In this document: positions 1-64,000 of the stretch, one piece after another | How the letters are laid out: every line of letters begins with the position of its first letter | Position numbering within the stretch: position 1 is the stretch's first letter | Source: an uncultured bacterium | GTDB taxonomy: Bacteria; Krumholzibacteriota; Krumholzibacteriia; JACNKJ01 | Direction: 5' to 3' | Assembly: GCA_964410395.1 (NCBI GenBank) | Contig: CAYPGS010000018.1 | Span: forward strand, 1 to 64,000 | DNA: 64,000 nucleotides | The notes under the pieces: generated by a model | Databases searched by the model: none | What the model was told of the DNA's origin: nothing | The model's input: the letters and a program-made list of their open reading frames with translations, nothing else | Translations under genes and position numbers: made by a program

Positions 1-38
1 CCTGGATCGGAAGTCTACACCATGACCGTTTACACAGT

Positions 39-2042
39 TTAAATTACACTCTCGAGTGTGAAGGACCATTCCACGGTGTCGAGTAGAACCTGGTCACCCA
101 CCTGAGTGATGATTTCCTGAGAAGCCCTACACTCAAGATTCAAGAGCCTAGTCCCCGTCTCGTTCAGTGTACCGGCAAAGGTATAGTAGTAGTCCTCCGG
201 CCCACCCTCGTTGATTTCCGCCGTGAAACTCGTGCCGATGAAGTCCAGGTCGACGTAGATGCCGTCCCAGGGTGATCCGGGCATGGACACGATATTGCCA
301 TTGGGCAGGTTGTTCAGAGGCCCGATCGTGGAAGTACCATCATCGGGATGTACCCTCTGGAAATAGTGCTGCCCACCGATCAAGTTGGCGCTGTAGGAGA
401 TCCGATAACTCCTCTTCAGGGCGGATAGAATCGGGGTTCCCGGTCGGATCTTCATTTCCGTTGTGATCGTGCTGGCATCCACGTACTCATGCGCCTCGTC
501 CCTGGCATTTGACACTATGACGACGAGGTCCTCATCGGCATCCATGATCGACTTAATGCCCTCGACTCTCACCGTATTGGGATCGCTTCCGAGGAGGGCC
601 GCATTCCAAGTGGTCGAATACCGATAAACATTGATCGAACCCGGTCCCGGCCCCATGCGCGTGAAAACCGCTTCAGCGCCGGATTCCATTTCGGCATAGT
701 TCAGGAAAACATTGTAGATGCCGCCGCTCAGGGCCGGGAAGTCGTGCGTGAACTCCATGATCGTGTCGTCCACCGCCGCGACCACCCAGGAACCAAGGCT
801 GTTGGCCGTCATGATGGGAATCTCTTCAACACCATAGAGCTGTCCGAGAAAATACTCATCTAGGCATTTGTTCCACCAATTGCTGATGTCGTCGTCCGAG
901 CACACTTCCAGGGCACGCACGGGATGATCCCCGGCATCGATTCTCTGGTAGGCATAGAGCGTGGACTCATTCCCGTGCCAGTCGGCGAGATGTTTGATGA
1001 CCGCTGAGACGCCATATCCGTGCCAGTCTGGTTTGTCGCCCAATCCGGCCTGAAGCCCCTCATAGGGTTCCATAACGTTCCCGCTGCGCGAGCTGGAGAC
1101 ATAGTCGTCTTGAGTTGTGGCGAGGCCTTCACTCCAGACGGCCGTGGCTTCGTCGAGCCAGTAGTGGAGCGAGGCTTTGGTGGCTCTGTCCCAGCTGCTT
1201 CGTGGATCGTAGAATGCCTGTACGAGGTGGAAGAACTCGTGCCCCGCCGTGACGGCAATATCCTGGTAGGTATCGAATACTCGAGTGCTGATGACGATGT
1301 AGCCATAGTTGTCCCCGAAGATCGAACCGTAGGTTTCACCCTGGGTGTTCTCGTCCAGTGGCGAGATGTAGACGTGCACCGGCCATCGTGTCCGGTCCTC
1401 ATAGCTGAATCCGATTGCCGAGAACCTCAAGTAGGCGCTATCAAGTTCATTTCCAAGAGCCACGGCGTTGTTGACGGAACTGGATCCATTGTTATGAAAG
1501 TGGACTCTGAAGTATTCATGACCGCTCAACCGGCTGTCGTTGTGGTAGGACCTGATCGTCGTGGTGAAATCGGGGCGCGATCCTGTGTCGTAGATTGGAA
1601 TCGTGCCGACCACGAAGTCGCCGACTCTCTCCGCATCGATTGGCTGCCAACCGAGGGTGTTCTCCCCACGAGGCTTGCTGAAGGAATCGATACCGAGAAC
1701 CAACTCCGGGTCCAGATCCCCAGAGTAGTCGACGCCGACCTGAACCTCGAGCTCCTCACTTAGTACGGAGGGAAGACCCGAGAGTTCGAATACCCGACTC
1801 TGGCCTTCCGCATCCTCGAAGTTGTCCTCGTCCGAAAGACGAAGAACGAGATTCTGATCTCCCAGGAATGCTCCCGCGGGCACGTTGAGGATGAAGTCAT
1901 CGATCTCGAGGGTACCTCCCTCGGGGCCGATGGATACTTCGGCCAGGGGCGGTTCTGGTGGAGTCTCGACGGGATCGGTACCCCCGGAACAGGAAAGCAT
2001 GAAAACGATGGGGATAAGTGCCAGTAGCCAGAGCCGACTCAT
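39..2042 (-). CDS. Secreted lipoprotein, putative zinc metallopeptidase (HExxH)
   Basis: N-terminal signal peptide with lipobox-like LSC|SGG; HEFFH (HExxH) motif mid-protein; 667 aa ORF with start and stop inside the window. Confidence 0.5.
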   Translation of the reverse strand: MSRLWLLALIPIVFMLSCSGGTDPVETPPEPPLAEVSIGPEGGTLEIDDFILNVPAGAFLGDQNLVLRLSDEDNFEDAEGQSRVFELSGLPSVLSEELEVQVGVDYSGDLDPELVLGIDSFSKPRGENTLGWQPIDAERVGDFVVGTIPIYDTGSRPDFTTTIRSYHNDSRLSGHEYFRVHFHNNGSSSVNNAVALGNELDSAYLRFSAIGFSYEDRTRWPVHVYISPLDENTQGETYGSIFGDNYGYIVISTRVFDTYQDIAVTAGHEFFHLVQAFYDPRSSWDRATKASLHYWLDEATAVWSEGLATTQDDYVSSSRSGNVMEPYEGLQAGLGDKPDWHGYGVSAVIKHLADWHGNESTLYAYQRIDAGDHPVRALEVCSDDDISNWWNKCLDEYFLGQLYGVEEIPIMTANSLGSWVVAAVDDTIMEFTHDFPALSGGIYNVFLNYAEMESGAEAVFTRMGPGPGSINVYRYSTTWNAALLGSDPNTVRVEGIKSIMDADEDLVVIVSNARDEAHEYVDASTITTEMKIRPGTPILSALKRSYRISYSANLIGGQHYFQRVHPDDGTSTIGPLNNLPNGNIVSMPGSPWDGIYVDLDFIGTSFTAEINEGGPEDYYYTFAGTLNETGTRLLNLECRASQEIITQVGDQVLLDTVEWSFTLESVI

Positions 2043-2239
2043 GGGTCCTCCTCAGGAGAGCGTCGATCCAGTGGACTCCCGAGGGGAAGATTCTGGCAAG
2101 GTATTTCGGACAACCCGCTCTGAATAAGGTTCAGGCGCTTCGAATCGGACATCTACCTGGCTGGGAAGGCAAGTATCTAGCGACCGTCCAGGCCGAGACC
2201 TGCTCCGAGGGTCCGGCTTCATCCCTGCATGGCCTGCCT

Positions 2240-3520
2240 CTAGCGAAGTAGAATGATCTTCTGCGTCGCCACCGAGGATCCGTTGTGAAGTCGGGCGAAA
2301 TAGATTCCGGTGGGTAGCGCCTGCCCCGCAGAGTCGCGGCCGTTCCAGTCCAGATGGTAGTTTCCCGCTTCGCGGTGTCCGTCGAACAGTACAGCCACCG
2401 TTCTGCCCTGAACATCATGGATGCTCATGCGCAGATCCGAAACGCCATGCTGACTGAAGCTCAGGCGAGTGCCTCCACGCGCGGGATTTGGCGAGGACCT
2501 TAGAGAGAGGCCACCGGCCGGAATGCCGCCAACCGAGGTCGGCATGAGTGGATTGGCCGCGAGGACCACCTCGGTGAAGGCGCTCCCGTAGACGAAAGTC
2601 GAGCCGTCCTGGGAGAACTCGAGGTCGTAGGCCGAAGCCGAGTACCAGCGAACGAGGTCTCCGGAGGCCACGCTCCACATTCTGATATCGCCCTGGGATC
2701 CGTCACGCCCGGAGGACAGCAGGATGCCCCCGTCGGGCGCGAAGTCCAGCGCGTAGACCCAGTCGCCGTGTCCCTCGAAGGTGTTCAGCAATGTACCGTC
2801 GGCCACGCTCCAGAGCTTGATGCTGGAGTCATCGGTGCTGTCCCAACCTCCCGCACCGCTCGCCAGAATCGTGCCGTCGGGTGAGAAGGCCAGGGTGCTG
2901 ACGTCATCGTCGTGAGCCGCGATGCTTCGAATCAGGGTTCCGCTCTCCACGTCCCAGAACTTCACGGCGTTGTCTCCCCCGGCGCTGGCCACCATGCTGC
3001 CGTCGGGCGAGAAGGCCAGGTCATGGATGTAGGCGCCGGTGTAGATGGAGTGCAGCTCCTGGCCATCGGAGATGCGACAGATCCTGACGGAGCGATTGAC
3101 GCCCCCGCCGCCCGAGGCGAGCAGGGTGCCGTCGGGAGAAACGTCCACGTAGCAACCACCGGAAGTGAAGCGCTCCAGGCCGGTCTCGGTATCCCAGACC
3201 GCGGACACTCCGCCGGGAGGATAGCCGGTTACGACGTAGCCCACGGCCACGCAGGATGTGCCCGGCACATGGGCCACCGAAAGAACGGTATGGGGCGAGA
3301 GCGAGAACTCGCCGGCGGGGCTGCCGTCTTCGGCGGCCCAGAGCCGGAAGGTGCTGTCGCCGAGGTCAGCACCGGAGATGACCTGCTGGCCATCGGAGGT
3401 GAAGGTTACGCCCCGCACGCTGGAGACATGGTCGTCCCTTTGCCAGATGATGTCGGGCGAGCCCTGTGCCAGTGCGCTTGCGGCAGTCAGAAGCATCAGG
3501 CAGGTTCCCATTTTGATCAT
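2240..3520 (-). CDS. WD40/beta-propeller repeat protein with T9SS type-A C-terminal sorting domain
   Basis: Signal peptide (MIKMGTCLMLLTAASALAQG). Repeated FSPDG../LASGG WD40-like units. C-terminus GIYFARLHNGSSVATQKIILLR matches the T9SS CTD pattern shared with four other proteins here. Start ambiguous among three Met codons (3520-3550). Confidence 0.6.
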   Translation of the reverse strand: MIKMGTCLMLLTAASALAQGSPDIIWQRDDHVSSVRGVTFTSDGQQVISGADLGDSTFRLWAAEDGSPAGEFSLSPHTVLSVAHVPGTSCVAVGYVVTGYPPGGVSAVWDTETGLERFTSGGCYVDVSPDGTLLASGGGGVNRSVRICRISDGQELHSIYTGAYIHDLAFSPDGSMVASAGGDNAVKFWDVESGTLIRSIAAHDDDVSTLAFSPDGTILASGAGGWDSTDDSSIKLWSVADGTLLNTFEGHGDWVYALDFAPDGGILLSSGRDGSQGDIRMWSVASGDLVRWYSASAYDLEFSQDGSTFVYGSAFTEVVLAANPLMPTSVGGIPAGGLSLRSSPNPARGGTRLSFSQHGVSDLRMSIHDVQGRTVAVLFDGHREAGNYHLDWNGRDSAGQALPTGIYFARLHNGSSVATQKIILLR

Positions 3521-3676
3521 TCGCATCGGGTGCATCTCTTGCCCTCCCATGGCGAGTTCGGAGTTGACCGACTGTCCCTAAGCATACACCCGCCCGCACC
3601 GATCGTGACGAAGATAGTTGCAGTTTCAAACCCTTGCAGGTGTCATTAGCGTGACCAAGTGCTATCGCATGCGTGG

Positions 3677-3745
3677 AAATAGAGATCGGGGAGGGATGAG
3701 TCCCTCCCCGACTGACTTTCGAAGCGGAAGGAGGGGAGGGAGCTC
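3677..3745. repeat. Double-hairpin element (CGGGGAGGGAtgagTCCCTCCCCG plus an inverted copy ~25 nt downstream); probable bidirectional terminator, copy 1 of 3
   Basis: Two near-identical GC hairpins in opposite orientation immediately 3' of the C25 peptidase gene. Same architecture at 38883-38951 and 42765-42832. Confidence 0.5.
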
Positions 3746-3760
3746 ATCCCTCCCCAACCT

Positions 3761-6700
3761 CTATTTCAGTAGCACCATTTTCTGGTGCAGCTTGATCTCG
3801 CCCGCGCTCAGCTTGGCGAAGTAGACGCCCGAGGACACCTGCTCGCCGGCCTGGTCGCGGCCATCCCACTCGTAGGCGTGGATGCCCTCGTCCAGCGTAC
3901 CGTTCACGAGCACCCGCACCAAACGTCCGGCGGGGTCGTAGACGGCCAGTCGCGCCTTGCCCGTTTCGGGAAGGCCGAAGCTGATCGAGGTCTTCGGGTT
4001 GAAGGGGTTGGGATGGTTCCGCGAGAGGAAGACGCTCGCCGGAACCACTTCCACCTCGGTACCCGTCTCGTTGACGATGAGCGTCACCGGCACCGCGATG
4101 GAGGGACCCGCGTTGTTCACCACGAGGACCTCGGCCTCGTAGGTACCCTCCACCATGTCGGTGGCGTCGAGGGTCACGCGGATGTCGTCGGTCTCGCCGG
4201 CCTGGAGCTGTCCCTCGGTGATGTCCAGTGAGATCCAGTCCAGGGAGTTCTGGATGGTGAAGAAATCGTCGCTCTCATCGAAGACCGAAGGATCGCCGCT
4301 GTCGGCCACCTTCACCTTGCAGTTCATGTTGCCCGGCGCGTCGACGTTCCACTGGAAGCTGCCGTCATTCGCGTCCACATCGCTGGCGATGAGGTCCCAG
4401 TTGCCCAGGATGCCCCGGCGCAGGTAGATGTCCACCAGTCCCGAACCGCCGCCGGCCGAGAAGCTGATGGTCTGCTGCTCGCCGACGGTCCAGACCTCGC
4501 CGCCATTGGGCGCGAGAACGTTGACCGCGGGACCGTCCATGACAAGGGTGAAGTAGTCCTCGATGTAGTGGGGATCACCGCCGTAGATGTCGCCCTGGAT
4601 GCCGTAGAGCAGATCCAGGTCGCCGCTCACGTCGGGGAAGCTCACGTTGATGCTGGCCGTGGCGGTTTCACCGTCGTAGATGTTACCCCAGCCCCCATCG
4701 TGATCGAACCAGGTGATCAGAGCCCCGTCGCCCGTACCGCTGAAGGAGAGGCTGCCGCTCGGGCCGACGAGATCGGTACCGCTGTTGACCACGGCTCCGG
4801 GCGGGAAGTCAAGGGTGACCTCACTGAGCCACTCCACGTCCGAACTACCGTTGAAGACCGTGACGTTGAAATCCACCGTGGAGCCGACCACGTAGGTGGA
4901 AGGATCCAGCGACAGCCAGGAGCCGGCCACGCTGCGCGGCAGGTTCGGATCGATGATCTCAAGGGAATAGTTCAGAACGGATCCCTCTTCACCCTGATTG
5001 CTCACGTGGAGCATCTCCAGACTCGTGCCGTCCGGAGGCAGGATCTTGGAAATCGACTCGGGCGTCACGACGCAGCTTGGCAGAGGCACCGAGGCCACCG
5101 GCATGAAGGCGATGGCCCGGCCGGTGGTCAGGGTCGCCGCGCTGCTCGGGTAGGAGTTCCAGTAGGTATAGGTCAGGCCGTCGGTCCTGTCCTTGTTCTG
5201 GATGCCCACCGTGCCGTAGCCGTTGGTGCTGTCTGTGTTGTTCACGGTCTTGTACTGCATGAGCAGTATGCCGTCGCCCGTGCTCGTGGGATGGTAGGCC
5301 GGATCCAGAAGAATCAGCTCGAAGTCCTGGAAAGCGCTCGTGGCGCGGTTCTTCAGATTGTCCCACTGGATGATGTAGCGGTGGTTGGCCTCGTCGTACC
5401 AGGTGCTGACGATGTTCGAGGCCTGCTGGTAGAGGTCGTCCCAGAAGACGGCGATGAGATTGTCCGCGCCTCCCGCGCAGGGCAGGTTCCAGTTGCGGTA
5501 GAAGTTCATCTCGGTCTCGCCCATGGCCACCCAGCCATTGGAGCAGATGCTGATCTTGTTGTAGGGCTCGCCGTAGTAGCTGAACTCGAAAGGCAGTTCG
5601 ACGGTCTTGGTGTCGTCCTGTTCCCAACCGTAGTCGCCAAGTCCGAGATCCGTGCCCGGGCCGCCCTGGTTCGGGTTGACCTCCACCCAATCGTAGACCG
5701 GCGCGTACTCGTAGCCGGTGTCGGTGTTATCCACCGCGTAGTAACCATAGCTGTCCGGACCGGTGGGATCGCCCGCGCCGGCCGATCCCACTGTCAGCGA
5801 GAAGTTCACCACATCGGTGGCGCCACCGTTGAAGGTGAGATCCATGGTGAAGGCGGCCTGGTGTCCGGGAACGCAGTCGGAGGTCACGGTGATGCTGAAG
5901 GGGTCGGAGCTGTTCTCGCCGGAACCGCCCATGGGCAGGCTTCCGAAGCCGCCGCTGGGATCGTTGATGACGATCCAGGAGCTGCTGCTGCTGAGCTCGG
6001 CGCTGATGGCCGTTCCGGGAATATTCCCGTCGTTGCGGATCTGCACGCTCAGGGTGCCGGACTCGCCGGGCTCGGGATCGCCGCCGGCGAAGGTGAAGTC
6101 CTCGTAGGTGAAGGCCGCGCTCTGCACGTCGAGCTCCACCAGCGAGGTCCAGGACTGGAAGCCGTCGCTGGCGACCAGATCCAGTTCGATCGTGTGGCCG
6201 CCCGGCGCGTCGCTGGCGATGAGCACGTCGAAGTCCTCGGCGCACCAGACCTCGGCGCCGGAGGCTATGTTGCCGAAGGTCTCCGTGTCGTCCACCACCG
6301 TGACATAGGGATCGGCGCTGGAGAGGGTTGCGCTCACGTTGTTGGCGGTGCCGGTACCCAGATTGCGCAGCGACAGCGGCAGCTCGATGGCCTCGCCGGG
6401 ATTCACGCGATTGTCGCCGTTGCCCTGGCTGTCTCCGCTCATGTCGTCATCGATCTGAATGTTCTCCAGGGCCGCGTAGGCGCTCACGGAGCCGAGGGCC
6501 AGGGATCCCTGGTAGGGCATGTGATTGTGGGACATGACCGTCACGTAGAGCGTGCCGGAGCCGGCGGCCTCGATGGGCAGATTCACCTGTCCCGCCGCGT
6601 TCGTGTAGCCGGTCACACGGATGTCGCCGTCCTTGAAGAGAGCCACGCGCGCGCCTTCGAGAGGTCCGCCGGGATTGCTCACCGTCACGGGCACCGAGCC

Positions 6701-8464
6701 CGCCCCCGTGGGTAGGTTCGCAGGATGCACCACGGTGAGATCCTCGGGGTAGGCCGACCAGAGCTGCGTGACCGGATCGCCCATGAGGTTGTTCCACATG
6801 GACCAGATCTCCACCGTGTTCGGCTGCGAGATCTGGTAGTTGTGATAGAGCTCGTACTTGCCGCGGGTGTGGGCCGATCCGGTGCGGTGGTCCTCGCCGT
6901 TGATCGCGCCGTGCCAGGTGCCCATGTAGTAGCAGTTGTTGTAGCGGGTATGGGTGCCGATGGTGGCCGTGCCCACCGAGGCCACGCCGCCGCCGTTGGG
7001 CGCACGCAGGAAGGCCTCGGAGCGACAGTTCGAATCGCTGGCGAAGCTGCCCGTGTCGCAGGTCACGATGATGGAGAAGGGCAGTTCCTTCTGGTTGCCC
7101 AGGGCCATGATGTGGGCCGAACTCATGCCGCTCATGTGCCAGTAGCCGCGGTAGCCGAAGACGCTCAGGCCCTGGTTGATGCTGGCGGTCATGGCGCTGA
7201 GGAAGTTGCCGCTCCAGATGGTGTCGATCTGCGTGTAGTTGTGCTGCAGCAGCTGTTCCTTGAGCCACTGGTTCACGTAGATGGTGGTGATGCCCGAGCT
7301 GGACGGATCGCCCGTGAGCCCCGCGCGGGTGAACCAACCCGGATCGGTGATGGGAGGATCGGTCTCGTAGGTGACGATCTTGCTGACCACGTCCTCCAGC
7401 TCAGTGGTGCTGGTCACCGAGAGACGTCCGATGTGCACGTCGGCAAGCACATCGCCGCCCACGATGGTCGAGTAGTAGTGGTCGCCTTCGCCCCCGTAGC
7501 CGGAAACGCTCTCGAAGAAGCAGGGAACGGTGATGTAGCCGCTGGCGTCGCCGACCAGGGTGACATGCTCCAGAGGAGGATCGGCGGTGGCGTAGAAGTC
7601 GTCGATGTAGTCTTCCACCTGCCAGTTGTTGCTGCCGGTCTCGTCGGTGGAAACGGCCACCACATTGTAGCCCTGTTTCTCTCGCCATTCGATCAGGGGG
7701 CCCAGCCGGGACAACACGCCGCTGGTGTTGTCGTAGATCATCAGGTAGGAACCGGGCCCGACCTCGGTGACGCCCTCGCGGTAGTAGCCGGAGTCCTCGT
7801 AGTTCAGGACCATGTCCTTGTAGAGCAGGTGGAAGGACTCGGGAATGAACTCCGCGGGCTGAACCGTTTCGCTCGCGAACTCGATCTCGATCTCCATGCT
7901 GCTGGCCACCCGGACCTCCCTGCTCACCGGATCGTATCGCACGGGATTGATGCGCATGGCCGACACGCTCAGGCCGCGCATCATGCCGGGATCGCCGACC
8001 TCCACGTCGGGTGCGACATCGAGGCTGGGAGTCAGGTAGGCGCTTTCTTCCATGACGAAACGCTCGCCATCGTCGGGCTGCACGGGGAAGAGTCGCAGAT
8101 CTGTTAGCACCTGTTCGTTTCGCGACAGCACATTCACCCTGGCACCTGAACCTGCGGGCAAGGCGATGAGCTTGCTTATCACCGGCAGACCCGGATGTCC
8201 GTCGGCGCCGCGGATCCCGCCTCCGGGGATGCTGAGCGCGTCGAAGATCTCGCCGTCCGCCTCGAACTTCTCGAGGTTGAGCGCATCGAGTTCGAAGGAC
8301 ATCCGCAGTCCGTTTTCATCCTGCGACAGGATGCGGAACTCGGGTGCTGACGCAGCCGCGCCGCCTTCGACATCGAGCCGGTGGAGCTGCACTTCGGCGG
8401 CGGCACCAAGCGTGAACAGGCAAAGGGATACCATGGATAGAATCAGGGTGATCGGCGAACGCAT
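3761..8464 (-). CDS. Peptidase C25 (gingipain-like) family protein with T9SS C-terminal sorting domain
   Basis: Signal peptide. C25 signature segment ..VTLVGDASG..GDHYYS..GGDVLADVHIGRLSV..ELEDVVSKIVTYE, plus YRGYWH (His) and IVTCDTGSF (Cys) motifs. C-terminal GVYFAKLSAGEIKLHQKMVLLK. 1567 aa. Confidence 0.65.
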   Translation of the reverse strand: MRSPITLILSMVSLCLFTLGAAAEVQLHRLDVEGGAAASAPEFRILSQDENGLRMSFELDALNLEKFEADGEIFDALSIPGGGIRGADGHPGLPVISKLIALPAGSGARVNVLSRNEQVLTDLRLFPVQPDDGERFVMEESAYLTPSLDVAPDVEVGDPGMMRGLSVSAMRINPVRYDPVSREVRVASSMEIEIEFASETVQPAEFIPESFHLLYKDMVLNYEDSGYYREGVTEVGPGSYLMIYDNTSGVLSRLGPLIEWREKQGYNVVAVSTDETGSNNWQVEDYIDDFYATADPPLEHVTLVGDASGYITVPCFFESVSGYGGEGDHYYSTIVGGDVLADVHIGRLSVTSTTELEDVVSKIVTYETDPPITDPGWFTRAGLTGDPSSSGITTIYVNQWLKEQLLQHNYTQIDTIWSGNFLSAMTASINQGLSVFGYRGYWHMSGMSSAHIMALGNQKELPFSIIVTCDTGSFASDSNCRSEAFLRAPNGGGVASVGTATIGTHTRYNNCYYMGTWHGAINGEDHRTGSAHTRGKYELYHNYQISQPNTVEIWSMWNNLMGDPVTQLWSAYPEDLTVVHPANLPTGAGSVPVTVSNPGGPLEGARVALFKDGDIRVTGYTNAAGQVNLPIEAAGSGTLYVTVMSHNHMPYQGSLALGSVSAYAALENIQIDDDMSGDSQGNGDNRVNPGEAIELPLSLRNLGTGTANNVSATLSSADPYVTVVDDTETFGNIASGAEVWCAEDFDVLIASDAPGGHTIELDLVASDGFQSWTSLVELDVQSAAFTYEDFTFAGGDPEPGESGTLSVQIRNDGNIPGTAISAELSSSSSWIVINDPSGGFGSLPMGGSGENSSDPFSITVTSDCVPGHQAAFTMDLTFNGGATDVVNFSLTVGSAGAGDPTGPDSYGYYAVDNTDTGYEYAPVYDWVEVNPNQGGPGTDLGLGDYGWEQDDTKTVELPFEFSYYGEPYNKISICSNGWVAMGETEMNFYRNWNLPCAGGADNLIAVFWDDLYQQASNIVSTWYDEANHRYIIQWDNLKNRATSAFQDFELILLDPAYHPTSTGDGILLMQYKTVNNTDSTNGYGTVGIQNKDRTDGLTYTYWNSYPSSAATLTTGRAIAFMPVASVPLPSCVVTPESISKILPPDGTSLEMLHVSNQGEEGSVLNYSLEIIDPNLPRSVAGSWLSLDPSTYVVGSTVDFNVTVFNGSSDVEWLSEVTLDFPPGAVVNSGTDLVGPSGSLSFSGTGDGALITWFDHDGGWGNIYDGETATASINVSFPDVSGDLDLLYGIQGDIYGGDPHYIEDYFTLVMDGPAVNVLAPNGGEVWTVGEQQTISFSAGGGSGLVDIYLRRGILGNWDLIASDVDANDGSFQWNVDAPGNMNCKVKVADSGDPSVFDESDDFFTIQNSLDWISLDITEGQLQAGETDDIRVTLDATDMVEGTYEAEVLVVNNAGPSIAVPVTLIVNETGTEVEVVPASVFLSRNHPNPFNPKTSISFGLPETGKARLAVYDPAGRLVRVLVNGTLDEGIHAYEWDGRDQAGEQVSSGVYFAKLSAGEIKLHQKMVLLK

Positions 8465-8633
8465 GAAGGCCTCCGAGAAGGATGGGAACGAGGCCGCCCG
8501 AGCGGCGTGAAGGTCGTTAATTATACCAGATTCCGTGTATTGAGCCCAAGCCTTCGCGGCCCTTTACCTTGGGGAACAAGTTGCTATACTGCCTCGGAAT
8601 ATCCCCTTTCTCAAAATGCCCTAGGAGTCCGAA

Positions 8634-9851
8634 ATGACGCCCTTTCTAACCGAAGAAAACCTGAAGTGGAGAGACAAGGCCCGCGAGATCGCCGAGAAGG
8701 TGGTCAGACCCCTGGCCGCGAAATATGACGAGAAGCAGGAGTATCCCTGGGAAGTGAAGGACGCCATGGCCGAGGCCGGACTCCTGGGCGTGTGGATTCC
8801 CAAGGAGTACGGCGGCGAGGGCGCCGGAGTGCTGGATCTCTGCCTGGTCACCGAGGAGCTCAGCAAGGCCTGCGGCGGCATCGGCGTGGCCTTCGCCGTG
8901 AACGCCCTGGGCAGCTTTCCGATCATCCTTTCGGGCACCGAGGAGCAGAAGCACCACTACCTGCCGCAGATCGCGCAGGGTGAGAAGCTCATCGCATTCG
9001 GGCTCAGCGAGAAGTTCGCTGGATCTGACGCGGGAAGCCTGCGCACGCGGGCGGAGAAGAGCGCTGGCGGCTGGACCATTAACGGTGAGAAAAAGTGGAC
9101 CACCAACGGCGGCATCGCCGAGATCTACACGGTCTTCGCGGTGACCGATCCGGAGAGCCAGCGCGCGCGCATCTCCGGATTCATCGTGGAGAAGGACGAT
9201 CCCGGTTTCTCCATCGCCAAGATCGAGGACAAGATGGGCATCCGCGCGGTGCCCGTGGTGGAACTCGATTTCGAGAACTGCGAGGTACCCGAGGATCGCC
9301 TGCTCGGCGGCAAGACCGGCCAGGGTTTCAAGCAGGCCATGATGACCCTCGACCGCGCCCGTCCCGGCGTGGCCGGCCAGGGCGTCGGACTCGCCCAGGG
9401 CGCGCTGGATTACGCCGCGGTCTACGCCAATCGTCGCAAGCAGTTCGGTAAGAGCATCGGCAGCTTCCAGATGATCCAGGGAATGCTCGCGGACATGAGC
9501 GCCCGGGTCGAGGCCGCCCGCTATCTGGTCTACGCCGCGGCGCGCAACATCGACATGGGCGCGAGCAACATCAGCGCGCTGGCTGCCCAGGCCAAACTCT
9601 TCGCCACCGACACGGCCATGAGCGTGAGTACCGACGCGGTGCAGATCTTCGGCGGCTACGGTTTCATGAAGGACTATCCCATCGAGAAGTACATGCGTGA
9701 CGCGAAGATCACCCAGATCTACGAGGGCACCAACCAGGTGCAGCGCATGGTCACGGCCCGCCACGTGCTCAAGGGCGCGCGGGACCTGAAGCACCTCGAG
9801 GAGTACATCCCCAACGAGGTGCAGCGCGAGGTGGATCTCGCTGAACTGTGA
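8634..9851 (+). CDS. Acyl-CoA dehydrogenase
   Basis: Full-length ACAD-family sequence (N-terminal alpha, middle beta and C-terminal alpha domains; ..YEGTNQVQRMV.. motif). RBS AGGAG. Candidate promoter TTTACC-16-TGcTATACT upstream. Confidence 0.9.
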   Translation: MTPFLTEENLKWRDKAREIAEKVVRPLAAKYDEKQEYPWEVKDAMAEAGLLGVWIPKEYGGEGAGVLDLCLVTEELSKACGGIGVAFAVNALGSFPIILSGTEEQKHHYLPQIAQGEKLIAFGLSEKFAGSDAGSLRTRAEKSAGGWTINGEKKWTTNGGIAEIYTVFAVTDPESQRARISGFIVEKDDPGFSIAKIEDKMGIRAVPVVELDFENCEVPEDRLLGGKTGQGFKQAMMTLDRARPGVAGQGVGLAQGALDYAAVYANRRKQFGKSIGSFQMIQGMLADMSARVEAARYLVYAAARNIDMGASNISALAAQAKLFATDTAMSVSTDAVQIFGGYGFMKDYPIEKYMRDAKITQIYEGTNQVQRMVTARHVLKGARDLKHLEEYIPNEVQREVDLAEL

Positions 9852-10364
9852 ACTGAGGACTGAGGACTGAGAACTCCGATCAGGGAAAGGTAGGCTTTCG
9901 GTCCACCTTTCTTTTTGGCCGCAATGATTTATGCAAGCCGATGGTCTGCTTTCGAACCGAGACAAGAGCTTTTTCAACCTGGTCGACTCGGTCTTGATCC
10001 AGGAAGCAAAGCCTCTCCGCAAGCAGTACAAGGGTCTCAACTTCATTGACCGAACCCATCGCTATGTCGAGAAAGCGTCGAAACTCAGCTTCTGTATCGC
10101 GCCCGGCCCCTTCAGCGATATTCGAGGGAATTGATACTGCTGCTCTACGAATCTGATTTTGCATCCCGAATTTCTCGCTTCTTGGAAGTGCACTGCTAAC
10201 AGAGTAGACAACTTCAACGAGATCCATCGCCCTTTGCCAAACTGTATACTCTTTGTATTTCCTCACTTAGAGACCCCCCGCTAAGAACCCTTCAAGCTTG
10301 CGCCAGTATTGAACCATCTTTGATTTTGCCTTCGTTCTCAGTCCTCAGTCCTCAGTTCACAGTT
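9844..10364. mobile_element. IVS-like cassette: four-helix-bundle gene flanked by perfect 31-bp inverted repeats
   Basis: AACTGTGAACTGAGGACTGAGGACTGAGAAC at ~9844-9874 and its exact reverse complement at ~10334-10364. The left repeat contains the ACAD TGA stop. The cassette is ~520 bp and its internal gene lies on the opposite strand. Confidence 0.5.
9880..10266 (-). CDS. Four-helix-bundle protein (TIGR02436 type, the so-called 23S rRNA intervening-sequence protein)
   Basis: MRKYKEYTVWQRAMDLVEVVY..IPSNIAEGAGR..EFRRFLDIAMGSVNEVETLLLL is characteristic of the family; ~128 aa. Confidence 0.85.
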   Translation of the reverse strand: MRKYKEYTVWQRAMDLVEVVYSVSSALPRSEKFGMQNQIRRAAVSIPSNIAEGAGRDTEAEFRRFLDIAMGSVNEVETLVLLAERLCFLDQDRVDQVEKALVSVRKQTIGLHKSLRPKRKVDRKPTFP

Positions 10365-10382
10365 GTTCTTGACACAGCCCAA

Positions 10383-10404
10383 TTGAACTAGTAGACTAGT
10401 TCAA
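10383..10404. promoter_or_regulatory. Palindromic candidate operator TTGAACTAGTagACTAGTTCAA upstream of the GntR gene (a third ACTAGT half-site follows)
   Basis: Perfect 10-2-10 inverted repeat ~30 bp upstream of the GntR start; the dyad form is typical of an autoregulatory HTH-regulator operator. Confidence 0.4.
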
Positions 10405-10433
10405 TGTAACACTAGTACGGGAGGCATAAGCCC

Positions 10434-10838
10434 ATGAATCCCAAGGACAGCGCCACCCCTCAGCTCGATACCCGGAGCGGAGTGCCCATCTATCGTCAAA
10501 TCGTCGATTGGGTGAAGTTCCGGGTGGCCGCCGGCTTCCTTGAGCCCGGCGAGCAGTTGCCCACGGTGCGCCAACTTGCTGTGGATCTGGGGGTTAACGC
10601 GAATACCGTCTCCCGCGCCTATCTCGAACTGGAGCGTATGGACCTCGTGAACATGCTCCAGGGCAAGGGCACCTTCGTCGCGGAGAAGGAGGTGCCCATG
10701 GATCAGGTAGTCCGCGGGCTCAAGCTCAAGGAAATCGTCAGTGAGATGCTGTCTCGGGCCAGCGAGTTCGGCTTCAGTCCCGAGGAAGTCATCGACGAGA
10801 TGAACCACCGAATCTCCGTGACCAAGGAGGAATCATGA
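10434..10838 (+). CDS. GntR-family transcriptional regulator
   Basis: N-terminal GntR HTH (PIYRQIVDWVKFRVAAGFLEPGEQLPTVRQLAVDLGVNANTVSRAYLELE); RBS GGGAGG. Overlaps the next gene by ATGA. Confidence 0.85.
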   Translation: MNPKDSATPQLDTRSGVPIYRQIVDWVKFRVAAGFLEPGEQLPTVRQLAVDLGVNANTVSRAYLELERMDLVNMLQGKGTFVAEKEVPMDQVVRGLKLKEIVSEMLSRASEFGFSPEEVIDEMNHRISVTKEES

Positions 10839-11935
10839 ACGTGCCCAAACCCACACTGGACCTGCCCAAGGCCCCCAAGGCACCGGCCATTCGACCGGAT
10901 TTTCGCTTCGGTGCGATCAACTTCCTGATCATGGTCGCGCTGGCCAGCCTGGGCGGAGCGATTCAAAGCTCGCTAGGAGTTCCCGCTGGAACCGTATTGC
11001 CCATCGACCTCACCACCTTCGGCGTCATCGCCGGACTGGTCATGGGCGGCTCCCTCTACCTCTTCCCCAACTGGATGAAGGTCATCGCCCTGGGTGTGGC
11101 CTACTGGCTGGTGATCCACTTCGTCTTCCCGGATATCAACGCCTGGCCGCTCTATGTCGGCGGCTACCTGGGAATCTTCATCTCGTCCTCGGTTCAGATT
11201 GCCAAGCAGTGGGAGAAGGGCGTGGTGCTTCGCCTCGGCAAGTTCCGCGCGCTGAAGGGCCCCGGCAACTTCACCATCTTCCCCCTCATCGATCGGGTGG
11301 ACAAGCTCATCGACCACCGCGTGCGCGTCACCGACTTCCGCGCGGAGACCACGCTGACCCATGACACGGTGCCGGTGAACGTGGACGCCATCGCCTTCTG
11401 GCTGGTCTGGGACGCGAAGATGAGCGTGCTGGAGGTGGAGGACTTCGAGGCCGCGGTGGCCCTGAGCGCGCAGACCGCGCTGCGCGACGCCATCGGCCGT
11501 CACGACCTCGCTCAGCTTCTCAGCGAGCGCGAGCGCCTGGGCACGGAAATCCAGAAGGCCCTGGATCGGAAGACCGATCCCTGGGGCATTACCATTCAGG
11601 CCATCGAGATTCGAGACATCATCATTCCGCCCGGACTCGAGGACGCCATGAGCCGGCAGGCCCAGGCCGAACGCGAACGCCAGAGCCGCGTGATCCTCGG
11701 CACCGCCGAGACGGAGATCGCCGAGAAGTTCGCCAAGGCCAGCGAGTCTTATCGGGACAATCCCGTGGCGCTTCACCTGCGCGCCATGAACATGGTCTTC
11801 GAGGGTCTGAAGCAGAAGGGCAGCATGGTCATCGTGCCGTCCTCGGCCGTGGAGACCATGGGCCTCGGCCACCTCGGCGGCATGACCGCCCTGGGCATGC
11901 AGAAGGGTGGCGAGCTGCCGACGGTTGAGGACTAG
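10835..11935 (+). CDS. SPFH/band-7 (stomatin/prohibitin-like) membrane protein
   Basis: Two N-terminal TM helices followed by a canonical SPFH domain (VVLRLGKFRALKGPGNFTIFPLIDRV..TQDTVPVNVDA..IEIRDIIIP). Translationally coupled to GntR. Confidence 0.85.
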   Translation: MNVPKPTLDLPKAPKAPAIRPDFRFGAINFLIMVALASLGGAIQSSLGVPAGTVLPIDLTTFGVIAGLVMGGSLYLFPNWMKVIALGVAYWLVIHFVFPDINAWPLYVGGYLGIFISSSVQIAKQWEKGVVLRLGKFRALKGPGNFTIFPLIDRVDKLIDHRVRVTDFRAETTLTHDTVPVNVDAIAFWLVWDAKMSVLEVEDFEAAVALSAQTALRDAIGRHDLAQLLSERERLGTEIQKALDRKTDPWGITIQAIEIRDIIIPPGLEDAMSRQAQAERERQSRVILGTAETEIAEKFAKASESYRDNPVALHLRAMNMVFEGLKQKGSMVIVPSSAVETMGLGHLGGMTALGMQKGGELPTVED

Positions 11936-12049
11936 AGGTTCCGCCGACACCCTCCCCGGCTTTCGGGGAGGGTGTTTCGTTTCGCGCCAATAGTTTCCTG
12001 CCATCAGTTCCTTGAAGTAATTCCTCCGCCCCCATATCCTCTAGCGACC

Positions 12050-12937
12050 ATGTCCCAACCCATTTTCCTCATCGACGCCATGGCCTGGATCTTCCGCGCC
12101 TTCTATTCGGAGGACGAGCTCCACGCCCCCGACGGAACGCCCACCAACGCGAGCTTCGGCTTCCTGCACTTCCTGCTGCGATTCCTCTATCGCGAGAAGC
12201 CCGAGCGGGTGGCCGTGGTCTTCGACGCGGGGCCCAAGAGTTTCCGCAACGAGATCTATCCCGACTACAAGGCCAATCGGGGCGAGACGCCGCCAGAACT
12301 CCTGCCCCAGTTCGAACAGTGCGAGCGCATCGTGGACGCCCTCGGACTCGCGCGCTTCAAGGTGGAGAACCACGAGGCCGACGACATCATCGCCACCCTC
12401 GCCACGCAGGCCCGCGCAGAGGGGCTGGAGGTGACCATCCTCTCGGGCGACAAGGACCTGGCCCAACTCGTGGACGAAGGTTGCCGCGTCATCGATCCAT
12501 CGCGCAGCAAGCGTTTCACCGTGCGCACGGTGCCCAAGCACTTCGGCGTCGAGCCGAGGCAGATGGTCGACTATCTGGCCATGTGCGGCGACAGCAGCGA
12601 CAACATCCCGGGCATTCCGGGCGTCGGCCCCAAGACGGCCAGCGCCCTGCTGAACGAACTCGGCAGCCTGGACGGCATCTACGCCAGTCTCGACAAGGTC
12701 GCCGACCTTCCCATACGCGGAGCGAAGAAGCTCGGTGCGAAACTCGAGGAGCATCGGGAACTGGCCGAAACCTGTCGGGAACTCGTCTCATTGCGACGAG
12801 ACATGGACTTGAACGTGAACCTGAACGAACTGGGTTGGAAAGGCGCGAAGCGCGGCGACACCGAATCGCTGTTCGAGCAGCTGGGCTTCCAGCATTCGCT
12901 CACCGCCGTCCCCGCCTTCGCCGACGAGGAGAGTTGA
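12050..12937 (+). CDS. 5'-3' exonuclease (FEN-like, Pol I N-terminal domain homolog)
   Basis: IFLIDAMAWIFRAFYS..ASFGFLHFLLRF..VVFDAGPKSFRNEIYPDYKANR..GDKDLAQLV..H3TH with GIPGVGPKTA. The ATG at 12050 is more plausible than the upstream TTG of the track ORF. Confidence 0.85.
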   Translation: MSQPIFLIDAMAWIFRAFYSEDELHAPDGTPTNASFGFLHFLLRFLYREKPERVAVVFDAGPKSFRNEIYPDYKANRGETPPELLPQFEQCERIVDALGLARFKVENHEADDIIATLATQARAEGLEVTILSGDKDLAQLVDEGCRVIDPSRSKRFTVRTVPKHFGVEPRQMVDYLAMCGDSSDNIPGIPGVGPKTASALLNELGSLDGIYASLDKVADLPIRGAKKLGAKLEEHRELAETCRELVSLRRDMDLNVNLNELGWKGAKRGDTESLFEQLGFQHSLTAVPAFADEES

Positions 12938-13851
12938 TGAACTTCGGACTGGCGCTGGGAAGCGGCGGCGCCCGCGGGCTCGCCCATGTGGGAGTGTTGG
13001 AAGTCCTGGAAGAAGAGGGCCTGCGGCCCTGCTGCATCACCGGCACCAGCATGGGGTCCATCGTGGGCGCTCTCTACGCCAAGCACATCGACGCGGACGT
13101 CGTGGACGAGCGGCTTCGCAGCTACTGGGAGAACCCGGACTTCAAGGAAGTTTGGGCGCCCTTCGTCGAGGATGACGAGTTCGACGAGGACAGCAGCTTC
13201 TTCAAGGAATTCCGCCGATCCATCGAGAGGAAGGTCCTCACCTTCAAGACATTCACCTCGCCGGCCCAGCGGGGCTCGGACAAGCTCATGGAGCCCCTGG
13301 CCGAACTGCTGGGCGACACTCGCTTCGAGGAACTCGAGATTCCCTTCGCCTCCATCGCGGTCGACCTCATCAGCGGCGACCACGTGGTCTTCAAGGACGG
13401 GCCCCTCACCGAGGCCATCTACGCCAGCAGCGCCATCCCCGGCGTCTTCCCTCCCATCGCCCACGAGGGCAAGTTGCTCACCGACGGCGGCGGCAGCTAT
13501 CGCGTGCCGGTGAGCGACTGCCGCAACCTGGGTGCCGACTTCGTGCTGGCGGTGGACATCCCCACCTTCGAGAAGGATCTCGCGGGCTTCGACCGCGGCC
13601 TCGACATCGTCATGCGCAGCGACGCCATCGCGCGAAATCGCCTCAACAAGTTCGTGCTCAAGATGGCCGACTTCGTGATCACGCCCCAGGTCGGACAGTT
13701 CCACTGGGCCAACATGAGCGCGGCGCCTGAGATCCGCAAACAGGGCATTCTCGCCGCAAGGGAGGCCCTGCCCGAACTGCGGCGGGCCATGCGGCGGCAC
13801 AAGAGCATCGGTCAGCGATTCCGCCGGGCCATCCTCGGCAAGACCGCATGA
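12937..13851 (+). CDS. Patatin-like phospholipase
   Basis: GGARGLAHVGVLEVLEE..CITGTSMGSIVGALYA (GxSxG) and the DGG motif. Start overlaps the exonuclease stop (ATGA). The track ORF 12319..13851 is an upstream read-through of the same frame. Confidence 0.85.
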   Translation: MNFGLALGSGGARGLAHVGVLEVLEEEGLRPCCITGTSMGSIVGALYAKHIDADVVDERLRSYWENPDFKEVWAPFVEDDEFDEDSSFFKEFRRSIERKVLTFKTFTSPAQRGSDKLMEPLAELLGDTRFEELEIPFASIAVDLISGDHVVFKDGPLTEAIYASSAIPGVFPPIAHEGKLLTDGGGSYRVPVSDCRNLGADFVLAVDIPTFEKDLAGFDRGLDIVMRSDAIARNRLNKFVLKMADFVITPQVGQFHWANMSAAPEIRKQGILAAREALPELRRAMRRHKSIGQRFRRAILGKTA

Positions 13852-14414
13852 CGGGCGTTCCGAGAATCGGGTGGAGCGATTTCGCTCGGGCACGCTGCGT
13901 GCCCGGACAGGGCCGCAGCTACTTTCGCGGTACCCACGAGGAACTCGTCGAACTCGTTCGCGAGAACTGGACGAGGCGACGCCCCGGCGCGGGCAGGGAA
14001 GACCTCGACAAGGTCGTACTGGTTACCTGCCCACCCGAGCGATTCGCCTGCGCAACCGTGCTCGTGAAGCGCAACACGCCGCTCTTCGCGCGTCTGGAAA
14101 ACCGGCAGGCCGGCGAGGACGCGCACATCCGCGTGACCGCCGGCGGCGAACCCGAGACCGCTCGCTTCGCCGATGTGGTCCTATATAGCGCGGCGGCGCT
14201 GCAGGAGAACGACGGCGAACGATCGGGCGATTTCGACTGGGAGATCGTGGCCATCGTGGCCGGCCCGGTGGAGGACGAGCCCATGAACCCCCTCACCATG
14301 GCTCGCAACTTTCTCGAGAAACCCGGGGGGACCTTCTGCGAGTACACGGCCCGGGAATTCGCCGAGGCCATCTACTACTGGAGCGGCCGGGCGGGCCAGG
14401 AGCCCGAGGAGTAG
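13848..14414 (+). CDS. Hypothetical protein
   Basis: 188-aa ORF whose start overlaps the patatin stop (ATGA coupling). No recognisable motif. Confidence 0.45.
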   Translation: MTGVPRIGWSDFARARCVPGQGRSYFRGTHEELVELVRENWTRRRPGAGREDLDKVVLVTCPPERFACATVLVKRNTPLFARLENRQAGEDAHIRVTAGGEPETARFADVVLYSAAALQENDGERSGDFDWEIVAIVAGPVEDEPMNPLTMARNFLEKPGGTFCEYTAREFAEAIYYWSGRAGQEPEE

Positions 14415-14430
14415 TCGGCAGAGGAATGCC

Positions 14431-14817
14431 ATGCGCCCCCAACCCCTGATCGCCGTTCGCGACGTCGAAGTCAGCAGCCGCTGGTACCAGCAACTGCTCG
14501 GCTGCCGATCCGGCCACGGCGGGAGGGAGTACGAGCGCCTGTACTTCGGCGAGGAATTGATCCTTCAGTTGCACCACTGGAATGCCCACGAACATCCCCA
14601 CCTGGGCGACGAGCGGTCGAAGCCCCACGGGAACGGCGTGCTTCTCTGGTTCCAGATCGACGACTTCGATGCCGCCGTCGGCCGAATGATCGAGCTGGAT
14701 GCCGAAATTCTGCACGAGCCGCAGGTCAATCCGCGGGCCAATCATCGCGAGGTCTGGCTGCGCGATCCGGACGGCTATGTGGTGGTTCTTGCCGGCAATG
14801 CGGGTGATCTGGGATAG
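14431..14817 (+). CDS. VOC (glyoxalase/bleomycin-resistance) family protein
   Basis: ~125 aa with a paired beta-alpha-beta-beta-beta VOC-like pattern and His/Glu metal-ligand positions. Confidence 0.7.
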   Translation: MRPQPLIAVRDVEVSSRWYQQLLGCRSGHGGREYERLYFGEELILQLHHWNAHEHPHLGDERSKPHGNGVLLWFQIDDFDAAVGRMIELDAEILHEPQVNPRANHREVWLRDPDGYVVVLAGNAGDLG

Positions 14818-14831
14818 CTGCCTGGCCCGTT

Positions 14832-14860
14832 TGACGCGTCCGCCTTCGAGTGGTAAAATC
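14832..14860 (+). promoter_or_regulatory. Sigma70-like promoter candidate for the S8 protease gene (TTGACG-17-TAAAAT)
   Basis: Consensus-like -35 and -10 hexamers with a 17-bp spacer ~30 bp upstream of RBS AAGGGAGG. Confidence 0.35.
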
Positions 14861-14890
14861 GATGCCTATCACGAAAAGGGAGGCATCGAG

Positions 14891-17761
14891 ATGAGGCAGC
14901 TCGCAATCCTGGTATCGGTCATTCTGCTCGTCGCCGGTGGAACCGTCGCCGGCGAGATCCATCCAGCGCTGGAGGACCGGCTCGCCGAACTCGGCGAGGA
15001 CGACACCATCAAGGCCGTGGTCTTTATGGCCGAGCAGGCCCCCATCGCCGAGTTGAATCTCGAGCTGAAATCGCAGCAGGCCAAACTGCGCGACCGCCAT
15101 CGCGAGGTGGTCGAGGCGCTGAAGGATGCCGCCCGTTCCCAGTCGGACCTACTCGACTACCTCGATGAGCGCGACGGTGTGCGTGGATACACCAGCCACT
15201 GGATCGCCAACCTCATCGTCGTCGTGGCGACTCGCGCCGAGATCGAGGCCATCGCAGCCCGCGACGACGTGCTTCAGGTGGAGCCCGACTTCACACCCGA
15301 ACTCATCGCGCCAACGGGCGAGTTCCTTCCAGGCGGCGATCGCCAGATCGGCGTCACCGAGGGCCTGCGCGCCATCCGCGCGCCCGAGGTCTGGTACGAG
15401 CTAGGCTACAACGGTCTGACCACCCTGGTGGGCAGCTTCGACACGGGCGTGGACGGCAGCCATCCCGCCCTGGCCGAGCGTTGGCGCGGCAACCACGCGC
15501 CCTGGAACGAGTGCTGGCTGGATCAGGTGGACAGCGGCACCGACTATCCCTTGGACCTGGACGGCCATGGCACCCACACCTGCGGCACCATCGCTGGCGT
15601 GGCGCCGGACGATTCCATCGGCGTTGCCTGGGGCGCCGAGTGGATCGCCTGCAACGGCATCGATCAACCCGTGAGCGAGGATTTCGACAACGACGTCTTC
15701 GCCGCCCTCGAATGGTTCACCGATCCCGACGGCGACCCGGGAACCATCGACGACGTGCCCGACGTGGTGCAGAACTCCTGGGGCGTGGGCGAGCACCTGA
15801 GTTACCCGTCCTGCTACGACCTCTGGTGGACCACCATCGACAACTGCGAGGCGGCCGGCGTGGTGACGGTCTGGTCGGCCGGCAACCGCGGCCCCGACTC
15901 CCTGACCATCGGCTCTCCCGCCGATCGGGCGGCGAGTCTGACCAACTGCTTCTCGGTGGGCGCGGTGGACGCCACCAACTTCGACTGGCCCTATCCCATC
16001 ACCGACTTCTCCAGCCGCGGTCCGACGACCTGCGAGGTGGACCCGGGCCTGGAGATCAAGCCCGAGGTGGTCGCGCCCGGCGAGGACGTCTATTCCTCGC
16101 TACCCGGCGGAATCTACGGATACAACAGCGGCACCAGCATGTCCGGACCTCACGTGGCCGGCGTGGCCGCGCTCATGCGCCAGGCCGACCCCAACCTCGA
16201 CGTGGACACCATCAAGCAGATCATCATGGACACGGCCGTGGACCTGGGAGATCCGGGCGAGGAGAACACCTACGGCCACGGCCTCATCGACGCCTACGCG
16301 GCGGTGAGTGCGGTGATCGAGGGCTTCGGAACCGTGGAGGGCAGCGTGGTCAACGCGAGTTGGGGCAGCGTGCCGCTCCCCGGAGCGACGATCGAGCTCG
16401 TGGGCGACGGCTACACCTGGTTCACGGACGAGGCCGGCAATTACAGCGGGCTCGCTGCGCCCGGCGACTACACCCTGCGAGCATCGATGCCGGGCTTCGA
16501 GTCGCAGGAGATTCCCATCACCGTGATCGGCGACCTGGCCATCGAGTTCCACTTCGCGCTCACCGACATCGCCGGGCCCATCATCACCGAAGTGAGCGAA
16601 CCCATCACCCTGCCCGGCGGCGGACTCGCCGATCCCATCACCGCGGACATCCTCGACTACAGTACCGTGGCCTCCGCCACCCTGCACTTCCGACTCAACG
16701 GTGGCGACTGGAACCTGAGCTCCATGGTTCCCCGCAGCGGCATCTATGAAGGACTGCTGCCATCGGTGCCGCCCAACACGGCCATCGACTACTACGTGAG
16801 CGCTCTGGACGGCCTGGGTCAGGAGGGCCTGGCGCCCGACGGCGCTCCCGCCGAGTTCTACACCCTGCTCGCCACCGAGCAGGTCTACGCCTACGACGGC
16901 GAGGATCCGCCCGACTTCCAGTGGCGCCTGGGCATGCCCGGCGACGACGCCACCGGCGGACACTGGGTGCGCGTGGATCCCGTGGGCACCGAGCAGAGCG
17001 GCGCGCCGGTGAATCCCGAGGACGACCACACGCCCGACCCCGGCGTGAAGTGCTTCGTCACGGGCAGCGGCACGCCCGGCGAAAACGCCTTCGCCAACGA
17101 CGTGGACGACGGCTGTACCACCCTGCAGAGCCCGGTCTTCGACATCAGCGAGGCCGACGCCGCCTTCATCAGCTACTGGCGCTGGTTCGCCAACGTGCTG
17201 GTCACCGCCGACGACGAATTCGTGGCCGACATCAGCTCCGACGGCGGCGACACCTGGCTGCCGCTGGAGCGGCAGAGCGTCAACGAGAACTTCTGGAAGA
17301 AGACATTCGTGGACCTGGACGGGCTCATCCCCTTCACCGATCAGGTGGTGGTGCGCTACGTGATCTGCGACTACGGACTGCCATCGCTCCTGGACGCGGC
17401 CGTGGACGACTTCTCCGTGGAGACCTACCGGGCCACCAGCACGGGCGTGGCCGACTGGACGCCGGCCTCGGGACCGGCCCTGAGCCTGGCGGGCAGCCAT
17501 CCCAATCCCTGGCGGCCCGACGGGGGCGAATCGCTAATCGGCTTCAGCCTGAACCGCAAGGCGGAGATCAGCCTGCGCATCTACGACATCTCCGGACGCC
17601 TGGTCCGAAGCCTGGCCCGAGGTGATTTCCCCGCGGGAAGTTACGAGATCTCCTGGGACGGGCGTGACTCGCGGGGCCGCGAGGCCTCCTCGGGCATCTA
17701 CTTCTACCGCCTCCAGGGGGCCGGGCAGGAGCTGAGCAGCCGGATGGTGCTCATCCGCTGA
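14891..17761 (+). CDS. Subtilisin-like serine peptidase (S8) with carboxypeptidase-regulatory-like domain and T9SS C-terminal sorting domain
   Basis: Signal peptide MRQLAILVSVILLVAGGTVAG with RBS GGAGG. Catalytic motifs GSFDTGVDGSHPAL (Asp), DGHGTHTCGTIAG (His) and GTSMSGPHVAGVAAL (Ser). C-terminal GIYFYRLQGAGQELSSRMVLIR. The track ORF starts 64 codons too early. Confidence 0.9.
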   Translation: MRQLAILVSVILLVAGGTVAGEIHPALEDRLAELGEDDTIKAVVFMAEQAPIAELNLELKSQQAKLRDRHREVVEALKDAARSQSDLLDYLDERDGVRGYTSHWIANLIVVVATRAEIEAIAARDDVLQVEPDFTPELIAPTGEFLPGGDRQIGVTEGLRAIRAPEVWYELGYNGLTTLVGSFDTGVDGSHPALAERWRGNHAPWNECWLDQVDSGTDYPLDLDGHGTHTCGTIAGVAPDDSIGVAWGAEWIACNGIDQPVSEDFDNDVFAALEWFTDPDGDPGTIDDVPDVVQNSWGVGEHLSYPSCYDLWWTTIDNCEAAGVVTVWSAGNRGPDSLTIGSPADRAASLTNCFSVGAVDATNFDWPYPITDFSSRGPTTCEVDPGLEIKPEVVAPGEDVYSSLPGGIYGYNSGTSMSGPHVAGVAALMRQADPNLDVDTIKQIIMDTAVDLGDPGEENTYGHGLIDAYAAVSAVIEGFGTVEGSVVNASWGSVPLPGATIELVGDGYTWFTDEAGNYSGLAAPGDYTLRASMPGFESQEIPITVIGDLAIEFHFALTDIAGPIITEVSEPITLPGGGLADPITADILDYSTVASATLHFRLNGGDWNLSSMVPRSGIYEGLLPSVPPNTAIDYYVSALDGLGQEGLAPDGAPAEFYTLLATEQVYAYDGEDPPDFQWRLGMPGDDATGGHWVRVDPVGTEQSGAPVNPEDDHTPDPGVKCFVTGSGTPGENAFANDVDDGCTTLQSPVFDISEADAAFISYWRWFANVLVTADDEFVADISSDGGDTWLPLERQSVNENFWKKTFVDLDGLIPFTDQVVVRYVICDYGLPSLLDAAVDDFSVETYRATSTGVADWTPASGPALSLAGSHPNPWRPDGGESLIGFSLNRKAEISLRIYDISGRLVRSLARGDFPAGSYEISWDGRDSRGREASSGIYFYRLQGAGQELSSRMVLIR

Positions 17762-17948
17762 GGAGGGCCGATCGAGGACCTTCTTAACCCTTGACTTCGC
17801 GCCAGTTAGGGCTTTGATTGCCTGGGTCGCGGAGGGGGGGCGAGGCCGCCCATGCCGGTTGCATTCGGCGGGGGCCTACGCTAGACTGTCCCGGCTTTAT
17901 CATCCCCACCGGCATTTGATCAAAAGAGGCAAGGCGGAGGTGTGCCCG

Positions 17949-19178
17949 ATGGCCGATTCCCGGATCTGGGTCGAAGTTTATACCAACGGTGAGAACTACC
18001 AGGTGCGAGCGTCTTCGAAAGGCGCGAAGCTGTTCCGGGAGGGTCTCAACATCGACTCGGCCAAGGACGCCTTGGCTCGCATGGACGACTACGCCGACCT
18101 CCGCAACGACGACTACTTCACCGCGGCGAACGGCGACATCTGCTTCGCCTGCGGGTCCGGTCGGCTAGCCCTCATCGCCGAGCTGATGCGCGAGGAAGGC
18201 ATCAAGGTTCGCGAGGGCGAGAACCTTCTTCCGGACGAGGAAGAGACCAAGCGCATCCTCGAGCGCGAGGGCGCCTTCGGCGAAGAGCTCGCCCACCTGC
18301 TCGACCAGAACCTCCCCTTCTACAAGCGCGGACCCAAGGCTCTCATCGTGGGTACGGCCATGCGCCTGGGCATCCTCATCGTCATCCTGGTGGCGGCCCG
18401 AATCATCTCGCTGAGAAACTCCGACCACTACACCGCGCGCAGCTTCCCCGCGGTCCTTTCGACCCTCGACAGGGAATTCGAGCCCCAGACCTACTTCAGC
18501 TACTTCGCCAAGCCGGTTTACACCCATCGCTCCCTGCTCAAGGTGAAGAAACCCCTCTACATCCGCGGAAACAGGATGATTCTCGAAGGCGGCTACTTCG
18601 TCGAGATCGAAGGCGTTCAGAACCTGAAGGCTTCCATCGAGCGACGCGGCGGAGCGCCTCTGGAAATCCGTATCGACGCTCGCGAGGGCGAACTCAAGAT
18701 GACGAGCCTGCACGTGGGCGATGAGATCGTGGCCCACAAGGGCAAGGTGAACTTCCTCACCCGCATCCCGCTTTCGCCGCTTCCCCTGCGCATCGATCCC
18801 ACCAGCCAGCGCGTGGGCTACCGCAAGGTCAACGACGCCGATCCCCGCAACGAGGAAAGTTTCGAGTGGATGCTCGGCCAGAAGATCAGCATGATCTGCC
18901 GCGTCCAGAGCGACGGCGACCGCTTCCTGGCCTCGGGTTCGGACGGCGAGTTCAAGTTCGCCATCCCCAAGAGCGAGATCAAACCCGTAATCAACGACAT
19001 CCTGGAGATGGCCGTTGCGGCCGATGAGCGCGTCATCCTCGACATGCGCCTGGACGGCAACGCCTACCCGCTGCGCAACCGCCGCAATCCGCGCGAGCAG
19101 CGCCGCGATCTGAATCTGATCACTCGCGGCACTCTGCACTTCGCGCAGGTGCAGGGCGCGGTGATGAAGAACCTCTAG
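17949..19178 (+). CDS. Hypothetical membrane-anchored protein
   Basis: RBS GGAGG before ATG 17949; one central TM helix (ALIVGTAMRLGILIVILVAARII); no known motif. Confidence 0.5.
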   Translation: MADSRIWVEVYTNGENYQVRASSKGAKLFREGLNIDSAKDALARMDDYADLRNDDYFTAANGDICFACGSGRLALIAELMREEGIKVREGENLLPDEEETKRILEREGAFGEELAHLLDQNLPFYKRGPKALIVGTAMRLGILIVILVAARIISLRNSDHYTARSFPAVLSTLDREFEPQTYFSYFAKPVYTHRSLLKVKKPLYIRGNRMILEGGYFVEIEGVQNLKASIERRGGAPLEIRIDAREGELKMTSLHVGDEIVAHKGKVNFLTRIPLSPLPLRIDPTSQRVGYRKVNDADPRNEESFEWMLGQKISMICRVQSDGDRFLASGSDGEFKFAIPKSEIKPVINDILEMAVAADERVILDMRLDGNAYPLRNRRNPREQRRDLNLITRGTLHFAQVQGAVMKNL

Positions 19179-19185
19179 GATTGCC

Positions 19186-19593
19186 ATGGGCGAATCCCCC
19201 GCACTGGCCATTCTCCTGACCAGCGGGACTCTCGACAAGATCGTTTCCGCATGCTACCTGGCGGCCAGCGGCATCGCCATGGGCCGCCGCGTTGACTTCT
19301 TCCTCTCCTGGGAACCCCTGCTCAGGCTCAACGAGGGCAGTCTCGGCGAAGCTCCCCTTCCCGAAACCACCATGCTGGAAGACGCCGCCGTGCGGGCGGC
19401 CATGGACGGGCAGCCCGGCCCCGACCAGCTGCTCGCCGACCTTCGCGCCTCGGGTCTGAAGATCTACGCCTGCACGGCCACCATGCAGATGCTCGGCCTC
19501 AGCGAGCGCGACCTGGAAGACAAGGTCGACGACTTCAGCGGCGCCACGGCCTTCCTGGCCATGGCAGGCGGCAGCCAGGTGGTCAACTTCTAG
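19186..19593 (+). CDS. DsrE/DsrF-like (YchN-like) family protein, tentative
   Basis: ~135 aa with a DsrE-like fold signature (ILLTSGTLDK..ACYLA..YACTATMQMLG); weak call. Confidence 0.35.
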   Translation: MGESPALAILLTSGTLDKIVSACYLAASGIAMGRRVDFFLSWEPLLRLNEGSLGEAPLPETTMLEDAAVRAAMDGQPGPDQLLADLRASGLKIYACTATMQMLGLSERDLEDKVDDFSGATAFLAMAGGSQVVNF

Positions 19594-20522
19594 CTCGCGT
19601 GCTGTCGGCGGAAGTTGCCGGGCGAGACTCCCCACATTCGCTTGAACACCTTGCTGAACGCGGCTTCCGCCCCGTAGCCCACCCTGGCCGCGATTTCCCC
19701 CAGACTCAGCTTCTCGTTTCTGAGGTGATCGGCCGCAAGCTGCATCCTCCAGCGCGTGATGTACTTGAGGGGAGGCTCCCCGACGAGTTCGCTGAATCGA
19801 CCGGAGAATGCCGACCGACTCATTCCCACCCGCGTGGCGAGTGCATCCACGGTCCAGTTTTCCTGGGGTAGATGATGGATGTAACCCAAGGCTTCGCCGA
19901 TCTTGGGATCCTTGAGCCCCGCCAGCCAATTGGGACCGGTTTCGTCCGAGGCGGGATCGTCCAGGTAGCTGCGGATCACGCGGATGAAGAGGGTCTCGGT
20001 CAGGCGATCGATGAGCACCTCGCTACCGGGACGCGCCGCGCAGGATTCCTCGGCGATGAGGTTCAGCGTCGACTCGAGCCATGGCTGGGCGCGCCCGCCC
20101 TCACCCTTGAGCAGGATCATGGAGGGCAGCACCGCGAGAAGGGGATGCACCTGACTCGGGTCGAAGCGGAAATAGCCACAGATGAGGGTGCAGGCTTCAC
20201 CACCGCCGCCGAAGATCAGTGAGCAGGACTCGCCGCCAGACTGCATGTCCGCGAGCAGATCGCCCAGGGGCTGGGTTGGCGTGCTGGGGTCGTCCACCAG
20301 GTCGTGAGGGGAACCTCCGGGGAGCACGACCATGTCGCCGGCTTCCAGTAGCTGGGTCTCGCGGCCCTCGACCATCAGGTAGCATCGACCCCGGCGGATG
20401 ATGTGGAAGTGGGCAGAGTCGTGCTGAGGCACCTCCATGCCCCAGGGGGCACGGGGCTCGCTGCGACAGAAGAGGCTACCGCTCAGATGGACTGATCTCA
20501 GAACGTCCGATAGCGCATCCAT
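19590..20522 (-). CDS. AraC-family transcriptional regulator with N-terminal cupin domain
   Basis: Cupin segment (HIIRRGRCYLMVEG..GDMVVLPGGSPHDL) and a C-terminal AraC HTH pair (VDALATRVGMSRSAFSGRF.. and LGEIAARVGYGAEAAFSKVFKRMWGVSP). Divergent from the NmrA-like gene. Confidence 0.85.
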   Translation of the reverse strand: MDALSDVLRSVHLSGSLFCRSEPRAPWGMEVPQHDSAHFHIIRRGRCYLMVEGRETQLLEAGDMVVLPGGSPHDLVDDPSTPTQPLGDLLADMQSGGESCSLIFGGGGEACTLICGYFRFDPSQVHPLLAVLPSMILLKGEGGRAQPWLESTLNLIAEESCAARPGSEVLIDRLTETLFIRVIRSYLDDPASDETGPNWLAGLKDPKIGEALGYIHHLPQENWTVDALATRVGMSRSAFSGRFSELVGEPPLKYITRWRMQLAADHLRNEKLSLGEIAARVGYGAEAAFSKVFKRMWGVSPGNFRRQHAS

Positions 20523-20645
20523 TTGTCCGAATACCTCCATCTACATTGGATGATTGGACATGTATTATAGACGAATCACCATTGTTCCGCCAGGGGCTGC
20601 GACGCATATTGGGGAAGGAAATCGAACCCGAACCAAGGAGACACT

Positions 20646-21536
20646 ATGCGCATCGTCGTCACCACCCCCACCGGAAACATCGGATCGAAACTCAGCGAGC
20701 GCCTCCTCGAGGCCGGCCAGGACCTGGTGGTCGTGGCCCGCGACGCTGCCAAGGTCGCGGCCCTGGCCGAGCGTGGCGCAGAAGTCATCGTGGGCAGCCA
20801 CGCTGATCCCGAGATCATGAAGCTAGCGACCCAGGGCGCTGACGCCCTCTTCCTTGTCGCTCCGCCCAACATGGTCAGCGAAGACCTGGTCTCGGAGTAC
20901 AGGAACTACGCCGAAGCGGCGGCCGAGGCCATTCGCGCCAACAAGATCGACCACGTCGTCCACCTCTCCAGCGTTGGAGCGGAAAAGGACGGCGGTACGG
21001 GCCCCATTCTCGGCCTGCACCACAACGAGAAGATTCTGGCCGAGGTCGCCGAGAACATCGTGCAGCTGCGGCCCGGTTACTTCATGGAGAACACCCTCTG
21101 GCAGGCTCAGAGCATCCAGCAGGCGGGCTCCATGTTCACGAGCTTCCAGGATGATACGCCCATCCCCATGATCGCGACGGCCGACATCGCCGAGCGCGCG
21201 GCGGAGCTGCTGACGCGATCGGACTGGGAGGGTGAGAAGATCGTCGAGCTTCAGGGACCGGAAGACATTAGCTACGGCCAGATCGCCGGGATCCTGACCG
21301 AGGTGCTCGAGAAGCCTGTTGCTCACACTACGGTTAGCTCCGAGCAGCTGAAGGAGAGCCTGGCGCAGATGGGAGCGAGTGCGCATATCGGTGACCTGTT
21401 CGTGGAGCTGGCCGAAGGCGTCGAATCGAAGCACGTGGCCTTCCAAGAACCTCGCGGATCCGAGACCCGCACGCCCACGGACTATCGCCAGTTTGCGGAG
21501 ACTGTCTTCAAAATGGTCATGACCGCCAGCGCCTAA
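20646..21536 (+). CDS. NmrA-like NAD(P)-binding family protein
   Basis: Rossmann-type N-terminus MRIVVTTPTGNIGSKLSERLLEAG; NmrA/PCBER-like length; RBS AAGGAGA. Confidence 0.8.
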   Translation: MRIVVTTPTGNIGSKLSERLLEAGQDLVVVARDAAKVAALAERGAEVIVGSHADPEIMKLATQGADALFLVAPPNMVSEDLVSEYRNYAEAAAEAIRANKIDHVVHLSSVGAEKDGGTGPILGLHHNEKILAEVAENIVQLRPGYFMENTLWQAQSIQQAGSMFTSFQDDTPIPMIATADIAERAAELLTRSDWEGEKIVELQGPEDISYGQIAGILTEVLEKPVAHTTVSSEQLKESLAQMGASAHIGDLFVELAEGVESKHVAFQEPRGSETRTPTDYRQFAETVFKMVMTASA

Positions 21537-21544
21537 ACCGAATG

Positions 21545-21575
21545 GAGCCCGCCGCAAGGCGGGCTTTTTCATGTC
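21545..21575 (+). terminator. Rho-independent terminator (AGCCCGCCgcaaGGCGGGCTTTTT)
   Basis: GC hairpin followed by a T-run directly after the NmrA stop. Confidence 0.5.
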
Positions 21576-21648
21576 TCGGCGAAGCTCCCTCCAATATCGT
21601 GCTAGACTGATTGGGTAGACGATCCAGCACTGCAGCGGGGAGGAGGGG

Positions 21649-22647
21649 ATGATGCCGAGATTCGCCTTGCTTGCCCTTTTCGCAATGGCCAACGCCGTCG
21701 GTGTTTCTGCGGGGGATCTCTCGGGGGGACCGGTCCGGCAGGGCGGCGACACCATCGAACAGGCCACGATCATTCCCGGCCTGCCCTTCCACGCCACGGG
21801 CTCCACGGTGGGCTTCGAGAACGACTACGAAGAGGAATGTCCCTGGTCGGGCGGAACTGCGGCCGACGTGGTCTATGTCTATTCGCCCAGCGTGGACGTG
21901 ACCATCGACATCAGCAGCTGCGGCCCCCTCTACGACACCAAGCTCTACGTCTACGAAGATGAGTTCACGCCCGGCGCACCCCTGGCCTGCAATGACGATC
22001 TCGCCGGCTGCCCCGAGCAGCTCTACGTGGCCTGGATTCGCGGGGTCGGGCTAGTGGGCGGGCACGACTACTATATCGTCGTGGACGGCTGGGCGAATCA
22101 CTCGGGCGGCTACTGGCTCCACGTCGTCGAGTCGCCCGTCGGCGAGACCTGCGATCCGACGGACTATCCCGTGCTCCCCTTCTTCGAGGACGAGACGGAC
22201 TGTCACGACGACTACGTGGACGAGTTCAACAGCGGTTGCGAGAGCCCGCTCGAACCCTTCACCCATGTGCCGTCCACTGTGCTTATCGCGGGAAAGAGCG
22301 GAACCTTCAACGGAAACACGAGCATGGATAGCGACTGGTACCAGATCCTCGTCGAACACAGCTCCACCGTGACCTTCCTCGCCTGCGCGGGCTATCCCAT
22401 GACTGTTTGGCTCTTCGAGGGAGGGCCCTCCTGCCCGCCCACCGACGTGCTCAGCCAGGTTGGCGGCGATCCCTTCCTCGTGTTCGGGGATGGCGTCGAT
22501 GTCGAGCCGGGACCCTACTGGTTCGCGGTCCACCCCACCGAGCAATGGGGCACGCCCTGCGGCGCGGACTATCTGCTCTACATCGAGACCCACACTTCTG
22601 CATCCCGGTTGATGGACTGGGGAGCGCTGAAATCCATGTATCGGTAG
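21649..22647 (+). CDS. Secreted protein with two PPC-like (pre-peptidase C-terminal-like) modules and the conserved WGALKSMYR-type C-terminal tail (family member A)
   Basis: Signal peptide MMPRFALLALFAMANAVGVSAG with RBS GGGGAGG. Two DxDWY..V-like modules (HDYYIVVDGW.., DSDWYQILVEHSSTVTF). C-terminus ..TSASRLMDWGALKSMYR. Confidence 0.6.
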   Translation: MMPRFALLALFAMANAVGVSAGDLSGGPVRQGGDTIEQATIIPGLPFHATGSTVGFENDYEEECPWSGGTAADVVYVYSPSVDVTIDISSCGPLYDTKLYVYEDEFTPGAPLACNDDLAGCPEQLYVAWIRGVGLVGGHDYYIVVDGWANHSGGYWLHVVESPVGETCDPTDYPVLPFFEDETDCHDDYVDEFNSGCESPLEPFTHVPSTVLIAGKSGTFNGNTSMDSDWYQILVEHSSTVTFLACAGYPMTVWLFEGGPSCPPTDVLSQVGGDPFLVFGDGVDVEPGPYWFAVHPTEQWGTPCGADYLLYIETHTSASRLMDWGALKSMYR

Positions 22648-22710
22648 CCTAAAGAATATTCGGTCAGGCAATTGCGCTCAAGCCGATCTCCCTGCTACAC
22701 TATTCAAGAT

Positions 22711-22724
22711 TGTACACGTGTACA
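22711..22724. promoter_or_regulatory. Perfect 14-bp palindrome TGTACACGTGTACA just upstream of the RBS of family member B (recurs at ~38810)
   Basis: Self-complementary CACGTG-core palindrome 6 bp upstream of GGGAGG. A 13/14 identical copy lies in the carB to M36 intergenic region. Confidence 0.3.
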
Positions 22725-22736
22725 GGGAGGTGCGGA

Positions 22737-23416
22737 ATGCGGATCCGTTTCGCTGCCATCGGCTTGCTCATTCTTCTCGGCCCGGCCTGGGCCAGACCCT
22801 CACGAAAGATGGATTCATCAATCCCGGCTCGGGGGATCCAAATTGGCGAGATGTTCGAAGCCTGGTCAACGACGGAAGCTTCGAGTTCGGTGAGTGCGAG
22901 TCGGGAAGCGAGTGGACCTGCTGGAGCACAACTAGTTGCGAGTGGATCGTCAACCCGATCGATACGTGGGGTTATCCGGCCTACGATGGAATCAATGCCG
23001 CTTGGTTAGGAGGATTCTGCGATGGAAAGGCCAACAACAACTCCTATTGCCAGGAGTATTTTAACGCCTGCATGCATCTGAACTTCTATTTTTCAAGTTA
23101 CATAAACTCTGGATGCAGCCAGTTCACTATCACGATGCGCGGAAACACAGTCCATTCCAGGACAATGGAATTCGATGACCACAACTATGGAACTTGGGAG
23201 ACCGCGGCTTCCTACTGGGGACTAATCGATATATCAGCCTACATCGGCATGACCTCGGAACTGTGCTTTTTGTGGACCGCGTGCGGGGAAGACACAAACG
23301 GCGACGGCTACCCCGATGAGGACAATGACAACATACTCATCGATTGTATCTACGGTTCTGAGTGCCAGTTGCCAACCGAAGTCTACAGTTTCTCTTTAGT
23401 CAAAACCCTGTACTAA
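22737..23416 (+). pseudogene. Cys-rich secreted protein, family member B (tail ..SFSLVKTLY), disrupted by a 1-nt frameshift just after the signal peptide
   Basis: Signal peptide MRIRFAAIGLLILLGPAWA is in frame 0 (track ORF 22710..23009); the mature body GQTLTKDGF..GSEWTCWSTTSCEW..SFSLVKTLY is in frame 2 (track ORF 22718..23416). Inserting one base near 22791-22796 (GGCCTGGGCC run) yields a perfect AWA|QT cleavage site. ~50% identical to member C. Confidence 0.55.
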
Positions 23417-23441
23417 GATTATCACGATGGAAACCAGTTGT

Positions 23442-23492
23442 ATGACTTCTACAGAGGAGACATCCCATACCATCGTGAAGACTCTGTACTAG
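23442..23492 (+). other. Tail-only gene remnant encoding ..TSHTIVKTLY* (relic of the family C-terminal tail)
   Basis: A 16-codon ORF between members B and C ends in IVKTLY-stop, mirroring LVKTLY of B and AVKSLY of C. Confidence 0.3.
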
Positions 23493-23506
23493 TGTTGGGA
23501 GGAGCA

Positions 23507-24145
23507 ATGAATCCTTCAAAAGCGATTCTAATCCTACTAGTCGTCACGACTTTTCCTACGGCAGCCGCCTCGACTGTGCAACGAGACTGGACCGTCCCCG
23601 ACTACAGCTTCGAGAATGGTCTCTGCGGTGAAGGCAGCGACTGGACCTGCTGGAGCAGCACCGACTGCCAGTGGATCATCGACGCGGAAGATGTCTGGGG
23701 AGTGCCCGCGGTGCATGGCGAGAACGTCGCCTGGCTGGGCGCCTACTGCAACGGCCTCGCCAACAACAACTCCTTCTGCCAGACCCTGTTCATCCCATGC
23801 TTCCAATATGACTTTCACTGGATGGCCTACATCATGGCGGCCTGTGGCACTCTGACCATCACCCTGGACGGCGAGGTCCGTCTTCAGCACACGATGAACG
23901 AGTCCGACCACAGCTACGGCGAATGGCAGAAAGCTTCCGAGACCTGGGGCAGCATAGACACCTCCTACGAGTATGGAGGCTATGCCACCTTCTGCATCGA
24001 GTGGACCGCCTGCGGAGGAGATCTCGACGGCGACGGATGGCCCGACACCCTGAACGACAGCGTGATCATCGATGTGATCCAGGGCGATGGTTGTGAGGTG
24101 CCCGTCCAGACACTGAGCTTCTCGGCGGTCAAAAGCCTCTACTAG
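23507..24145 (+). CDS. Cys-rich secreted protein, family member C (tail ..SFSAVKSLY)
   Basis: RBS GGGAGGAG; signal peptide MNPSKAILILLVVTTFPTAAAS; GSDWTCWSSTDCQW motif shared with B; C-terminus TLSFSAVKSLY. Confidence 0.65.
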   Translation: MNPSKAILILLVVTTFPTAAASTVQRDWTVPDYSFENGLCGEGSDWTCWSSTDCQWIIDAEDVWGVPAVHGENVAWLGAYCNGLANNNSFCQTLFIPCFQYDFHWMAYIMAACGTLTITLDGEVRLQHTMNESDHSYGEWQKASETWGSIDTSYEYGGYATFCIEWTACGGDLDGDGWPDTLNDSVIIDVIQGDGCEVPVQTLSFSAVKSLY

Positions 24146-24149
24146 CCAC

Positions 24150-24182
24150 AAAAAAAGCCCGCCGCTTCTGGCGGGCTCCCGA
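24150..24182. terminator. Bidirectional rho-independent terminator (AAAAAAAGCCCGCCgcttctGGCGGGCTCCC)
   Basis: GC hairpin flanked by an A-run and T-run between the convergent genes C (+) and D (-). Confidence 0.55.
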
Positions 24183-24198
24183 TTCGACTCAAACACAT

Positions 24199-24924
24199 CT
24201 AGCGATACAGCGCCTTGATGGTGCTCCAGTCGGTGCTCTCTGAGGCCGTGGCTTCCTCTTCCACCGAGAAAGCGTCCAGGTGGATCCAGGCCTCGTAGCC
24301 GTCGGCCACCCGCACGGTGAGATAGTCGCCGCCCACCGGCGCCACGAATCCACCGACCACGTGGGTCCAGCCGCCGGTGCCCGAGGCCGCGACGAAGGCC
24401 AGGGTTCCGAAGCTGGCGTCGCTGGCCGAGATGCCCACCTCGACCACGCCGACGTCGGGGTCAAAGTCCAGATTGGACTCGGCGTAGAACTCGATGGTGT
24501 AGGCGGTGCCCGCGACGATGGACGAGGACAGGCCGAAGGAGAAGGCGTCGGTCACGCCGCCCGTGACCGCAGTCCTATGGATGGAGATCTTCGACACGCC
24601 GCTGGCCGGCGCGCTGGCATAGCCGCAGCTGGTGCCGTCGTTCATGACGTCGATCTCGTCCGCGCCGCCGAAGGCGACGATGTCGGACATGCCTGCGGTC
24701 ACGGTCGCATTGGCCAGATTGAAGTTGCAGCCGGCGGCGATGGTGGTGGCTTCGAAGTCGCCGTTCAGGATGATGTTCGAGCGTTCGCTGGAGCTGGGGG
24801 GCGACTCCGCGGGAATCTCGATCTCGGTGCTCTCAAGCGGCGATGAAGTGCCCTCAAACGCGAAGGCCGAAGCGGTCAATCCGAAGAGTGAGAACATGGC
24901 AAACAATACGATCAGTTTCTTCAT
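24199..24924 (-). CDS. Secreted protein, family member D (tail ..STDWSTIKALYR)
   Basis: Signal peptide MKKLIVLFAMFSLFGLTASAFA; body unrelated to B/C/F/G (NGDFE.. beta-sandwich-like); C-terminus ATASESTDWSTIKALYR. Confidence 0.6.
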   Translation of the reverse strand: MKKLIVLFAMFSLFGLTASAFAFEGTSSPLESTEIEIPAESPPSSSERSNIILNGDFEATTIAAGCNFNLANATVTAGMSDIVAFGGADEIDVMNDGTSCGYASAPASGVSKISIHRTAVTGGVTDAFSFGLSSSIVAGTAYTIEFYAESNLDFDPDVGVVEVGISASDASFGTLAFVAASGTGGWTHVVGGFVAPVGGDYLTVRVADGYEAWIHLDAFSVEEEATASESTDWSTIKALYR

Positions 24925-25125
24925 CTTGGACCATCCTTGTTGAGACGGGTGAGGGGAGGATGGTTTCATCCTCGCGAAACAAGGCTAGCAAGGCTATTCG
25001 AAAAGATGAAGAAAATTCGCCATACTTGATTATCGGGCCCATGGGATATCAAGGCCTGAGAAATGAAAGCCGGGCTAAGCCGTTTGAACCGAGGGAAATA
25101 CGTTCGACTCGGATGTGCAGTGGCC

Positions 25126-26010
25126 TCAGTCCACCTCTTCGGCGCCCTTCAGTTCGAAGTAGCGCCCTTCGAAGAAGTATCCCAGCTTGGGCGGACGCCC
25201 GTAGCGCGCCGCAGCGGAGTCGATGGCGCCGAGGATATCCCGCTTGAGATAGCGCCCCGACAGGTGCATGAGCACCAGGTGCTTCACGCCGGCCTCGGCG
25301 GCCGCGCGGAAACTGGCCTCGATGTGGCCGTGGCTCATGCGGCTCTCTTTCATCTCATCAGAGTTCAGAAAGGTCGAATCGATGAGCAGGGTCTCGGCGC
25401 CGCGCAGCTCGGTGACGTCCTCCACCGGCCGCGTGTCCCCGGTATAGACCAGCAGCGGATGCCAGACCGCTTCGAGGACGGCCTCCTTGCCCTTCTCCTG
25501 AACCAGGCGCCGGATCTCGTCGCCGTCCGCGCCCGCGAATTCGGTTTTGGGAGCGTGGCGCTTCTCCTCGATGCGCCAGCCCAGCGCCTGCCATCCCCGG
25601 GTGTGATCCACGGCGAAGGAACGTACGCGGGTGCGGCGTCGGGTGACCTCCACGTCCACCGTCGCCCCGGGGCCGACGGGATGCCAGTCCAGGTCGTAGC
25701 GCAGGCGATGCTTCTGTTTCTTGTCGAGGTACTCGCGGAGGTATCCGATGAAGGGATCGCCCTCGGGATAGTACACCGCGATGGGGATCTCGCGGTCGCC
25801 GTTGCTCAGGTTGCGCAGATTGACCACGCTGGGCAGCCCCGCGATGTGGTCCTCATGGCCATGGGTGAGGAAGACCTTTCGGATGCCGAAGATCTTCTTG
25901 CCCAGGGCCTGGGATATGCCCTCCCCCGCGTCCAGCATGAGCCGGGCGGGCTTGTAGTAGAACCAGGTGGAGTAGAGGGCCTTGGAGTAGCCGGTCAGCG
26001 TGTTCTGCAT
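25126..26010 (-). CDS. MBL-fold metallo-hydrolase (RNase Z/ElaC-like)
   Basis: LTHGHEDHIAGL (HxHxDH) motif and MBL-fold length; downstream His/Asp ligands present. Confidence 0.75.
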   Translation of the reverse strand: MQNTLTGYSKALYSTWFYYKPARLMLDAGEGISQALGKKIFGIRKVFLTHGHEDHIAGLPSVVNLRNLSNGDREIPIAVYYPEGDPFIGYLREYLDKKQKHRLRYDLDWHPVGPGATVDVEVTRRRTRVRSFAVDHTRGWQALGWRIEEKRHAPKTEFAGADGDEIRRLVQEKGKEAVLEAVWHPLLVYTGDTRPVEDVTELRGAETLLIDSTFLNSDEMKESRMSHGHIEASFRAAAEAGVKHLVLMHLSGRYLKRDILGAIDSAAARYGRPPKLGYFFEGRYFELKGAEEVD

Positions 26011-26217
26011 AGGGGCCTACCATAGTTTCCAGCCTACCGGGGCGCAAGGGTCCGACTTGAAGGATTCCGTTCCCTCGACTAAGCGGCAAAATTCAGAAAT
26101 CACAGATAACTCTTTTGTATTCAATCACTTAGGAAAAACTCCGGGTGCCCATGATCGAGCTTGTTTGGTATTATGAAGATTACTCACCCATAGACGATCC
26201 AGCACCATGGAGGCAAC

Positions 26218-26811
26218 ATGCGCACATTGCTCACGGCCCTAATCATCCTCGCCACAAGCAGCTTCGCCGCGGCCGTGGATATCACCATCACACCCCTGGA
26301 GTACGCTCCGGAAGGTCGTTGGTACGAAGGCCCCGAAAGCTTCGAGAACGCCTTCCCCCCTAGCGGGTGGCACCTGAACATCGAGAACTCGTCATACACC
26401 TGGTTCAAGGGCGGAGAGCCGGCCTTCGACGGCGTCCACAGCGCCACCATCTTCGGCGACACCCACGGCAGCTACTCGGACGAGTGGTTGGGCTTCAACT
26501 ACTCCTACACTGCCAACGAGATTCTCACCTTCGCCATGCGTGGCGACCGGACCCTCACCGGCACCTGTTACATGTACATCGGTGAAGATCTGATCCTCGA
26601 CTTCAGCGCAGATTGGCCCCTGAACTGGGACGAATGGGGACTGGTCACCGTGGACCTCGGAACCACGAACTACGTGGGCTTCCCCAACGTGGCATTCGAC
26701 TGGAACTACGTGGGCACCATGGGCCCTACCGTCCGCCTGGACATGGTCGAGATCACGCAGGGCGTCTCGACTGCGGTCGGCGATTGGAGCACGCTGAAGA
26801 CCCTCTACTAG
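26218..26811 (+). CDS. Secreted protein, family member E (tail ..GDWSTLKTLY)
   Basis: RBS GGAGG; signal peptide MRTLLTALIILATSSFAAA; distinct body; C-terminus STAVGDWSTLKTLY. Confidence 0.6.
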   Translation: MRTLLTALIILATSSFAAAVDITITPLEYAPEGRWYEGPESFENAFPPSGWHLNIENSSYTWFKGGEPAFDGVHSATIFGDTHGSYSDEWLGFNYSYTANEILTFAMRGDRTLTGTCYMYIGEDLILDFSADWPLNWDEWGLVTVDLGTTNYVGFPNVAFDWNYVGTMGPTVRLDMVEITQGVSTAVGDWSTLKTLY

Positions 26812-26827
26812 ACCGAGCGGGATTGAC

Positions 26828-26862
26828 GCGCGAGGCCCCCGTCCCGGGCGGGGGCCTTTTTC
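26828..26862 (+). terminator. Rho-independent terminator (GAGGCCCCCGtcccgggCGGGGGCCTTTTT)
   Basis: Perfect GC hairpin plus T-run 17 bp after the stop of member E. Confidence 0.5.
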
Positions 26863-27005
26863 GTGGGCCTCGGGCGGCCTCCGGCCACCTTGACATTGGC
26901 CTAAGGCCTTGTATTATTTGACCCTATCCAAATAAGGATCAACTCACCCTAGCTCGGAGGAGTCCCCGTCCGCGGGTAGGACTCCGCCCCGATCAAGGAG
27001 CCGAA

Positions 27006-28424
27006 ATGGCGCGCAAGAGAATCGTCATCATGGGCGCGGCGGGCCGCGACTTCCACAACTTCAACGTCCTCTATCGCGACAACGAGGACTACGAAGTCGT
27101 CGCCTTCACCGCCACGCAGATTCCCGATATCGAAGGCCGCAAGTACCCGGCCGCCCTGGCGGGCGATCTTTATCCCAAGGGCATCCCCATTCTCGCCGAG
27201 GAGGACCTGGGCGACATCATCGTCGAGTACGGCGTGGACGAGGTCGTCTTCGCCTACAGCGACGTGACCCACGAGCATGTGATGCACGCCGCCAGCTTCG
27301 TGAACGCCATGGGCCCGGACTTCCGTCTCATCGGCACCAGCGACACGATGATCGAGAGCAGCAAGCCGGTCATCTCCATCTGCGCCACGCGCACCGGCTG
27401 CGGCAAGAGCCAGACCACCCGCGCGGTGGTCGACGTGCTCAAGAGCATGGGCCTGAAGGTCGTCTCGATCCGCCACCCGATGCCCTACGGCGATCTGGCC
27501 AAGCAGGCCGTGCAGCGTTTCGCCACCCTGGCCGACCTGAAGAAGCACAAGTGCACCATCGAGGAGATGGAGGAGTACGAGCCTCACATCGTCGACGGCA
27601 ACGTGATCTACGCGGGCGTGGACTACGAGGCCATCCTCCGCGAGGCCGAGAAGGAAGCGGACGTCATCCTCTGGGACGGCGGCAACAACGACACCAGCTT
27701 CTACCTTCCCGACCTGCTCATCACCGTGGTGGACCCGCTTCGCCCGGGCCATGAGATCGCCTACTACCCCGGCGAGACCAACCTGCTTCAGGCCGACGTG
27801 GTGGTCATCAACAAGATCGACAGCGCCAGCCTCGACGATATCGAGGACGTGCGCGACACGGTGCGCCAGCTGAATCCCCTGGCCGTGATCGTCGACGCCG
27901 CCAGCCCGGTGAGCGTGGAGGATCCCGAGGTCATCGAGGGCAAGCGCGTGCTCGTGGTCGAGGACGGTCCCACCCTGACCCACGGCGAGATGAAACTCGG
28001 CGCGGGCACCGTGGCCGCCCTCAAGCACGGCGCTCAGCCTGTGGATCCCCGCCCCTACCTGAAGGGCACGCTCATCGACACCTTCGAGAAGTACTCGGAG
28101 ATCGGCGTGCTGCTTCCGGCCATGGGATACGGCGGACAGCAGGTCAAAGACCTCGAGGCCACCATCAAGGCCACCGAGTGCGACGCCGTGGTCATCGGCA
28201 CGCCCATCGATCTGCGCCGCGTGGTGAAGATCGACAAGCCCAGCACCCGCGTGACCTATGAGCTGAACCCCATCGGCCGTCCGGATATCGAGGACGTGGT
28301 CGGCGCCTTCCTCCATCAGTACGCCGAGGAGCACGCTCCGAAGCCCAAGCCGAAGGCGAAGAAGAAGGCCGCCAAGAAAGCCACTAAGAAGACGGCCAAG
28401 AAGAAGACTTCGAAGAAGAAGTAG
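27006..28424 (+). CDS. P-loop GTPase-like protein, possibly of the cyclic 2,3-diphosphoglycerate synthetase family, with a Lys-rich histone-H1-like C-terminal tail
   Basis: RIVIMGAAGRDFHNFN N-terminus; P-loop CATRTGCGKSQTT; NKID (G4-like) motif; last 27 residues PKPKAKKKAAKKATKKTAKKKTSKKK. Family assignment is from memory, so tentative. Confidence 0.45.
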   Translation: MARKRIVIMGAAGRDFHNFNVLYRDNEDYEVVAFTATQIPDIEGRKYPAALAGDLYPKGIPILAEEDLGDIIVEYGVDEVVFAYSDVTHEHVMHAASFVNAMGPDFRLIGTSDTMIESSKPVISICATRTGCGKSQTTRAVVDVLKSMGLKVVSIRHPMPYGDLAKQAVQRFATLADLKKHKCTIEEMEEYEPHIVDGNVIYAGVDYEAILREAEKEADVILWDGGNNDTSFYLPDLLITVVDPLRPGHEIAYYPGETNLLQADVVVINKIDSASLDDIEDVRDTVRQLNPLAVIVDAASPVSVEDPEVIEGKRVLVVEDGPTLTHGEMKLGAGTVAALKHGAQPVDPRPYLKGTLIDTFEKYSEIGVLLPAMGYGGQQVKDLEATIKATECDAVVIGTPIDLRRVVKIDKPSTRVTYELNPIGRPDIEDVVGAFLHQYAEEHAPKPKPKAKKKAAKKATKKTAKKKTSKKK

Positions 28425-28521
28425 AACTTCGAACCTGAACTTGTACGTGAACCTGAACTCCCCCCACCCTGCCGGGCGGGGGGGGGTTTCTTTGTCCAAG
28501 TTCATGTCCACGTTCAATAGA

Positions 28522-28552
28522 AAAAGCCGGGACGCCACGCGTCGTCCCGGCC
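28522..28552 (-). terminator. Rho-independent terminator for the minus-strand gene ending at 28608 (GGCCGGGACGacgcgtgGCGTCCCGGCTTTTT on the minus strand)
   Basis: Hairpin plus T-run read on the minus strand. A separate plus-strand hairpin plus T-run at ~28455-28480 terminates the upstream plus-strand gene. Confidence 0.4.
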
Positions 28553-28607
28553 ACCCTTTCCCGCCATCGAATCCACAGCTATTCGGCGGGACCCCCGAGT
28601 GAGAAAC

Positions 28608-30032
28608 CTAGAAGATCTTGCTCAGATCCATCCCCTTCCTGATCGAGGATCGCGTGGCATAGGTGCGGTCCTCCGCCTGCCCGAATATCCGGTAGAGGAA
28701 CCAGCCCGAGTGGATACCGAAGGCTTCCAGCAGCGCACGTTGGGCGTAGCGAAGGGCACCGCCCGCGCCGTGGCCGCGGAAGTACTGCTCGAAAAAAGCC
28801 ATGCGGAAGATGCGCGCCTCGCGGGCGTCGCGGAAGGCGGCCAGGGGCGATAGCACGCGGCGATAGCCGCGGGCAAGCAACCGACCCGCGAAGTCTTCGG
28901 CGTCCACGGGTTCTTCCCATTCGTTGGGCTTCTCCAGGAAGATCAGGTCGCCGCCCCCTTCGCCGTCTTCGCTAAGCAGCTTCTCCCAGGCCTCGATGCC
29001 TTCCGCGTAGAACACCGAATGGACGGACTCCGCGTCGCCATCCTCCACCAATTCGGCGCCGCCGCGATGGAGGAGATTGCGAAGCTCCTGATGAAGTCCG
29101 CTTCGACGTTCCTCTTCCGCGCGAACCTCGATGCGATAGGCCGCGTCGCCGGCCTGTGCACGTCCGCCCAGCACGTAGAAGCTCGAACCGCGAGGGAAGA
29201 TGAAGCGCTCGCCCAGGAAGGTGGAACCGTCCCGGAGCAGCTCCCATGGCAGACGCTGCAGAAGACCCGAACCGAGGACGCGAAGAATCCCCGGCAGGTC
29301 CTCCAGCTCCTCGCCCGGCTCCAGCGCGCCGGTGAAGGCCTTGGACATGGGTGCAGCCAGGAGCCCGAGGGCGTCGTCCAGGGGACGTCCGTCGCGATAG
29401 TCCTCGAGCAGCCTCTCCAGAGCCTGCTCCAGGTCCAGGCCCACGGGCAGCACCGGCCTCAGCGCCCCCTCCAGATTTCCCGCCGCGATCTCACGACCGG
29501 AATCGGGTCGAGGCGCGGCAGCGGCTCCCCGGCGCCGCTGCAGGAAACGCCGAAGATACTCGGCGCGGAGATCGTCTTCCTCCACCAGGAGGCGCAGTCG
29601 GATGCGGCCCTCGCCTTCCTCGTTCCAGCTCTCCCAAAGAGCCTCCACCAGCTCCGTGAAGTCCTCTCCCGCGTCGGCGAACTGGCCTATGGGGAACGCC
29701 AGGTCACGCAGGGCAAGGACACGCGCATGCCGGAAAGAGTCGCCCAGGCGCTTGCGTAGCAGCTTCCTGCTCGCTTCGCCCTGTGCGGGAAGGCTGAGAT
29801 GCAGAAGGAAACGCAGGGGCAGCATGCCGGCCGATGTCAGTCGGATGTCGCGATCCTCGGGATACTCCCTCAGCTGGGCGAGCACGCCGGGGGCGCCCTC
29901 TTCCAGCAAGGACGGCAGAACGCCTTCGTCTCCACGCCAGGGAAGGACGAGAGCGTCTGCAGACACTTCGCGCGGATCGCGCAGGGCGACTTCGACACCG
30001 GGTCGAGTTTTATCGAGGAGTTTCGGGCACAT
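28608..30032 (-). CDS. Hypothetical protein
   Basis: Long minus-strand ORF with protein-like composition. The plus-strand alternative (29019..29759) is Q/R-rich and less plausible. No strong RBS; start uncertain (TTG 30050 or ATG 30032). Confidence 0.4.
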   Translation of the reverse strand: MCPKLLDKTRPGVEVALRDPREVSADALVLPWRGDEGVLPSLLEEGAPGVLAQLREYPEDRDIRLTSAGMLPLRFLLHLSLPAQGEASRKLLRKRLGDSFRHARVLALRDLAFPIGQFADAGEDFTELVEALWESWNEEGEGRIRLRLLVEEDDLRAEYLRRFLQRRRGAAAAPRPDSGREIAAGNLEGALRPVLPVGLDLEQALERLLEDYRDGRPLDDALGLLAAPMSKAFTGALEPGEELEDLPGILRVLGSGLLQRLPWELLRDGSTFLGERFIFPRGSSFYVLGGRAQAGDAAYRIEVRAEEERRSGLHQELRNLLHRGGAELVEDGDAESVHSVFYAEGIEAWEKLLSEDGEGGGDLIFLEKPNEWEEPVDAEDFAGRLLARGYRRVLSPLAAFRDAREARIFRMAFFEQYFRGHGAGGALRYAQRALLEAFGIHSGWFLYRIFGQAEDRTYATRSSIRKGMDLSKIF

Positions 30033-30256
30033 ACGCCCGACGGAGAGCAAGGAAAGTGACAGGCCGCGTTCGGTTTATGGCAAGGATTCAGGACGCGGCG
30101 GTCCGCGCTGCGAGGACGATTGTCCCAAACGGAGACGGCTTCATCAGGATTGCCGCGACTTCCTCGACGGGCGGATTTCGACCAGTGACGACCTGCGAAA
30201 TCCCGCCGCAGCCAGAGGAGGGTTTCTAGGGAAAAGGAGCGCCGCTTGGCTCCGCG

Positions 30257-31066
30257 CTAGAATTCCTCTACCCGCGAAATTTCTTTGGCCGAACCGAACT
30301 CGAATCGCCGTTCACCGCAGATTTCCGAGCTCACGCGGCATCGGAAGCAGGCAGATTTTACATCGCAGATGGAAGAAAGTCCTATGCGCTCATCGCCGGT
30401 GGCGAAGATCTCGAGCAGGAAGTCCACTTCCTCCACGCTTCGTCCGGATGCGGCGGCCATGTCCACGATGGCCTTCTCGATTCCTTCGAGGTCGAGAGAT
30501 CCGTCGACGAGGTCATTCATCCGCGATACAACCCTTCGCACGGCGGGCTGGGAGCCGGGCTTGCGGCGGCCCATCTCGCGGGCGAACTCGCGGGTCGCAT
30601 CTTCGGAGAGATAGCTGAACATCTCTTCCATGCCCGCGGCGAGGTCTTCCTCGCTTTCGAAGGACTCGACGAGATCGGACAGGGAGCCGAAGTCACCCTG
30701 AAGCATCACGGCCGTGCGGGCGTTCTTGGCCACCGAGCGGATCTGCTGAAGGTTGAGTCCGAGGCTCTCGTCCGCGGCCATGACCTTCTTGTCCTTCTCC
30801 TCCATTTCCGCGAGCACCTGCAGATTTCCGAGCTTCTCCCGGATCATGGGCTGCATGGCGTGGGAATACTTGAAGCGATTGAAACCAAAGCGCAGCATCT
30901 GAAGTACGATGGACATCCAAATCTCATCGTCACTGGTCTTGGCCGCCTCCCAGCGAGCCACTTCGTCCTGCACGAAAGCCTGCGGATCGGGGGTCTCGTC
31001 GCCCAAGCTGTCTTCACGAAGGGTTTCGACGATCTCCTCATAGAGCTTCTTCAAGCGAGCATCCAT
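30257..31066 (-). CDS. Hypothetical protein with C-terminal Cys cluster (possible zinc ribbon)
   Basis: GGAG RBS before ATG 31066; acidic helical protein; C-terminal ICDVKSACFRCRVSSEICGE. Confidence 0.5.
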   Translation of the reverse strand: MDARLKKLYEEIVETLREDSLGDETPDPQAFVQDEVARWEAAKTSDDEIWMSIVLQMLRFGFNRFKYSHAMQPMIREKLGNLQVLAEMEEKDKKVMAADESLGLNLQQIRSVAKNARTAVMLQGDFGSLSDLVESFESEEDLAAGMEEMFSYLSEDATREFAREMGRRKPGSQPAVRRVVSRMNDLVDGSLDLEGIEKAIVDMAAASGRSVEEVDFLLEIFATGDERIGLSSICDVKSACFRCRVSSEICGERRFEFGSAKEISRVEEF

Positions 31067-31239
31067 GACACACTCCGACATAGCGTCTTGGGTGAAAGCA
31101 AAATGCATTGGGAAATTGATGAACGGAAGGTGCGCATACTATAGGCAATTCCCCGGGCGGATGCCAGAGGAAAGCCACGGCCTTGCCAGGCCCCCTGGCC
31201 CATGCTAGATTCCGCGCGACCTTGTCCCAGAGGTGGAGA

Positions 31240-32256
31240 ATGAGCCTAAAAACGACCCTGGCCCTGCTGGTTCCACTCGCCCTGATGCTGACGGCCGGGC
31301 CCCTGGCGGCCGAGGGTAAGGTGGATGCCCACAGCCGTCTGCAGGAACTGGCCAAGAAGGCCAAGAAGAGCGGTGAGGAGGCCTCCGAGGCCCTCGAGGC
31401 CGTGGATCTGCCGGAGGGCGTGATCCGGTTCACCTCGAACTCGGCCCGCCAGTCCATGCCCGACTGGGACCCCAGCGGAGAGTGGATCTATTTCGCCGAA
31501 AAGGGCGGCGGACCCAGTCGCATCATGCGCCAGGCTCTGAGCGAGGCCGAAGCCGACACCGTAGTCGCCGCTTCCTATTTCAATTCCTCGCAGCCGGCCG
31601 TCTCCCCGGATGGCGAGTTTCTCGCCTACCAGACCCGCAAGCTCGACACGGCCAATTCGGTTTGGATCCGCCGTCTGGCGGACGGCGTCGAAGGCAAGCT
31701 CGTCGACGACCAGGAGACCATCGAGAGCGGACCGGCCTGGAACAAGCTGGGCGGGAAACTCTACTTCAACCGCAAGACCACGAACTCCGAGTATCATCGA
31801 GCCGTGAGCTGTCTCAAGAACGGTGACGCCCTCAAGGTCGTCGGTCGTGAGCAGGGCAGCTACTTCAATCCATCCGTGAACGAGGACGGCAGCGAGGTGG
31901 CCTGGCTGCACCGGCTGGGACGCGAATCGAAAATCGTGATCATGAACGTCGAACTGACCGCCCTCTCCCGCGAGGTGATCACTCCCGGCTACACGGTGGC
32001 CTCCATGGATTGGCTTCCCGATGGTCGCCGGATGGTCGTGTCCTACATGGACAACAGCAACCCCGATCACGGCTTCGACCTCGGCGTGCTGGATCTCGGT
32101 AGTGGAAGCATCGAGGCCCTGCTCGACCTCGGCCACTACGATTCGGATCCCTGCGTCTCGCCGGACGGCCGGAAGGTGGTATTCGTGGCGAATCCGAAGA
32201 AGCAGCAGGATCTCTACATTCTCAGCCTACCCGCGCAGTTCATTTCGGAGGACTAG
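31240..32256 (+). CDS. TolB-like periplasmic beta-propeller (PD40 repeat) protein
   Basis: Signal peptide [24 protein letters not shown]; repeated SPDG.. units ([23 protein letters not shown]). Confidence 0.7.
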
Positions 32257-32257
32257 G

Positions 32258-33022
32258 GTGCCCGACTCGCAAAAAGTCATCGTGGTCATGCCGGCCTACA
32301 ACGCCGAGAGCACACTCGAGCGCACCCTGCGCGACATCCCCGCCGGCAGCGTGGACGAGGTCATCCTCGTGGACGACTGCAGCGCCGACAACACGGTGGA
32401 GCTGGCGAGAAGCCTCGGCATCACCGTCATCGAGCACGACGAGAACCGCGGCTACGGGGCCAACCAGAAGACCTGCTATCGCGAGGCCCTGGATCGTGGC
32501 GCGGACATCGTGGTGATGATCCATCCGGACTATCAGTATGACGCGAGCCTGGTGCCCGCCATCGTCGAACTGCTGCAGGGCGATCACTGCGACGTGATTC
32601 TCGGCAACCGGATCCGCTCCAGGCGGGAAGCTCTGGACGGCGGCATGCCCGTGTACAAGTATCTCGCCAATCGCCTGCTCACCATCGTCGAGAATCTCTG
32701 GACCGGCGAGAACCTGGGCGAGTGGCACTCGGGCCTGCGCGCCTACAAGCGCGAGGTCCTGGAGATGCTGCCCTGGGAGCTCAACAGCGACGACTTCGTC
32801 TTCGACAGTCAGTTCCTCGTGCAATGCGTGCACTTCGGTTTCCGCATCGGCGACCTGCCGGTGCCGGTGCGCTACATGCGCGAGGCCAGCAGCATCAACT
32901 TCACCCGCAGCATGGAATACGGAATGCTTACCCTCGAGGTCTTCGTGCGCTGGACCCTGCACAAGTGGAAATGGCGCAAGGACAGCCTCTTCACCGAGGA
33001 GGCGGCGAGCCCGCCGCTCTAG
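32258..33022 (+). CDS. Family-2 glycosyltransferase (DPM1-like)
   Basis: [14 protein letters not shown].. with DDCSxD and a DxD-like motif; GTG start 7 nt after GGAGGA. Directly follows the TolB-like gene. Confidence 0.7.
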
Positions 33023-33078
33023 TTTCCTGCGATCGCGATAAATGTTATAATCCCCTCGCCCCGAGCGAGGAGGATGTG

Positions 33079-33660
33079 ATGAGGTATTTGGCGATTGCCT
33101 TCCTATTGATTCCCGCCGTCGTTCAGGCCAACTCCATCGGAGTCTACAACCTGGGCGGCCCCTACGATCCCGGCGGCGGCTGAGGCAGCGGTTGGCACTG
33201 CGGGACGGTCGTCCCCTACGTACCCACCGATCTGGTCGTCGTCGCGAATTTCACGCTTGAAGAGGGCATCACGGCCGCCGAGTTCAGAATCGACAATCTC
33301 CCCACCAATGACGGATATCCTTCCGGAACGGTCACCGTGAGCTCCACCTCCGACCTGGTCATCGGTGACTTGTGGTGGGATTTCTCCATCGCATGGTCCG
33401 AGCCCGTCGGGGCCGGCCTGGGCTACGCGGTCATCGCCGAGATCGAATTGCTCATGTTCGATCCGGCCTGGATCGGTTCGGACCGATGGCTCCAGGTTGC
33501 GCCGGGCTACGACTGCGACTGCCTGGTACTCGTCGACTCGATGTTCGATACCCATGATGCCTGGGGAGACACCATGATCCTGAACTGCAATGCCGATTGC
33601 TGGATGTGCCTGACGGCCACGGCGGAAAGCAGCTGGTCGGAAGTGAAGTTGCTCTACTAG
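33079..33660 (+). pseudogene. Cys-rich secreted protein, family member F (tail ..SSWSEVKLLY), interrupted by an in-frame TGA at 33181-33183
   Basis: Strong RBS GAGGAGG and signal peptide MRYLAIAFLLIPAVVQA. The ORF then hits a TGA after 34 codons and continues in the same frame with no further stop through the body, which is homologous to member G. The TGA aligns with a Trp of member G (..DDVWGSECH vs ..GGG*GSGWHC). Confidence 0.5.
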
Positions 33661-34163
33661 ATTCCGAACCAGTGTCCCATCAGAGGTGTGCCCGCGTAAC
33701 GCAGAATCAGCGTGACCAGGGCCATCGAGAAAGAGAATGGCGCGGTGAAGCGCATCAGGGGCATGAGCCGCGCCAATACCAGGGCCAGCACGAAGATCAG
33801 GATGATGGCCAGTGGCCCGACGAAGGCGCCCACCATGGCGATGAGGGCGTAGTCCTCGCCCAGCAGTTTCTCCTTTTCCGGCCGGTCCCCCGACAGTCCC
33901 CTCATGAGGCCCGGCACCAGGGCCAGGATTCCCGAGACCAGGTAGCCCGCCACGATTCCCAGGCCCGAGTGTGACCAGGCGAAATCCGGCGTACGGATCA
34001 GGTAGATGGTCGACAGCACGGCCAGCACCATGCCGAGATAGCTGATCCAGTAGGGCAGCCGCCCGCGTTTCCAGTCATTGGCCAGCAGGGCGCCCAGAAG
34101 GGCGAGGAAGACGATTTCGCGGACGAAAATCATGACGGTCTCCAAGGGGGAGCAGCCAGCCAC
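33657..34163 (-). CDS. Small A24-family prepilin-peptidase-like membrane protein (CpaA/TadV/FlaK-like), tentative
   Basis: Polytopic membrane protein with the two Asp motifs of A24 peptidases (NDWKRGRLPY ~ D..R.IPN, and GEDYALIAMVGAFVG ~ GGDxKLLAALGAWLG). Convergent with member F, overlapping it by 4 bp. Confidence 0.45.
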   Translation of the reverse strand: MAGCSPLETVMIFVREIVFLALLGALLANDWKRGRLPYWISYLGMVLAVLSTIYLIRTPDFAWSHSGLGIVAGYLVSGILALVPGLMRGLSGDRPEKEKLLGEDYALIAMVGAFVGPLAIILIFVLALVLARLMPLMRFTAPFSFSMALVTLILRYAGTPLMGHWFGI

Positions 34164-34313
34164 CAGCGGCCAGCTGCCAGCCAGATCATACTAAACCCAG
34201 GGATCTCGGCAATAGGGAAGACCAGTGCCCAGGAATCAAAAACCCCTTGCAGGATACGGGGCCCTCACCTAGTGTGCCGGAAGTTTAAGCGAACCCCACC
34301 CCGACTGGACTCG

Positions 34314-35429
34314 ATGCAGGCCACCATCGCTCTCGAAAACGGCCGCGTTTTCCGCGGTCGATTGCTGGGCGCGCCGCGCGAAGCGGGCGGGGAACTCGTT
34401 TTCCACACCGGGATGACCGGCTACCAGGAAATCCTCACCGATCCGAGCTACGCTGGCCAGATCGTCCTCTTCACCGCCTCCCACATCGGCAACTACGGCA
34501 TCCAGGCCGGGGATGACGAGTCCCGCCGCATCCAGCCCGCGGCCATGGTGGTGCGCGACTTCTGCCGCCGCAGCTTCCACCGACGTTCCGAGCGCGGGCT
34601 CGACGAGGTCTTGCGGCGCGCCGGCGTACCCGCCCTGTCCGACGTCGACACCCGCGCCCTGGTGCACCTCATCCGCGAGGAGGGCAACCTTCGCGCATGG
34701 ATCGGCCATGGGGATCCCGAGAATCTCGTCGAGAAAGCTCGGGCCCTGCCTCCCATGGGCGAGGTGGACTGGGTATCCCGAGTGACCAGCCGGGAGCCCT
34801 GGGCCCTGGAACCCGAGGGGGATACGTCCGAACCCTGGGAAGTGGCGGTGCTCGATCTGGGCGTGAAGAGGAGCATCCTCGACAGCCTTGCGGCGAGGGG
34901 ATGCCGCCTGCGGATCTATCCCGCCGGCACCGATATCGACTCATTGACGTCCCCTCCCACGGAGGGGATTTTCATTAGCAACGGTCCCGGCGATCCGGCT
35001 TCGCTGCCTTGGGTGGTGGCCAGCGTCGAGAAGCTCCTGGAGTCGGAACTGCCCCTCTTCGGCATCTGCCTGGGCCACCAGGTGCTCGCCCGCGCCCTGG
35101 GTGCCCGGACCGAGCGCCTGCCCTTCGGACACCATGGGGCAAATCATCCCGTGCAACGCCTGTCGGACGGACGGGTCGAGATCAGCAGCCAGAATCACAA
35201 TTACTGCGTGCCGCGAGAATCCCTGGTGGGCACCGGCGCCGAGGTGACCCACCTCAGCCTCAACGATCACAGCGTCGAGGGACTGGAACTGCCGGGCCGT
35301 CCGGTCTATTCGGTGCAGTATCACCCCGAAGCGGCTCCCGGACCCAGCGACAGCCTCTACCTCTTCGATCGATTCATCCGTGAGATGCGTGCGCGTAGGA
35401 ATGCGATTGCCCAAGGAAAGGGTGCCTGA
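34314..35429 (+). CDS. carA: Carbamoyl-phosphate synthase small (glutaminase) subunit
   Basis: CPSase small-subunit N-terminal domain plus class-I GATase triad ([11 protein letters not shown].. H..E). Confidence 0.9.
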
Positions 35430-38400
35430 TGCCCCGGCGTCACGATCTGAACTCCGTGCTGGTGCTGGGATCCGGTCCTATCGTGATCGGACAGGCCTGC
35501 GAGTTCGACTACTCGGGCACCCAGGCCCTCAAGGCCCTGCGCGGCGAAGGCTTGAGAACCATTCTGGTGAACAGCAATCCGGCCACCATCATGACCGACC
35601 CGGGCCTTGCCGACGCCACCTACCTTGAGCCGCTCTGTGCCTCGCGAGTCGCGAAGATCATCGAGCAGGAAAGGCCCGATGCCGTCCTGCCCACCGTGGG
35701 CGGGCAGACGGGTCTGAACCTCGGACTGGAGCTCGCGGAATCGGGTCTGCTCGAGAAGTTCGGCGTGGAGATGATCGGCGCGGGCGTCCGGAGCGTGCGT
35801 CTGGCCGAGGATCGGGAGCGCTTCAAGCAGGCCATGGAGGCCATCGGCCTGCGCACCCCGCGAAGTCTGCTCCTTCGCAGCCTGGACGAGGCCGAGGCGG
35901 CCATGGACCAGCTGGGCTTTCCCGCCATTCTGAGGGCCAGTTTCACCCTGGGCGGGTCCGGCAGCGGCATCGCCGAAAGCCGGGAGGAGTTTCTTGCCAT
36001 CCTGGCCGAGGGTCTCTCGCTTTCGCCCGTGGGAAGCGTGCTCGCGGAAGAGAGCGTGCTCGGCTGGAAGGAGTACGAACTCGAGGTGGTGCGCGACCGC
36101 GTCGGCAACGGCATCGTGGTCTGTTCCATCGAGAACTTCGACGCCATGGGCGTGCACACGGGCGACAGCATCACCGTCGCGCCAGCCCAGACCCTCAGCG
36201 ACCGCGAGTATCAGTTGCTGCGCGACGAGGCCCTCCGCGTGATGGACGCCGTGGGCGTGGCCACCGGCGGCTCCAACGTGCAGTTCGCCGTGGATCCCGA
36301 GAGCGGCGAGCACGTGGTCATCGAGATGAATCCGCGGGTGAGCCGGTCCAGCGCCCTGGCCAGCAAGGCCACGGGCTACCCCATCGCCAAGATCGCCACC
36401 CTGCTCGCCATCGGCTACACCCTCGACGAGCTTCCCAACGAGATCACGGGCCAAAGCTCGGCCTGCTTCGAACCGAGCATCGACTACACGGTGGTGAAGG
36501 TCCCCCGCTGGTCCTTCGAGAAGTTCCCCGGCACTCCAGACAGGTTGGGAACCAGCATGCAGTCGGTGGGCGAGGTCATGGCCATGGGCCGCAGTTTCCG
36601 CGAGGCCCTGCAGAAGGCCCTGCGCTCCCTGGAGCTGGGCCTGGACGGATGGTGCTCCACGGCCACCGGCCGCAGCGGCGAGGAACTGATGGCGGCCCTG
36701 GCCCGTCCTCATCCCGACCGGCTCCGCGACCTGCACGAGGCGCTCCGGCGCGGCTTCGGCACCGAGGAGATTCACCGGACCACGGGCATCGATCCCTGGT
36801 TCCTGGATAACCTCACCCGCCTGACCGAAGTGGAAGGCCGCCTCCGCAGCTTCAGCCTGGAGGAACTGCCCGAGGAGCTCCTTCGTGAGGCCAAGCGCGA
36901 GGGCTTCAGCGACCGGCGCATCGCCTCCCTGCTGCAGGGCGAGGCTCTCGCCGAAGATCTGCGGGCGAGGCGTGGTTCCCTCGGGCTCGAGCCCGTCTTC
37001 CGACGGGTGGACAGCTGCGCCGCGGAATTCCCCGCCGACACGCCCTATCTTTACTCCACCTGGGAGGACGGGCCCTGCGAGAGCCGACCCACGGATCGCC
37101 CCAAGGTGATCGTGCTGGGCAGCGGCCCCAATCGCATCGGCCAGGGCATCGAGTTCGACGCCTGCTGCTGTCACGCGGTGGAAGCCCTGCGGGAGGACGG
37201 CATCGAGGCCGTCATGATCAACTGCAATCCGGAAACCGTGAGCACGGACTACGACATCTCCGACCGGCTCTACTTCGAACCGCTGCGTTTCGAGGAGGTC
37301 ATGCAGATCGTCGAGATCGAGAAACCCCAGGGCGTGATCCCCACCCTCGGCGGACAGACGCCCCTGAAGCTGGCCGGCGAACTGGCGGCGGCGGGTGTTG
37401 CCCTGCTCGGCACCTCCGTGGAGGCCATCGACAGGGCGGAAGATCGCGATCGTTTCGGTGCGACCCTCGAGAAGCTCGACATTCCCGCCCCCGCCTTCGG
37501 CACGGCGCGATCCCCGGACGAGGCCCTGAGCGTCGCGGACAAACTCGGCTATCCGGTCATGATGCGTCCCAGCTTCGTGCTCGGTGGCCGCGCCATGCGA
37601 GTGGTCTACGATGACGCAGAACTTCGGGAGTTTTTCCACGAAGCCGCTCGGGTCTCGCCGGATCATCCCGTGCTCATCGACCAGTTCCTCGAAGGTGCGA
37701 CGGAGTACGATCTGGACGCCGTGGCCGACGGCGACCAGGTGCTCATCGGCGGCATCATGCAGCACATCGAGGAGGCGGGGATTCACAGCGGGGATAGCTT
37801 CGCCGTCTATCCGCCTCACGACTCCGGCGCCCAGGAGCTCAGGCTCATGGGCGAGTACGCGGAGCGCATCGCCGTGGAACTGGGCGTGCGGGGGCTGCTG
37901 AACATCCAGTTCGCGTGCCGGGGTGGCGAAGTCTTCGTGCTCGAGGTGAATCCGCGCGCCTCGCGCACCGTGCCCTTCCTCGAGAAGGCCACCGGCCTGC
38001 CCCTCAGCAAGATCGCCACGCGCTGCATGCTGGGACGGAGCCTCGCCGACCAGGGCGTCGCCGGGCCGCCGCCTCCCGATGGCTTCTACGTGAAGGCGCC
38101 GGTCTTCCCCTTCCGTCGATTCCCGAGGAGCGACCGGCTTCTGGGACCCGAGATGAAGAGTACGGGTGAGGTCATGGGCATGGGCCAGAGCTTCGCCGAA
38201 GCCTTCGCCAAGGCCCATCTCGCCACCGGACAGGGACTCCCCGACCAGGGTCGCGTCTTCCTCAGCGTGAACGATCTGGACAAGCCCGCGCTCTTCTCCA
38301 TCGCCCGTCAGCTGGACACCATGGGTTTCGCGCTGGTGGCCACCCGCGGCTGCGCGGCCTATCTGCGCGACCGGGGACTCGAGGTGGAAACTGTGGCCAA

Positions 38401-38668
38401 GGTCGGCGAGGGCAGCCCTCACGTGGCCGATCTCATTCGGGCCGGCCAGGTGCAGATGGTCATCAATACGCCCCTGGGACAGGCCAGTCGCTACGACGAG
38501 GTGCCCATCCGATCCAGCGCCACGGCCATGGACATTCCATGCATCACCACACTGGCCGGCGCCCGCGCCGCGGTGGACGGCATCCGCGCTCAGCGCGAGG
38601 GCCTAGGGGAAGCTCGTGGCCTTCCTTCGCGCTCCGGTTCGGGCGCTCGAGCGGCCAGCCATAGCTAA
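35429..38668 (+). CDS. carB: Carbamoyl-phosphate synthase large subunit
   Basis: 1079 aa with duplicated ATP-grasp halves, oligomerisation domain and MGS-like C-terminus. Start overlaps the carA stop (ATGA). Confidence 0.95.
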
Positions 38669-38749
38669 GCCACAAGGCCGCCTCACAAGTCGCGTCTCAG
38701 GAAGCCACTGCGCTTCTTGTTCTGGGATTCCGTACCCGGGTGCAATCGC

Positions 38750-38823
38750 ATAGGTGGATAGTCCACCCGGGTGGACAGAAACGAAGCGGTCCTTGCAGGG
38801 TGCGAAGCAGTACACGTGTACAG
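38750..38823. repeat. Cluster of palindromes in the carB to M36 convergent spacer: GGTGGAtaGTCCACCcgGGTGGAC and aGTACACGTGTACa
   Basis: Alternating GGTGGA/TCCACC arms (~38750-38777) and a copy of the CACGTG-core palindrome (~38810-38823). Confidence 0.3.
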
Positions 38824-38882
38824 TCTCGCTCCGAAACGAAGGGGCTTTCTCCACTCGCTTCGCTTCGCAAAAATAGAAAACG

Positions 38883-38951
38883 GGGGAGGCAGGATGCCTC
38901 CCCCGAACGATTTGCGAAGCTCTAGTGAGGGGGAGGCGTCCTGCCTCCCTC
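38883..38951. terminator. Double-hairpin element (GGGGGAGGCAggaTGCCTCCCCC plus inverted copy), terminator of the M36-1 gene, copy 2 of 3
   Basis: Two GC hairpins in opposite orientation. On the minus strand the distal hairpin is followed by GTTTTCTATTTTT. Confidence 0.55.
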
Positions 38952-38956
38952 GCTCT

Positions 38957-41839
38957 CTACTTGATGAGAACCATGGTCCGGCTCTTCACCTCTCCGTTCG
39001 CCGAGAGGCGATAGAGGTAGACGCCGCTGCCCACGGGGTTGCCCTTCTGATCGCGACCTTCCCAGATGACGCGGTGCTCGCCGGCGACCATCTGGTCGGC
39101 GATGAGGGTGCGCACCAGGCGGCCGTTGACGTCGAAGACCTTCAGATCCACGCGTCCGTCGGTCTCAAGAGCGAACTTGATCTCGGTGCGCGGGTTGAAG
39201 GGATTCGGATGGTTCTGCTCGAGGCGCAGGGGCACGCCGATGGTGAACTCGTCGTCCACGTTCGTGCCGCCGATGACCGCGTGGATCATGAGGTCATCCA
39301 GGGCGCCCTCGACCAAGGTCGGGATGGTGCCGTCCTTGACCTCGAACTTGAACTGAACCTGTCCGGGCTGTGCGAACAGATCGTGCAGGTAGAACTCGTT
39401 GTCCTTCCAATACGCTTCCATCGAACCGGTGTCGACATCCAGTTCGACCCAGTTGGACCCGCCGTCATTCGAGATGGACGCCGTCCAGGAATCACCCGTG
39501 CGACCGTAGTACCAGTACCAGTAGCTGATGTAAACCTCGCTGGCCTGGGTCAAGTCGTAGATGGGCGAAAGCAGCGTGACCGTACCGCCGGTGACGTCGT
39601 TGAAGTTGTCGGCCTCGCCGGGGGTGTGCTGACCGGTCACCCAACACAGGGTTCCGGGGTGGCTGATGTCGTCCTCGGGCTGTGCGGTGGTTCCGATGGG
39701 ATCCGCGCGCTCCCAGTGTCCCGTGCTGGCGGTGGCTTCGGTGCTCCAACCGGCGTCGATCTCCATGTCCTCGAGGCGCCAGGCCACGAAGAACTTGTGG
39801 AAGACGTTCGGAGCGCCCCAAGGCGAGGTTCCCGTGGTGCCCACGGTGTCCTCGGCGTAGATGTAGTAGTCCACCTGACCGGCCTGCTGCCCCGGAATCT
39901 GTCCGAAGAAGTAGGAACCGTTCATGGTATCCATATCCACGCTGTTCCAGCTGCCGCCGTTGTGGCGGTAGTAGATGGTGGCGGATTCGGGATCCAGCGG
40001 ACCCTCGGTGGACGAGATGGTCGCGCCCACGGTGTAGGGACCATCCATGTCGCCGGTGTCCGTCAGCGGAGTGTGCTCGAAGAGCACGCCCACGAGGATG
40101 GGCGGCACGTCGTAACCGTGATGCGTGGCCGCCGCGGAGAGAATGCTGTAGTGAGGCGTTCCATTGTCGAGGTCGCCGTCGTCGTCGTCGGCCATGAAGG
40201 TCCAGAAGACCTGGTCGGGCTGGTTGGTGGGATGCCCCATCAAACGCCCGTAGTGCCAGCGCTCGGCGGCCATGATGGTGCCCAACTCGTCACCGTAGTT
40301 GGACTGCATTCCCATCATGATGTCCCAGTGGAAGCCCGCGATGATCTGACCGTCGTGGTGGATCTGCCCGTTCATGTCTTCGGGGTAGATCAGGTCGTTG
40401 TCGGAGTTGCGGATTCCGTCGGTGCAGTTGCCCAGGTAGAAGCCGCGGCCGATGATGGACTCCTGCGTCATGAGGTTGGCCAGAACGTCGGAGTTACCTT
40501 CACCCAATCCCTGATCGCCCTGCCATCCGAGGATGGCGGCCTGCACGCCGTGACCGAACTCGTGATGCACCACTCCCTGGATCTCACCGGTGTTGGCGCA
40601 GCCGCCGCCTTCGGTGAAGAAGTTGATGCTGCCGTTCCAGTAGGCATTGCAGTTGTCGTTGAGGCTCACGTAAGCGTTCATCCGCTGGTTCGGCAGCGCG
40701 AACTCCGGAGCCCAGAGCTGGAAGAAGTCATGAATATCGTTGACGGCGTTGAAGACGTCGCGCTCGTCGTTCTGAGCGTTGAGGTCATCGTAAGAGATCG
40801 TCAGCGGAGTCCCTTCCCAGGCGGTTCCCGTGAATGTCGCCTCGGGGCCCCCCGAGTTCGTGATGTTGCAATAGGGACCATAGAGGTCGGCCGTGATCTG
40901 GGCCGTACCGCTGGGGCTGCTCCAATCACCATTCTCGTCGGTATAGACCGTTCCGCTGCCCGCAACCTGAACGCGCAGGTAGGGCACGGACTGATCATGG
41001 ATGCCGTTGCACCAGGTGTCCGGCTGCACTTCGGAGTTCGTGTCGCCTTCGATGAAGAAGTGCACATCGTTGTAGCGCCAGACGATCTCGCCGGTATGGG
41101 CGTCCACGTGGGTCACCCAGATACCGACCGGATCGGCCGTATGCACGCGCAGGCGCCAGACCAGGTGATACTCCACGCTCTCCTCGCTGAGGGGCACAGG
41201 GAGCACGACCAGTTCGGGCGCGGCTTCGACGCTGTCCTCGGCGGGATTGAAGCCGACATCCATGCGCGCGATCTGCTCAGCCTGATCGGCGGAGATGGCA
41301 GGCATGGCGGACAGATCGATATCGTTGTAGAGATCCGAGCCCGCAGCAATCAAGCGTCCATCTTCGGTGAAGGCGGCGAAGGCCTTGCCCTGCCAGACTT
41401 CGATTCCCTCGAAGGTCTGAGCGAGATGAGCGACCCACTTGCCCTTGTAGTTCACGCGATCGGTGATCTGCAACTCAACGCCGGCGGCACCGAGGTGCTC
41501 GGCCTGCTCGTCGAAGAGACGAAGCGTGGCGGCGTCAAGATCCACCGCGGAGCGCATGCCAGCGGTGTAGGCAGTGTTGCCGTAGACGATATGAGGCGTG
41601 CCGGCCTGGGAGTTCCAAGACCAGACATGCCAGTTGCCGCCCAGATCCTGGGCGAGTCCCTCTTCCACCGCGGCGCTAGCCTGGAGCGTCGCGAAGGATT
41701 CATAGATGTGGAGGTCGTAGGTGCCGAGAGGGATGGCGAAATCTTGCGAGTGTTCCGGTGCCTTGAACGCCTGGCTCGTGATGAGAACCAGCGCAAGACC
41801 GAGGGTGGTCAGAGCAAGGCTGAAGCGGGACTGCTTCAC
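38957..41839 (-). CDS. M36 (fungalysin)-like gluzincin metalloprotease with FTP/PepSY-like propeptide region and T9SS C-terminal sorting domain (paralog 1)
   Basis: GTG start 8 nt after GGAGG, encoding signal peptide KQSRFSLALTTLGLALVLITSQAFKA. VVHHEFGHGVQAAILG (HExxH) plus downstream GLGEGNSDV (third ligand Glu, EGxSD as in M36). C-terminal GVYLYRLSANGEVKSRTMVLIK. Confidence 0.8.
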   Translation of the reverse strand: MKQSRFSLALTTLGLALVLITSQAFKAPEHSQDFAIPLGTYDLHIYESFATLQASAAVEEGLAQDLGGNWHVWSWNSQAGTPHIVYGNTAYTAGMRSAVDLDAATLRLFDEQAEHLGAAGVELQITDRVNYKGKWVAHLAQTFEGIEVWQGKAFAAFTEDGRLIAAGSDLYNDIDLSAMPAISADQAEQIARMDVGFNPAEDSVEAAPELVVLPVPLSEESVEYHLVWRLRVHTADPVGIWVTHVDAHTGEIVWRYNDVHFFIEGDTNSEVQPDTWCNGIHDQSVPYLRVQVAGSGTVYTDENGDWSSPSGTAQITADLYGPYCNITNSGGPEATFTGTAWEGTPLTISYDDLNAQNDERDVFNAVNDIHDFFQLWAPEFALPNQRMNAYVSLNDNCNAYWNGSINFFTEGGGCANTGEIQGVVHHEFGHGVQAAILGWQGDQGLGEGNSDVLANLMTQESIIGRGFYLGNCTDGIRNSDNDLIYPEDMNGQIHHDGQIIAGFHWDIMMGMQSNYGDELGTIMAAERWHYGRLMGHPTNQPDQVFWTFMADDDDGDLDNGTPHYSILSAAATHHGYDVPPILVGVLFEHTPLTDTGDMDGPYTVGATISSTEGPLDPESATIYYRHNGGSWNSVDMDTMNGSYFFGQIPGQQAGQVDYYIYAEDTVGTTGTSPWGAPNVFHKFFVAWRLEDMEIDAGWSTEATASTGHWERADPIGTTAQPEDDISHPGTLCWVTGQHTPGEADNFNDVTGGTVTLLSPIYDLTQASEVYISYWYWYYGRTGDSWTASISNDGGSNWVELDVDTGSMEAYWKDNEFYLHDLFAQPGQVQFKFEVKDGTIPTLVEGALDDLMIHAVIGGTNVDDEFTIGVPLRLEQNHPNPFNPRTEIKFALETDGRVDLKVFDVNGRLVRTLIADQMVAGEHRVIWEGRDQKGNPVGSGVYLYRLSANGEVKSRTMVLIK

Positions 41840-42097
41840 GGGGAGCCTCCTATATGGAAGGGGGACATGGGGATTGGATGAGGCGATAATTGTAAATTGT
41901 ACCACATATGAACGGAAATTGGGAACGGGGAAGGGGCCGTGCTGCGGTTCTATGGGGAAGATCGGGGCCCCAACCCCTCATCGAGGCTGACGCCCCGAAT
42001 TCAAGAAGGTGAAGATTTTCCAAGAAAATATAAACTTGCCAGGTCCGCAAGAGGCTAACAGCGTTACCCACCACTTCAAAAAACAGCCAGTTGTGGA

Positions 42098-42670
42098 TCA
42101 GAATAGCTGCTTAATGGCACTCCAGCTGGATTCATGGGTCGCTGTCGGGAACCAGGAACAGTAGCACCAGGATGGATCCGTGCAGTTGAAAGTAAACTGC
42201 CCTCCCATGACATCGACGATCTCGAAATCCGCGTCCACGACCACGAGGCACTCGCAGTCGGCTCCCTCTCCAACCGTCATGATCCAGTCATCGAGGATCC
42301 AGGTGGGATCGAACATCGTGAATTCGATGGATCCCAGGTGGATCAAGGGACCCGGCTGGGGCTCGGAGAAGGCGATGGAGAAGTCCCAGGTGATGTCGCC
42401 GATGATCAAATCGCTGTTCCAGTACTCGTAGGCAGATCCTATCGGATAACCTGGGTTACCCGGATAGTTGGCAATTCGGAATTCAGCGGCCGTGACTGCA
42501 TCGATATCCGGTACGACGGCCATCACATGCACCATCATGGGGACGTACTCTTCGATCGGAGCATGGCATTCGGAGCCCCAGACATCGTCGGCGAAGATTC
42601 CGATGAGACCCTGGGCAATGCCAGGACCGGCTACGGCGAGGCACAACATCACAAGCACGAGTTGGCGCAT
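42098..42670 (-). CDS. Cys-rich secreted protein, family member G (tail ..SSWSAIKQLF)
   Basis: RBS GGGAGGG; signal peptide MRQLVLVMLCLAVAGPGIAQG; body homologous to F (..AAEFRI.NYPGNPGYP..WDFSIAFSEP..CECLVVVD..); C-terminus TATHESSWSAIKQLF. Confidence 0.6.
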   Translation of the reverse strand: MRQLVLVMLCLAVAGPGIAQGLIGIFADDVWGSECHAPIEEYVPMMVHVMAVVPDIDAVTAAEFRIANYPGNPGYPIGSAYEYWNSDLIIGDITWDFSIAFSEPQPGPLIHLGSIEFTMFDPTWILDDWIMTVGEGADCECLVVVDADFEIVDVMGGQFTFNCTDPSWCYCSWFPTATHESSWSAIKQLF

Positions 42671-42764
42671 CACATCCCTCCCGTCGAATCGTGGAGCAGA
42701 ACAATTATACACAAATGCCCCATCCTATGGAAAGCGATGGGTAATCTATCGATGCAAATGGAAA

Positions 42765-42832
42765 GGGGAGGGCAGAGGCCCTCCCCGAGTGACATGTGAA
42801 GCTGGAACGAGGGGAGGGCCTCTGCCCTCCCC
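42765..42832. terminator. Double-hairpin element (GGGGAGGGCagagGCCCTCCCC and its exact reverse complement 25 nt away), terminator of the M36-2 gene, copy 3 of 3
   Basis: The second hairpin, GGGGAGGGCctctGCCCTCCCC, is the precise inverse of the first. Located 5 bp from the M36-2 stop. Confidence 0.55.
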
Positions 42833-42837
42833 TATGC

Positions 42838-45765
42838 TTACTTGATCAGAACCATCCTCTTGCTCTGGGTGCCCTCTTCCGTGGCGAGTCGATAAAAGTA
42901 GACGCCGCTTCCCACGGGCTCGCCCTGCTCGTCGCGACCGTCCCAGATCACGCGATGCTCGCCGGCGTCCATGTTTCCGGCGGCGAGGTTCTTCACCATG
43001 CGGCCGGCCACATCGAAGACGCTCAGGTCCACGCGTCCGCTCGCCGGCAGCGAGAAGGTGATCTCCGTTCGCGGGTTGAAGGGATTGGGCGCGTTCTGCT
43101 CCAGACGCAGAGGCACGCTCACGGCGAAGTCCTCATCGAGATCGGTGCCGAAGAGCGCGGTGATGGACACGTCGTCGATGGCGGCCTCCACCAGCGAGTT
43201 GTCGCCGGAGTCGTCCGCCACGAACTTGAACTGCACCTGTCCGTACTCGGTCACCCAGTCGTTCAGATCGAAGATCACCGAGACCCAGGCGTTGGTGCTG
43301 GCAGTCGTGGACTCCAGGGCGGTCCAGCTGGAGCCGCCGTCATTGGAGAAGTAGCTGCGCCAGGTGTCCTCGCCCGGATTGGGACCCTTGTCGTTGGAGT
43401 ACCACTTCCAGTAGCGCACGTTCACGGAGCTGGCGCCGGTGAGGTCGTAGACGGGGCTGAAGAGCGTGGTCTTGCCGCCGTCCACGTCGTTGGCGCCGTC
43501 GCTGCTGCCCATGCGTCCGTCGGTGACCCAGCAATCGGTGCCCTCGCTGGTGTGATCGTCCTCGGGCTGAGCGCTGGTGCCGTCGGGATCCATGCGGTTC
43601 CACTCGCCGTCGTCGGCGGTGTCGAAGATGTCCCCCACCGTCCAGCCACCATCCTCCTCGGCCGGATCGATGGCCCAGGCCACCAGGAAACTGAAGGGCT
43701 CGCCCGGCGCGTCATCGGGATGATAGCCCACGGTACCCAGATCGTCCTCGGCGTAGAGGTAGTAATCGACCCGGCCGCCGGAGGTGGGCGGAATCGAGGC
43801 CTCGAACTGGCCGCCGCCCAGATCGCTCATGCCCGACTCGACCCAGAGGCCGCCCTCGTAGCGATAGCGCAGTTTCACGGTGGACGGGTCGATGTTGCCC
43901 TCCACGGACCAGATGGTCGCCTCGATGGGGTAAGCATTGTCGCTGTCGGTGGTGTCGTCCAGAGGCGCGTGCACGAAGACGATGCCCGCGGGAATCGGAC
44001 ACTCGAAGCAGTGGTTCTCGGCCGCCTCGCAGTAGATGTCGCCGTGGGGCGTGCCGTTGAGGATGTCATCGTCGTCGTCGTCGGCGATGAAGGTCCAGAG
44101 CACCTGGTCGGGCTGGTACTCGGGATGTCCGAGCACGCGGCCGTAGTGCCAGTTGCTCGCCGCCACGATCGTACCCGGCGAGTCCCAGGCGCTTTCGCCG
44201 CCGTCGTAGAGTTCCTGCAGCAAGACCATGGCGTCCCAGTTGAAGCCGGCGATGATCTGGCCATCATGGTGAACGCTGCCGTTGAGGTCGGAGGGATAGC
44301 AGAGATCGTTGTCCGAGTTCCGGATGCCGCTCACGCAGTTGCCCAGGTAGAAGCCCCGGCCGATCACCGAATCCTGGGTGATCAGGTTGCCGAGAATGTC
44401 GCTGTTGCCCTCGCCCAGGCCCTCTTCGCCCTGGTATCCCAGGATGGCCGCCTGCACGCCGTGACCGAACTCGTGGTGCACCACCTGCTGCAGCTCGCCC
44501 GTATTGGCGCAGCCGCCGGCGCTGTAGCAGAAGTTGATGGTGCCGTCCCACCAGGCGTTGCAGGGACAGTAGCCGTCGTCCCGGTTGATGGTCGCGTGGA
44601 TTTGCTGGTTGGCATAGGCGAACTCCGGCGCGAAGAGCTGGAAGAAATCGTGGATGTCGTTCACCGCGTCGAAGGTGTCCAGCTCGTCCTGGCGCGCGTT
44701 GCCGGAGTCGAAGTCGACGGTGAAGGGAACATCCTCGCTCACGACGCCGCTGAAGGAAGCTTCCTGCCCCTGGAAGTTGGTCACGTAGACATAGGGACCG
44801 TGAAGGTCGGCGCTGACGCTGCGATCGCCTCCGCTTCCCGCGATGGTCCAGTTGCCGTTCTCGTCGCTGGTCACCGTGCCGAGGCCGGCCACGTCAATGT
44901 CGAGGTAGGGAATCGTGGCCACGGTGATGCCGTCGCACCAGCCGTAGATCTGGGCGTCGATCTCCGTGTCGCCGCCGTAGGCAAAGTGGATGTCGTTTCG
45001 GCGCTGAAGGATCTCGCCGCTGTGGGCGTCCACGTCGGTGACCCAGATGCCCAGGGGCTCTTCGGTGCGCACCCGCACTCGCCAGACCAGGTGATGCTCC
45101 ACCTCTTCCTCATTCAGGGCAACCGGCAGCACATGGAGCACGCTCTCCCCGTCGAGGCGATCGGTGCTCGGGTCGAAGGGCAGATCGCCTCGGGCGATGT
45201 CCTCGGCCGCCAGGCGCGAGTAGGCGGGCAGGGTCGAGAGCTCGAGATCCGAGTAGACGTCCGATCCCATGAGCAGTAGTGAGCCGCTGTCGCTGAAGAG
45301 CACCACGGCCTTGCCGCCCTTGACCTCTACGCCTTCATGGACCTGCTGGAAGTGTACGGCCCACTTGCCCCTCGCATGTTCCACGGCCGCGAGGCGCAGG
45401 TTCTCACCGTTCGTGCCGAAGACCGAGGGGTGATCCGCGATGACCCGCCAGGCCGCGGCCTCGGCATCGGCCTCTCTGGACAGACTCGCGCCCATGGCGA
45501 TGGGCGAACCATAGACGTAGTGCGGCGTGCCGGTGCGCGCATTCCAGGACCAGACCTCCCAGTCCACGTCATGGCGCGCCTTGAGCTCGGATTTCAGCGA
45601 GCTCATGGCCTGCTCGACCGCAAAGGATCGGTACCCATGAAAATCGAACTCGGGAAAACGGATTTCATACTCGTCGTTCTGATCGACGGGCATGAAGGCG
45701 AAGCTGGCGGGCGCGAAGAGGGCCAGGATGGCCGCGATGAGACGTAAGGGGACGTTCGGGCGCAT
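42838..45765 (-). CDS. M36-like gluzincin metalloprotease with T9SS C-terminal sorting domain (paralog 2)
   Basis: RBS GGAGG before ATG 45765; signal peptide MRPNVPLRLIAAILALFAPASFA; VVHHEFGHGVQAAILGYQGEEGLGEGNSDI; C-terminal GVYFYRLATEEGTQSKRMVLIK. Collinear with paralog 1. The track ORF start (46095) is an unsupported upstream extension. Confidence 0.8.
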   Translation of the reverse strand: MRPNVPLRLIAAILALFAPASFAFMPVDQNDEYEIRFPEFDFHGYRSFAVEQAMSSLKSELKARHDVDWEVWSWNARTGTPHYVYGSPIAMGASLSREADAEAAAWRVIADHPSVFGTNGENLRLAAVEHARGKWAVHFQQVHEGVEVKGGKAVVLFSDSGSLLLMGSDVYSDLELSTLPAYSRLAAEDIARGDLPFDPSTDRLDGESVLHVLPVALNEEEVEHHLVWRVRVRTEEPLGIWVTDVDAHSGEILQRRNDIHFAYGGDTEIDAQIYGWCDGITVATIPYLDIDVAGLGTVTSDENGNWTIAGSGGDRSVSADLHGPYVYVTNFQGQEASFSGVVSEDVPFTVDFDSGNARQDELDTFDAVNDIHDFFQLFAPEFAYANQQIHATINRDDGYCPCNAWWDGTINFCYSAGGCANTGELQQVVHHEFGHGVQAAILGYQGEEGLGEGNSDILGNLITQDSVIGRGFYLGNCVSGIRNSDNDLCYPSDLNGSVHHDGQIIAGFNWDAMVLLQELYDGGESAWDSPGTIVAASNWHYGRVLGHPEYQPDQVLWTFIADDDDDDILNGTPHGDIYCEAAENHCFECPIPAGIVFVHAPLDDTTDSDNAYPIEATIWSVEGNIDPSTVKLRYRYEGGLWVESGMSDLGGGQFEASIPPTSGGRVDYYLYAEDDLGTVGYHPDDAPGEPFSFLVAWAIDPAEEDGGWTVGDIFDTADDGEWNRMDPDGTSAQPEDDHTSEGTDCWVTDGRMGSSDGANDVDGGKTTLFSPVYDLTGASSVNVRYWKWYSNDKGPNPGEDTWRSYFSNDGGSSWTALESTTASTNAWVSVIFDLNDWVTEYGQVQFKFVADDSGDNSLVEAAIDDVSITALFGTDLDEDFAVSVPLRLEQNAPNPFNPRTEITFSLPASGRVDLSVFDVAGRMVKNLAAGNMDAGEHRVIWDGRDEQGEPVGSGVYFYRLATEEGTQSKRMVLIK

Positions 45766-45872
45766 GAACCGGAGACCTCCGATGGAGCGGGAATGGGATT
45801 CGGTGCAGGGTTTAAGTATACCGCTTCCGGCCCCCGCGACCAAGGCCGCCGGCCATCGAGGACTCCTGGATC

Positions 45873-46502
45873 CTAAAGCCCTCGCAGGAAGGGGTTTGAG
45901 GCGGCCTCCTCCACGAGACTGCTGTCGGGACCGTGTCCGCTGTGAAGAACCGTGGAAGGCGGCAGCGCATCGATGATGCGCTCCTTGATCGAGCGCATGA
46001 GCGTGTCGTAGTCGCCGCCCGGCAGGTCGGTGCGGCCGATGGATCCGGCGAAGAGGGTGTCGCCGGCGAAAAGATGACCGTTCAGGCTGAGACACACGCC
46101 CCCGGGACTGTGACCCGGCGTGTGGATGACGCGCACCTCCAGCTCCCCCACCGCGACGGTTTCGCCATCGCGAAGGGGCTCGTCCAGGCGAGGAGGCTTC
46201 GCGGGCTCGATGCCATAGAGGCCACAGATCTGCTCGAGGTTCTCGACCAGGAAGCGGTCGTCCTCATGCATGCGGAAGGGGATCTCGAGACGGCTCTGCA
46301 GCTCCGCCGCGCCCAGCACGTGGTCCACATGGCCGTGAGTGTTCAGGATGCTCTCGATCTGGAGTCCATGCTGCTCGGCGCGGGCGATGAGGGTCTCCAC
46401 CTCGCCGCCTGGATCCACCACGAAGGCCTTCTTCGTCGCGGGATCGCCCACGAGGAAGGTGTTCTCCTGGAATGCGCCCACGGTGAGCATCTCGACGATC
46501 AT
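45873..46502 (-). CDS. MBL-fold hydrolase (hydroxyacylglutathione hydrolase/glyoxalase II-like)
   Basis: THGHVDHV motif and downstream His/Asp ligands (HTPGHSPG); ~209 aa. Directly follows moaA on the same strand. Confidence 0.8.
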   Translation of the reverse strand: MIVEMLTVGAFQENTFLVGDPATKKAFVVDPGGEVETLIARAEQHGLQIESILNTHGHVDHVLGAAELQSRLEIPFRMHEDDRFLVENLEQICGLYGIEPAKPPRLDEPLRDGETVAVGELEVRVIHTPGHSPGGVCLSLNGHLFAGDTLFAGSIGRTDLPGGDYDTLMRSIKERIIDALPPSTVLHSGHGPDSSLVEEAASNPFLRGL

Positions 46503-47495
46503 CTATCCTCCGATACGGGCCAGGGAATGCAGTTCGCCGTCGTCACCGTCTTCGAGACGGTGCTTCTCGGGCTTGTGCAGGAGCGCGGCGCGGATGCCCT
46601 CCTCCAGCGCGCGCTCCCAGGCCTCGCCCTCGAGAAGATGGCGCAGGGAGAAATTCTGCGCGCCGAAGAGGCAGCCGCGCATCTCGCCGCGATGGGTCAG
46701 GCGCACGCGATTGCAGTTGTCGCAGAAGTTCTCGCCCAGGGGGTGGATGATCCCCACGCGCAGGCCGTCGGACTCGCGCCTGAACATGCGCGCCGGTCCG
46801 TCGGGACCGCGGCGTTCGAGCTCCGTCCAGTCGCCGTTCTCGCTCATCCGCGCGAGAATGTCCTCGCCGCTCATTCGCCTCGTCTCGAAGAGTTCGCGCG
46901 CCACGCCCACGGGCATCAATTCGATGAAGCGAAGTCGCAGACCGCGATCGGCGGACAGGTCCAGGAAGTCCGTGAGCTCTTCGTCGTTGATGCCGAGCAT
47001 GGGCACCACGTTGAGCTTGATGGGATCGAGCCCCGCCGAGAGGGCGGCGTCGATGCCCTCGATGACGCGGGCAAGTTCCCCGCGGCCGGAGATCTCGCGG
47101 AAGCGCTCGGCATCGAGGGTGTCCAGGCTCACGTTCACGCGGGACAGCCCCGCGCGGGCAAGATCATCGGCCAGGGGCGCTAGGTGCATGGCGTGTGTCG
47201 AAAGGCTCACCTCGCCGATGCCATCGATCTTCGTAAGCCGGCCCACGATTTCCACGAGATCTTTTCTGAGCGTGGGTTCGCCGCCCGAGAGGCGCACCTT
47301 TTCGACACCCAGGCGTGCGAAAAGGGTCACCAGTCTCTCCCATTCCAGTGGGCTCAGTTCTTCCCGCGGGCCCTCGGGCAGCACGGGGCCGCCGGGCTGG
47401 CAGTAGAGGCAGCGGAAGTTGCAATAGGGAGTCACCGAGATCCGCAGGTAGCGGATGGACCTGCCGAAAGGATCGATGAGGGGGGCCAGGGTCAC
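46503..47495 (-). CDS. moaA: GTP 3',8-cyclase (molybdenum cofactor biosynthesis protein A)
   Basis: IRYLRISVTPYCNFRCLYC radical-SAM CxxxCxxC, and a C-terminal second cluster (CDNCNRVRLT). Confidence 0.9.
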   Translation of the reverse strand: MTLAPLIDPFGRSIRYLRISVTPYCNFRCLYCQPGGPVLPEGPREELSPLEWERLVTLFARLGVEKVRLSGGEPTLRKDLVEIVGRLTKIDGIGEVSLSTHAMHLAPLADDLARAGLSRVNVSLDTLDAERFREISGRGELARVIEGIDAALSAGLDPIKLNVVPMLGINDEELTDFLDLSADRGLRLRFIELMPVGVARELFETRRMSGEDILARMSENGDWTELERRGPDGPARMFRRESDGLRVGIIHPLGENFCDNCNRVRLTHRGEMRGCLFGAQNFSLRHLLEGEAWERALEEGIRAALLHKPEKHRLEDGDDGELHSLARIGG

Positions 47496-47531
47496 GGTGC
47501 TCCTCGGGTGGGAAGGGGTTCGGGCAGAATA

Positions 47532-47568
47532 GAAAAGGGGCCCGGCGCGGTCAAGCGCGGGCCCCTCG
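47532..47568 (-). terminator. Rho-independent terminator for the YXWGXW lipoprotein gene (GGGGCCCGCGCttgacGCGCCGGGCCCCTTTT on the minus strand)
   Basis: Perfect GC hairpin plus T-run read on the minus strand between the lipoprotein and moaA. Confidence 0.5.
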
Positions 47569-47585
47569 GAGGCGTTGCCGGACAG

Positions 47586-47879
47586 CTATTTCCAGTGACC
47601 GGCCACCCAGACGTGTCCGCGGGCCGTTTTCTTCCAATGGCCCTTCACCCAGGTCTTGCCGGCCTTTCCCTTGACCCAATGGCCCTTCACCCAGACATAG
47701 CGGTGCCCGTTCCACTTCCAGTGGCCGTCCACCCAGATGTACTTGGGCCCAGGCTTGGCGGGACGCACCTCGCTCTTGGCCGGAGGCGGATCGGTGGGAA
47801 CGTAGGTCACGGTGGTGCAACCGGCGCTCAGGGCGGCCAGTGCGAAGGCGAGGATGAGGGTCTTCAATTGGCGTTTCAT
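47586..47879 (-). CDS. Lipoprotein with YXWGXW-type (W-x-x-G-H-W) repeats
   Basis: Signal peptide plus lipobox LSAGC. Five copies of W(V/K)xGHW (YIWVDGHWKWNGHRYVWVKGHWVKGKAGKTWVKGHWKKTARGHVWVAGHWK). Confidence 0.6.
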   Translation of the reverse strand: MKRQLKTLILAFALAALSAGCTTVTYVPTDPPPAKSEVRPAKPGPKYIWVDGHWKWNGHRYVWVKGHWVKGKAGKTWVKGHWKKTARGHVWVAGHWK

Positions 47880-47951
47880 GATCGGCTCCTTGGCTGGAGA
47901 TTCGCTTCGTCCATCTCGACCCGGTCACTGCATCGTCCATGCCATATATCA

Positions 47952-49130
47952 CTAGAGCCGGCGCCAGCCCCTGGGCAGGCTCAGCTCCTTCGCGCCCAGG
48001 AATCCTGCCAGATCTCTCAACGATTCGCCCAGCGCTGATTTGAACCTGGCGTCGGCCGCAAACCCCTTCTCCAGATGGATGGCCTTGATCTCCAGCTCCT
48101 CACGGTCGCGATGGAACTTCGGGTCGAGCCGTCCCACCAGCCTTCCCTCATGGAGAATGGGCAGCACGTAGTAGCCGAACTCGCGCTTAGGCGCGGGCAC
48201 GTAGATCTCGATGCGGTAGCGGAAGTCGAGCAGTTCCTCCGCCCGTTCGCGCTGCCAGAGAAAGGAGTCGAAGGGACAGATCAGGGTCGTCCCGCGAGGC
48301 TTGGGTAGACGCCTCAGGGATTCGAGGGTTTCCGGAAGAGCGTAATAGGTGTCGGCATGGCCCGGCACCTCCACCTCCACGATGCGCTTCTTGCGGAGGT
48401 TGCGCGCGAGCACGGCCCTTCGCTCGGGAGCTTTGAGCCGGGGCGAGGTGAAGTAGAAGGACAGGTGCTTCTCGCTGGCGATGCCGTTGCCCGAAAGCCC
48501 CGTGAAGAGCCAACCGTCCTCGAATTCATGGCGTGTGGCGGCCGGTCCCTCGGGATACACGTGTTCGGCGAGATCGTAGACCCGGCGGAAGTGACGCCGG
48601 TCGGCGATGGCCAGCTCGCCCTTCCGCCAGAGGATCTCCAGGGCCATCTTCTCCTGCTTCCAGCCCCACCAGGGACCGGGACGACCCCGTGCGCTCTTGA
48701 AGTGCGCACTTTCCAGGGGCCCCTCTTCGCGGATGCGTCCGCGCACCTCGCGCATGACCCCCGCGGGCGGGCGGTGTTGTTTCCACCAGCTGCTGTGGAG
48801 GTGGAAGCTGCGAAAGCTGCGACGGCTGAGGGGCAGGTGGCGAGTAGGCAGCACGCAGGCCTCGTGTCCCCAGAACTCGTAGGCGAGCTTCTCCTCGTAG
48901 ATCCAGCGGCGGAGTTTGTCGCGGTCGAAGGCCCCGAAGCGGCTCCAGAGGGTCAGGTGATGGGCGCGGTCGATCACGTTGACGCTGTCCAGCTGCAGAC
49001 CGCCGGTCCTCTCGAGATGATCCACCAGCGCCTTGCGACTGAGCTTCACGCCGCGGGGCTTGTGCAGGCCCTGGTTGCGGAACCAGAGGCGGCGCACCTT
49101 CTCGGCATCCACGCGATAGGTCTTGGTCAT
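47952..49130 (-). CDS. Winged-helix DNA-binding domain protein of the YcaQ/AlkZ (DUF1006) family (putative crosslink-repair DNA glycosylase)
   Basis: MTKTYRVDAEKVRRLWFRNQGL.. start with RBS GGAGG; ~393 aa, which matches the family length. The track ORF start at 49511 is a spurious extension. Confidence 0.65.
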   Translation of the reverse strand: MTKTYRVDAEKVRRLWFRNQGLHKPRGVKLSRKALVDHLERTGGLQLDSVNVIDRAHHLTLWSRFGAFDRDKLRRWIYEEKLAYEFWGHEACVLPTRHLPLSRRSFRSFHLHSSWWKQHRPPAGVMREVRGRIREEGPLESAHFKSARGRPGPWWGWKQEKMALEILWRKGELAIADRRHFRRVYDLAEHVYPEGPAATRHEFEDGWLFTGLSGNGIASEKHLSFYFTSPRLKAPERRAVLARNLRKKRIVEVEVPGHADTYYALPETLESLRRLPKPRGTTLICPFDSFLWQRERAEELLDFRYRIEIYVPAPKREFGYYVLPILHEGRLVGRLDPKFHRDREELEIKAIHLEKGFAADARFKSALGESLRDLAGFLGAKELSLPRGWRRL

Positions 49131-49186
49131 GAAATCCTCCGGAGGCGAGGCTATCAGATCGTCGCTGGCTGTGCTAGCCTGGGGCC

Positions 49187-49906
49187 ATGAGCATCTATTC
49201 GGATCTCGCGCCCTGGTATGACCGCCTCTTCCCCGTGGGAACGGAGCAGGCAGAGCTTCTCGTGAATCGTCTGCGATCCGCCGAAGCGCGAAGCGTGCTC
49301 GACGCCGGTTGCGGCACGGGAAGGCACCTGGAAATCCTCGCCGATGCCGGCTTTGCTGTGGCCGGACTCGAACCCGAGGCCGACATGGCCGCCGAGGCCA
49401 ACCGGCGACTCGCCGAACGCGGGCGCGTGGAGGTGCTGAGCCTCGATCAGGCCGCGCAGGTTCCCGGCGCGCCCTTCGACGCGGCTCTCTGCCTCGGCAA
49501 CACCCTGGCACATCTGCTGGAAGAGGCCGATCTCTCGGCCGGATTGAAGGCCATCGCCTCGGTCCTGGGGCCCGGTGGACTCTTCATCGCGCAATTGGTG
49601 CACTTCGAGAAGGTGCTGCGCGAGGGCAAGGATCCTTTCGCCCCGAAGCGACTCGAGGACGGATCGCTCTTCCATCGAACCTACGACTTCTCCCGCGCTC
49701 CGGCTCGACTCGGCTTCGGCCTGCGTTTCGAGAGCGGCGATCTTCGCTTCGAGGAATCCTTCGACCTTCGCCCATGGACTCTCGCCGAACTTCGAGCCCA
49801 CTACTCGAGCGCGAATCTCGACATGGTCGAAGTTCTGGGGGACTGGCGGGGCGCGCCCCGCGGCGAGAAATCGCCGGCAACCATCATTCTGGCGAGTCGC
49901 CTCTAG
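49187..49906 (+). CDS. Class I SAM-dependent methyltransferase
   Basis: SAM-binding motif I VLDAGCGTGRH and an acidic motif II. Confidence 0.8.
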   Translation: MSIYSDLAPWYDRLFPVGTEQAELLVNRLRSAEARSVLDAGCGTGRHLEILADAGFAVAGLEPEADMAAEANRRLAERGRVEVLSLDQAAQVPGAPFDAALCLGNTLAHLLEEADLSAGLKAIASVLGPGGLFIAQLVHFEKVLREGKDPFAPKRLEDGSLFHRTYDFSRAPARLGFGLRFESGDLRFEESFDLRPWTLAELRAHYSSANLDMVEVLGDWRGAPRGEKSPATIILASRL

Positions 49907-51438
49907 CGGAAGATGCGGCGCCCCATGGCGGCGTTGAGCCTCTCGGCTTCGGGTTCATCGAAGACGTGGAAGCGCCAGGCCAGCGCTCCGTAGACCGCGG
50001 CCCCCGCCAGGATGACCAGGAGCAGGGTCGGGATGCCTCCGATGAATCCGGAGAGCGGCCAGAGGGCCAGGGCCATGATCCCTCCGTAGAGCACCGTGCG
50101 CAGATTCGCGGCCCAGGGAATACGCACCCGTATGTGTCGCCTCAGCATCGCGAAGCTGAGAATGTATCCGAAGATCAGCGCGCTGCCCGTGGCGATGGCC
50201 GCGCCGTTGGCGCCGCCGAAGGGCCCGTCCAGGGGAATCAGGATGAAGTCCATGACGATGTTGTAGACCAGGAAGAGCCGGCTCCAGAGCGTGATCTCGG
50301 GCCGCTCGAGGATGAGCGGCAGGAAGCTCATGGTGTTCAGGAAGTGCGTGGCCACCATGGCCGCGAAGTAGATGCGGAAGGGAGAGACCGCGTCGATCCA
50401 CTTGGGGTCGTAGATGTGCACGATGAGCGGCTCGGCCAGGATCAGGGCTCCCACCAGGAGCGGAAACAGGAAGACCGTCACCACCTTGTTGTAGAAGCGG
50501 AAGACCTGGGCGAGCTGGGCCTTGTCCTTCTTCTCCGTGTACTCCTTCACGTAGACCGGCACGATCACCTTGAGCAGCAGGTGCATGGGCACCAGTGCGA
50601 TGAGCGCGGTGACGATCTGCGTGGCGATGCGATAGACCCCCGCCACGCTGGCCTGCTGGTAGTGGCTGATGATCCAGGTGTCGATGTCAGTGTAGAGCGC
50701 GATGAGGGTGAGGCTCGTGGCGTATTGCAGCAATCCGTAGCGCGCCATGCGCTTGACGGGAAGGGGTTCGTCGGCGCCGCCTTCGATCTTGCGGCTCAGG
50801 CCGAAGATGCGTCCGAGATAGGCGAGCAGGTAGACCGCGTTGCTCAGGGCCAGGAAGGTGAAGAGGTTCTCGAGAGTGCCCACGAGAGGAACATCGCCCT
50901 CGCTGGGCAGCCAGACGATGAAGAGCGTCAGTTTCATGGCCTGGAAACCCACGGTGGCCGCGTTGCGGAAGGCCTGGCTGCGGTGAGCCGTGAGCATCTC
51001 GTCGAAGACGGTGGCTTCGAATTTGAGAATGGTGAAGAGCGCGAAGTAGGGCAGCAGGCCGTTCCACTCGGACACGTTAAGCCAGCTGGAGAGCGCGTCG
51101 CGGAAGAACCAGGCCAGGAAGACGAGGATGCTTCCCCCGAGCAGATGCCCCAGTGCACCGATCATCTGCAGGCTGAGCGCGCCCCTGCGATTCTTCTTGC
51201 CCAGGAATTCGGGAAGGTAACGCTGGATGATGGGCGCGATACCGAGGGAAAGCGCCATGGCGCCCTGCATGTAACCACCCAGCATCACCGAGTAGACGCC
51301 GTAGTTGTGGTTGCTGAGCTTGCGCGCCAGCACGATGGAGATGATCAGCGACAGGAAATAGGTGGAGTAGGTTCCGAGCAACACGAAGATCGTGTCGCGG
51401 AACATCCCCTTCAGTTTGCCGCCGCCGGTCTCGCTCAT
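49903..51438 (-). CDS. Polysaccharide biosynthesis/oligosaccharide flippase (MOP/Wzx-like) family membrane protein
   Basis: ~12-14 predicted TM helices across 511 aa with flippase-like topology; cytosolic N-terminus. Confidence 0.65.
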   Translation of the reverse strand: MSETGGGKLKGMFRDTIFVLLGTYSTYFLSLIISIVLARKLSNHNYGVYSVMLGGYMQGAMALSLGIAPIIQRYLPEFLGKKNRRGALSLQMIGALGHLLGGSILVFLAWFFRDALSSWLNVSEWNGLLPYFALFTILKFEATVFDEMLTAHRSQAFRNAATVGFQAMKLTLFIVWLPSEGDVPLVGTLENLFTFLALSNAVYLLAYLGRIFGLSRKIEGGADEPLPVKRMARYGLLQYATSLTLIALYTDIDTWIISHYQQASVAGVYRIATQIVTALIALVPMHLLLKVIVPVYVKEYTEKKDKAQLAQVFRFYNKVVTVFLFPLLVGALILAEPLIVHIYDPKWIDAVSPFRIYFAAMVATHFLNTMSFLPLILERPEITLWSRLFLVYNIVMDFILIPLDGPFGGANGAAIATGSALIFGYILSFAMLRRHIRVRIPWAANLRTVLYGGIMALALWPLSGFIGGIPTLLLVILAGAAVYGALAWRFHVFDEPEAERLNAAMGRRIFR

Positions 51439-51439
51439 G

Positions 51440-52141
51440 CTACCAGACCGTCACTGCGCCGACGGTCACATCGTAGCTGCGGTCCTCGCCCTCGGCCGGT
51501 TCCGGGCTGCGCAGCTCCAGGATGAGTTCGACTTCATTGGTGGAAGGCACGTTGAGGCCGATCGCCGTGGTGTTGTGCTCGAGCTCGTCGTCCACTTCGG
51601 CGAATCCCGCCTCCACGAAGAACTCCGCGATGCCGGCGACCGCGTACCATGCCCCGGCCGCGAGGGAAAGGGCGCTGTCTCCCTCGCCTTCGCCGTCGTG
51701 GAACCAGTTCAAGGCGGGACGTCCGTAGAGGCCGATGCCGTCCGCATCATAGTTGAGCTCAAGACCGGCCATCATGCCGCTCATGCCCAGCCCCGGTCCG
51801 AAGGCCGAGATGTCGAAATAGATGTCGAGCTTCAAGGGGGCGGTGAATCCACCGTAGAGATTCTTGAAGATGCCAAGACTCAGGAAGTCCACGCCACCCG
51901 GACCCATCTTGGGATGGCTGATGCCCGTGAAGAGATAGAGATGCGCGGTGTCATGGATGCCCCAGGCCGGTCCCAGCACGAGGCTCTTGGACCCCGCCGC
52001 GTCATCGTCGATGCCGATGCCGCTCTGGGTGAAGTAGAACTCGATGGCGCCGGGTCCCATGGGATAGGGCTCCCAGGTGTCCACGGCGAAGGCCGTCATG
52101 GGCAGGGCCAGGACCAGAAGTACGCTCGCGATGACGTTCAC
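51440..52141 (-). CDS. Secreted protein, putative small outer-membrane beta-barrel
   Basis: RBS GGGAGG; signal peptide MNVIASVLLVLALPMTAFA; Gly/aromatic-rich; C-terminal beta-signal-like TVGAVTVW-COOH. Confidence 0.45.
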   Translation of the reverse strand: MNVIASVLLVLALPMTAFAVDTWEPYPMGPGAIEFYFTQSGIGIDDDAAGSKSLVLGPAWGIHDTAHLYLFTGISHPKMGPGGVDFLSLGIFKNLYGGFTAPLKLDIYFDISAFGPGLGMSGMMAGLELNYDADGIGLYGRPALNWFHDGEGEGDSALSLAAGAWYAVAGIAEFFVEAGFAEVDDELEHNTTAIGLNVPSTNEVELILELRSPEPAEGEDRSYDVTVGAVTVW

Positions 52142-52205
52142 GGATTGCCTCCCTGAAAAGGGTCGGGCGACCTGGCGGAGAGAATAGCTCCGGGGCCGTC
52201 GGGCG

Positions 52206-52997
52206 CTACATTAACGAGCGGGCCCGTCCGCCGTCCACCGTGAAAACCTGTCCCGTGATGAAGGATGCCCGCGCGCTGGCCAGGAAAACCGCCGCGGCGG
52301 CGATCTCCTCGGCCTCGCCCAGGCGATTCAGGGGAGTGGCCTCGCCCCAGCCCCGCATCACGGCATCTTCGCTCGCGCCGGAATCGGCCGACACCCGGGC
52401 GGCCAGCTCGCCGAGACGTTCGGTGCGCGTGTATCCCGGCGCCACCGAGTTTACGGTGATGCCGTAGGCACCCAGCTCGTTGGCCAGGGTGCGCGCGTAC
52501 CCTGTGACGCCCGCCCGCAGGGCATTACTGAGCAACAATCCGTCGATGGGCTCCCGAACGCTCACGGAAGTCAGGAAAAGGATGCGCCCCCAGGCCGCCT
52601 TCTTCATGGCGGGAATCACCGAATCGCTGAGCCCCACCGCGCCGTGCAGAATGAGATCGGCGGCCGAGCGCCAGGTTTCCTCGTCTAGCTGGTCGTGGGT
52701 ACCCGCCGGAGGTCCGCCGGAGTTCACGAATAGGATCTCCGCGTCTCCCAGGGCATCGCGGCAGGCGACGGTCCAGGCCTGCCGTGAGGTGGCCGAAGCC
52801 AGGTCCAGCTCATGGATGAAGGGGCGCCGTCCCGAGGCGGCTTCGATCCGGGCCGCCGCCTCATCGAGTTTCCGGGATGATCGCGACCCCATGGCCACCC
52901 TCGCGCCCTCCAGGGCGAGTTCCCTGGCCACCGCAAATCCGATGCCCGCCGATGCGCCGGCCACCCAGGCCACGCGATCCTTGATTCCAAGATCCAT
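52206..52997 (-). CDS. SDR-family oxidoreductase
   Basis: VAWVAGASAGIGFAVARELA (TGxxxGxG) and SDR length; RBS GGAGGAGG before ATG 52997. Confidence 0.85.
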   Translation of the reverse strand: MDLGIKDRVAWVAGASAGIGFAVARELALEGARVAMGSRSSRKLDEAAARIEAASGRRPFIHELDLASATSRQAWTVACRDALGDAEILFVNSGGPPAGTHDQLDEETWRSAADLILHGAVGLSDSVIPAMKKAAWGRILFLTSVSVREPIDGLLLSNALRAGVTGYARTLANELGAYGITVNSVAPGYTRTERLGELAARVSADSGASEDAVMRGWGEATPLNRLGEAEEIAAAAVFLASARASFITGQVFTVDGGRARSLM

Positions 52998-53039
52998 GTC
53001 CGCCTCCTCCTTGGCCTCAGTGTACACGGGTGGAGTCTT

Positions 53040-53075
53040 CCGGTAAAAAAGAAACCCCCGCCCATGGCAGGGGTT
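53040..53075 (-). terminator. Rho-independent terminator after the Nfu gene (AGAAACCCCTGCCatggGCGGGGGTTTCTTTTTT on the minus strand)
   Basis: GC hairpin plus T-run on the minus strand; adjacent GGTAGCTGG direct repeats. Confidence 0.5.
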
Positions 53076-53108
53076 TCTGGCTGGTAGCTGGTAGCTTGTA
53101 GCTGGCGG

Positions 53109-53360
53109 CTAGAACATCACCGGGACGTTCTCGACCCGCGTCACTTCGGGCACCTGCTCCTTCAGCGTGGCTTCCACGCCGGCCTGCAGGGTGATGGCGG
53201 CCGAGGGGCAGCCCACGCAGGCGCCCTGAAGGCGCACGCGGACCACGCCGTCGTCGGTGACTTCCACCAGTTCGATGTCGCCGCCGTCCATGCGCAGGGC
53301 CGGACGGATCATGTCGAGGGCGCGCTCGACGCGCTGGGTGAGTTCCTGATTCACGCTCAC
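53109..53360 (-). CDS. NifU-like (Nfu-type) Fe-S cluster carrier domain protein
   Basis: LDMIRPALRMDGGDIELVEV..GACVGCPSA (CxxC) is the canonical Nfu C-terminal domain. Confidence 0.85.
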   Translation of the reverse strand: MSVNQELTQRVERALDMIRPALRMDGGDIELVEVTDDGVVRVRLQGACVGCPSAAITLQAGVEATLKEQVPEVTRVENVPVMF

Positions 53361-53435
53361 GGCTCCTCCTCGGGGCCTGGGTACACCGCCAATCTAGCCG
53401 AGGGGAGCGGACTCTGCAAGGTCCCCGGATCGGGA

Positions 53436-55787
53436 TCAGGCACCCTCGTGGGCAGTACGGCGGATGATCTCGTCCTGCAGCTCCCGGCTGAGATCGCAGA
53501 AGTAGTCGCTGTAGCCGGCCACCCGCACGATGAGGTCGCCATGCTCCTCGGGCCTGGCCTGGGCGGCGCGGAGGGTGTCGGCGTCCACCACGTTGAGCTG
53601 CAGGTGATGGCCGTCCAGGCGGAAGTAGCCCCGCACGAGCATGGCCAGCTTCTCGATGCCGGCCCTCTCCTCGAGGAGCCGGGGCAGAAACTTCATGTTG
53701 AGTAGGGTGCCGCAGGTGCGGGCGTGGTCCATCTTGGCCGCCGACTTGAGTACGGCCGTCGGCCCCTGGCGGTCGGCGCCCTGAACCGGCGAGATGCCCT
53801 CGCTCACGGGAACTCCGGCGCCGCGTCCGTCGGGCGTGGCACCGAGTACGGAGCCGAAGTAGATGTGGCAGGTGGTGGGCAGCATGTCGAGGTGGTAGCG
53901 ACCGCCTCGCAGGTTCGGCCGCCCGTCCACCGCCTCGAAGAGCGCGTCGAAAACGGCGCGCATGATGTCGTCGGCCGCGTCTTCGTCGTTGCCGTAGCGA
54001 GGAGTGCGCTCGGCGAGCTCCTTGCGGCGGGCGGGCTCGCCCTCGAAATCGGAGGCGAGCAGCGAGAGCAACTCGTCCATGTCCAGCTCGCCCTCGAAGA
54101 CATGATGCTTGATGGCCGACAGGCTGTCGGTGATGGTCCCGATGCCCACGCCCTGGATGAAGCTCGTATTGTAGCGCGCGCCGCCCGCGTTGTAGTCCAG
54201 GCCCTTCTCGATGCAGTCGTCGATGAGCACCGACAGGAAGACCGCGGGCATCGCCTCGGCGTAGATGGCCTCGATGATGTCGTTGCCCCGAAGCTTGATC
54301 TCCACGAAGTGTTCGAGCTGCCGGCGGAAGGCCGAGAAGAACCCCTCGAAGGAAGTTAAGTTTCCGGGATCCCCCGTGGACAGCCCCACCCGCTCCCCCG
54401 TGCGCGGATCCATGCCATCGTGCAAGGTCACCTCGAGCACCTTGGGCGTGTTGAAGTAGCCCGTGAGGATGTAGGCCTCCTTGCCGAAGGCGCCGGTCTC
54501 CACGCATCCGCTGCTGCCGCCCTCCCGTGCATCGGCCAGGGTCTTGCCACAGCGCAGCATCTGCGTGACCACGCCGTCGGCATTGAAGATCGAGGGGTAG
54601 CCGTAGCCCTTGCGAAGTACGCGCAGGGCCGACTTGAGGAAAGCGTCGGGGCTCTTGCGGCTGAGCTGGATGTTCCCCTGGGGCTGCAGCAGATGGATGT
54701 CGTCCATCACCTCGAGGATGAGCTGGCTCAGCTCGCTCACGCCATCGGAACCGTCCGCCAGGATTCCGCCGAGGTTGATATTGGTGAAGTCGTTGTAGGT
54801 GCCGCTCTCTGCCGCCGTCACCCCGACCTTGGGCGGAGCCGGCTGGTTGTTGAACTTGATGAAGAAGCACTGAAGCAACTCGCGGGCATCCTCGCGGCTC
54901 AGGGTGCCCGCGGCGAGTTCGCGCTCGTAGAAGGGCAGCAGGTGGCGGTCGAGGTGGCCGGGATTCATGGCGTCCCAGCCGTTCAGTTCCGTGATGGTGC
55001 CCAGGTGCAGGAACCAGTACATCTGCAGGGCCTCGTGGAAATCGCGGGGAGGGTGAGCGGGCACTCGCCGACAGATTCCCGCGATGCGTAGGAGCTCTGC
55101 CTCGCGCTTCTCGTCCGGTTCGGACTCGGCCCGAGTCTCGGCCAGATCCGCGTGTCGCTCGGCGAAACGGATGGCCCCATCACAGGCCAGGTCCATGGCT
55201 CTCAGCTGCTCCCGGCGCAGATCATCCTCTTCGTCGCGTCTCAGGGAATCCAGGGCCGCGGCGATCTCGGCCTTGAAGTCGAGCAGACCCTTCTCGTAGG
55301 GCTTGCCGTCGAGGGTGGTGTGGCCCGGCGCACGCTGCTCCATGAACTCGGTGAACAGGCCCGCGGCGAAGGCCTTCTTCCAGTCCTCGGGCAGCTTCTC
55401 GAAGATGCGATCGCGCAGACTACGGCCATCCCAGAAGGGCTTCACCTCGCTCAGGTGGATGGCGATGTCCGCGTCGTTCACCGCGTAGGGAATCTTCTCC
55501 CGATCGCGGAGGATGCGAAGGTCTTCCTCGCTGTGGCAGGTGAGTTCGGGAAAGGTGGGTACGGCCCGCGGCGAAGGTCCGCGCTCTCCCACGATGAGCT
55601 CGCCCTCGCCCAGGTGGATGCTCTTGCGCTCGCAGAGATGCGCGAAGGCCCCCGCCCGCAGCATGGGAGTGGAAAGCTTCTCCTCGTTCTCACGGTAGAA
55701 TTCCGTGACCAGCAGGGCCCGCTCCATGGAGATGCTCACCGGCGTCTCGCGGCTTTCACGTCTCAGGGCTGCGACGCGTTCATTCAT
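53436..55787 (-). CDS. Glycyl radical enzyme, PFL2/glycerol-dehydratase class (Cys-x-Glu active site), substrate unknown
   Basis: C-terminal glycyl-radical motif LIVRVAGYSDYF; active-site GGSSGCVETGA (C-V-E as in CutC, glycerol dehydratase, HypD and HPAD eliminases/decarboxylases); 783 aa. Confidence 0.9.
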   Translation of the reverse strand: MNERVAALRRESRETPVSISMERALLVTEFYRENEEKLSTPMLRAGAFAHLCERKSIHLGEGELIVGERGPSPRAVPTFPELTCHSEEDLRILRDREKIPYAVNDADIAIHLSEVKPFWDGRSLRDRIFEKLPEDWKKAFAAGLFTEFMEQRAPGHTTLDGKPYEKGLLDFKAEIAAALDSLRRDEEDDLRREQLRAMDLACDGAIRFAERHADLAETRAESEPDEKREAELLRIAGICRRVPAHPPRDFHEALQMYWFLHLGTITELNGWDAMNPGHLDRHLLPFYERELAAGTLSREDARELLQCFFIKFNNQPAPPKVGVTAAESGTYNDFTNINLGGILADGSDGVSELSQLILEVMDDIHLLQPQGNIQLSRKSPDAFLKSALRVLRKGYGYPSIFNADGVVTQMLRCGKTLADAREGGSSGCVETGAFGKEAYILTGYFNTPKVLEVTLHDGMDPRTGERVGLSTGDPGNLTSFEGFFSAFRRQLEHFVEIKLRGNDIIEAIYAEAMPAVFLSVLIDDCIEKGLDYNAGGARYNTSFIQGVGIGTITDSLSAIKHHVFEGELDMDELLSLLASDFEGEPARRKELAERTPRYGNDEDAADDIMRAVFDALFEAVDGRPNLRGGRYHLDMLPTTCHIYFGSVLGATPDGRGAGVPVSEGISPVQGADRQGPTAVLKSAAKMDHARTCGTLLNMKFLPRLLEERAGIEKLAMLVRGYFRLDGHHLQLNVVDADTLRAAQARPEEHGDLIVRVAGYSDYFCDLSRELQDEIIRRTAHEGA

Positions 55788-56697
55788 CCTTCTCGCCTCC
55801 GATGGTCACGGGCAGGCCCGCTTCCCGCAGAATCGTTGCCAGGGTTTCCAGACGTTCCGGCGAGGCCTTCATGTCCCCTGGCAGATTCCAGTCCATGCCG
55901 AATCGCGCATGCTTGTCGCGGGATCCGGCGTGGAAGGGCAGCAGGGTCACGCCGCTCAAGTTTAGCATGCCCGAAAGCCGCGCGGCAGTAGCCCGCATGT
56001 TTTCCGCGTCGTCGTTGACGCCGGGAATCACCGGCACACGCACCTCCAGGGAGCGTCCCATGCTCTCGAGCGTGTCGAGGTTCGATAGGAGCTGCCGGTT
56101 GCTCGACCCGGTGAAGCGCCGATGTCGTTGCTCGTCCATGAGCTTCAGGTCGAAAAGGATGAGCTCGGCCCGCTCGGCCACGGCCGCGAAGAGCTCGGGC
56201 TCGGCGTGGCCCGTGGTGTCCACGGCCCGATGCAGGTCGGCCTGGCCGCAGAGCTCCAGGGCTTCGATCAGGAACTCGGGCTGGGCCAGGGGCTCGCCAC
56301 CGGAGAAGGTCACGCCGCCGCCGGACTCCTCGTAGAAGACTCGATCCCGCTCGAGTTCCGCGAGCAATTCGGCCGTGTCCACCGAACGTCCCAACATCTC
56401 ACGAGCGTTTGTGGGACAGGCCGCAACGCATTCCCCCCGCAGACGACAGCCCGACTCGTCGGTAAGACTCTTGCCCGCCGCCAGCCTGATCGCCTCTTCG
56501 GGACATGCCTCGACGCATTTACCGCAGCCCAGGCAGAGTTCGGCGCGGAAGAGCAGCATGGCCTCGGCGGCCCGGCTCTCGGGATTGTGGCACCAGGGAC
56601 AGAGAAAGGGACAGCCCTTGAGGAAGACCGTGCTGCGGATTCCCGGACCGTCATGCACCGAGAACCGCTTCAGGTCGAAGATCAGGCCTCGGACCAT
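55780..56697 (-). CDS. Glycyl-radical enzyme activating protein (radical SAM with auxiliary ferredoxin-like clusters)
   Basis: GCPFLCPWCHNPES radical-SAM cluster plus two additional CxxCxxC..CP clusters. Overlaps the GRE start by 8 bp. Confidence 0.9.
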   Translation of the reverse strand: MVRGLIFDLKRFSVHDGPGIRSTVFLKGCPFLCPWCHNPESRAAEAMLLFRAELCLGCGKCVEACPEEAIRLAAGKSLTDESGCRLRGECVAACPTNAREMLGRSVDTAELLAELERDRVFYEESGGGVTFSGGEPLAQPEFLIEALELCGQADLHRAVDTTGHAEPELFAAVAERAELILFDLKLMDEQRHRRFTGSSNRQLLSNLDTLESMGRSLEVRVPVIPGVNDDAENMRATAARLSGMLNLSGVTLLPFHAGSRDKHARFGMDWNLPGDMKASPERLETLATILREAGLPVTIGGEKDE

Positions 56698-58562
56698 GGC
56701 GCCTGCGCCTTCTCCTGCTGCGAGAACTGCATCTCGTAGAGCTGGCGATAGAGTCCGCCGGCCGCCATGAGTTCCTCGTGCCGACCCTCCTGGACGAGGC
56801 GGCCACCCTCGATCACGGCGATGCGATCCGCGCCGCGAATGGTCGAGAGCCGGTGGGCGATGACCAGGGCCGTGCGGCCGGCCATGAGCCGGTCGATGGC
56901 CTCCTGCACCAGAAGCTCGCTCTCGGTGTCCAGAGCGCTGGTCGCTTCATCGAATATGAGGATCTCGGGATCCTTGAGCAGGGCCCGCGCGATGGCGAGC
57001 CGCTGCCGTTGCCCGCCCGATAGCTGAAGACCGCGTTCGCCGATGATGGTGTCGTAACCCTCGGGCGCCTCGAGGATGAAGTCGTGGGCCCGGGCCGCGC
57101 GCGCGGCCTCTTCCACCTGTTCGCGGGTCGCCGATGGACGTCCGTAGGCGATGTTGTTCAGGATACTGTCGTTGAAGAGCAGCACGTCCTGGGTGACGAT
57201 GCCGAACTTGTCGCGCCAGGCCGAGAGCGAGAACTCGCGCAGGTCCCGTCCGTCCATGGAAAGCCGTCCGCCGCCGGGCTCGTAGAAGCGCGCCAGCAGG
57301 TCGGCCAGGGTGCTCTTGCCACCGCCGCTGGGTCCGACCAGAGCCACCACCTGGCCCCTGGGAATGTCGAGATTCAGCTCGCGTATGACCGGCAGATCCT
57401 TGCGGTACTCGAAGTCCACCGACTCGAAACGGATGGCCTGCTCCAACGGACCCGGCGCATCACCCTTGTCGAGGCTTGTGCGCTCGGATTCCTCGTCGAG
57501 AATCTGGAAGATGCGCTCCCCTGCGGCCACGCCCTCCTGCACGATCTGGTTGAGCTCGGAGATGCGGCGCAGGGGACCCACGATGCTGAGCACCGCCACC
57601 ACGAAGAGCACGAGATGGCTCGCCTCCATGTGGCCCTGCAGAACCTGCACGCCGCCATACCCCACGATGATGACCACGGACAGGCTGCCAAGCATCTCCG
57701 AGAGCGGTGCGTTGAGGGCACCGAGGGCCCGCAGGCGCACGGAGCTCTTGAAGTAGTCCCAGTTGAAGTAGCCGAAGCGCTTGACCTCGTCGGCCTCCCG
57801 ACCGAAGGCCTTCACCACGCGGGCGCCGGTGACGGTCTCACCGATGGCGGCGGCCATGTCGCCCATGCGCACCTGGATGCGCGTGCTGTCCCGCTTGAGC
57901 AGTCGGCCGAGGGTGCGCAGCAGCAGGGCGTTCACCGGCACGATGAGGAAGGTGAGCAGGCTGAGCCGCCAGCTGATGGCGAAGATGATGACCAGGCCCA
58001 CCACCACCATGAGTCCGTTGCGGAAAAAGGAGGCCGTGGCGCCGACGATGGCGCCCTTGAGCGTATTCACGTCATTGACCACGCGGCTGATGAGCACGCC
58101 GGTCTGCTGCCCGTGGAAGAAGCCCAGCGGCAGGCGCTGGAGGTGCCCGTAGAGGTCGCGCCGGATATCGTAGAGGCTCTTCTGTTCCAGGAAATGAACC
58201 AGGTAAGCCTGGATGTAGTCGAAGAGGTTCTTCAGGAAATAGGCCAGCAAGATGACCAGCAGCCCGCGCAGCAACCGCTCGCGGCGCTCGCCTTGATCCA
58301 GCCAGCCGCGGGCGCTGGCGAGGGTGCGATCCTTCCAGGCGCCTGCCTTGTCCACGAAGTTCGGATCCACGGCCACCGGATCGCTCAGCTCGATCTGCAC
58401 GGGGCCGGGGGGTTCGTCCTTGAAGAGGTTGTCCAAGAAGGGGACGATGAGGGTGAGCGAGATGCCATTCATGGCCGCGAAGAGGAAGATCGCCGCCAGG
58501 GCCAGGATGCAGCGGCGCCAGTAGGGCCGCAGGTAGGACAGCAATCTCGACGTGGTGCTCAT
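56682..58562 (-). CDS. ABC transporter permease/ATP-binding protein (MsbA-like exporter)
   Basis: Six-TM N-terminal domain plus NBD with Walker A GPSGGGKST, signature LSGGQRQRLAIARAL and Walker B ILIFDEATSALD. Overlaps the activase start by 16 bp. Confidence 0.9.
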   Translation of the reverse strand: MSTTSRLLSYLRPYWRRCILALAAIFLFAAMNGISLTLIVPFLDNLFKDEPPGPVQIELSDPVAVDPNFVDKAGAWKDRTLASARGWLDQGERRERLLRGLLVILLAYFLKNLFDYIQAYLVHFLEQKSLYDIRRDLYGHLQRLPLGFFHGQQTGVLISRVVNDVNTLKGAIVGATASFFRNGLMVVVGLVIIFAISWRLSLLTFLIVPVNALLLRTLGRLLKRDSTRIQVRMGDMAAAIGETVTGARVVKAFGREADEVKRFGYFNWDYFKSSVRLRALGALNAPLSEMLGSLSVVIIVGYGGVQVLQGHMEASHLVLFVVAVLSIVGPLRRISELNQIVQEGVAAGERIFQILDEESERTSLDKGDAPGPLEQAIRFESVDFEYRKDLPVIRELNLDIPRGQVVALVGPSGGGKSTLADLLARFYEPGGGRLSMDGRDLREFSLSAWRDKFGIVTQDVLLFNDSILNNIAYGRPSATREQVEEAARAARAHDFILEAPEGYDTIIGERGLQLSGGQRQRLAIARALLKDPEILIFDEATSALDTESELLVQEAIDRLMAGRTALVIAHRLSTIRGADRIAVIEGGRLVQEGRHEELMAAGGLYRQLYEMQFSQQEKAQAPWSEA

Positions 58563-58669
58563 GGCCGGGAATGTAGCAAATTGAGGTCGAAAACCGCCAG
58601 CCCTGTGCTAGGCTCTCACGGAAGGATGGAAATCGCCTAAGGTCCCGATTCAAGGGGAAAGGGAGGATC

Positions 58670-58777
58670 CATGCATATTCTGGCCATTCTGGGACAGTTC
58701 TTCGTCGGCGTCCGGGTGTTGCTCATCGGCGTCGCGGCAATCTGGTTCGTGACCATGTACAACGAGAAGCAGGGCTA
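58670..58777 (+). CDS. Small hydrophobic peptide (35 aa), possible membrane microprotein
   Basis: RBS AGGGAGG 6 nt upstream of ATG; MHILAILGQFFVGVRVLLIGVAAIWFVTMYNEKQG. Confidence 0.3.
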
Positions 58778-58814
58778 GAGCACTCGTCGGCAGCCGCCTC
58801 GAAAGGAATTCGCC

Positions 58815-59168
58815 TTGCCCGAGGACAGGAAGATCAACTATCTCGAGCTTCCGGCCGAGGATCTCGACGCGGTACAGAAGTTCTACGCGGCCGTCTTCGG
58901 GTGGACCTTCACGGACTACGGCCCAGACTACCGCGCCTTCAACGATGGCTTCATGGACGGCGGTTTCTATCGAGCACCGCTCTCCTCGAAGACGGGCGAC
59001 GGCGCCGCGCTCATCGTGCTCTATGCCGAGGAGTTGGAGAAGGTGCTGGCGGAGGTCCGGGCGGCGGGCGGATCCATCGTGAAAGAGATCTTCTCCTTTC
59101 CGGGCGGTCGGCGATTCCACTTCGCCGATCCCGCGGGCAACGAGTTGGCCGTCTGGACCGACCGGTAG
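58815..59168 (+). CDS. VOC (glyoxalase/bleomycin-resistance) family protein
   Basis: VOC-fold pattern (..KFYAAVFGW..HFADPAGNELAVW); TTG start with AAAGGA RBS. Confidence 0.7.
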   Translation: MPEDRKINYLELPAEDLDAVQKFYAAVFGWTFTDYGPDYRAFNDGFMDGGFYRAPLSSKTGDGAALIVLYAEELEKVLAEVRAAGGSIVKEIFSFPGGRRFHFADPAGNELAVWTDR

Positions 59169-59430
59169 CCAACAGCCGTCTAAGTTGTTAATTTGTTAGG
59201 TATTGTGCCCAATCAGGATCCCTGCTCCTGCTTGCCCAGTCCGTGACTTGAGCTATACTTTTCTTACGGAATCGCCGAGTTGTCTGGATCGAGTGGTGTG
59301 GTGGATTCGGCCCATTCTGCAATCATGAATCACCTCATGTTTTCCGCTGCGCACTGATCCTGTTGATCTCATCATCGCCGACGATGGCCTCAGGGGCCGT
59401 TCGGTGATCCGATCCAATAGGAGGCGCCCG

Positions 59431-60374
59431 ATGCCCAGAACGCCGCACGTTTCGCTCGCACTCGCCCTCTTCCTGTTCCTCTCTGCCATGTCCGCGCTGG
59501 CCCACTGGGATCCTGGCGACGGGCACAGATGCACTTCCCCCAGCTTCCCTATGACCTGGTCTATCCCTCCGAATTCGGAATCGATGTGGCATTCGCGAAC
59601 ACGCGACTGGCCGATGATTGGGGCTGCATCGAGTCCGGTCCGGTCGACGAAATCCATGTCTGGGTATCCTGGCGCAACAATATCGTCATTCCAGTGGGCC
59701 TGATCGGGGTTAGAATCTGGTCCAATGATCCTGACGGGCCTGGAGGCTACCCCGTTCCTGGTCAGCTCCTGTGGGAACGCTTCTTCGACCCCTCGGAGTA
59801 CACCGTGCGGCCGATGGAAGACCATATACAGGGCTGGTTCGATTTCGTGGCCGGGAATTTCTGGGAGAACAATCACGAATCCTGGCATCAGATCAACATC
59901 GTCGACATCGTCGAGCCCTTCCATCAGGAGTATGCAACTCTGTACTGGCTCGAGCTCGAATTCGATCAGTCCGATTTCGCCATCGGCTGGAAGGTGGCGG
60001 GCGTCGCCGGCTTCCAGGGCACGGCCCTCTACTGGGACGGCGATTGGAAGGAGATGATCAATCCCCTCACCATGCAGCGGATCAGCCTGTCCTTCGTCAT
60101 CGACGGCGCCGCCCAGCCCGAGGGCTGCTGGCTCTGCTGTCCCCTGGAAGGCGACATCCTCGTGAGCACCACGGGGTCGGGCCGGACCACGCCTGACTTC
60201 AACGGAGACAAGGCTGTCACCATCGCCGACCTCGGGATCTTCGCCACCTGCCTCTTCGGCCCCTACGACCCCTGCTGCGATTTCGACTGCAACGGGGTCA
60301 CCGACATCGCCGACTTCGCCATCTTCGCCTCGCACTACTATCATAGCGGGAGCCACGAGTGCAGCTGCCCCTGA
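59431..60374 (+). pseudogene. Secreted protein with C-terminal dockerin-like double repeat (family member H), disrupted by a 1-nt frameshift in a C5 run just after the signal peptide
   Basis: RBS AGGAGG plus signal peptide MPRTPHVSLALALFLFLSAMSALA in frame 1 (track ORF 59404..59703); body in frame 0 (59529..60374). Inserting one C in the CCCCC run at 59537-59541 restores a continuous ORF. C-terminal DFNGDKAVTIADLGIFATCLFG and DFDCNGVTDIADFAIFASHY match the dockerin DxNxDGxVxxxD repeat. Confidence 0.5.
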
Positions 60375-60384
60375 TCGCGTACTC

Positions 60385-60415
60385 AGACCCATGAAAAAAC
60401 CCCCGCCACATGGCG
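60385..60415. terminator. Bidirectional terminator (AAAAAACCCCCGCCacatGGCGGGGGTTT)
   Basis: GC hairpin between the convergent dockerin-like (+) and peroxiredoxin (-) genes. Confidence 0.5.
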
Positions 60416-60443
60416 GGGGTTTCGCATTGGGATGCTCGTATCG

Positions 60444-60914
60444 CTAGCCGACCAATTCCTTGGTCTTCGCGAGCAGTTCCATCGGCTGACGCGCGCCGTC
60501 GGGACCGACGGACTTGGACCAGAGGACCTTGCCATTCTTGTCGATCAGAATGGTGGCGCGGTCGGAGATGCCCGCTTCATCCAGCCACAGGCCGTAGGCC
60601 TTGGACACTTCGCCCTTGGGATGGAAGTCGGCCATCAGGGGAAACTTGATGCCGTCAAAGGTGCTCGCCCAGCCCTTGTGTGTGAACTTCGAATCCACGC
60701 TCATACCCAGAACCTGGGTATCGATGGCCTCGAACTCTTCGAGAAGAGCGTTGAGGCCAGGGATCTCGATGCTTCAAGTGGGCGTGAAGTCGAGGGGATA
60801 GGAAACGAAAAGCACATTCTTGGAGCCCTTGAAATCCGAGAGCTTGACGATCTCGTCCAAGTGGCTGTCCAGGCTGAAATCCGGAGCGTTCGCGCCGGCT
60901 TCGATCAGGGCCAT
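60444..60914 (-). CDS. Peroxiredoxin (BCP/PrxQ-like) with an in-frame TGA at the peroxidatic-Cys position; probable selenocysteine-containing peroxiredoxin
   Basis: RBS GGAGG before ATG 60914. ..KNVLFVSYPLDFTPT-[TGA at 60774-60776]-SIEIPGLNALLEEFEAIDTQVLGMSVDS..ILIDKNGKV.. is a contiguous BCP-type Prx across track ORFs 60774..61094 and 60444..60704, which share a frame. The stop replaces the Cys of the universal FTxxCxxE motif. GC stem-loops begin ~17 nt downstream of the TGA on the mRNA. Confidence 0.6.
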
Positions 60915-61084
60915 GGATTGCCTCCGTTTGAGGTGAAAGTGAATCGCTTGCTTGGCGACAATATCCCACAAGGCTTCGGCTTTCTCAACAGGCAGAGTGC
61001 ACTCAGGATTCCGCGATCCTGAACTCCGCATCTGAAGGGCCTTCGACGACGAATCGTGGCAGTGGGCCGGCGGCGGGCATGAAA

Positions 61085-61115
61085 AATCCCCCACCTGCTG
61101 GCGGGGGGTTTTTTT
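61085..61115. terminator. Terminator hairpin (AAAAATCCCCCACCtgctGGCGGGGGGTTTTTTT)
   Basis: GC hairpin flanked by A/T runs between the thioredoxin 3' end and the peroxiredoxin 5' end. Confidence 0.45.
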
Positions 61116-61131
61116 ATGGCTTTGGCCTTGT

Positions 61132-61524
61132 TTACAGGTGTTTTTCGAGCCGAGAGATCAAGCTGTATCGTGGTGGAACGCCGGCGATGGTGTCCACGGG
61201 GCGGCCTTTCTCGAAAACGAGCAGGGTCGGCAGGCTCTTAACCTCATAGCGAATGGCCAGGTCGCGGTCCTGGTCCACGTTGACCTTCGCGAAGCGGAGC
61301 TTACCGCCCATCAGCTCATTCATCTCCTCGAGCATGGGCTCCATGGACTTGCACGGCTGGCACCAATCTGCCCAAAAGTCAACAATGACAGGGGTTTCCG
61401 AGTCCGAGATGACTTCATCGAAGTTCTGGGCGTTCAGGGGCTGGAGCTTGTCCAAGTAAGGGTCCTCCTCAAGGGTACTCTGCGCGGCGAATGTCACCAT
61501 AGCCCGGACCCTCAGGTCCATCAC
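61132..61524 (-). CDS. Thioredoxin
   Basis: VIVDFWADWCQPCKSMEP (WCxPC) and thioredoxin fold length. Start ambiguous among three Met codons (61500-61524). Confidence 0.85.
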   Translation of the reverse strand: MMDLRVRAMVTFAAQSTLEEDPYLDKLQPLNAQNFDEVISDSETPVIVDFWADWCQPCKSMEPMLEEMNELMGGKLRFAKVNVDQDRDLAIRYEVKSLPTLLVFEKGRPVDTIAGVPPRYSLISRLEKHL

Positions 61525-61716
61525 AAGGACTTTTTTGAAGAAAATTTGGGGCCTCCAGAATTAAGGTAAACGCGGAATGAAGTCGCCCAGTTTTCAAGAC
61601 TTGCGGGACCTATATCAATAAAGAGCAGGTTAGACAGATAACGGGTTGTCCACATAATCTAATAAAGATGCTCACTCGGCTCTTCGTTTCCGGCAAATCC
61701 TTTCTTCCCAACTTCT

Positions 61717-61745
61717 TGCCGAGCCCCTTTAGCTGTGCTATATCA
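61717..61745 (+). promoter_or_regulatory. Sigma70-like promoter candidate for the MoxR/DUF58 operon (TTGCCG-17-TATATC)
   Basis: Hexamers with 17-bp spacing within a 320-bp lower-GC spacer, ~100 bp upstream of the MoxR start. Confidence 0.3.
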
Positions 61746-61843
61746 TGCCGGAACTTTCCCCTGCCCCCGGCGTAGATGCGCGCCCTTTCCCCAGCGGGGC
61801 AAACCCTTACAAACAGTAACCTTCAGGATCAGGGAGCCTTCCC

Positions 61844-62830
61844 ATGGAGACGAATTACGACATCGAGGTGCTCAACGAGCGGGTGGAGCGCGAGAGCCGT
61901 TTCGCGCGGGAGATCAGCGAGGAGGTTGGCAAGGTCATCGTGGGCCAGCGCTACCTGGTTGACCGCCTCCTCATCGGACTTCTCTGCGGCGGCCACGTGC
62001 TGCTGGAGGGACTGCCCGGCCTGGCCAAGACCCTGGCCGTCTCCAGCCTGGCCGGCGCCGTGAAGGCCGACTTCCGGCGCATCCAGTTCACTCCCGACCT
62101 GCTGCCGGCCGACCTGGTGGGCACGCAGATCTTCGATCCGGGCAGCGGCGACTTCCACACGCGCAAGGGCCCCATCTTCGCCAACTTCATCCTGGCCGAC
62201 GAGATCAACCGCGCGCCGGCCAAGGTGCAGAGCGCGCTTCTGGAATCCATGCAGGAACGGCAGGTCACCCTGGGCGGCGAGACCCATCCCCTTCCCGATC
62301 CCTTCCTGGTGCTCGCCACGCAGAATCCCATCGAGCAGGAGGGCACCTATCCCCTGCCCGAGGCCCAGGTGGACCGCTTCATGTTGAAGGTGAGGGTGGG
62401 ATACCCCAGCCGCGACGAGGAGAAGCAGATCCTCGGTCGCATGGGCGGATTGGATTCGCCCTCGGTGACCGCGGTGACCGATCCGGCGAAGATCGCCGAG
62501 GCGCGCAGGCTCATCCACGACATCTATATGGACGAGAAGGTGAAGGACTACATCATCGACCTCGTCTTCGCCACCCGCGAGCCGGCCAGCGTCGGACTCG
62601 GCGAGCTGATCACCTACGGCGCCAGCCCGCGTGCGACGCTCTACCTGGCCCAGGCGGCCCGGGCCCACGCCTTCCTGCGCGGGCGGGGTTACGTGACCCC
62701 CGAGGACGTGAAGAAGATCGGCCTGGACGTGCTGCGCCACCGCATCATCGTGAGCTATGAGGCCGAGGCGGAGGAAATGGACAGCGACGCGGTCATCGCG
62801 CGCCTCTTCGACGCGGTGGAAGTGCCCTAG
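61844..62830 (+). CDS. MoxR-family AAA+ ATPase
   Basis: Walker A GLPGLAKT, Walker B ILADEINRA and sensor motifs; 328 aa, typical of MoxR. Confidence 0.9.
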   Translation: METNYDIEVLNERVERESRFAREISEEVGKVIVGQRYLVDRLLIGLLCGGHVLLEGLPGLAKTLAVSSLAGAVKADFRRIQFTPDLLPADLVGTQIFDPGSGDFHTRKGPIFANFILADEINRAPAKVQSALLESMQERQVTLGGETHPLPDPFLVLATQNPIEQEGTYPLPEAQVDRFMLKVRVGYPSRDEEKQILGRMGGLDSPSVTAVTDPAKIAEARRLIHDIYMDEKVKDYIIDLVFATREPASVGLGELITYGASPRATLYLAQAARAHAFLRGRGYVTPEDVKKIGLDVLRHRIIVSYEAEAEEMDSDAVIARLFDAVEVP

Positions 62831-62833
62831 GCC

Positions 62834-64000
<1,167 letters not shown>

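Follow-up and report, generated by a model that had tools for sequence, protein, structure and literature searches.

Seven exported proteins encoded in the window (the whole stretch of 64,000 nucleotides analysed here) end in the same tail of approximately 16 residues, an agreement that lies far beyond chance. The tail is one tag common to several protein families and spread over at least two uncultured candidate phyla, for which the label "paralogous family" in the first-pass annotation is a misnomer, and it is undescribed in the curated families and the literature searched. On balance, it is probably a modular tag that addresses or anchors the protein from its C-terminus, lacks a transmembrane segment, and has a mechanism, set out below, that we infer.

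Tail-Bearing Genes in the Window

The genes and tails are listed by position and strand.

21649-22647, +: protein A, 332 aa; signal peptide; two PPC/collagen-binding-like beta-sandwich domains; ends in ..DWGALKSMYR
22591-22644, +: tail of A, HTSASRLMDWGALKSMYR
22718/22737-23416, +: protein B; Cys-rich body; ends in ..SFSLVKTLY
23360-23413, +: tail of B, ECQLPTEVYSFSLVKTLY
23439-23489, +: tail-only relic between B and C, ORF of 30 aa, CMTSTEETSHTIVKTLY*
23438/23507-24145, +: protein C, 212 aa from the ATG at 23507; paralogue of B; ends in ..SFSAVKSLY
24092-24142, +: tail of C, CEVPVQTLSFSAVKSLY; tail HMM 22.5 bits
24199-24924/24969, -: protein D, 241 aa; signal peptide; ends in ..DWSTIKALYR
24202-24255, -: tail of D, EATASESTDWSTIKALYR; tail HMM 23.3 bits
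26218-26811, +: protein E, 197 aa; signal peptide; uncharacterised body; ends in ..DWSTLKTLY
26758-26808, +: tail of E, QGVSTAVGDWSTLKTLY; tail HMM 18.0 bits
33081-33660, +: protein F; cohesin-like F/G family; frameshifted; ends in ..SWSEVKLLY
33604-33657, +: tail of F, MCLTATAESSWSEVKLLY; tail HMM 26.6 bits
33657-34163, -: small Peptidase_A24 gene (27.5 bits), as first proposed
42098-42670, -: protein G, 190 aa; signal peptide; cohesin-like beta-sandwich; ends in ..SWSAIKQLF
42101-42151, -: tail of G, FPTATHESSWSAIKQLF

A, C, D, E, and G each have a clear signal peptide. The two disrupted members noticed earlier are B, whose signal peptide is out of frame in this assembly through a 1-bp deletion in the signal-peptide region, and F, which has a frameshift near 33160-33185 and a signal peptide in a different frame; locus L003 of a 99% identical strain encodes an intact B of 226 aa. 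The earlier view that the bodies are unrelated needs amending: B/C (48.6% identity) and F/G (46.7% identity) are paralogue pairs, and faint similarity links B to E (E = 6e-4) and D to E (E = 0.03). B has an Asp-rich loop that looks thrombospondin-type-3-like by eye, the body of D weakly resembles choice-of-anchor C (TIGR04362, E = 2e-5, under the model cut-off), and contigs of several public sequencing runs carry a protein identical to E.

Position and Conservation of the Tail

When all six frames of the window were searched with the pattern [WFY][SGA].[ILVM]K.[LMIV][YFW], exactly seven matches were obtained, each 0-1 residue ahead of a stop codon, and all seven tails were found where the first-pass annotation had placed them. 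First-order Markov resampling (200 rounds) yielded 0.025 matches on average, none of them stop-adjacent. A tail HMM, the check proposed at the outset, gave 17-28 bits for the seven members and 13 bits for the relic (13.2), whose presence it bears out, against less than 7 bits for the other ORFs of the window. The codons of conserved residues vary between copies (TGG-AGC/TGG-TCG/TGG-AGT; AAA/AAG; CTG/CTC/TTG/CTA), and the conservation is therefore one of protein, under purifying selection, and not a product of recent DNA copying.

In related MAG loci (131 kb), all 23 motif matches are stop-adjacent, and the tail is kept in G-family homologues of at least five MAGs. A scan of metagenomes with the pattern W-G-x-[IV]-K-x-L-Y-R-stop returned at least 134 matches, and each of the 134 matches listed lies at an ORF end; among 16 occurrences that were not seeded by this pattern, 15 are terminal and one lies six residues from the stop. 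The consensus is [TV]-[PA]-[TVA]-[EQ]-x-[ST]-[TS]-W-[GS]-x-[VI]-K-[AS]-L-[YF]-(R), of which the lineage of the window has the W-S form without the Arg. The Lys is invariant in all tails seen, and positions left free in the DNA pattern are conserved as well, including T/S at -10 (118/130 among the matches listed), T/V at -16, P/A at -15, T/V/A at -14, and E/Q at -13. What follows the aromatic residue differs (nothing, R, Q, H, DD, or RQGSP).

Carriers and Predicted Structure

The carriers all derive from uncultured organisms, with source names that include Candidatus Krumholzibacteria and Candidatus Eisenbacteria as well as many metagenomes. A Sec or lipoprotein signal peptide is found in the majority; among the matches listed, a signal-peptide-like N-terminus was seen in 77/90 tail ORFs versus 73/185 neighbours. 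BLAST clustering of the bodies of 96 carriers, again among the matches listed, gave 47 clusters, and the bodies include cohesin-like, PPC/collagen-binding-like, LTD, NHL, CHRD, beta-helix, and X25 domains. Other bodies are weakly NTF2-like, with sub-threshold DUF4440/SnoaL matches, and these carriers have a lipobox Cys. In multi-module lipoproteins whose modules are sub-threshold NTF2-like Pfam matches, a conserved tail copy stands behind each module, and one such protein has two tails back to back; these internal copies would not be predicted by a strictly C-terminal sorting signal.

AlphaFold2 gave confident bodies for G and A, both soluble beta-sandwiches and not barrels. The F/G body is predicted to be a nine-stranded jelly-roll like solved cohesins, and F/G bodies have no Pfam match to cohesin PF00963; the A body contains two domains with a fold like that of the collagenase pre-peptidase C-terminal/collagen-binding domain. 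In both models the tail lies outside the fold as a flexible, low-confidence extension (pLDDT < 50) with one short helix, and G's own tail is not docked onto the G body. As modelled, the tail does not form the final strand of a common domain, the explanation that the first-pass annotation had itself set against its proposal.

Interchange with Known Anchors

Homologues of the A body (n = 116) end in different ways: 31 have T9SS CTDs (PF18962/PF13860), nine have PF00404 dockerins, three end in IPTL/PEP-CTERM-like signals, and four in the tail. Judged by these domain matches, the alternative C-termini on A-like bodies form a "choice-of-anchor" pattern. Among other carriers, body matches include ScyF (a PEP-CTERM protein, 1e-60), ExeM (GlyGly-CTERM), and PepA (PEP-CTERM), as well as choice-of-anchor J and X. 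The idea of a sorting tag, put forward in the first-pass annotation, gains independent support from homologous or domain-matched bodies, which in other proteins bear T9SS CTDs, dockerins, or PEP-/IPTL-/GlyGly-CTERM-type signals.

Gene Neighbourhood

No receptor, sortase, translocon, or other partner gene for the tail was found among the neighbours. The A24 peptidase that had been offered as a partner is not supported, as tail genes at other loci have no A24 gene close by. The sole recurrent neighbours are T9SS-CTD cargo genes, which among the matches listed occur at 21/42 metagenome loci of at least 3.5 kb and make up 11/120 neighbours; the window itself has five T9SS type-A/FlgD_ig cargo genes. 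This recurrence may simply reflect lineage.

At four loci (L007, L009, L011, and L021), tandem cohesin-like tail genes stand directly upstream of a Peptidase_C25+FlgD_ig gene. The Peptidase_C25 proteins of L009 and L011 match the PorU model NF033707 over positions 5-739 (E 4e-32 and 2e-27), with scores far under the curated cut-off (111 vs 420 bits), and those of L007 and L021 were assigned solely from their position and domain architecture. L012, L014, and L019/L020 lack the PorU-like adjacency, which may be inherited synteny of related MAGs. Directly upstream of the F/G arrays, at five or six related loci, is a gene for a protein with a dockerin-like C-terminus, and dockerin-like proteins are encoded in the window too. 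The cohesin-like/dockerin-like gene set adjoins a PorU-like gene, an arrangement that suggests an unexamined surface-assembly system in these phyla.

Proposed Mechanism and Alternative Readings

According to the explanation that we favour, the protein would be exported via Sec or as a lipoprotein and its body would then fold, leaving the tail exposed on a short Thr/Pro/Glu linker. The last eight or nine residues would form a small amphipathic helix, with Trp, Ile/Val, Leu, and Tyr/Phe on one face and, on the other, the invariant Lys together with the Arg that often ends the tail; the AlphaFold2 confidence in the tail helix is low. A component of the envelope would recognise the helix without a covalent bond and hold the protein at, or deliver it to, the cell surface or outer membrane, the same job that a T9SS C-terminal domain, dockerin, or PEP-CTERM-type signal would do for homologous bodies elsewhere. 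What we infer is the binding to a receptor, the place of delivery, and the cleavage or retention of the tail.

The tail might instead be tied to type IX secretion, either as a minimal signal by which small proteins reach the T9SS or its attachment complex or through its invariant Lys as a candidate PorU-type amine acceptor for CTD cargo, in which case the tail proteins (cohesin-like modules and lipoproteins) would be protein anchors. Such a tie is unlikely, although genomes with the tail encode abundant T9SS type-A/FlgD_ig cargo, a PorU-like gene adjoins cohesin-like tail arrays at the four loci above, and the Lys never varies in the tails seen. Known T9SS signals are beta-sandwich domains of 70-100 residues, whereas the tail is far shorter and unmatched by T9SS models; moreover, the PorU-like adjacency is missing from the other loci named above and the scores of the PorU-like proteins fall well short of the cut-off. 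In its boldest form, which we hold to be improbable, the tail Lys would be a candidate acceptor in T9SS attachment in FCB candidate phyla, where a PorU-type sortase would ligate CTD-cleaved cargo to tail-bearing lipoproteins or cohesin-like modules that replace anionic LPS as the anchor; less radically, the tail may define a separate envelope-sorting pathway with its own receptor. A low probability is also given to a protein-protein assembly motif, for instance a ligand of the cohesin-like F/G modules or of another scaffold in the manner of a miniature dockerin. Cohesin-like F/G bodies are among the commonest carriers (approximately 19 of the metagenome set match the F/G profile, among the matches listed), dockerin-like proteins are encoded next to F/G arrays and in the window, homologous bodies alternate the tail with dockerins, and repeated or internal tail copies would suit a multivalent ligand. 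However, the tail has no dockerin Ca-binding repeats, AlphaFold2 leaves the G tail undocked on the G body, and the cohesin-like modules, which themselves bear the tail in F/G proteins, already have a candidate dockerin-like partner encoded nearby.

Recognition through the very C-terminus, as an Omp85/BAM beta-signal, PDZ ligand, or tail-specific-protease degron, was another early suggestion and would fit an aromatic residue at or beside the C-terminus and a motif that is nearly always terminal; it is highly improbable given the variable residues past the aromatic, a hydrophobic pattern that is helical and not alternating, two modelled bodies that are soluble beta-sandwiches, and conserved internal copies. 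The remaining explanation, that the tail merely closes the structure of a domain common to all members or arose as an artefact of recent duplication in one genome, could draw on the B/C and F/G paralogue pairs, the weak B-E and D-E similarity, and the beta-rich nature of all bodies examined. We regard it as refuted, its chance being close to nil, by the position of the tail outside two different folds with no Pfam or NCBIfam match, the 47 body clusters among the matches listed, the synonymous codon differences among copies, and the occurrence of the tail in Eisenbacteria and Krumholzibacteria proteins and many metagenomes.

Significance

Work on C-terminal sorting signals has time and again uncovered the machines that process them, including sortase, exosortase, archaeosortase, rhombosortase, myxosortase, and PorU, and the tail differs in build from the signals of all of these, being neither a membrane helix nor a folded domain. 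It is abundant (seven copies per 64 kb here and at least 134 in metagenomes) and marks dozens of secreted families, which are now annotated as unrelated hypotheticals because no curated model covers it. With a tail profile, an entire class of probable surface proteins could be flagged in genomes of Krumholzibacteriota and Eisenbacteria, phylogenetic profiling for the missing partner would become feasible, and one could ask how a 16-residue peptide serves protein placement in diderm bacteria.

Comparison with Known Systems

Searches of Pfam and NCBIfam, including T9SS type A/B and all CTERM models, left the tail unmatched in A-G and 87 further carriers, in agreement with the initial statement that it is neither a T9SS type-A CTD nor built like an exosortase or sortase signal. 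Type-A CTD models (TIGR04183, PF18962, and PF13860-like) gave no match at E <= 1 in A-G and none common to the 87 further carriers, and the same searches do detect type-A domains in the five large cargo proteins of the window; type-B models (TIGR04131/PF13585 CHU_C) were unmatched in A-G and the further carriers. A PEP-CTERM-type tripartite signal (including IPTL-, GlyGly-, and MYXO-CTERM) was rejected, since only eight residues follow the Trp, the Lys is invariant, at most one Arg is present, and no CTERM model matches. Exosortase, rhombosortase, and myxosortase were not seen among the 120 neighbour genes, which come from genome fragments only. An LPXTG/sortase signal was likewise rejected, as an LPXTG-like motif, a transmembrane helix, and a basic tail are absent from all tails.

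PEP-/IPTL-/GlyGly-/MYXO-CTERM signals resemble the tail in being short tags with which numerous unrelated Sec-exported proteins end and in occurring on the same body families. Judged by eye, P-T-x-x-S-T-W-G-x-V, which makes up the first half of the tail, is reminiscent of how IPTL/PEP-CTERM signals begin (e.g., IPTMSTWGLVV); tail HMMs gave no score on IPTL-like termini, and the tail, unlike CTERM signals, has neither a transmembrane helix nor an Arg cluster. The T9SS type-A CTD (TIGR04183/PF18962/FlgD_ig-like) shares genomes and neighbourhoods with the tail and is an alternative C-terminus of homologous bodies, but it is a folded beta-sandwich of approximately 70-100 residues, whereas the tail has approximately 16 and is predicted to be flexible. 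The OMP beta-signal and the C-terminal YRK of Lpp also place an aromatic residue near the C-terminus and a Lys near the end, as does the tail (...K-x-L-Y-R). The tail differs from the beta-signal, which was rejected, in its helical and not alternating hydrophobic spacing, its non-barrel modelled bodies (the soluble beta-sandwiches of G and A), and its variable terminal residue, often R, Q, or H after the aromatic; Lpp uses its very last Lys, whereas the tail Lys lies 4-5 residues short of the terminus.

Encapsulin and microcompartment cargo peptides are short conserved helices on flexible linkers that are recognised non-covalently on unrelated cargo, and the tail is similar in placing a short conserved predicted helix at the end of unrelated bodies; those systems are cytoplasmic, whereas tail-bearing proteins have signal peptides. 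Dockerins, which act by docking, are C-terminal non-membrane modules on diverse secreted bodies and swap with the tail on A-like bodies, but they comprise approximately 60-70 residues with two Ca-binding repeats of approximately 22 residues each, neither of which applies to the tail; PF00404 was rejected as an identity, the 16-residue tail having no Asp-rich loop and no Pfam match. Anchoring scaffoldins of cellulosomes combine cohesin and a cell-surface anchor in one protein, and they are paralleled by the cohesin-like module and tail of F/G-type carriers.

Occurrence of the tail in the window

When the 64-kb window is translated in six frames, the pattern [WFY][SGA].[ILVM]K.[LMIV][YFW] has exactly seven matches, all of them 0-1 residue from a stop codon; 200 first-order Markov resamplings gave a chance expectation of 0.025 matches on average, with none adjacent to a stop. 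An ORF check confirmed the endings of the seven tail-bearing proteins (A-G) as the first-pass annotation had described them. With a profile built from 42 tails, A-G score 17-28 bits and the rest of the window below 7 bits, and a relic ORF of 30 codons (23439-23489) reaches 13 bits. The two disrupted members noticed earlier together with this relic were also recovered. B has a 1-bp deletion in the signal-peptide region that puts it out of frame (CCC-GG at window 22737-22800 versus CCCTGG in L003, a database locus, 1604-2284); a strain from another sample, 99% identical, carries B intact. Either B has been inactivated in this strain or the assembly is in error here. F contains a frameshift downstream of the signal peptide. 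The codons of the conserved tail residues vary from copy to copy, which indicates that conservation of the tail is selective and not left over from recent DNA duplication. Pairwise comparison of the bodies gave 49% identity for B/C and 47% for F/G, in agreement with the pairs originally proposed, and no similarity for most other combinations; the claim that the bodies are unrelated does not extend to B-E and D-E, which are faintly similar.

Distribution in related genomes and metagenomes

Homologues of G (42-63% identity), one of which is named Candidatus Krumholzibacteriota, all end in T-A-T-x-x-S-S-W-S-A-V-K-x-L-F/Y. The 131 kb around such homologues in five MAGs contain 23 copies of the motif, always 0-2 residues from a stop and always within tandem arrays of the F/G family. 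A scan of JGI metagenome DNA for W-G-x-[IV]-K-x-L-Y-R-stop yielded at least 134 matches in at least 120 loci, and 134 of the 134 matches listed are in frame at ORF ends. Among the matches listed, position -10, left free by the scan pattern, is T/S in 118 of 130 tails, and positions -16 (T/V), -15 (P/A), -14 (T/V/A) and -13 (E/Q), likewise not fixed by the pattern, are also conserved; the tail is therefore a module of 16 residues. The JGI loci listed additionally contain 16 unseeded motif copies, 15 of which are terminal and one six residues from the stop. By exact look-up, two tail-bearing proteins (carriers) belong to clusters that bear the names Candidatus Eisenbacteria and Candidatus Krumholzibacteria. 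A tail HMM searched against 1.84 billion representative proteins gave only 10 matches at E<=1e-3, chiefly of use in bringing up the multi-module lipoproteins described below; three of the matches (P0020, P0022 and P0025) were rejected as repeat-protein false positives. Restriction of the motif to a single genome, which the first-pass annotation had considered, is contradicted by the five MAGs and the JGI matches.

Curated models and predicted folds

Pfam and NCBIfam searches of A-G at E<=1, with T9SS type A/B and all CTERM models included, left the tail unmatched. In the window's five large cargo proteins, the same libraries easily find the FlgD_ig/Por_Secre_tail domains, which bears out the earlier distinction between the tail and their type-A CTD. 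No Pfam or NCBIfam family is common to the metagenome carriers, and hence the tail itself has no model. It is covered by no curated model and by no paper in the searchable literature, where nothing relevant was found that describes the tail, choice-of-anchor use, or Eisenbacteria/Krumholzibacteria with T9SS. In AlphaFold2 models, the tail lies outside the fold of both G and A and is predicted to be flexible, so that two different folds would share one detached tail. With two folds and no model match, the tail is not the last strand of a known domain shared by all members. On a helical wheel drawn from the sequence, Trp, Ile/Val, Leu and Tyr/Phe occupy one face and Lys and Arg the opposite one.

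Modularity and choice of anchor

After removal of signal peptide and tail, 96 carriers among the matches listed fell into 47 BLAST clusters. By a crude test, a signal-peptide-like N-terminus is present in 77 of 90 tail ORFs versus 73 of 185 neighbours (among the matches listed). The carrier bodies match LTD, NHL propellers, CHRD, beta-helix, X25 and Cleaved_Adhesin in Pfam, and in NCBIfam ScyF (a PEP-CTERM protein, 1e-60), ExeM (GlyGly-CTERM), PepA (PEP-CTERM) and choice-of-anchor J and X. The two-domain unit of A was found in 116 proteins among the matches listed for a chimeric query (A+C+D+E+NTF2-like module), all of them large multi-domain proteins. T9SS CTD Pfam domains are present in 31 of these, Pfam dockerins in nine, IPTL/PEP-CTERM-like ends in three (P0101, P0110 and P0111; IPTMSTWGLVVLAL...GRR) and the tail at the end of four (P0084, P0051, P0052 and P0057). 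Since homologous bodies bear either known anchors or the tail, the latter fills the slot of known surface-sorting/anchoring modules.

Outside the window, the lipoproteins P0021, P0023, P0024, P0026, P0027 and P0029 consist of one to three modules with weak, sub-threshold Pfam matches to NTF2-like (DUF4440/SnoaL) domains. The tail closes every module, and some copies are thus internal; in P0027, two tails follow each other directly. Such copies are not what a purely C-terminal signal would lead one to expect.

Gene neighbourhoods

No dedicated partner gene was found around the metagenome tail genes, at the A24 neighbour or in the related MAG loci. In a census of 120 neighbours of metagenome tail genes, nothing recurs except T9SS-CTD proteins (11 of the 120 neighbours; 21 of 42 loci of >=3.5 kb, among the matches listed). 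The A24-like gene suggested as a partner in the first pass was rejected, as no A24 homologue lies near tail genes in other loci, and so was an MBL-fold gene within the A-E cluster, which lacks a signal peptide and is not a recurrent neighbour.

33657-34163, (-) strand: Peptidase_A24-family membrane protein, 168 aa (27.5 bits), convergent with F and overlapping its stop codon by 4 bp

T9SS type-A/FlgD_ig cargo genes are dense in the window (2240-8464, 14699-17761 and 38957-46095) and encode a WD40 propeller, a 1567-aa C25 gingipain-like protease, an S8 subtilase and two M36-like metalloprotease paralogues, which stand on either side of G. A 472-aa protein (27006-28424, (+) strand) has a Lys-rich low-complexity C-terminal tail (KKAAKKATKKTAKKKTSKKK). 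In a single case (L017, a database locus, 1115-4625), the tail-bearing beta-helix protein P0057 has a gene for a FadL/Toluene_X-family outer-membrane barrel immediately upstream; PorV is a member of the FadL-like family.

In related MAG loci, the main array of three to five tail-bearing cohesin-like F/G genes in tandem is preceded by a secreted protein of ~215 aa with a dockerin-like C-terminal double repeat.

Gene set with dockerin-like protein and F/G array in related MAG loci
L007: 8448-15559; Peptidase_C25+FlgD_ig protein after the array
L009: 8452-15686; Peptidase_C25+FlgD_ig protein after the array
L011: 8425-16721; Peptidase_C25+FlgD_ig protein after the array
L021: 9224-16303; Peptidase_C25+FlgD_ig protein after the array
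L008, L014: gene set also present

A dockerin-like double repeat (DFNGDKAVTIADLGIFA ... DCNGVTDIADFAIFASHYY) ends one protein of the window:

59529-60374, (+) strand: DUF7901 protein, 281 aa (PF25470, E=2.6e-29)

The dockerin-like label comes from inspecting the motifs and from a weak match to a region of P0030, a database protein, that Pfam verifies as a dockerin; Pfam Dockerin_1 is silent on these proteins even at E<=10. The C25+FlgD_ig proteins of L009 (E=4e-32) and L011 (E=2e-27) match most of the first 740 positions of the PorU model NF033707, well below its curated cut-off, and those of L007 and L021 are called PorU-like by architecture and position only. The gene set may serve as a module for surface assembly or for T9SS attachment.

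Interpretation

We lean somewhat towards reading the tail as a C-terminal peptide that addresses or anchors its protein and has no membrane segment, and the sorting tag proposed in the first pass is the best-supported reading, given the anchor slot that the tail occupies on homologous bodies. The tail would form a short amphipathic helix that an envelope component recognises non-covalently. The analysis shows that the carriers have export signals, that the tail is modular, terminal, flexible, under selection and widespread, and that it interchanges with known anchors; a receptor, the place to which these proteins go and a possible cleavage of the tail are inferred.

A link to type IX secretion, in which the tail is a minimal signal or a PorU-type transpeptidase uses its invariant Lys as acceptor, is favoured by the recurrence of T9SS-CTD genes and by the four PorU-like proteins, but their adjacency to the array is missing in more distant loci and may therefore be inherited synteny, and we consider this link unlikely. 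It seems similarly doubtful that the tail serves as a ligand for cohesin-like scaffolds, such as the F/G bodies resemble. Recognition through the C-terminus itself, whether as a beta-signal or by a PDZ domain or tail-specific protease, had been raised as an equal alternative and is now quite improbable, because the residues after the aromatic vary, the modelled bodies are soluble and internal copies exist. A structural or duplication artefact is refuted.

Comparison with known C-terminal signals

We would place the tail among C-terminal sorting/anchoring tags, yet it lacks what defines CTERM signals, T9SS CTDs and dockerins. It shares a slot on the same bodies with CTERM sorting signals but, as the first-pass annotation had observed for exosortase and sortase signals, has neither their transmembrane helix nor their basic cluster. 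The start of the IPTL/PEP-CTERM-like ends of P0101, P0110 and P0111 recalls by eye the P-T-x-S-T-W-G-x-V of the tail; homology was rejected, as this likeness has no HMM score. T9SS CTDs and dockerins occupy the same slot as well, the former as a folded domain and the latter with Ca-binding repeats, both of which are absent from the tail.

Follow-up and report, generated by a model that had tools for sequence, protein, structure and literature searches.

A putative one-selenocysteine, AhpE-like peroxiredoxin read across a conserved in-frame TGA in an uncultured Krumholzibacteria-like bacterium

The stretch of DNA analysed here (the window, 64,000 nt) carries on its minus strand a short peroxiredoxin gene, hereafter prx, with a TGA codon at the position of the peroxidatic cysteine. 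Very probably, selenocysteine (Sec) is inserted at this codon, number 47, in a SelB- and SECIS-dependent manner, and the product is a stand-alone 156-residue AhpE-like peroxiredoxin with a single Sec. The replacement of the peroxidatic Cys by Sec, already proposed in a preliminary description of this DNA, is supported by the presence of TGA across phyla, the existence of Cys homologs, purifying selection, three assemblies, and a downstream hairpin specific to the TGA-containing genes. The features of the locus are as follows.

60444..60914, minus strand: predicted Sec-peroxiredoxin coding sequence, 156 codons including U47, AhpE-like (from translation, Pfam, the AhpE match, and dN/dS)
60774..60776, minus strand: UGA codon 47 at the peroxidatic position, aligned to the peroxidatic Cys of AhpE and conserved in homologs
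60720..60770, minus strand: SECIS-like hairpin, two-tier minimum free energy (MFE) fold of -21.1 kcal/mol
60921..60925, minus strand: ribosome binding site (RBS) GGAGG, 6 nt 5' of the prx ATG, read from the sequence
60960..60988, minus strand: candidate sigma-70-like promoter upstream of prx (TTGAGA, 17-nt spacer, GATATT with TG)
60394..60419, minus strand: intrinsic terminator 3' of the prx TAG, CCCCCGCC-AUGU-GGCGGGGG followed by U6
61132..61524, minus strand: thioredoxin gene (WCQPC) directly upstream of prx, Pfam Thioredoxin 97 bits

The prx open reading frame runs from the ATG at 60914..60912 to the TAG at 60446..60444 on the minus strand and contains exactly one in-frame stop, the TGA at 60776..60774, within the peptide YPLDFTPT-TGA-SIEIPG. 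The predicted catalytic residues are P40, T44, U47, and R119 (motif P40-L-D-F-T44-P-T-U47), and the translation is devoid of Cys. The promoter candidate agrees with the consensus at 9 of 12 positions in a consensus scan and is a pattern match only, while the terminator is strong and folds with -30.5 kcal/mol (z = -4.14). The upstream thioredoxin gene has a terminator of its own (61107..61088). Among 198 TGA-split pairs of open reading frames in the unfiltered list for the window, none besides prx is convincing.

The position of prx within the peroxiredoxins was assessed by profile and BLASTP searches with its translation, in which Cys was put in at codon 47. Residues 7-132 match the Pfam AhpC/TSA domain (PF00578) with an E-value of 1.5e-32 and 112.6 bits, against a cutoff of 26. 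The top seven PDB matches obtained with HMMER are all of the AhpE/Rv2238c type (104-108 bits, best E-value 3e-30), and typical 2-Cys peroxiredoxins come next with at most 80 bits; BLASTP gives 42% identity with Mycobacterium tuberculosis AhpE over 142 residues. In the HMMER and BLASTP alignments, the TGA codon of prx is paired with the AhpE peroxidatic Cys (FTGIC vs FTPT-U), and R119 is aligned with the active-site Arg of AhpE. The 1-Cys enzyme AhpE (Rv2238c; PDB IDs: 1xvw, 4x0x, and 5id2) is the best match of solved structure and of similar length; the two share the Pro, Thr, peroxidatic residue, and Arg as well as the lack of a resolving Cys, whereas AhpE uses Cys45 where prx is predicted to use Sec. 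Judged by these matches, AhpE-like would be the best description of the protein.

Other peroxiredoxin types are more distant. Curated NCBIfam models were compared with six diverse representatives of the prx clade, and none of the models reaches its cutoff. The PrxU model (NF040737) scores prx at 85.3 bits against a cutoff of 270, the best match spanning only positions 34-188 of its 233, and gives 72-93 bits for the six representatives. For the BCP (PRK09437), PrxQ (NF053650), and Prx-SUH (NF045827) models, the scores of prx are 56.4, 42.7, and 28 bits, against cutoffs of 140, 260, and 298, respectively. The labels "BCP/PrxQ-type" and "PrxU-like" of the preliminary description are therefore imprecise. 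With BCP/PrxQ proteins, prx has in common the Pfam domain and the COG-level grouping, but a BCP/PrxQ identity was rejected because the curated scores lie far under the cutoffs and also under the AhpE match. Its identity as a PrxU equivalog was likewise rejected on the score; unlike PrxU, it is a short, AhpE-like protein with no Cys. The UxxC Prx-like oxidoreductases and Prx-SUH (CxxU) resemble it as selenoproteins of the thioredoxin-fold AhpC/TSA superfamily, but prx has TxxU followed by S-I-E, and UxxC, UxxU, and CxxU motifs are absent. Assignment as a Prx-like thiol:disulfide oxidoreductase (UxxC) was rejected, as no Cys follows the Sec.

The TGA is a stable property of the gene in this organism and its relatives. 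The identical TGA, with the same neighbours, recurs in three assemblies obtained independently for this organism (SRR8146440, SRR8146441, and SRR24302411), and TGC is found in none of these strain-level assemblies; gene callers cut their prx into products of 46 and 86 residues. Among the 120 closest database protein clusters, 115 are C-terminal fragments of 85-108 residues with starts that vary after the TGA position, because gene callers stop at the conserved TGA. One example is the 108-residue NCBI entry MBC8367043.1 (P0121), listed as "redoxin domain-containing protein [bacterium]".

A set of 80 homologous loci was drawn from a collection with one genome per species. At least 70 of the 80 have TGA at the same codon, far beyond what chance would give, in a set that is biased to the Sec form by the use of a Sec query, and they represent more than eight phyla: the carriers belong to Krumholzibacteriia, Planctomycetota, Myxococcota/"Deltaproteobacteria", Acidobacteriota, Chloroflexota, Ignavibacteriales, Zixibacteria, and Bacillaceae, among others. 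Metagenome-assembled genomes (MAGs) of Candidatus Krumholzibacteriia contain the closest relatives (83-84% identity). Eight loci have TGC at this codon (L046, L048, L057, L059, L060, L061, L073, and L078), and in the more distant database proteins P0072, P0079, and P0100 a Cys is aligned to the prx UGA. The TGA and TGC homologs constitute a classic Sec/Cys pair. It is of modest interest that the Sec form predominates among the retrieved relatives, given the bias of the query. The earlier claims that the TGA stands at the peroxidatic Cys position of one continuous frame, and that the frame, the RBS, and the downstream Prx sequence are intact, agree with the single stop at codon 47 aligned to the AhpE Cys, with the GGAGG 6 nt before the ATG, and with the selection acting on the gene. 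When the window gene is compared with 19 close relatives, codons 2-46 have dN/dS values of 0.04-0.40 and codons 48-150 have values of 0.10-0.36; values this low on both sides of the TGA imply that both halves are kept as a single reading frame.

Some homologs deserve separate mention. The TGA form is encoded by cultured Bacillaceae (L062, L070, L071, L074, L075, L080, and L082), namely Bacillus pinisoli, Calidifontibacillus oryziterrae, Neobacillus spp., B. suaedaesalsae, and Bacillus sp. V3-13, with the variant motif DWTPVUGAQMP, which has Gln instead of Glu three residues past the Sec. A relative with 67% identity, P0001 (L084:2001-2468; Planctomycetota MAG GCA_041398665.1, contig JAWKUH010000009.1), has a true GGA (Gly) codon at L084:2133-2135, where all other homologs have TGA or TGC. 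It retains the hairpin after this codon (-23.3 kcal/mol, z = -1.99), and the gene may have been inactivated only very recently, or the GGA may have arisen from TGA through an error in polishing or assembly. In P0062 (L085:772-1242), the "W" at the site results from a TGA translated through a gene call under code 4.

The mRNA immediately downstream of the UGA is predicted to fold into a two-tier hairpin. With nucleotides counted from the U of the UGA, the lower stem pairs nt 7-11 with 53-57, the main stem nt 18-24 with 46-52 (60759..60725), and the upper stem nt 28-33 with 38-43, leaving an apical CUCG loop at nt 34-37 (60743..60740), 30 nt past the UGA. The GGCCUC/GAGGCC stem-loop with inner CUCUU/AAGAG pairing, pointed out in the preliminary description, is identical to the MFE fold of this flank. 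As the hairpin region is coding, shuffling of synonymous codons, which leaves the protein unchanged, served as the control. The window hairpin has z = -2.75 in this comparison, with none of 200 shuffles equally stable, and z = -2.67 against dinucleotide shuffles. For 73 TGA genes the mean z against synonymous shuffles is -1.70 (Wilcoxon p = 4e-13), while the eight TGC homologs have a mean z of -0.15 (Mann-Whitney p = 1e-4 vs the TGA genes); both p-values are optimistic because the compared sequences are related. Hairpins corresponding to that of the window are present in TGA homologs and missing from TGC homologs. Excess RNA stability is a family-wide property of the TGA genes and is absent from the TGC homologs.

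In the published bacterial SECIS (bSECIS) model, the loop has 3-9 nt and the stem 4-16 bp, a G occupies one of the two leading positions of the loop, the spacing is 16-37 nt, and the MFE does not exceed -7.5 kcal/mol; a subset of the accepted elements departs from this consensus (review PMC13188914). The MFE hairpin of the window agrees with the model in loop length, stem, spacing (30 nt), and energy, but its CUCG loop violates the G rule; agreement with all four bSECIS criteria is reached in a suboptimal register, which has the loop CGA and -13.4 kcal/mol. The earlier proposal of a SECIS-like hairpin 3' of the UGA holds for the structure, to which the excess stability found only in TGA genes can be added, and falls short in the loop G, which appears in the suboptimal register only. 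Across the family, 69 of the 73 genes agree with the three structural criteria and 53 with all four. RNAalifold produced no useful consensus fold for the 73 TGA genes or for a close subgroup. The stem register shifts among lineages (i+j sums 64-71), and because of this shift column-wise covariation is not shown. Rfam has no family that matches the hairpin, and its searches gave no match at all, either at the gathering threshold over the whole window or at E <= 10 within 60600-60850.

Four other explanations of the interrupted frame were weighed against Sec insertion. An ordinary Cys peroxiredoxin inactivated by a TGC-to-TGA change, or a sequencing or assembly error at the codon, would require only one base, would fit the fragmentary annotation (the 108-residue MBC8367043.1 and the 46- and 86-residue calls), and would be in line with the lack of visible Sec machinery in the window; it is nevertheless highly improbable given the same TGA in three independent assemblies and in homologs from more than eight phyla, the low dN/dS on both sides, the intact RBS, frame, and terminator, and the restriction of excess RNA structure to TGA genes. 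Reading of TGA as Trp or Gly throughout the genome (genetic code 4 or 25) has next to no probability. TGA terminates 10 of the 36 confident open reading frames in the window, and frames 1000-1567 codons in length are free of in-frame TGA; this use as a normal stop, together with the long TGA-free frames, excludes either code. The genome is also 63% GC. Database entries with Trp or Gly at the site might seem to suggest reassignment, but the Trp of P0062 stems from a code-4 call and the Gly of P0001 from a GGA codon, and either residue at the peroxidatic site would abolish catalysis, whereas the family has TGA or TGC there. These results effectively rule out a pseudogene, a sequencing error, and a reassigned codon.

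Two further explanations concern the fate of the ribosome at the UGA. Read-through independent of a SECIS, or conditional incorporation of Cys or Trp, would yield a full-length enzyme that often lacks selenium, e.g., by near-cognate decoding or by Cys loaded through the Sec pathway under selenium scarcity. It is an unlikely account: Sec genes have as their established hallmark the strict alternation of TGA and TGC at the redox Cys together with a structured element 16-37 nt downstream, and the excess hairpin stability is specific to TGA genes. The violation of the loop-G rule by the MFE hairpin speaks for read-through, but some accepted bSECIS elements are off consensus too (PMC13188914). The presumptive status of the Sec machinery in this genome also counts on the side of read-through. 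To our knowledge, no use of selenium has been reported for Krumholzibacteria-like lineages, and a literature search combining Krumholzibacteria with selenium returned nothing specific. Programmed termination, with a 46-residue N-terminal peptide and a restarted C-terminal protein of 86 or 108 residues, could draw on the start codons found soon after the TGA in many homologs, from which the 85-108-residue fragments are called. However, the called restarts are scattered rather than conserved (at +2, +4, +7, and +17 residues or beyond), restart in the window (ATG at M71) would cost the protein its active-site helix, both halves are required for the Prx fold and the catalytic tetrad, and the N-terminal part is conserved as strongly as the C-terminal one, all of which makes this explanation very improbable.

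Insertion of Sec as the preferred reading implies that the uncultured Krumholzibacteria-like organism has the Sec-decoding trait. The statement that no selA, selB, selD, or tRNA-Sec gene lies in the window was borne out by ARAGORN, Rfam, and a motif search, all of which came back empty. ARAGORN finds no tRNA of any kind, tRNA-Sec included, in the 64-kb window and no tRNA-Sec in 60 related loci, and Rfam gives no tRNA-Sec match in the window. SelA/SelB/SelD signature motifs are absent from the window and the fetched loci in a regular-expression search, which constitutes weak negative evidence because the motifs are crude. In four loci, a tRNA-Asn(GTT) is located near the Sec-prx (L014:8059-8134, L015:1018-1093, L018:6557-6632, and L009:10972-11046); two of them are labelled Planctomycetota/Planctomycetaceae and two are unclassified, and in L015 and L018 the tRNA lies ~150 nt downstream of prx at most.

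In the proposed mechanism, the mRNA hairpin spanning nt 18-52 past the UGA would act as a bacterial SECIS and recruit SelB-GTP-Sec-tRNA(Sec), and the ribosome would insert Sec without termination, giving one 156-residue protein. The U47 selenolate, activated by the conserved residues T44 and R119 within the PxxxTxxU pocket, would attack the hydroperoxide and become a selenenic acid. An external thiol protein with a thioredoxin fold (Trx or Grx type) would then reduce the oxidised Sec, as happens with 1-Cys peroxiredoxins such as AhpE. Insertion of Sec at the UGA, binding by SelB, and the choice of reductant are inferred. Since prx has no Cys, and hence no resolving Cys, an external reductant would have to recycle the Sec. 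A C-terminal glutaredoxin domain (PF00462, ~100 residues) is fused to the Prx domain in 20 of the 80 relatives: it is monothiol and CGFS-like in Acidobacteriota/Myxococcota (L029-L039, L041, L043, and L049) and has a CPxC motif in Chloroflexota (L054, L058, L065, L066, L072, and L081). These fusions point to a reductant of the Grx type for the clade, as far as domain architecture can indicate it. AhpE is reduced by mycoredoxin-1, and the Grx/mycoredoxin-like domains fused to prx relatives parallel this dependence. Among the 60 stand-alone relatives, 25 have no Cys past the active site.

The thioredoxin encoded directly upstream is a candidate reductant of prx. Its adjacency to prx is found only in contigs of the same organism and is not conserved elsewhere, so a functional link between the two can be no more than inferred. 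A conserved trx-prx operon was rejected for the same reason and on account of the separate terminator of the thioredoxin gene.

Sec-peroxiredoxins (TxxU) are an experimentally established family with PrxU from Eubacterium acidaminophilum as the prototype (Sohling et al. 2001); they were catalogued by Zhang and Gladyshev in 2005-2006, are listed in a 2026 review (PMC13188914), and appear as COG1225 in the Sargasso Sea survey. As this family has been known since 2001, the window gene belongs to an already known kind, with which it shares the AhpC/TSA domain, the predicted Sec at the peroxidatic position of PxxxTxxU, an in-CDS hairpin after the UGA, and widespread Cys homologs. A literature search for AhpE with selenocysteine found no paper on natural Sec-AhpE proteins, and in the literature searched no experimental incorporation of selenium is described for the prx clade. 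It is possible, if on balance somewhat doubtful, that the AhpE-like branch forms a distinct, uncurated selenoprotein subfamily, in which Sec rather than Cys is the norm across more than eight phyla including cultured aerobic Bacillaceae, the proteins are cysteine-free with one Sec and often fused to Grx, the SECIS is often without the loop G, and the databases contain almost exclusively truncated fragments.

The understanding of selenoproteins is unchanged by the window prx, and its value lies mainly in the repair of annotation and in a tractable one-Sec peroxiredoxin. Its annotation should show a single selenoprotein of 156 residues instead of fragments of 46 and 86 or 108 residues. Truncation at this TGA affects at least 115 of the 120 closest clusters, and the clade escapes the curated NCBIfam models, so that a dedicated model would correct many annotations. 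The cultured Neobacillus, Calidifontibacillus, and Bacillus strains with TGA offer an easy route to the biochemistry of a natural one-Sec peroxiredoxin of the AhpE type.

Several minor observations concern the surroundings of prx. The product of the convergent gene downstream of it (59529-60374, plus strand) is a DUF7901 protein whose C-terminus is rich in Cys (...CCDFDCNGVTDIADFAIFASHYYHSGSHECSCP), and the adjacency of this gene to prx is not kept in other genomes. The 36 coding-like open reading frames of the window (positions 1-64000) end with TAG in 23 cases, TGA in 10, and TAA in 3; a TAG majority is unusual at 63% GC, where TGA usually dominates. The minus-strand terminators after the thioredoxin gene (61088-61107) and after prx (60394-60419) have a common 5' arm, CCCCCGCCA, and a common tail, TTTTTCATG, and the two may be copies of a single short repeated element.
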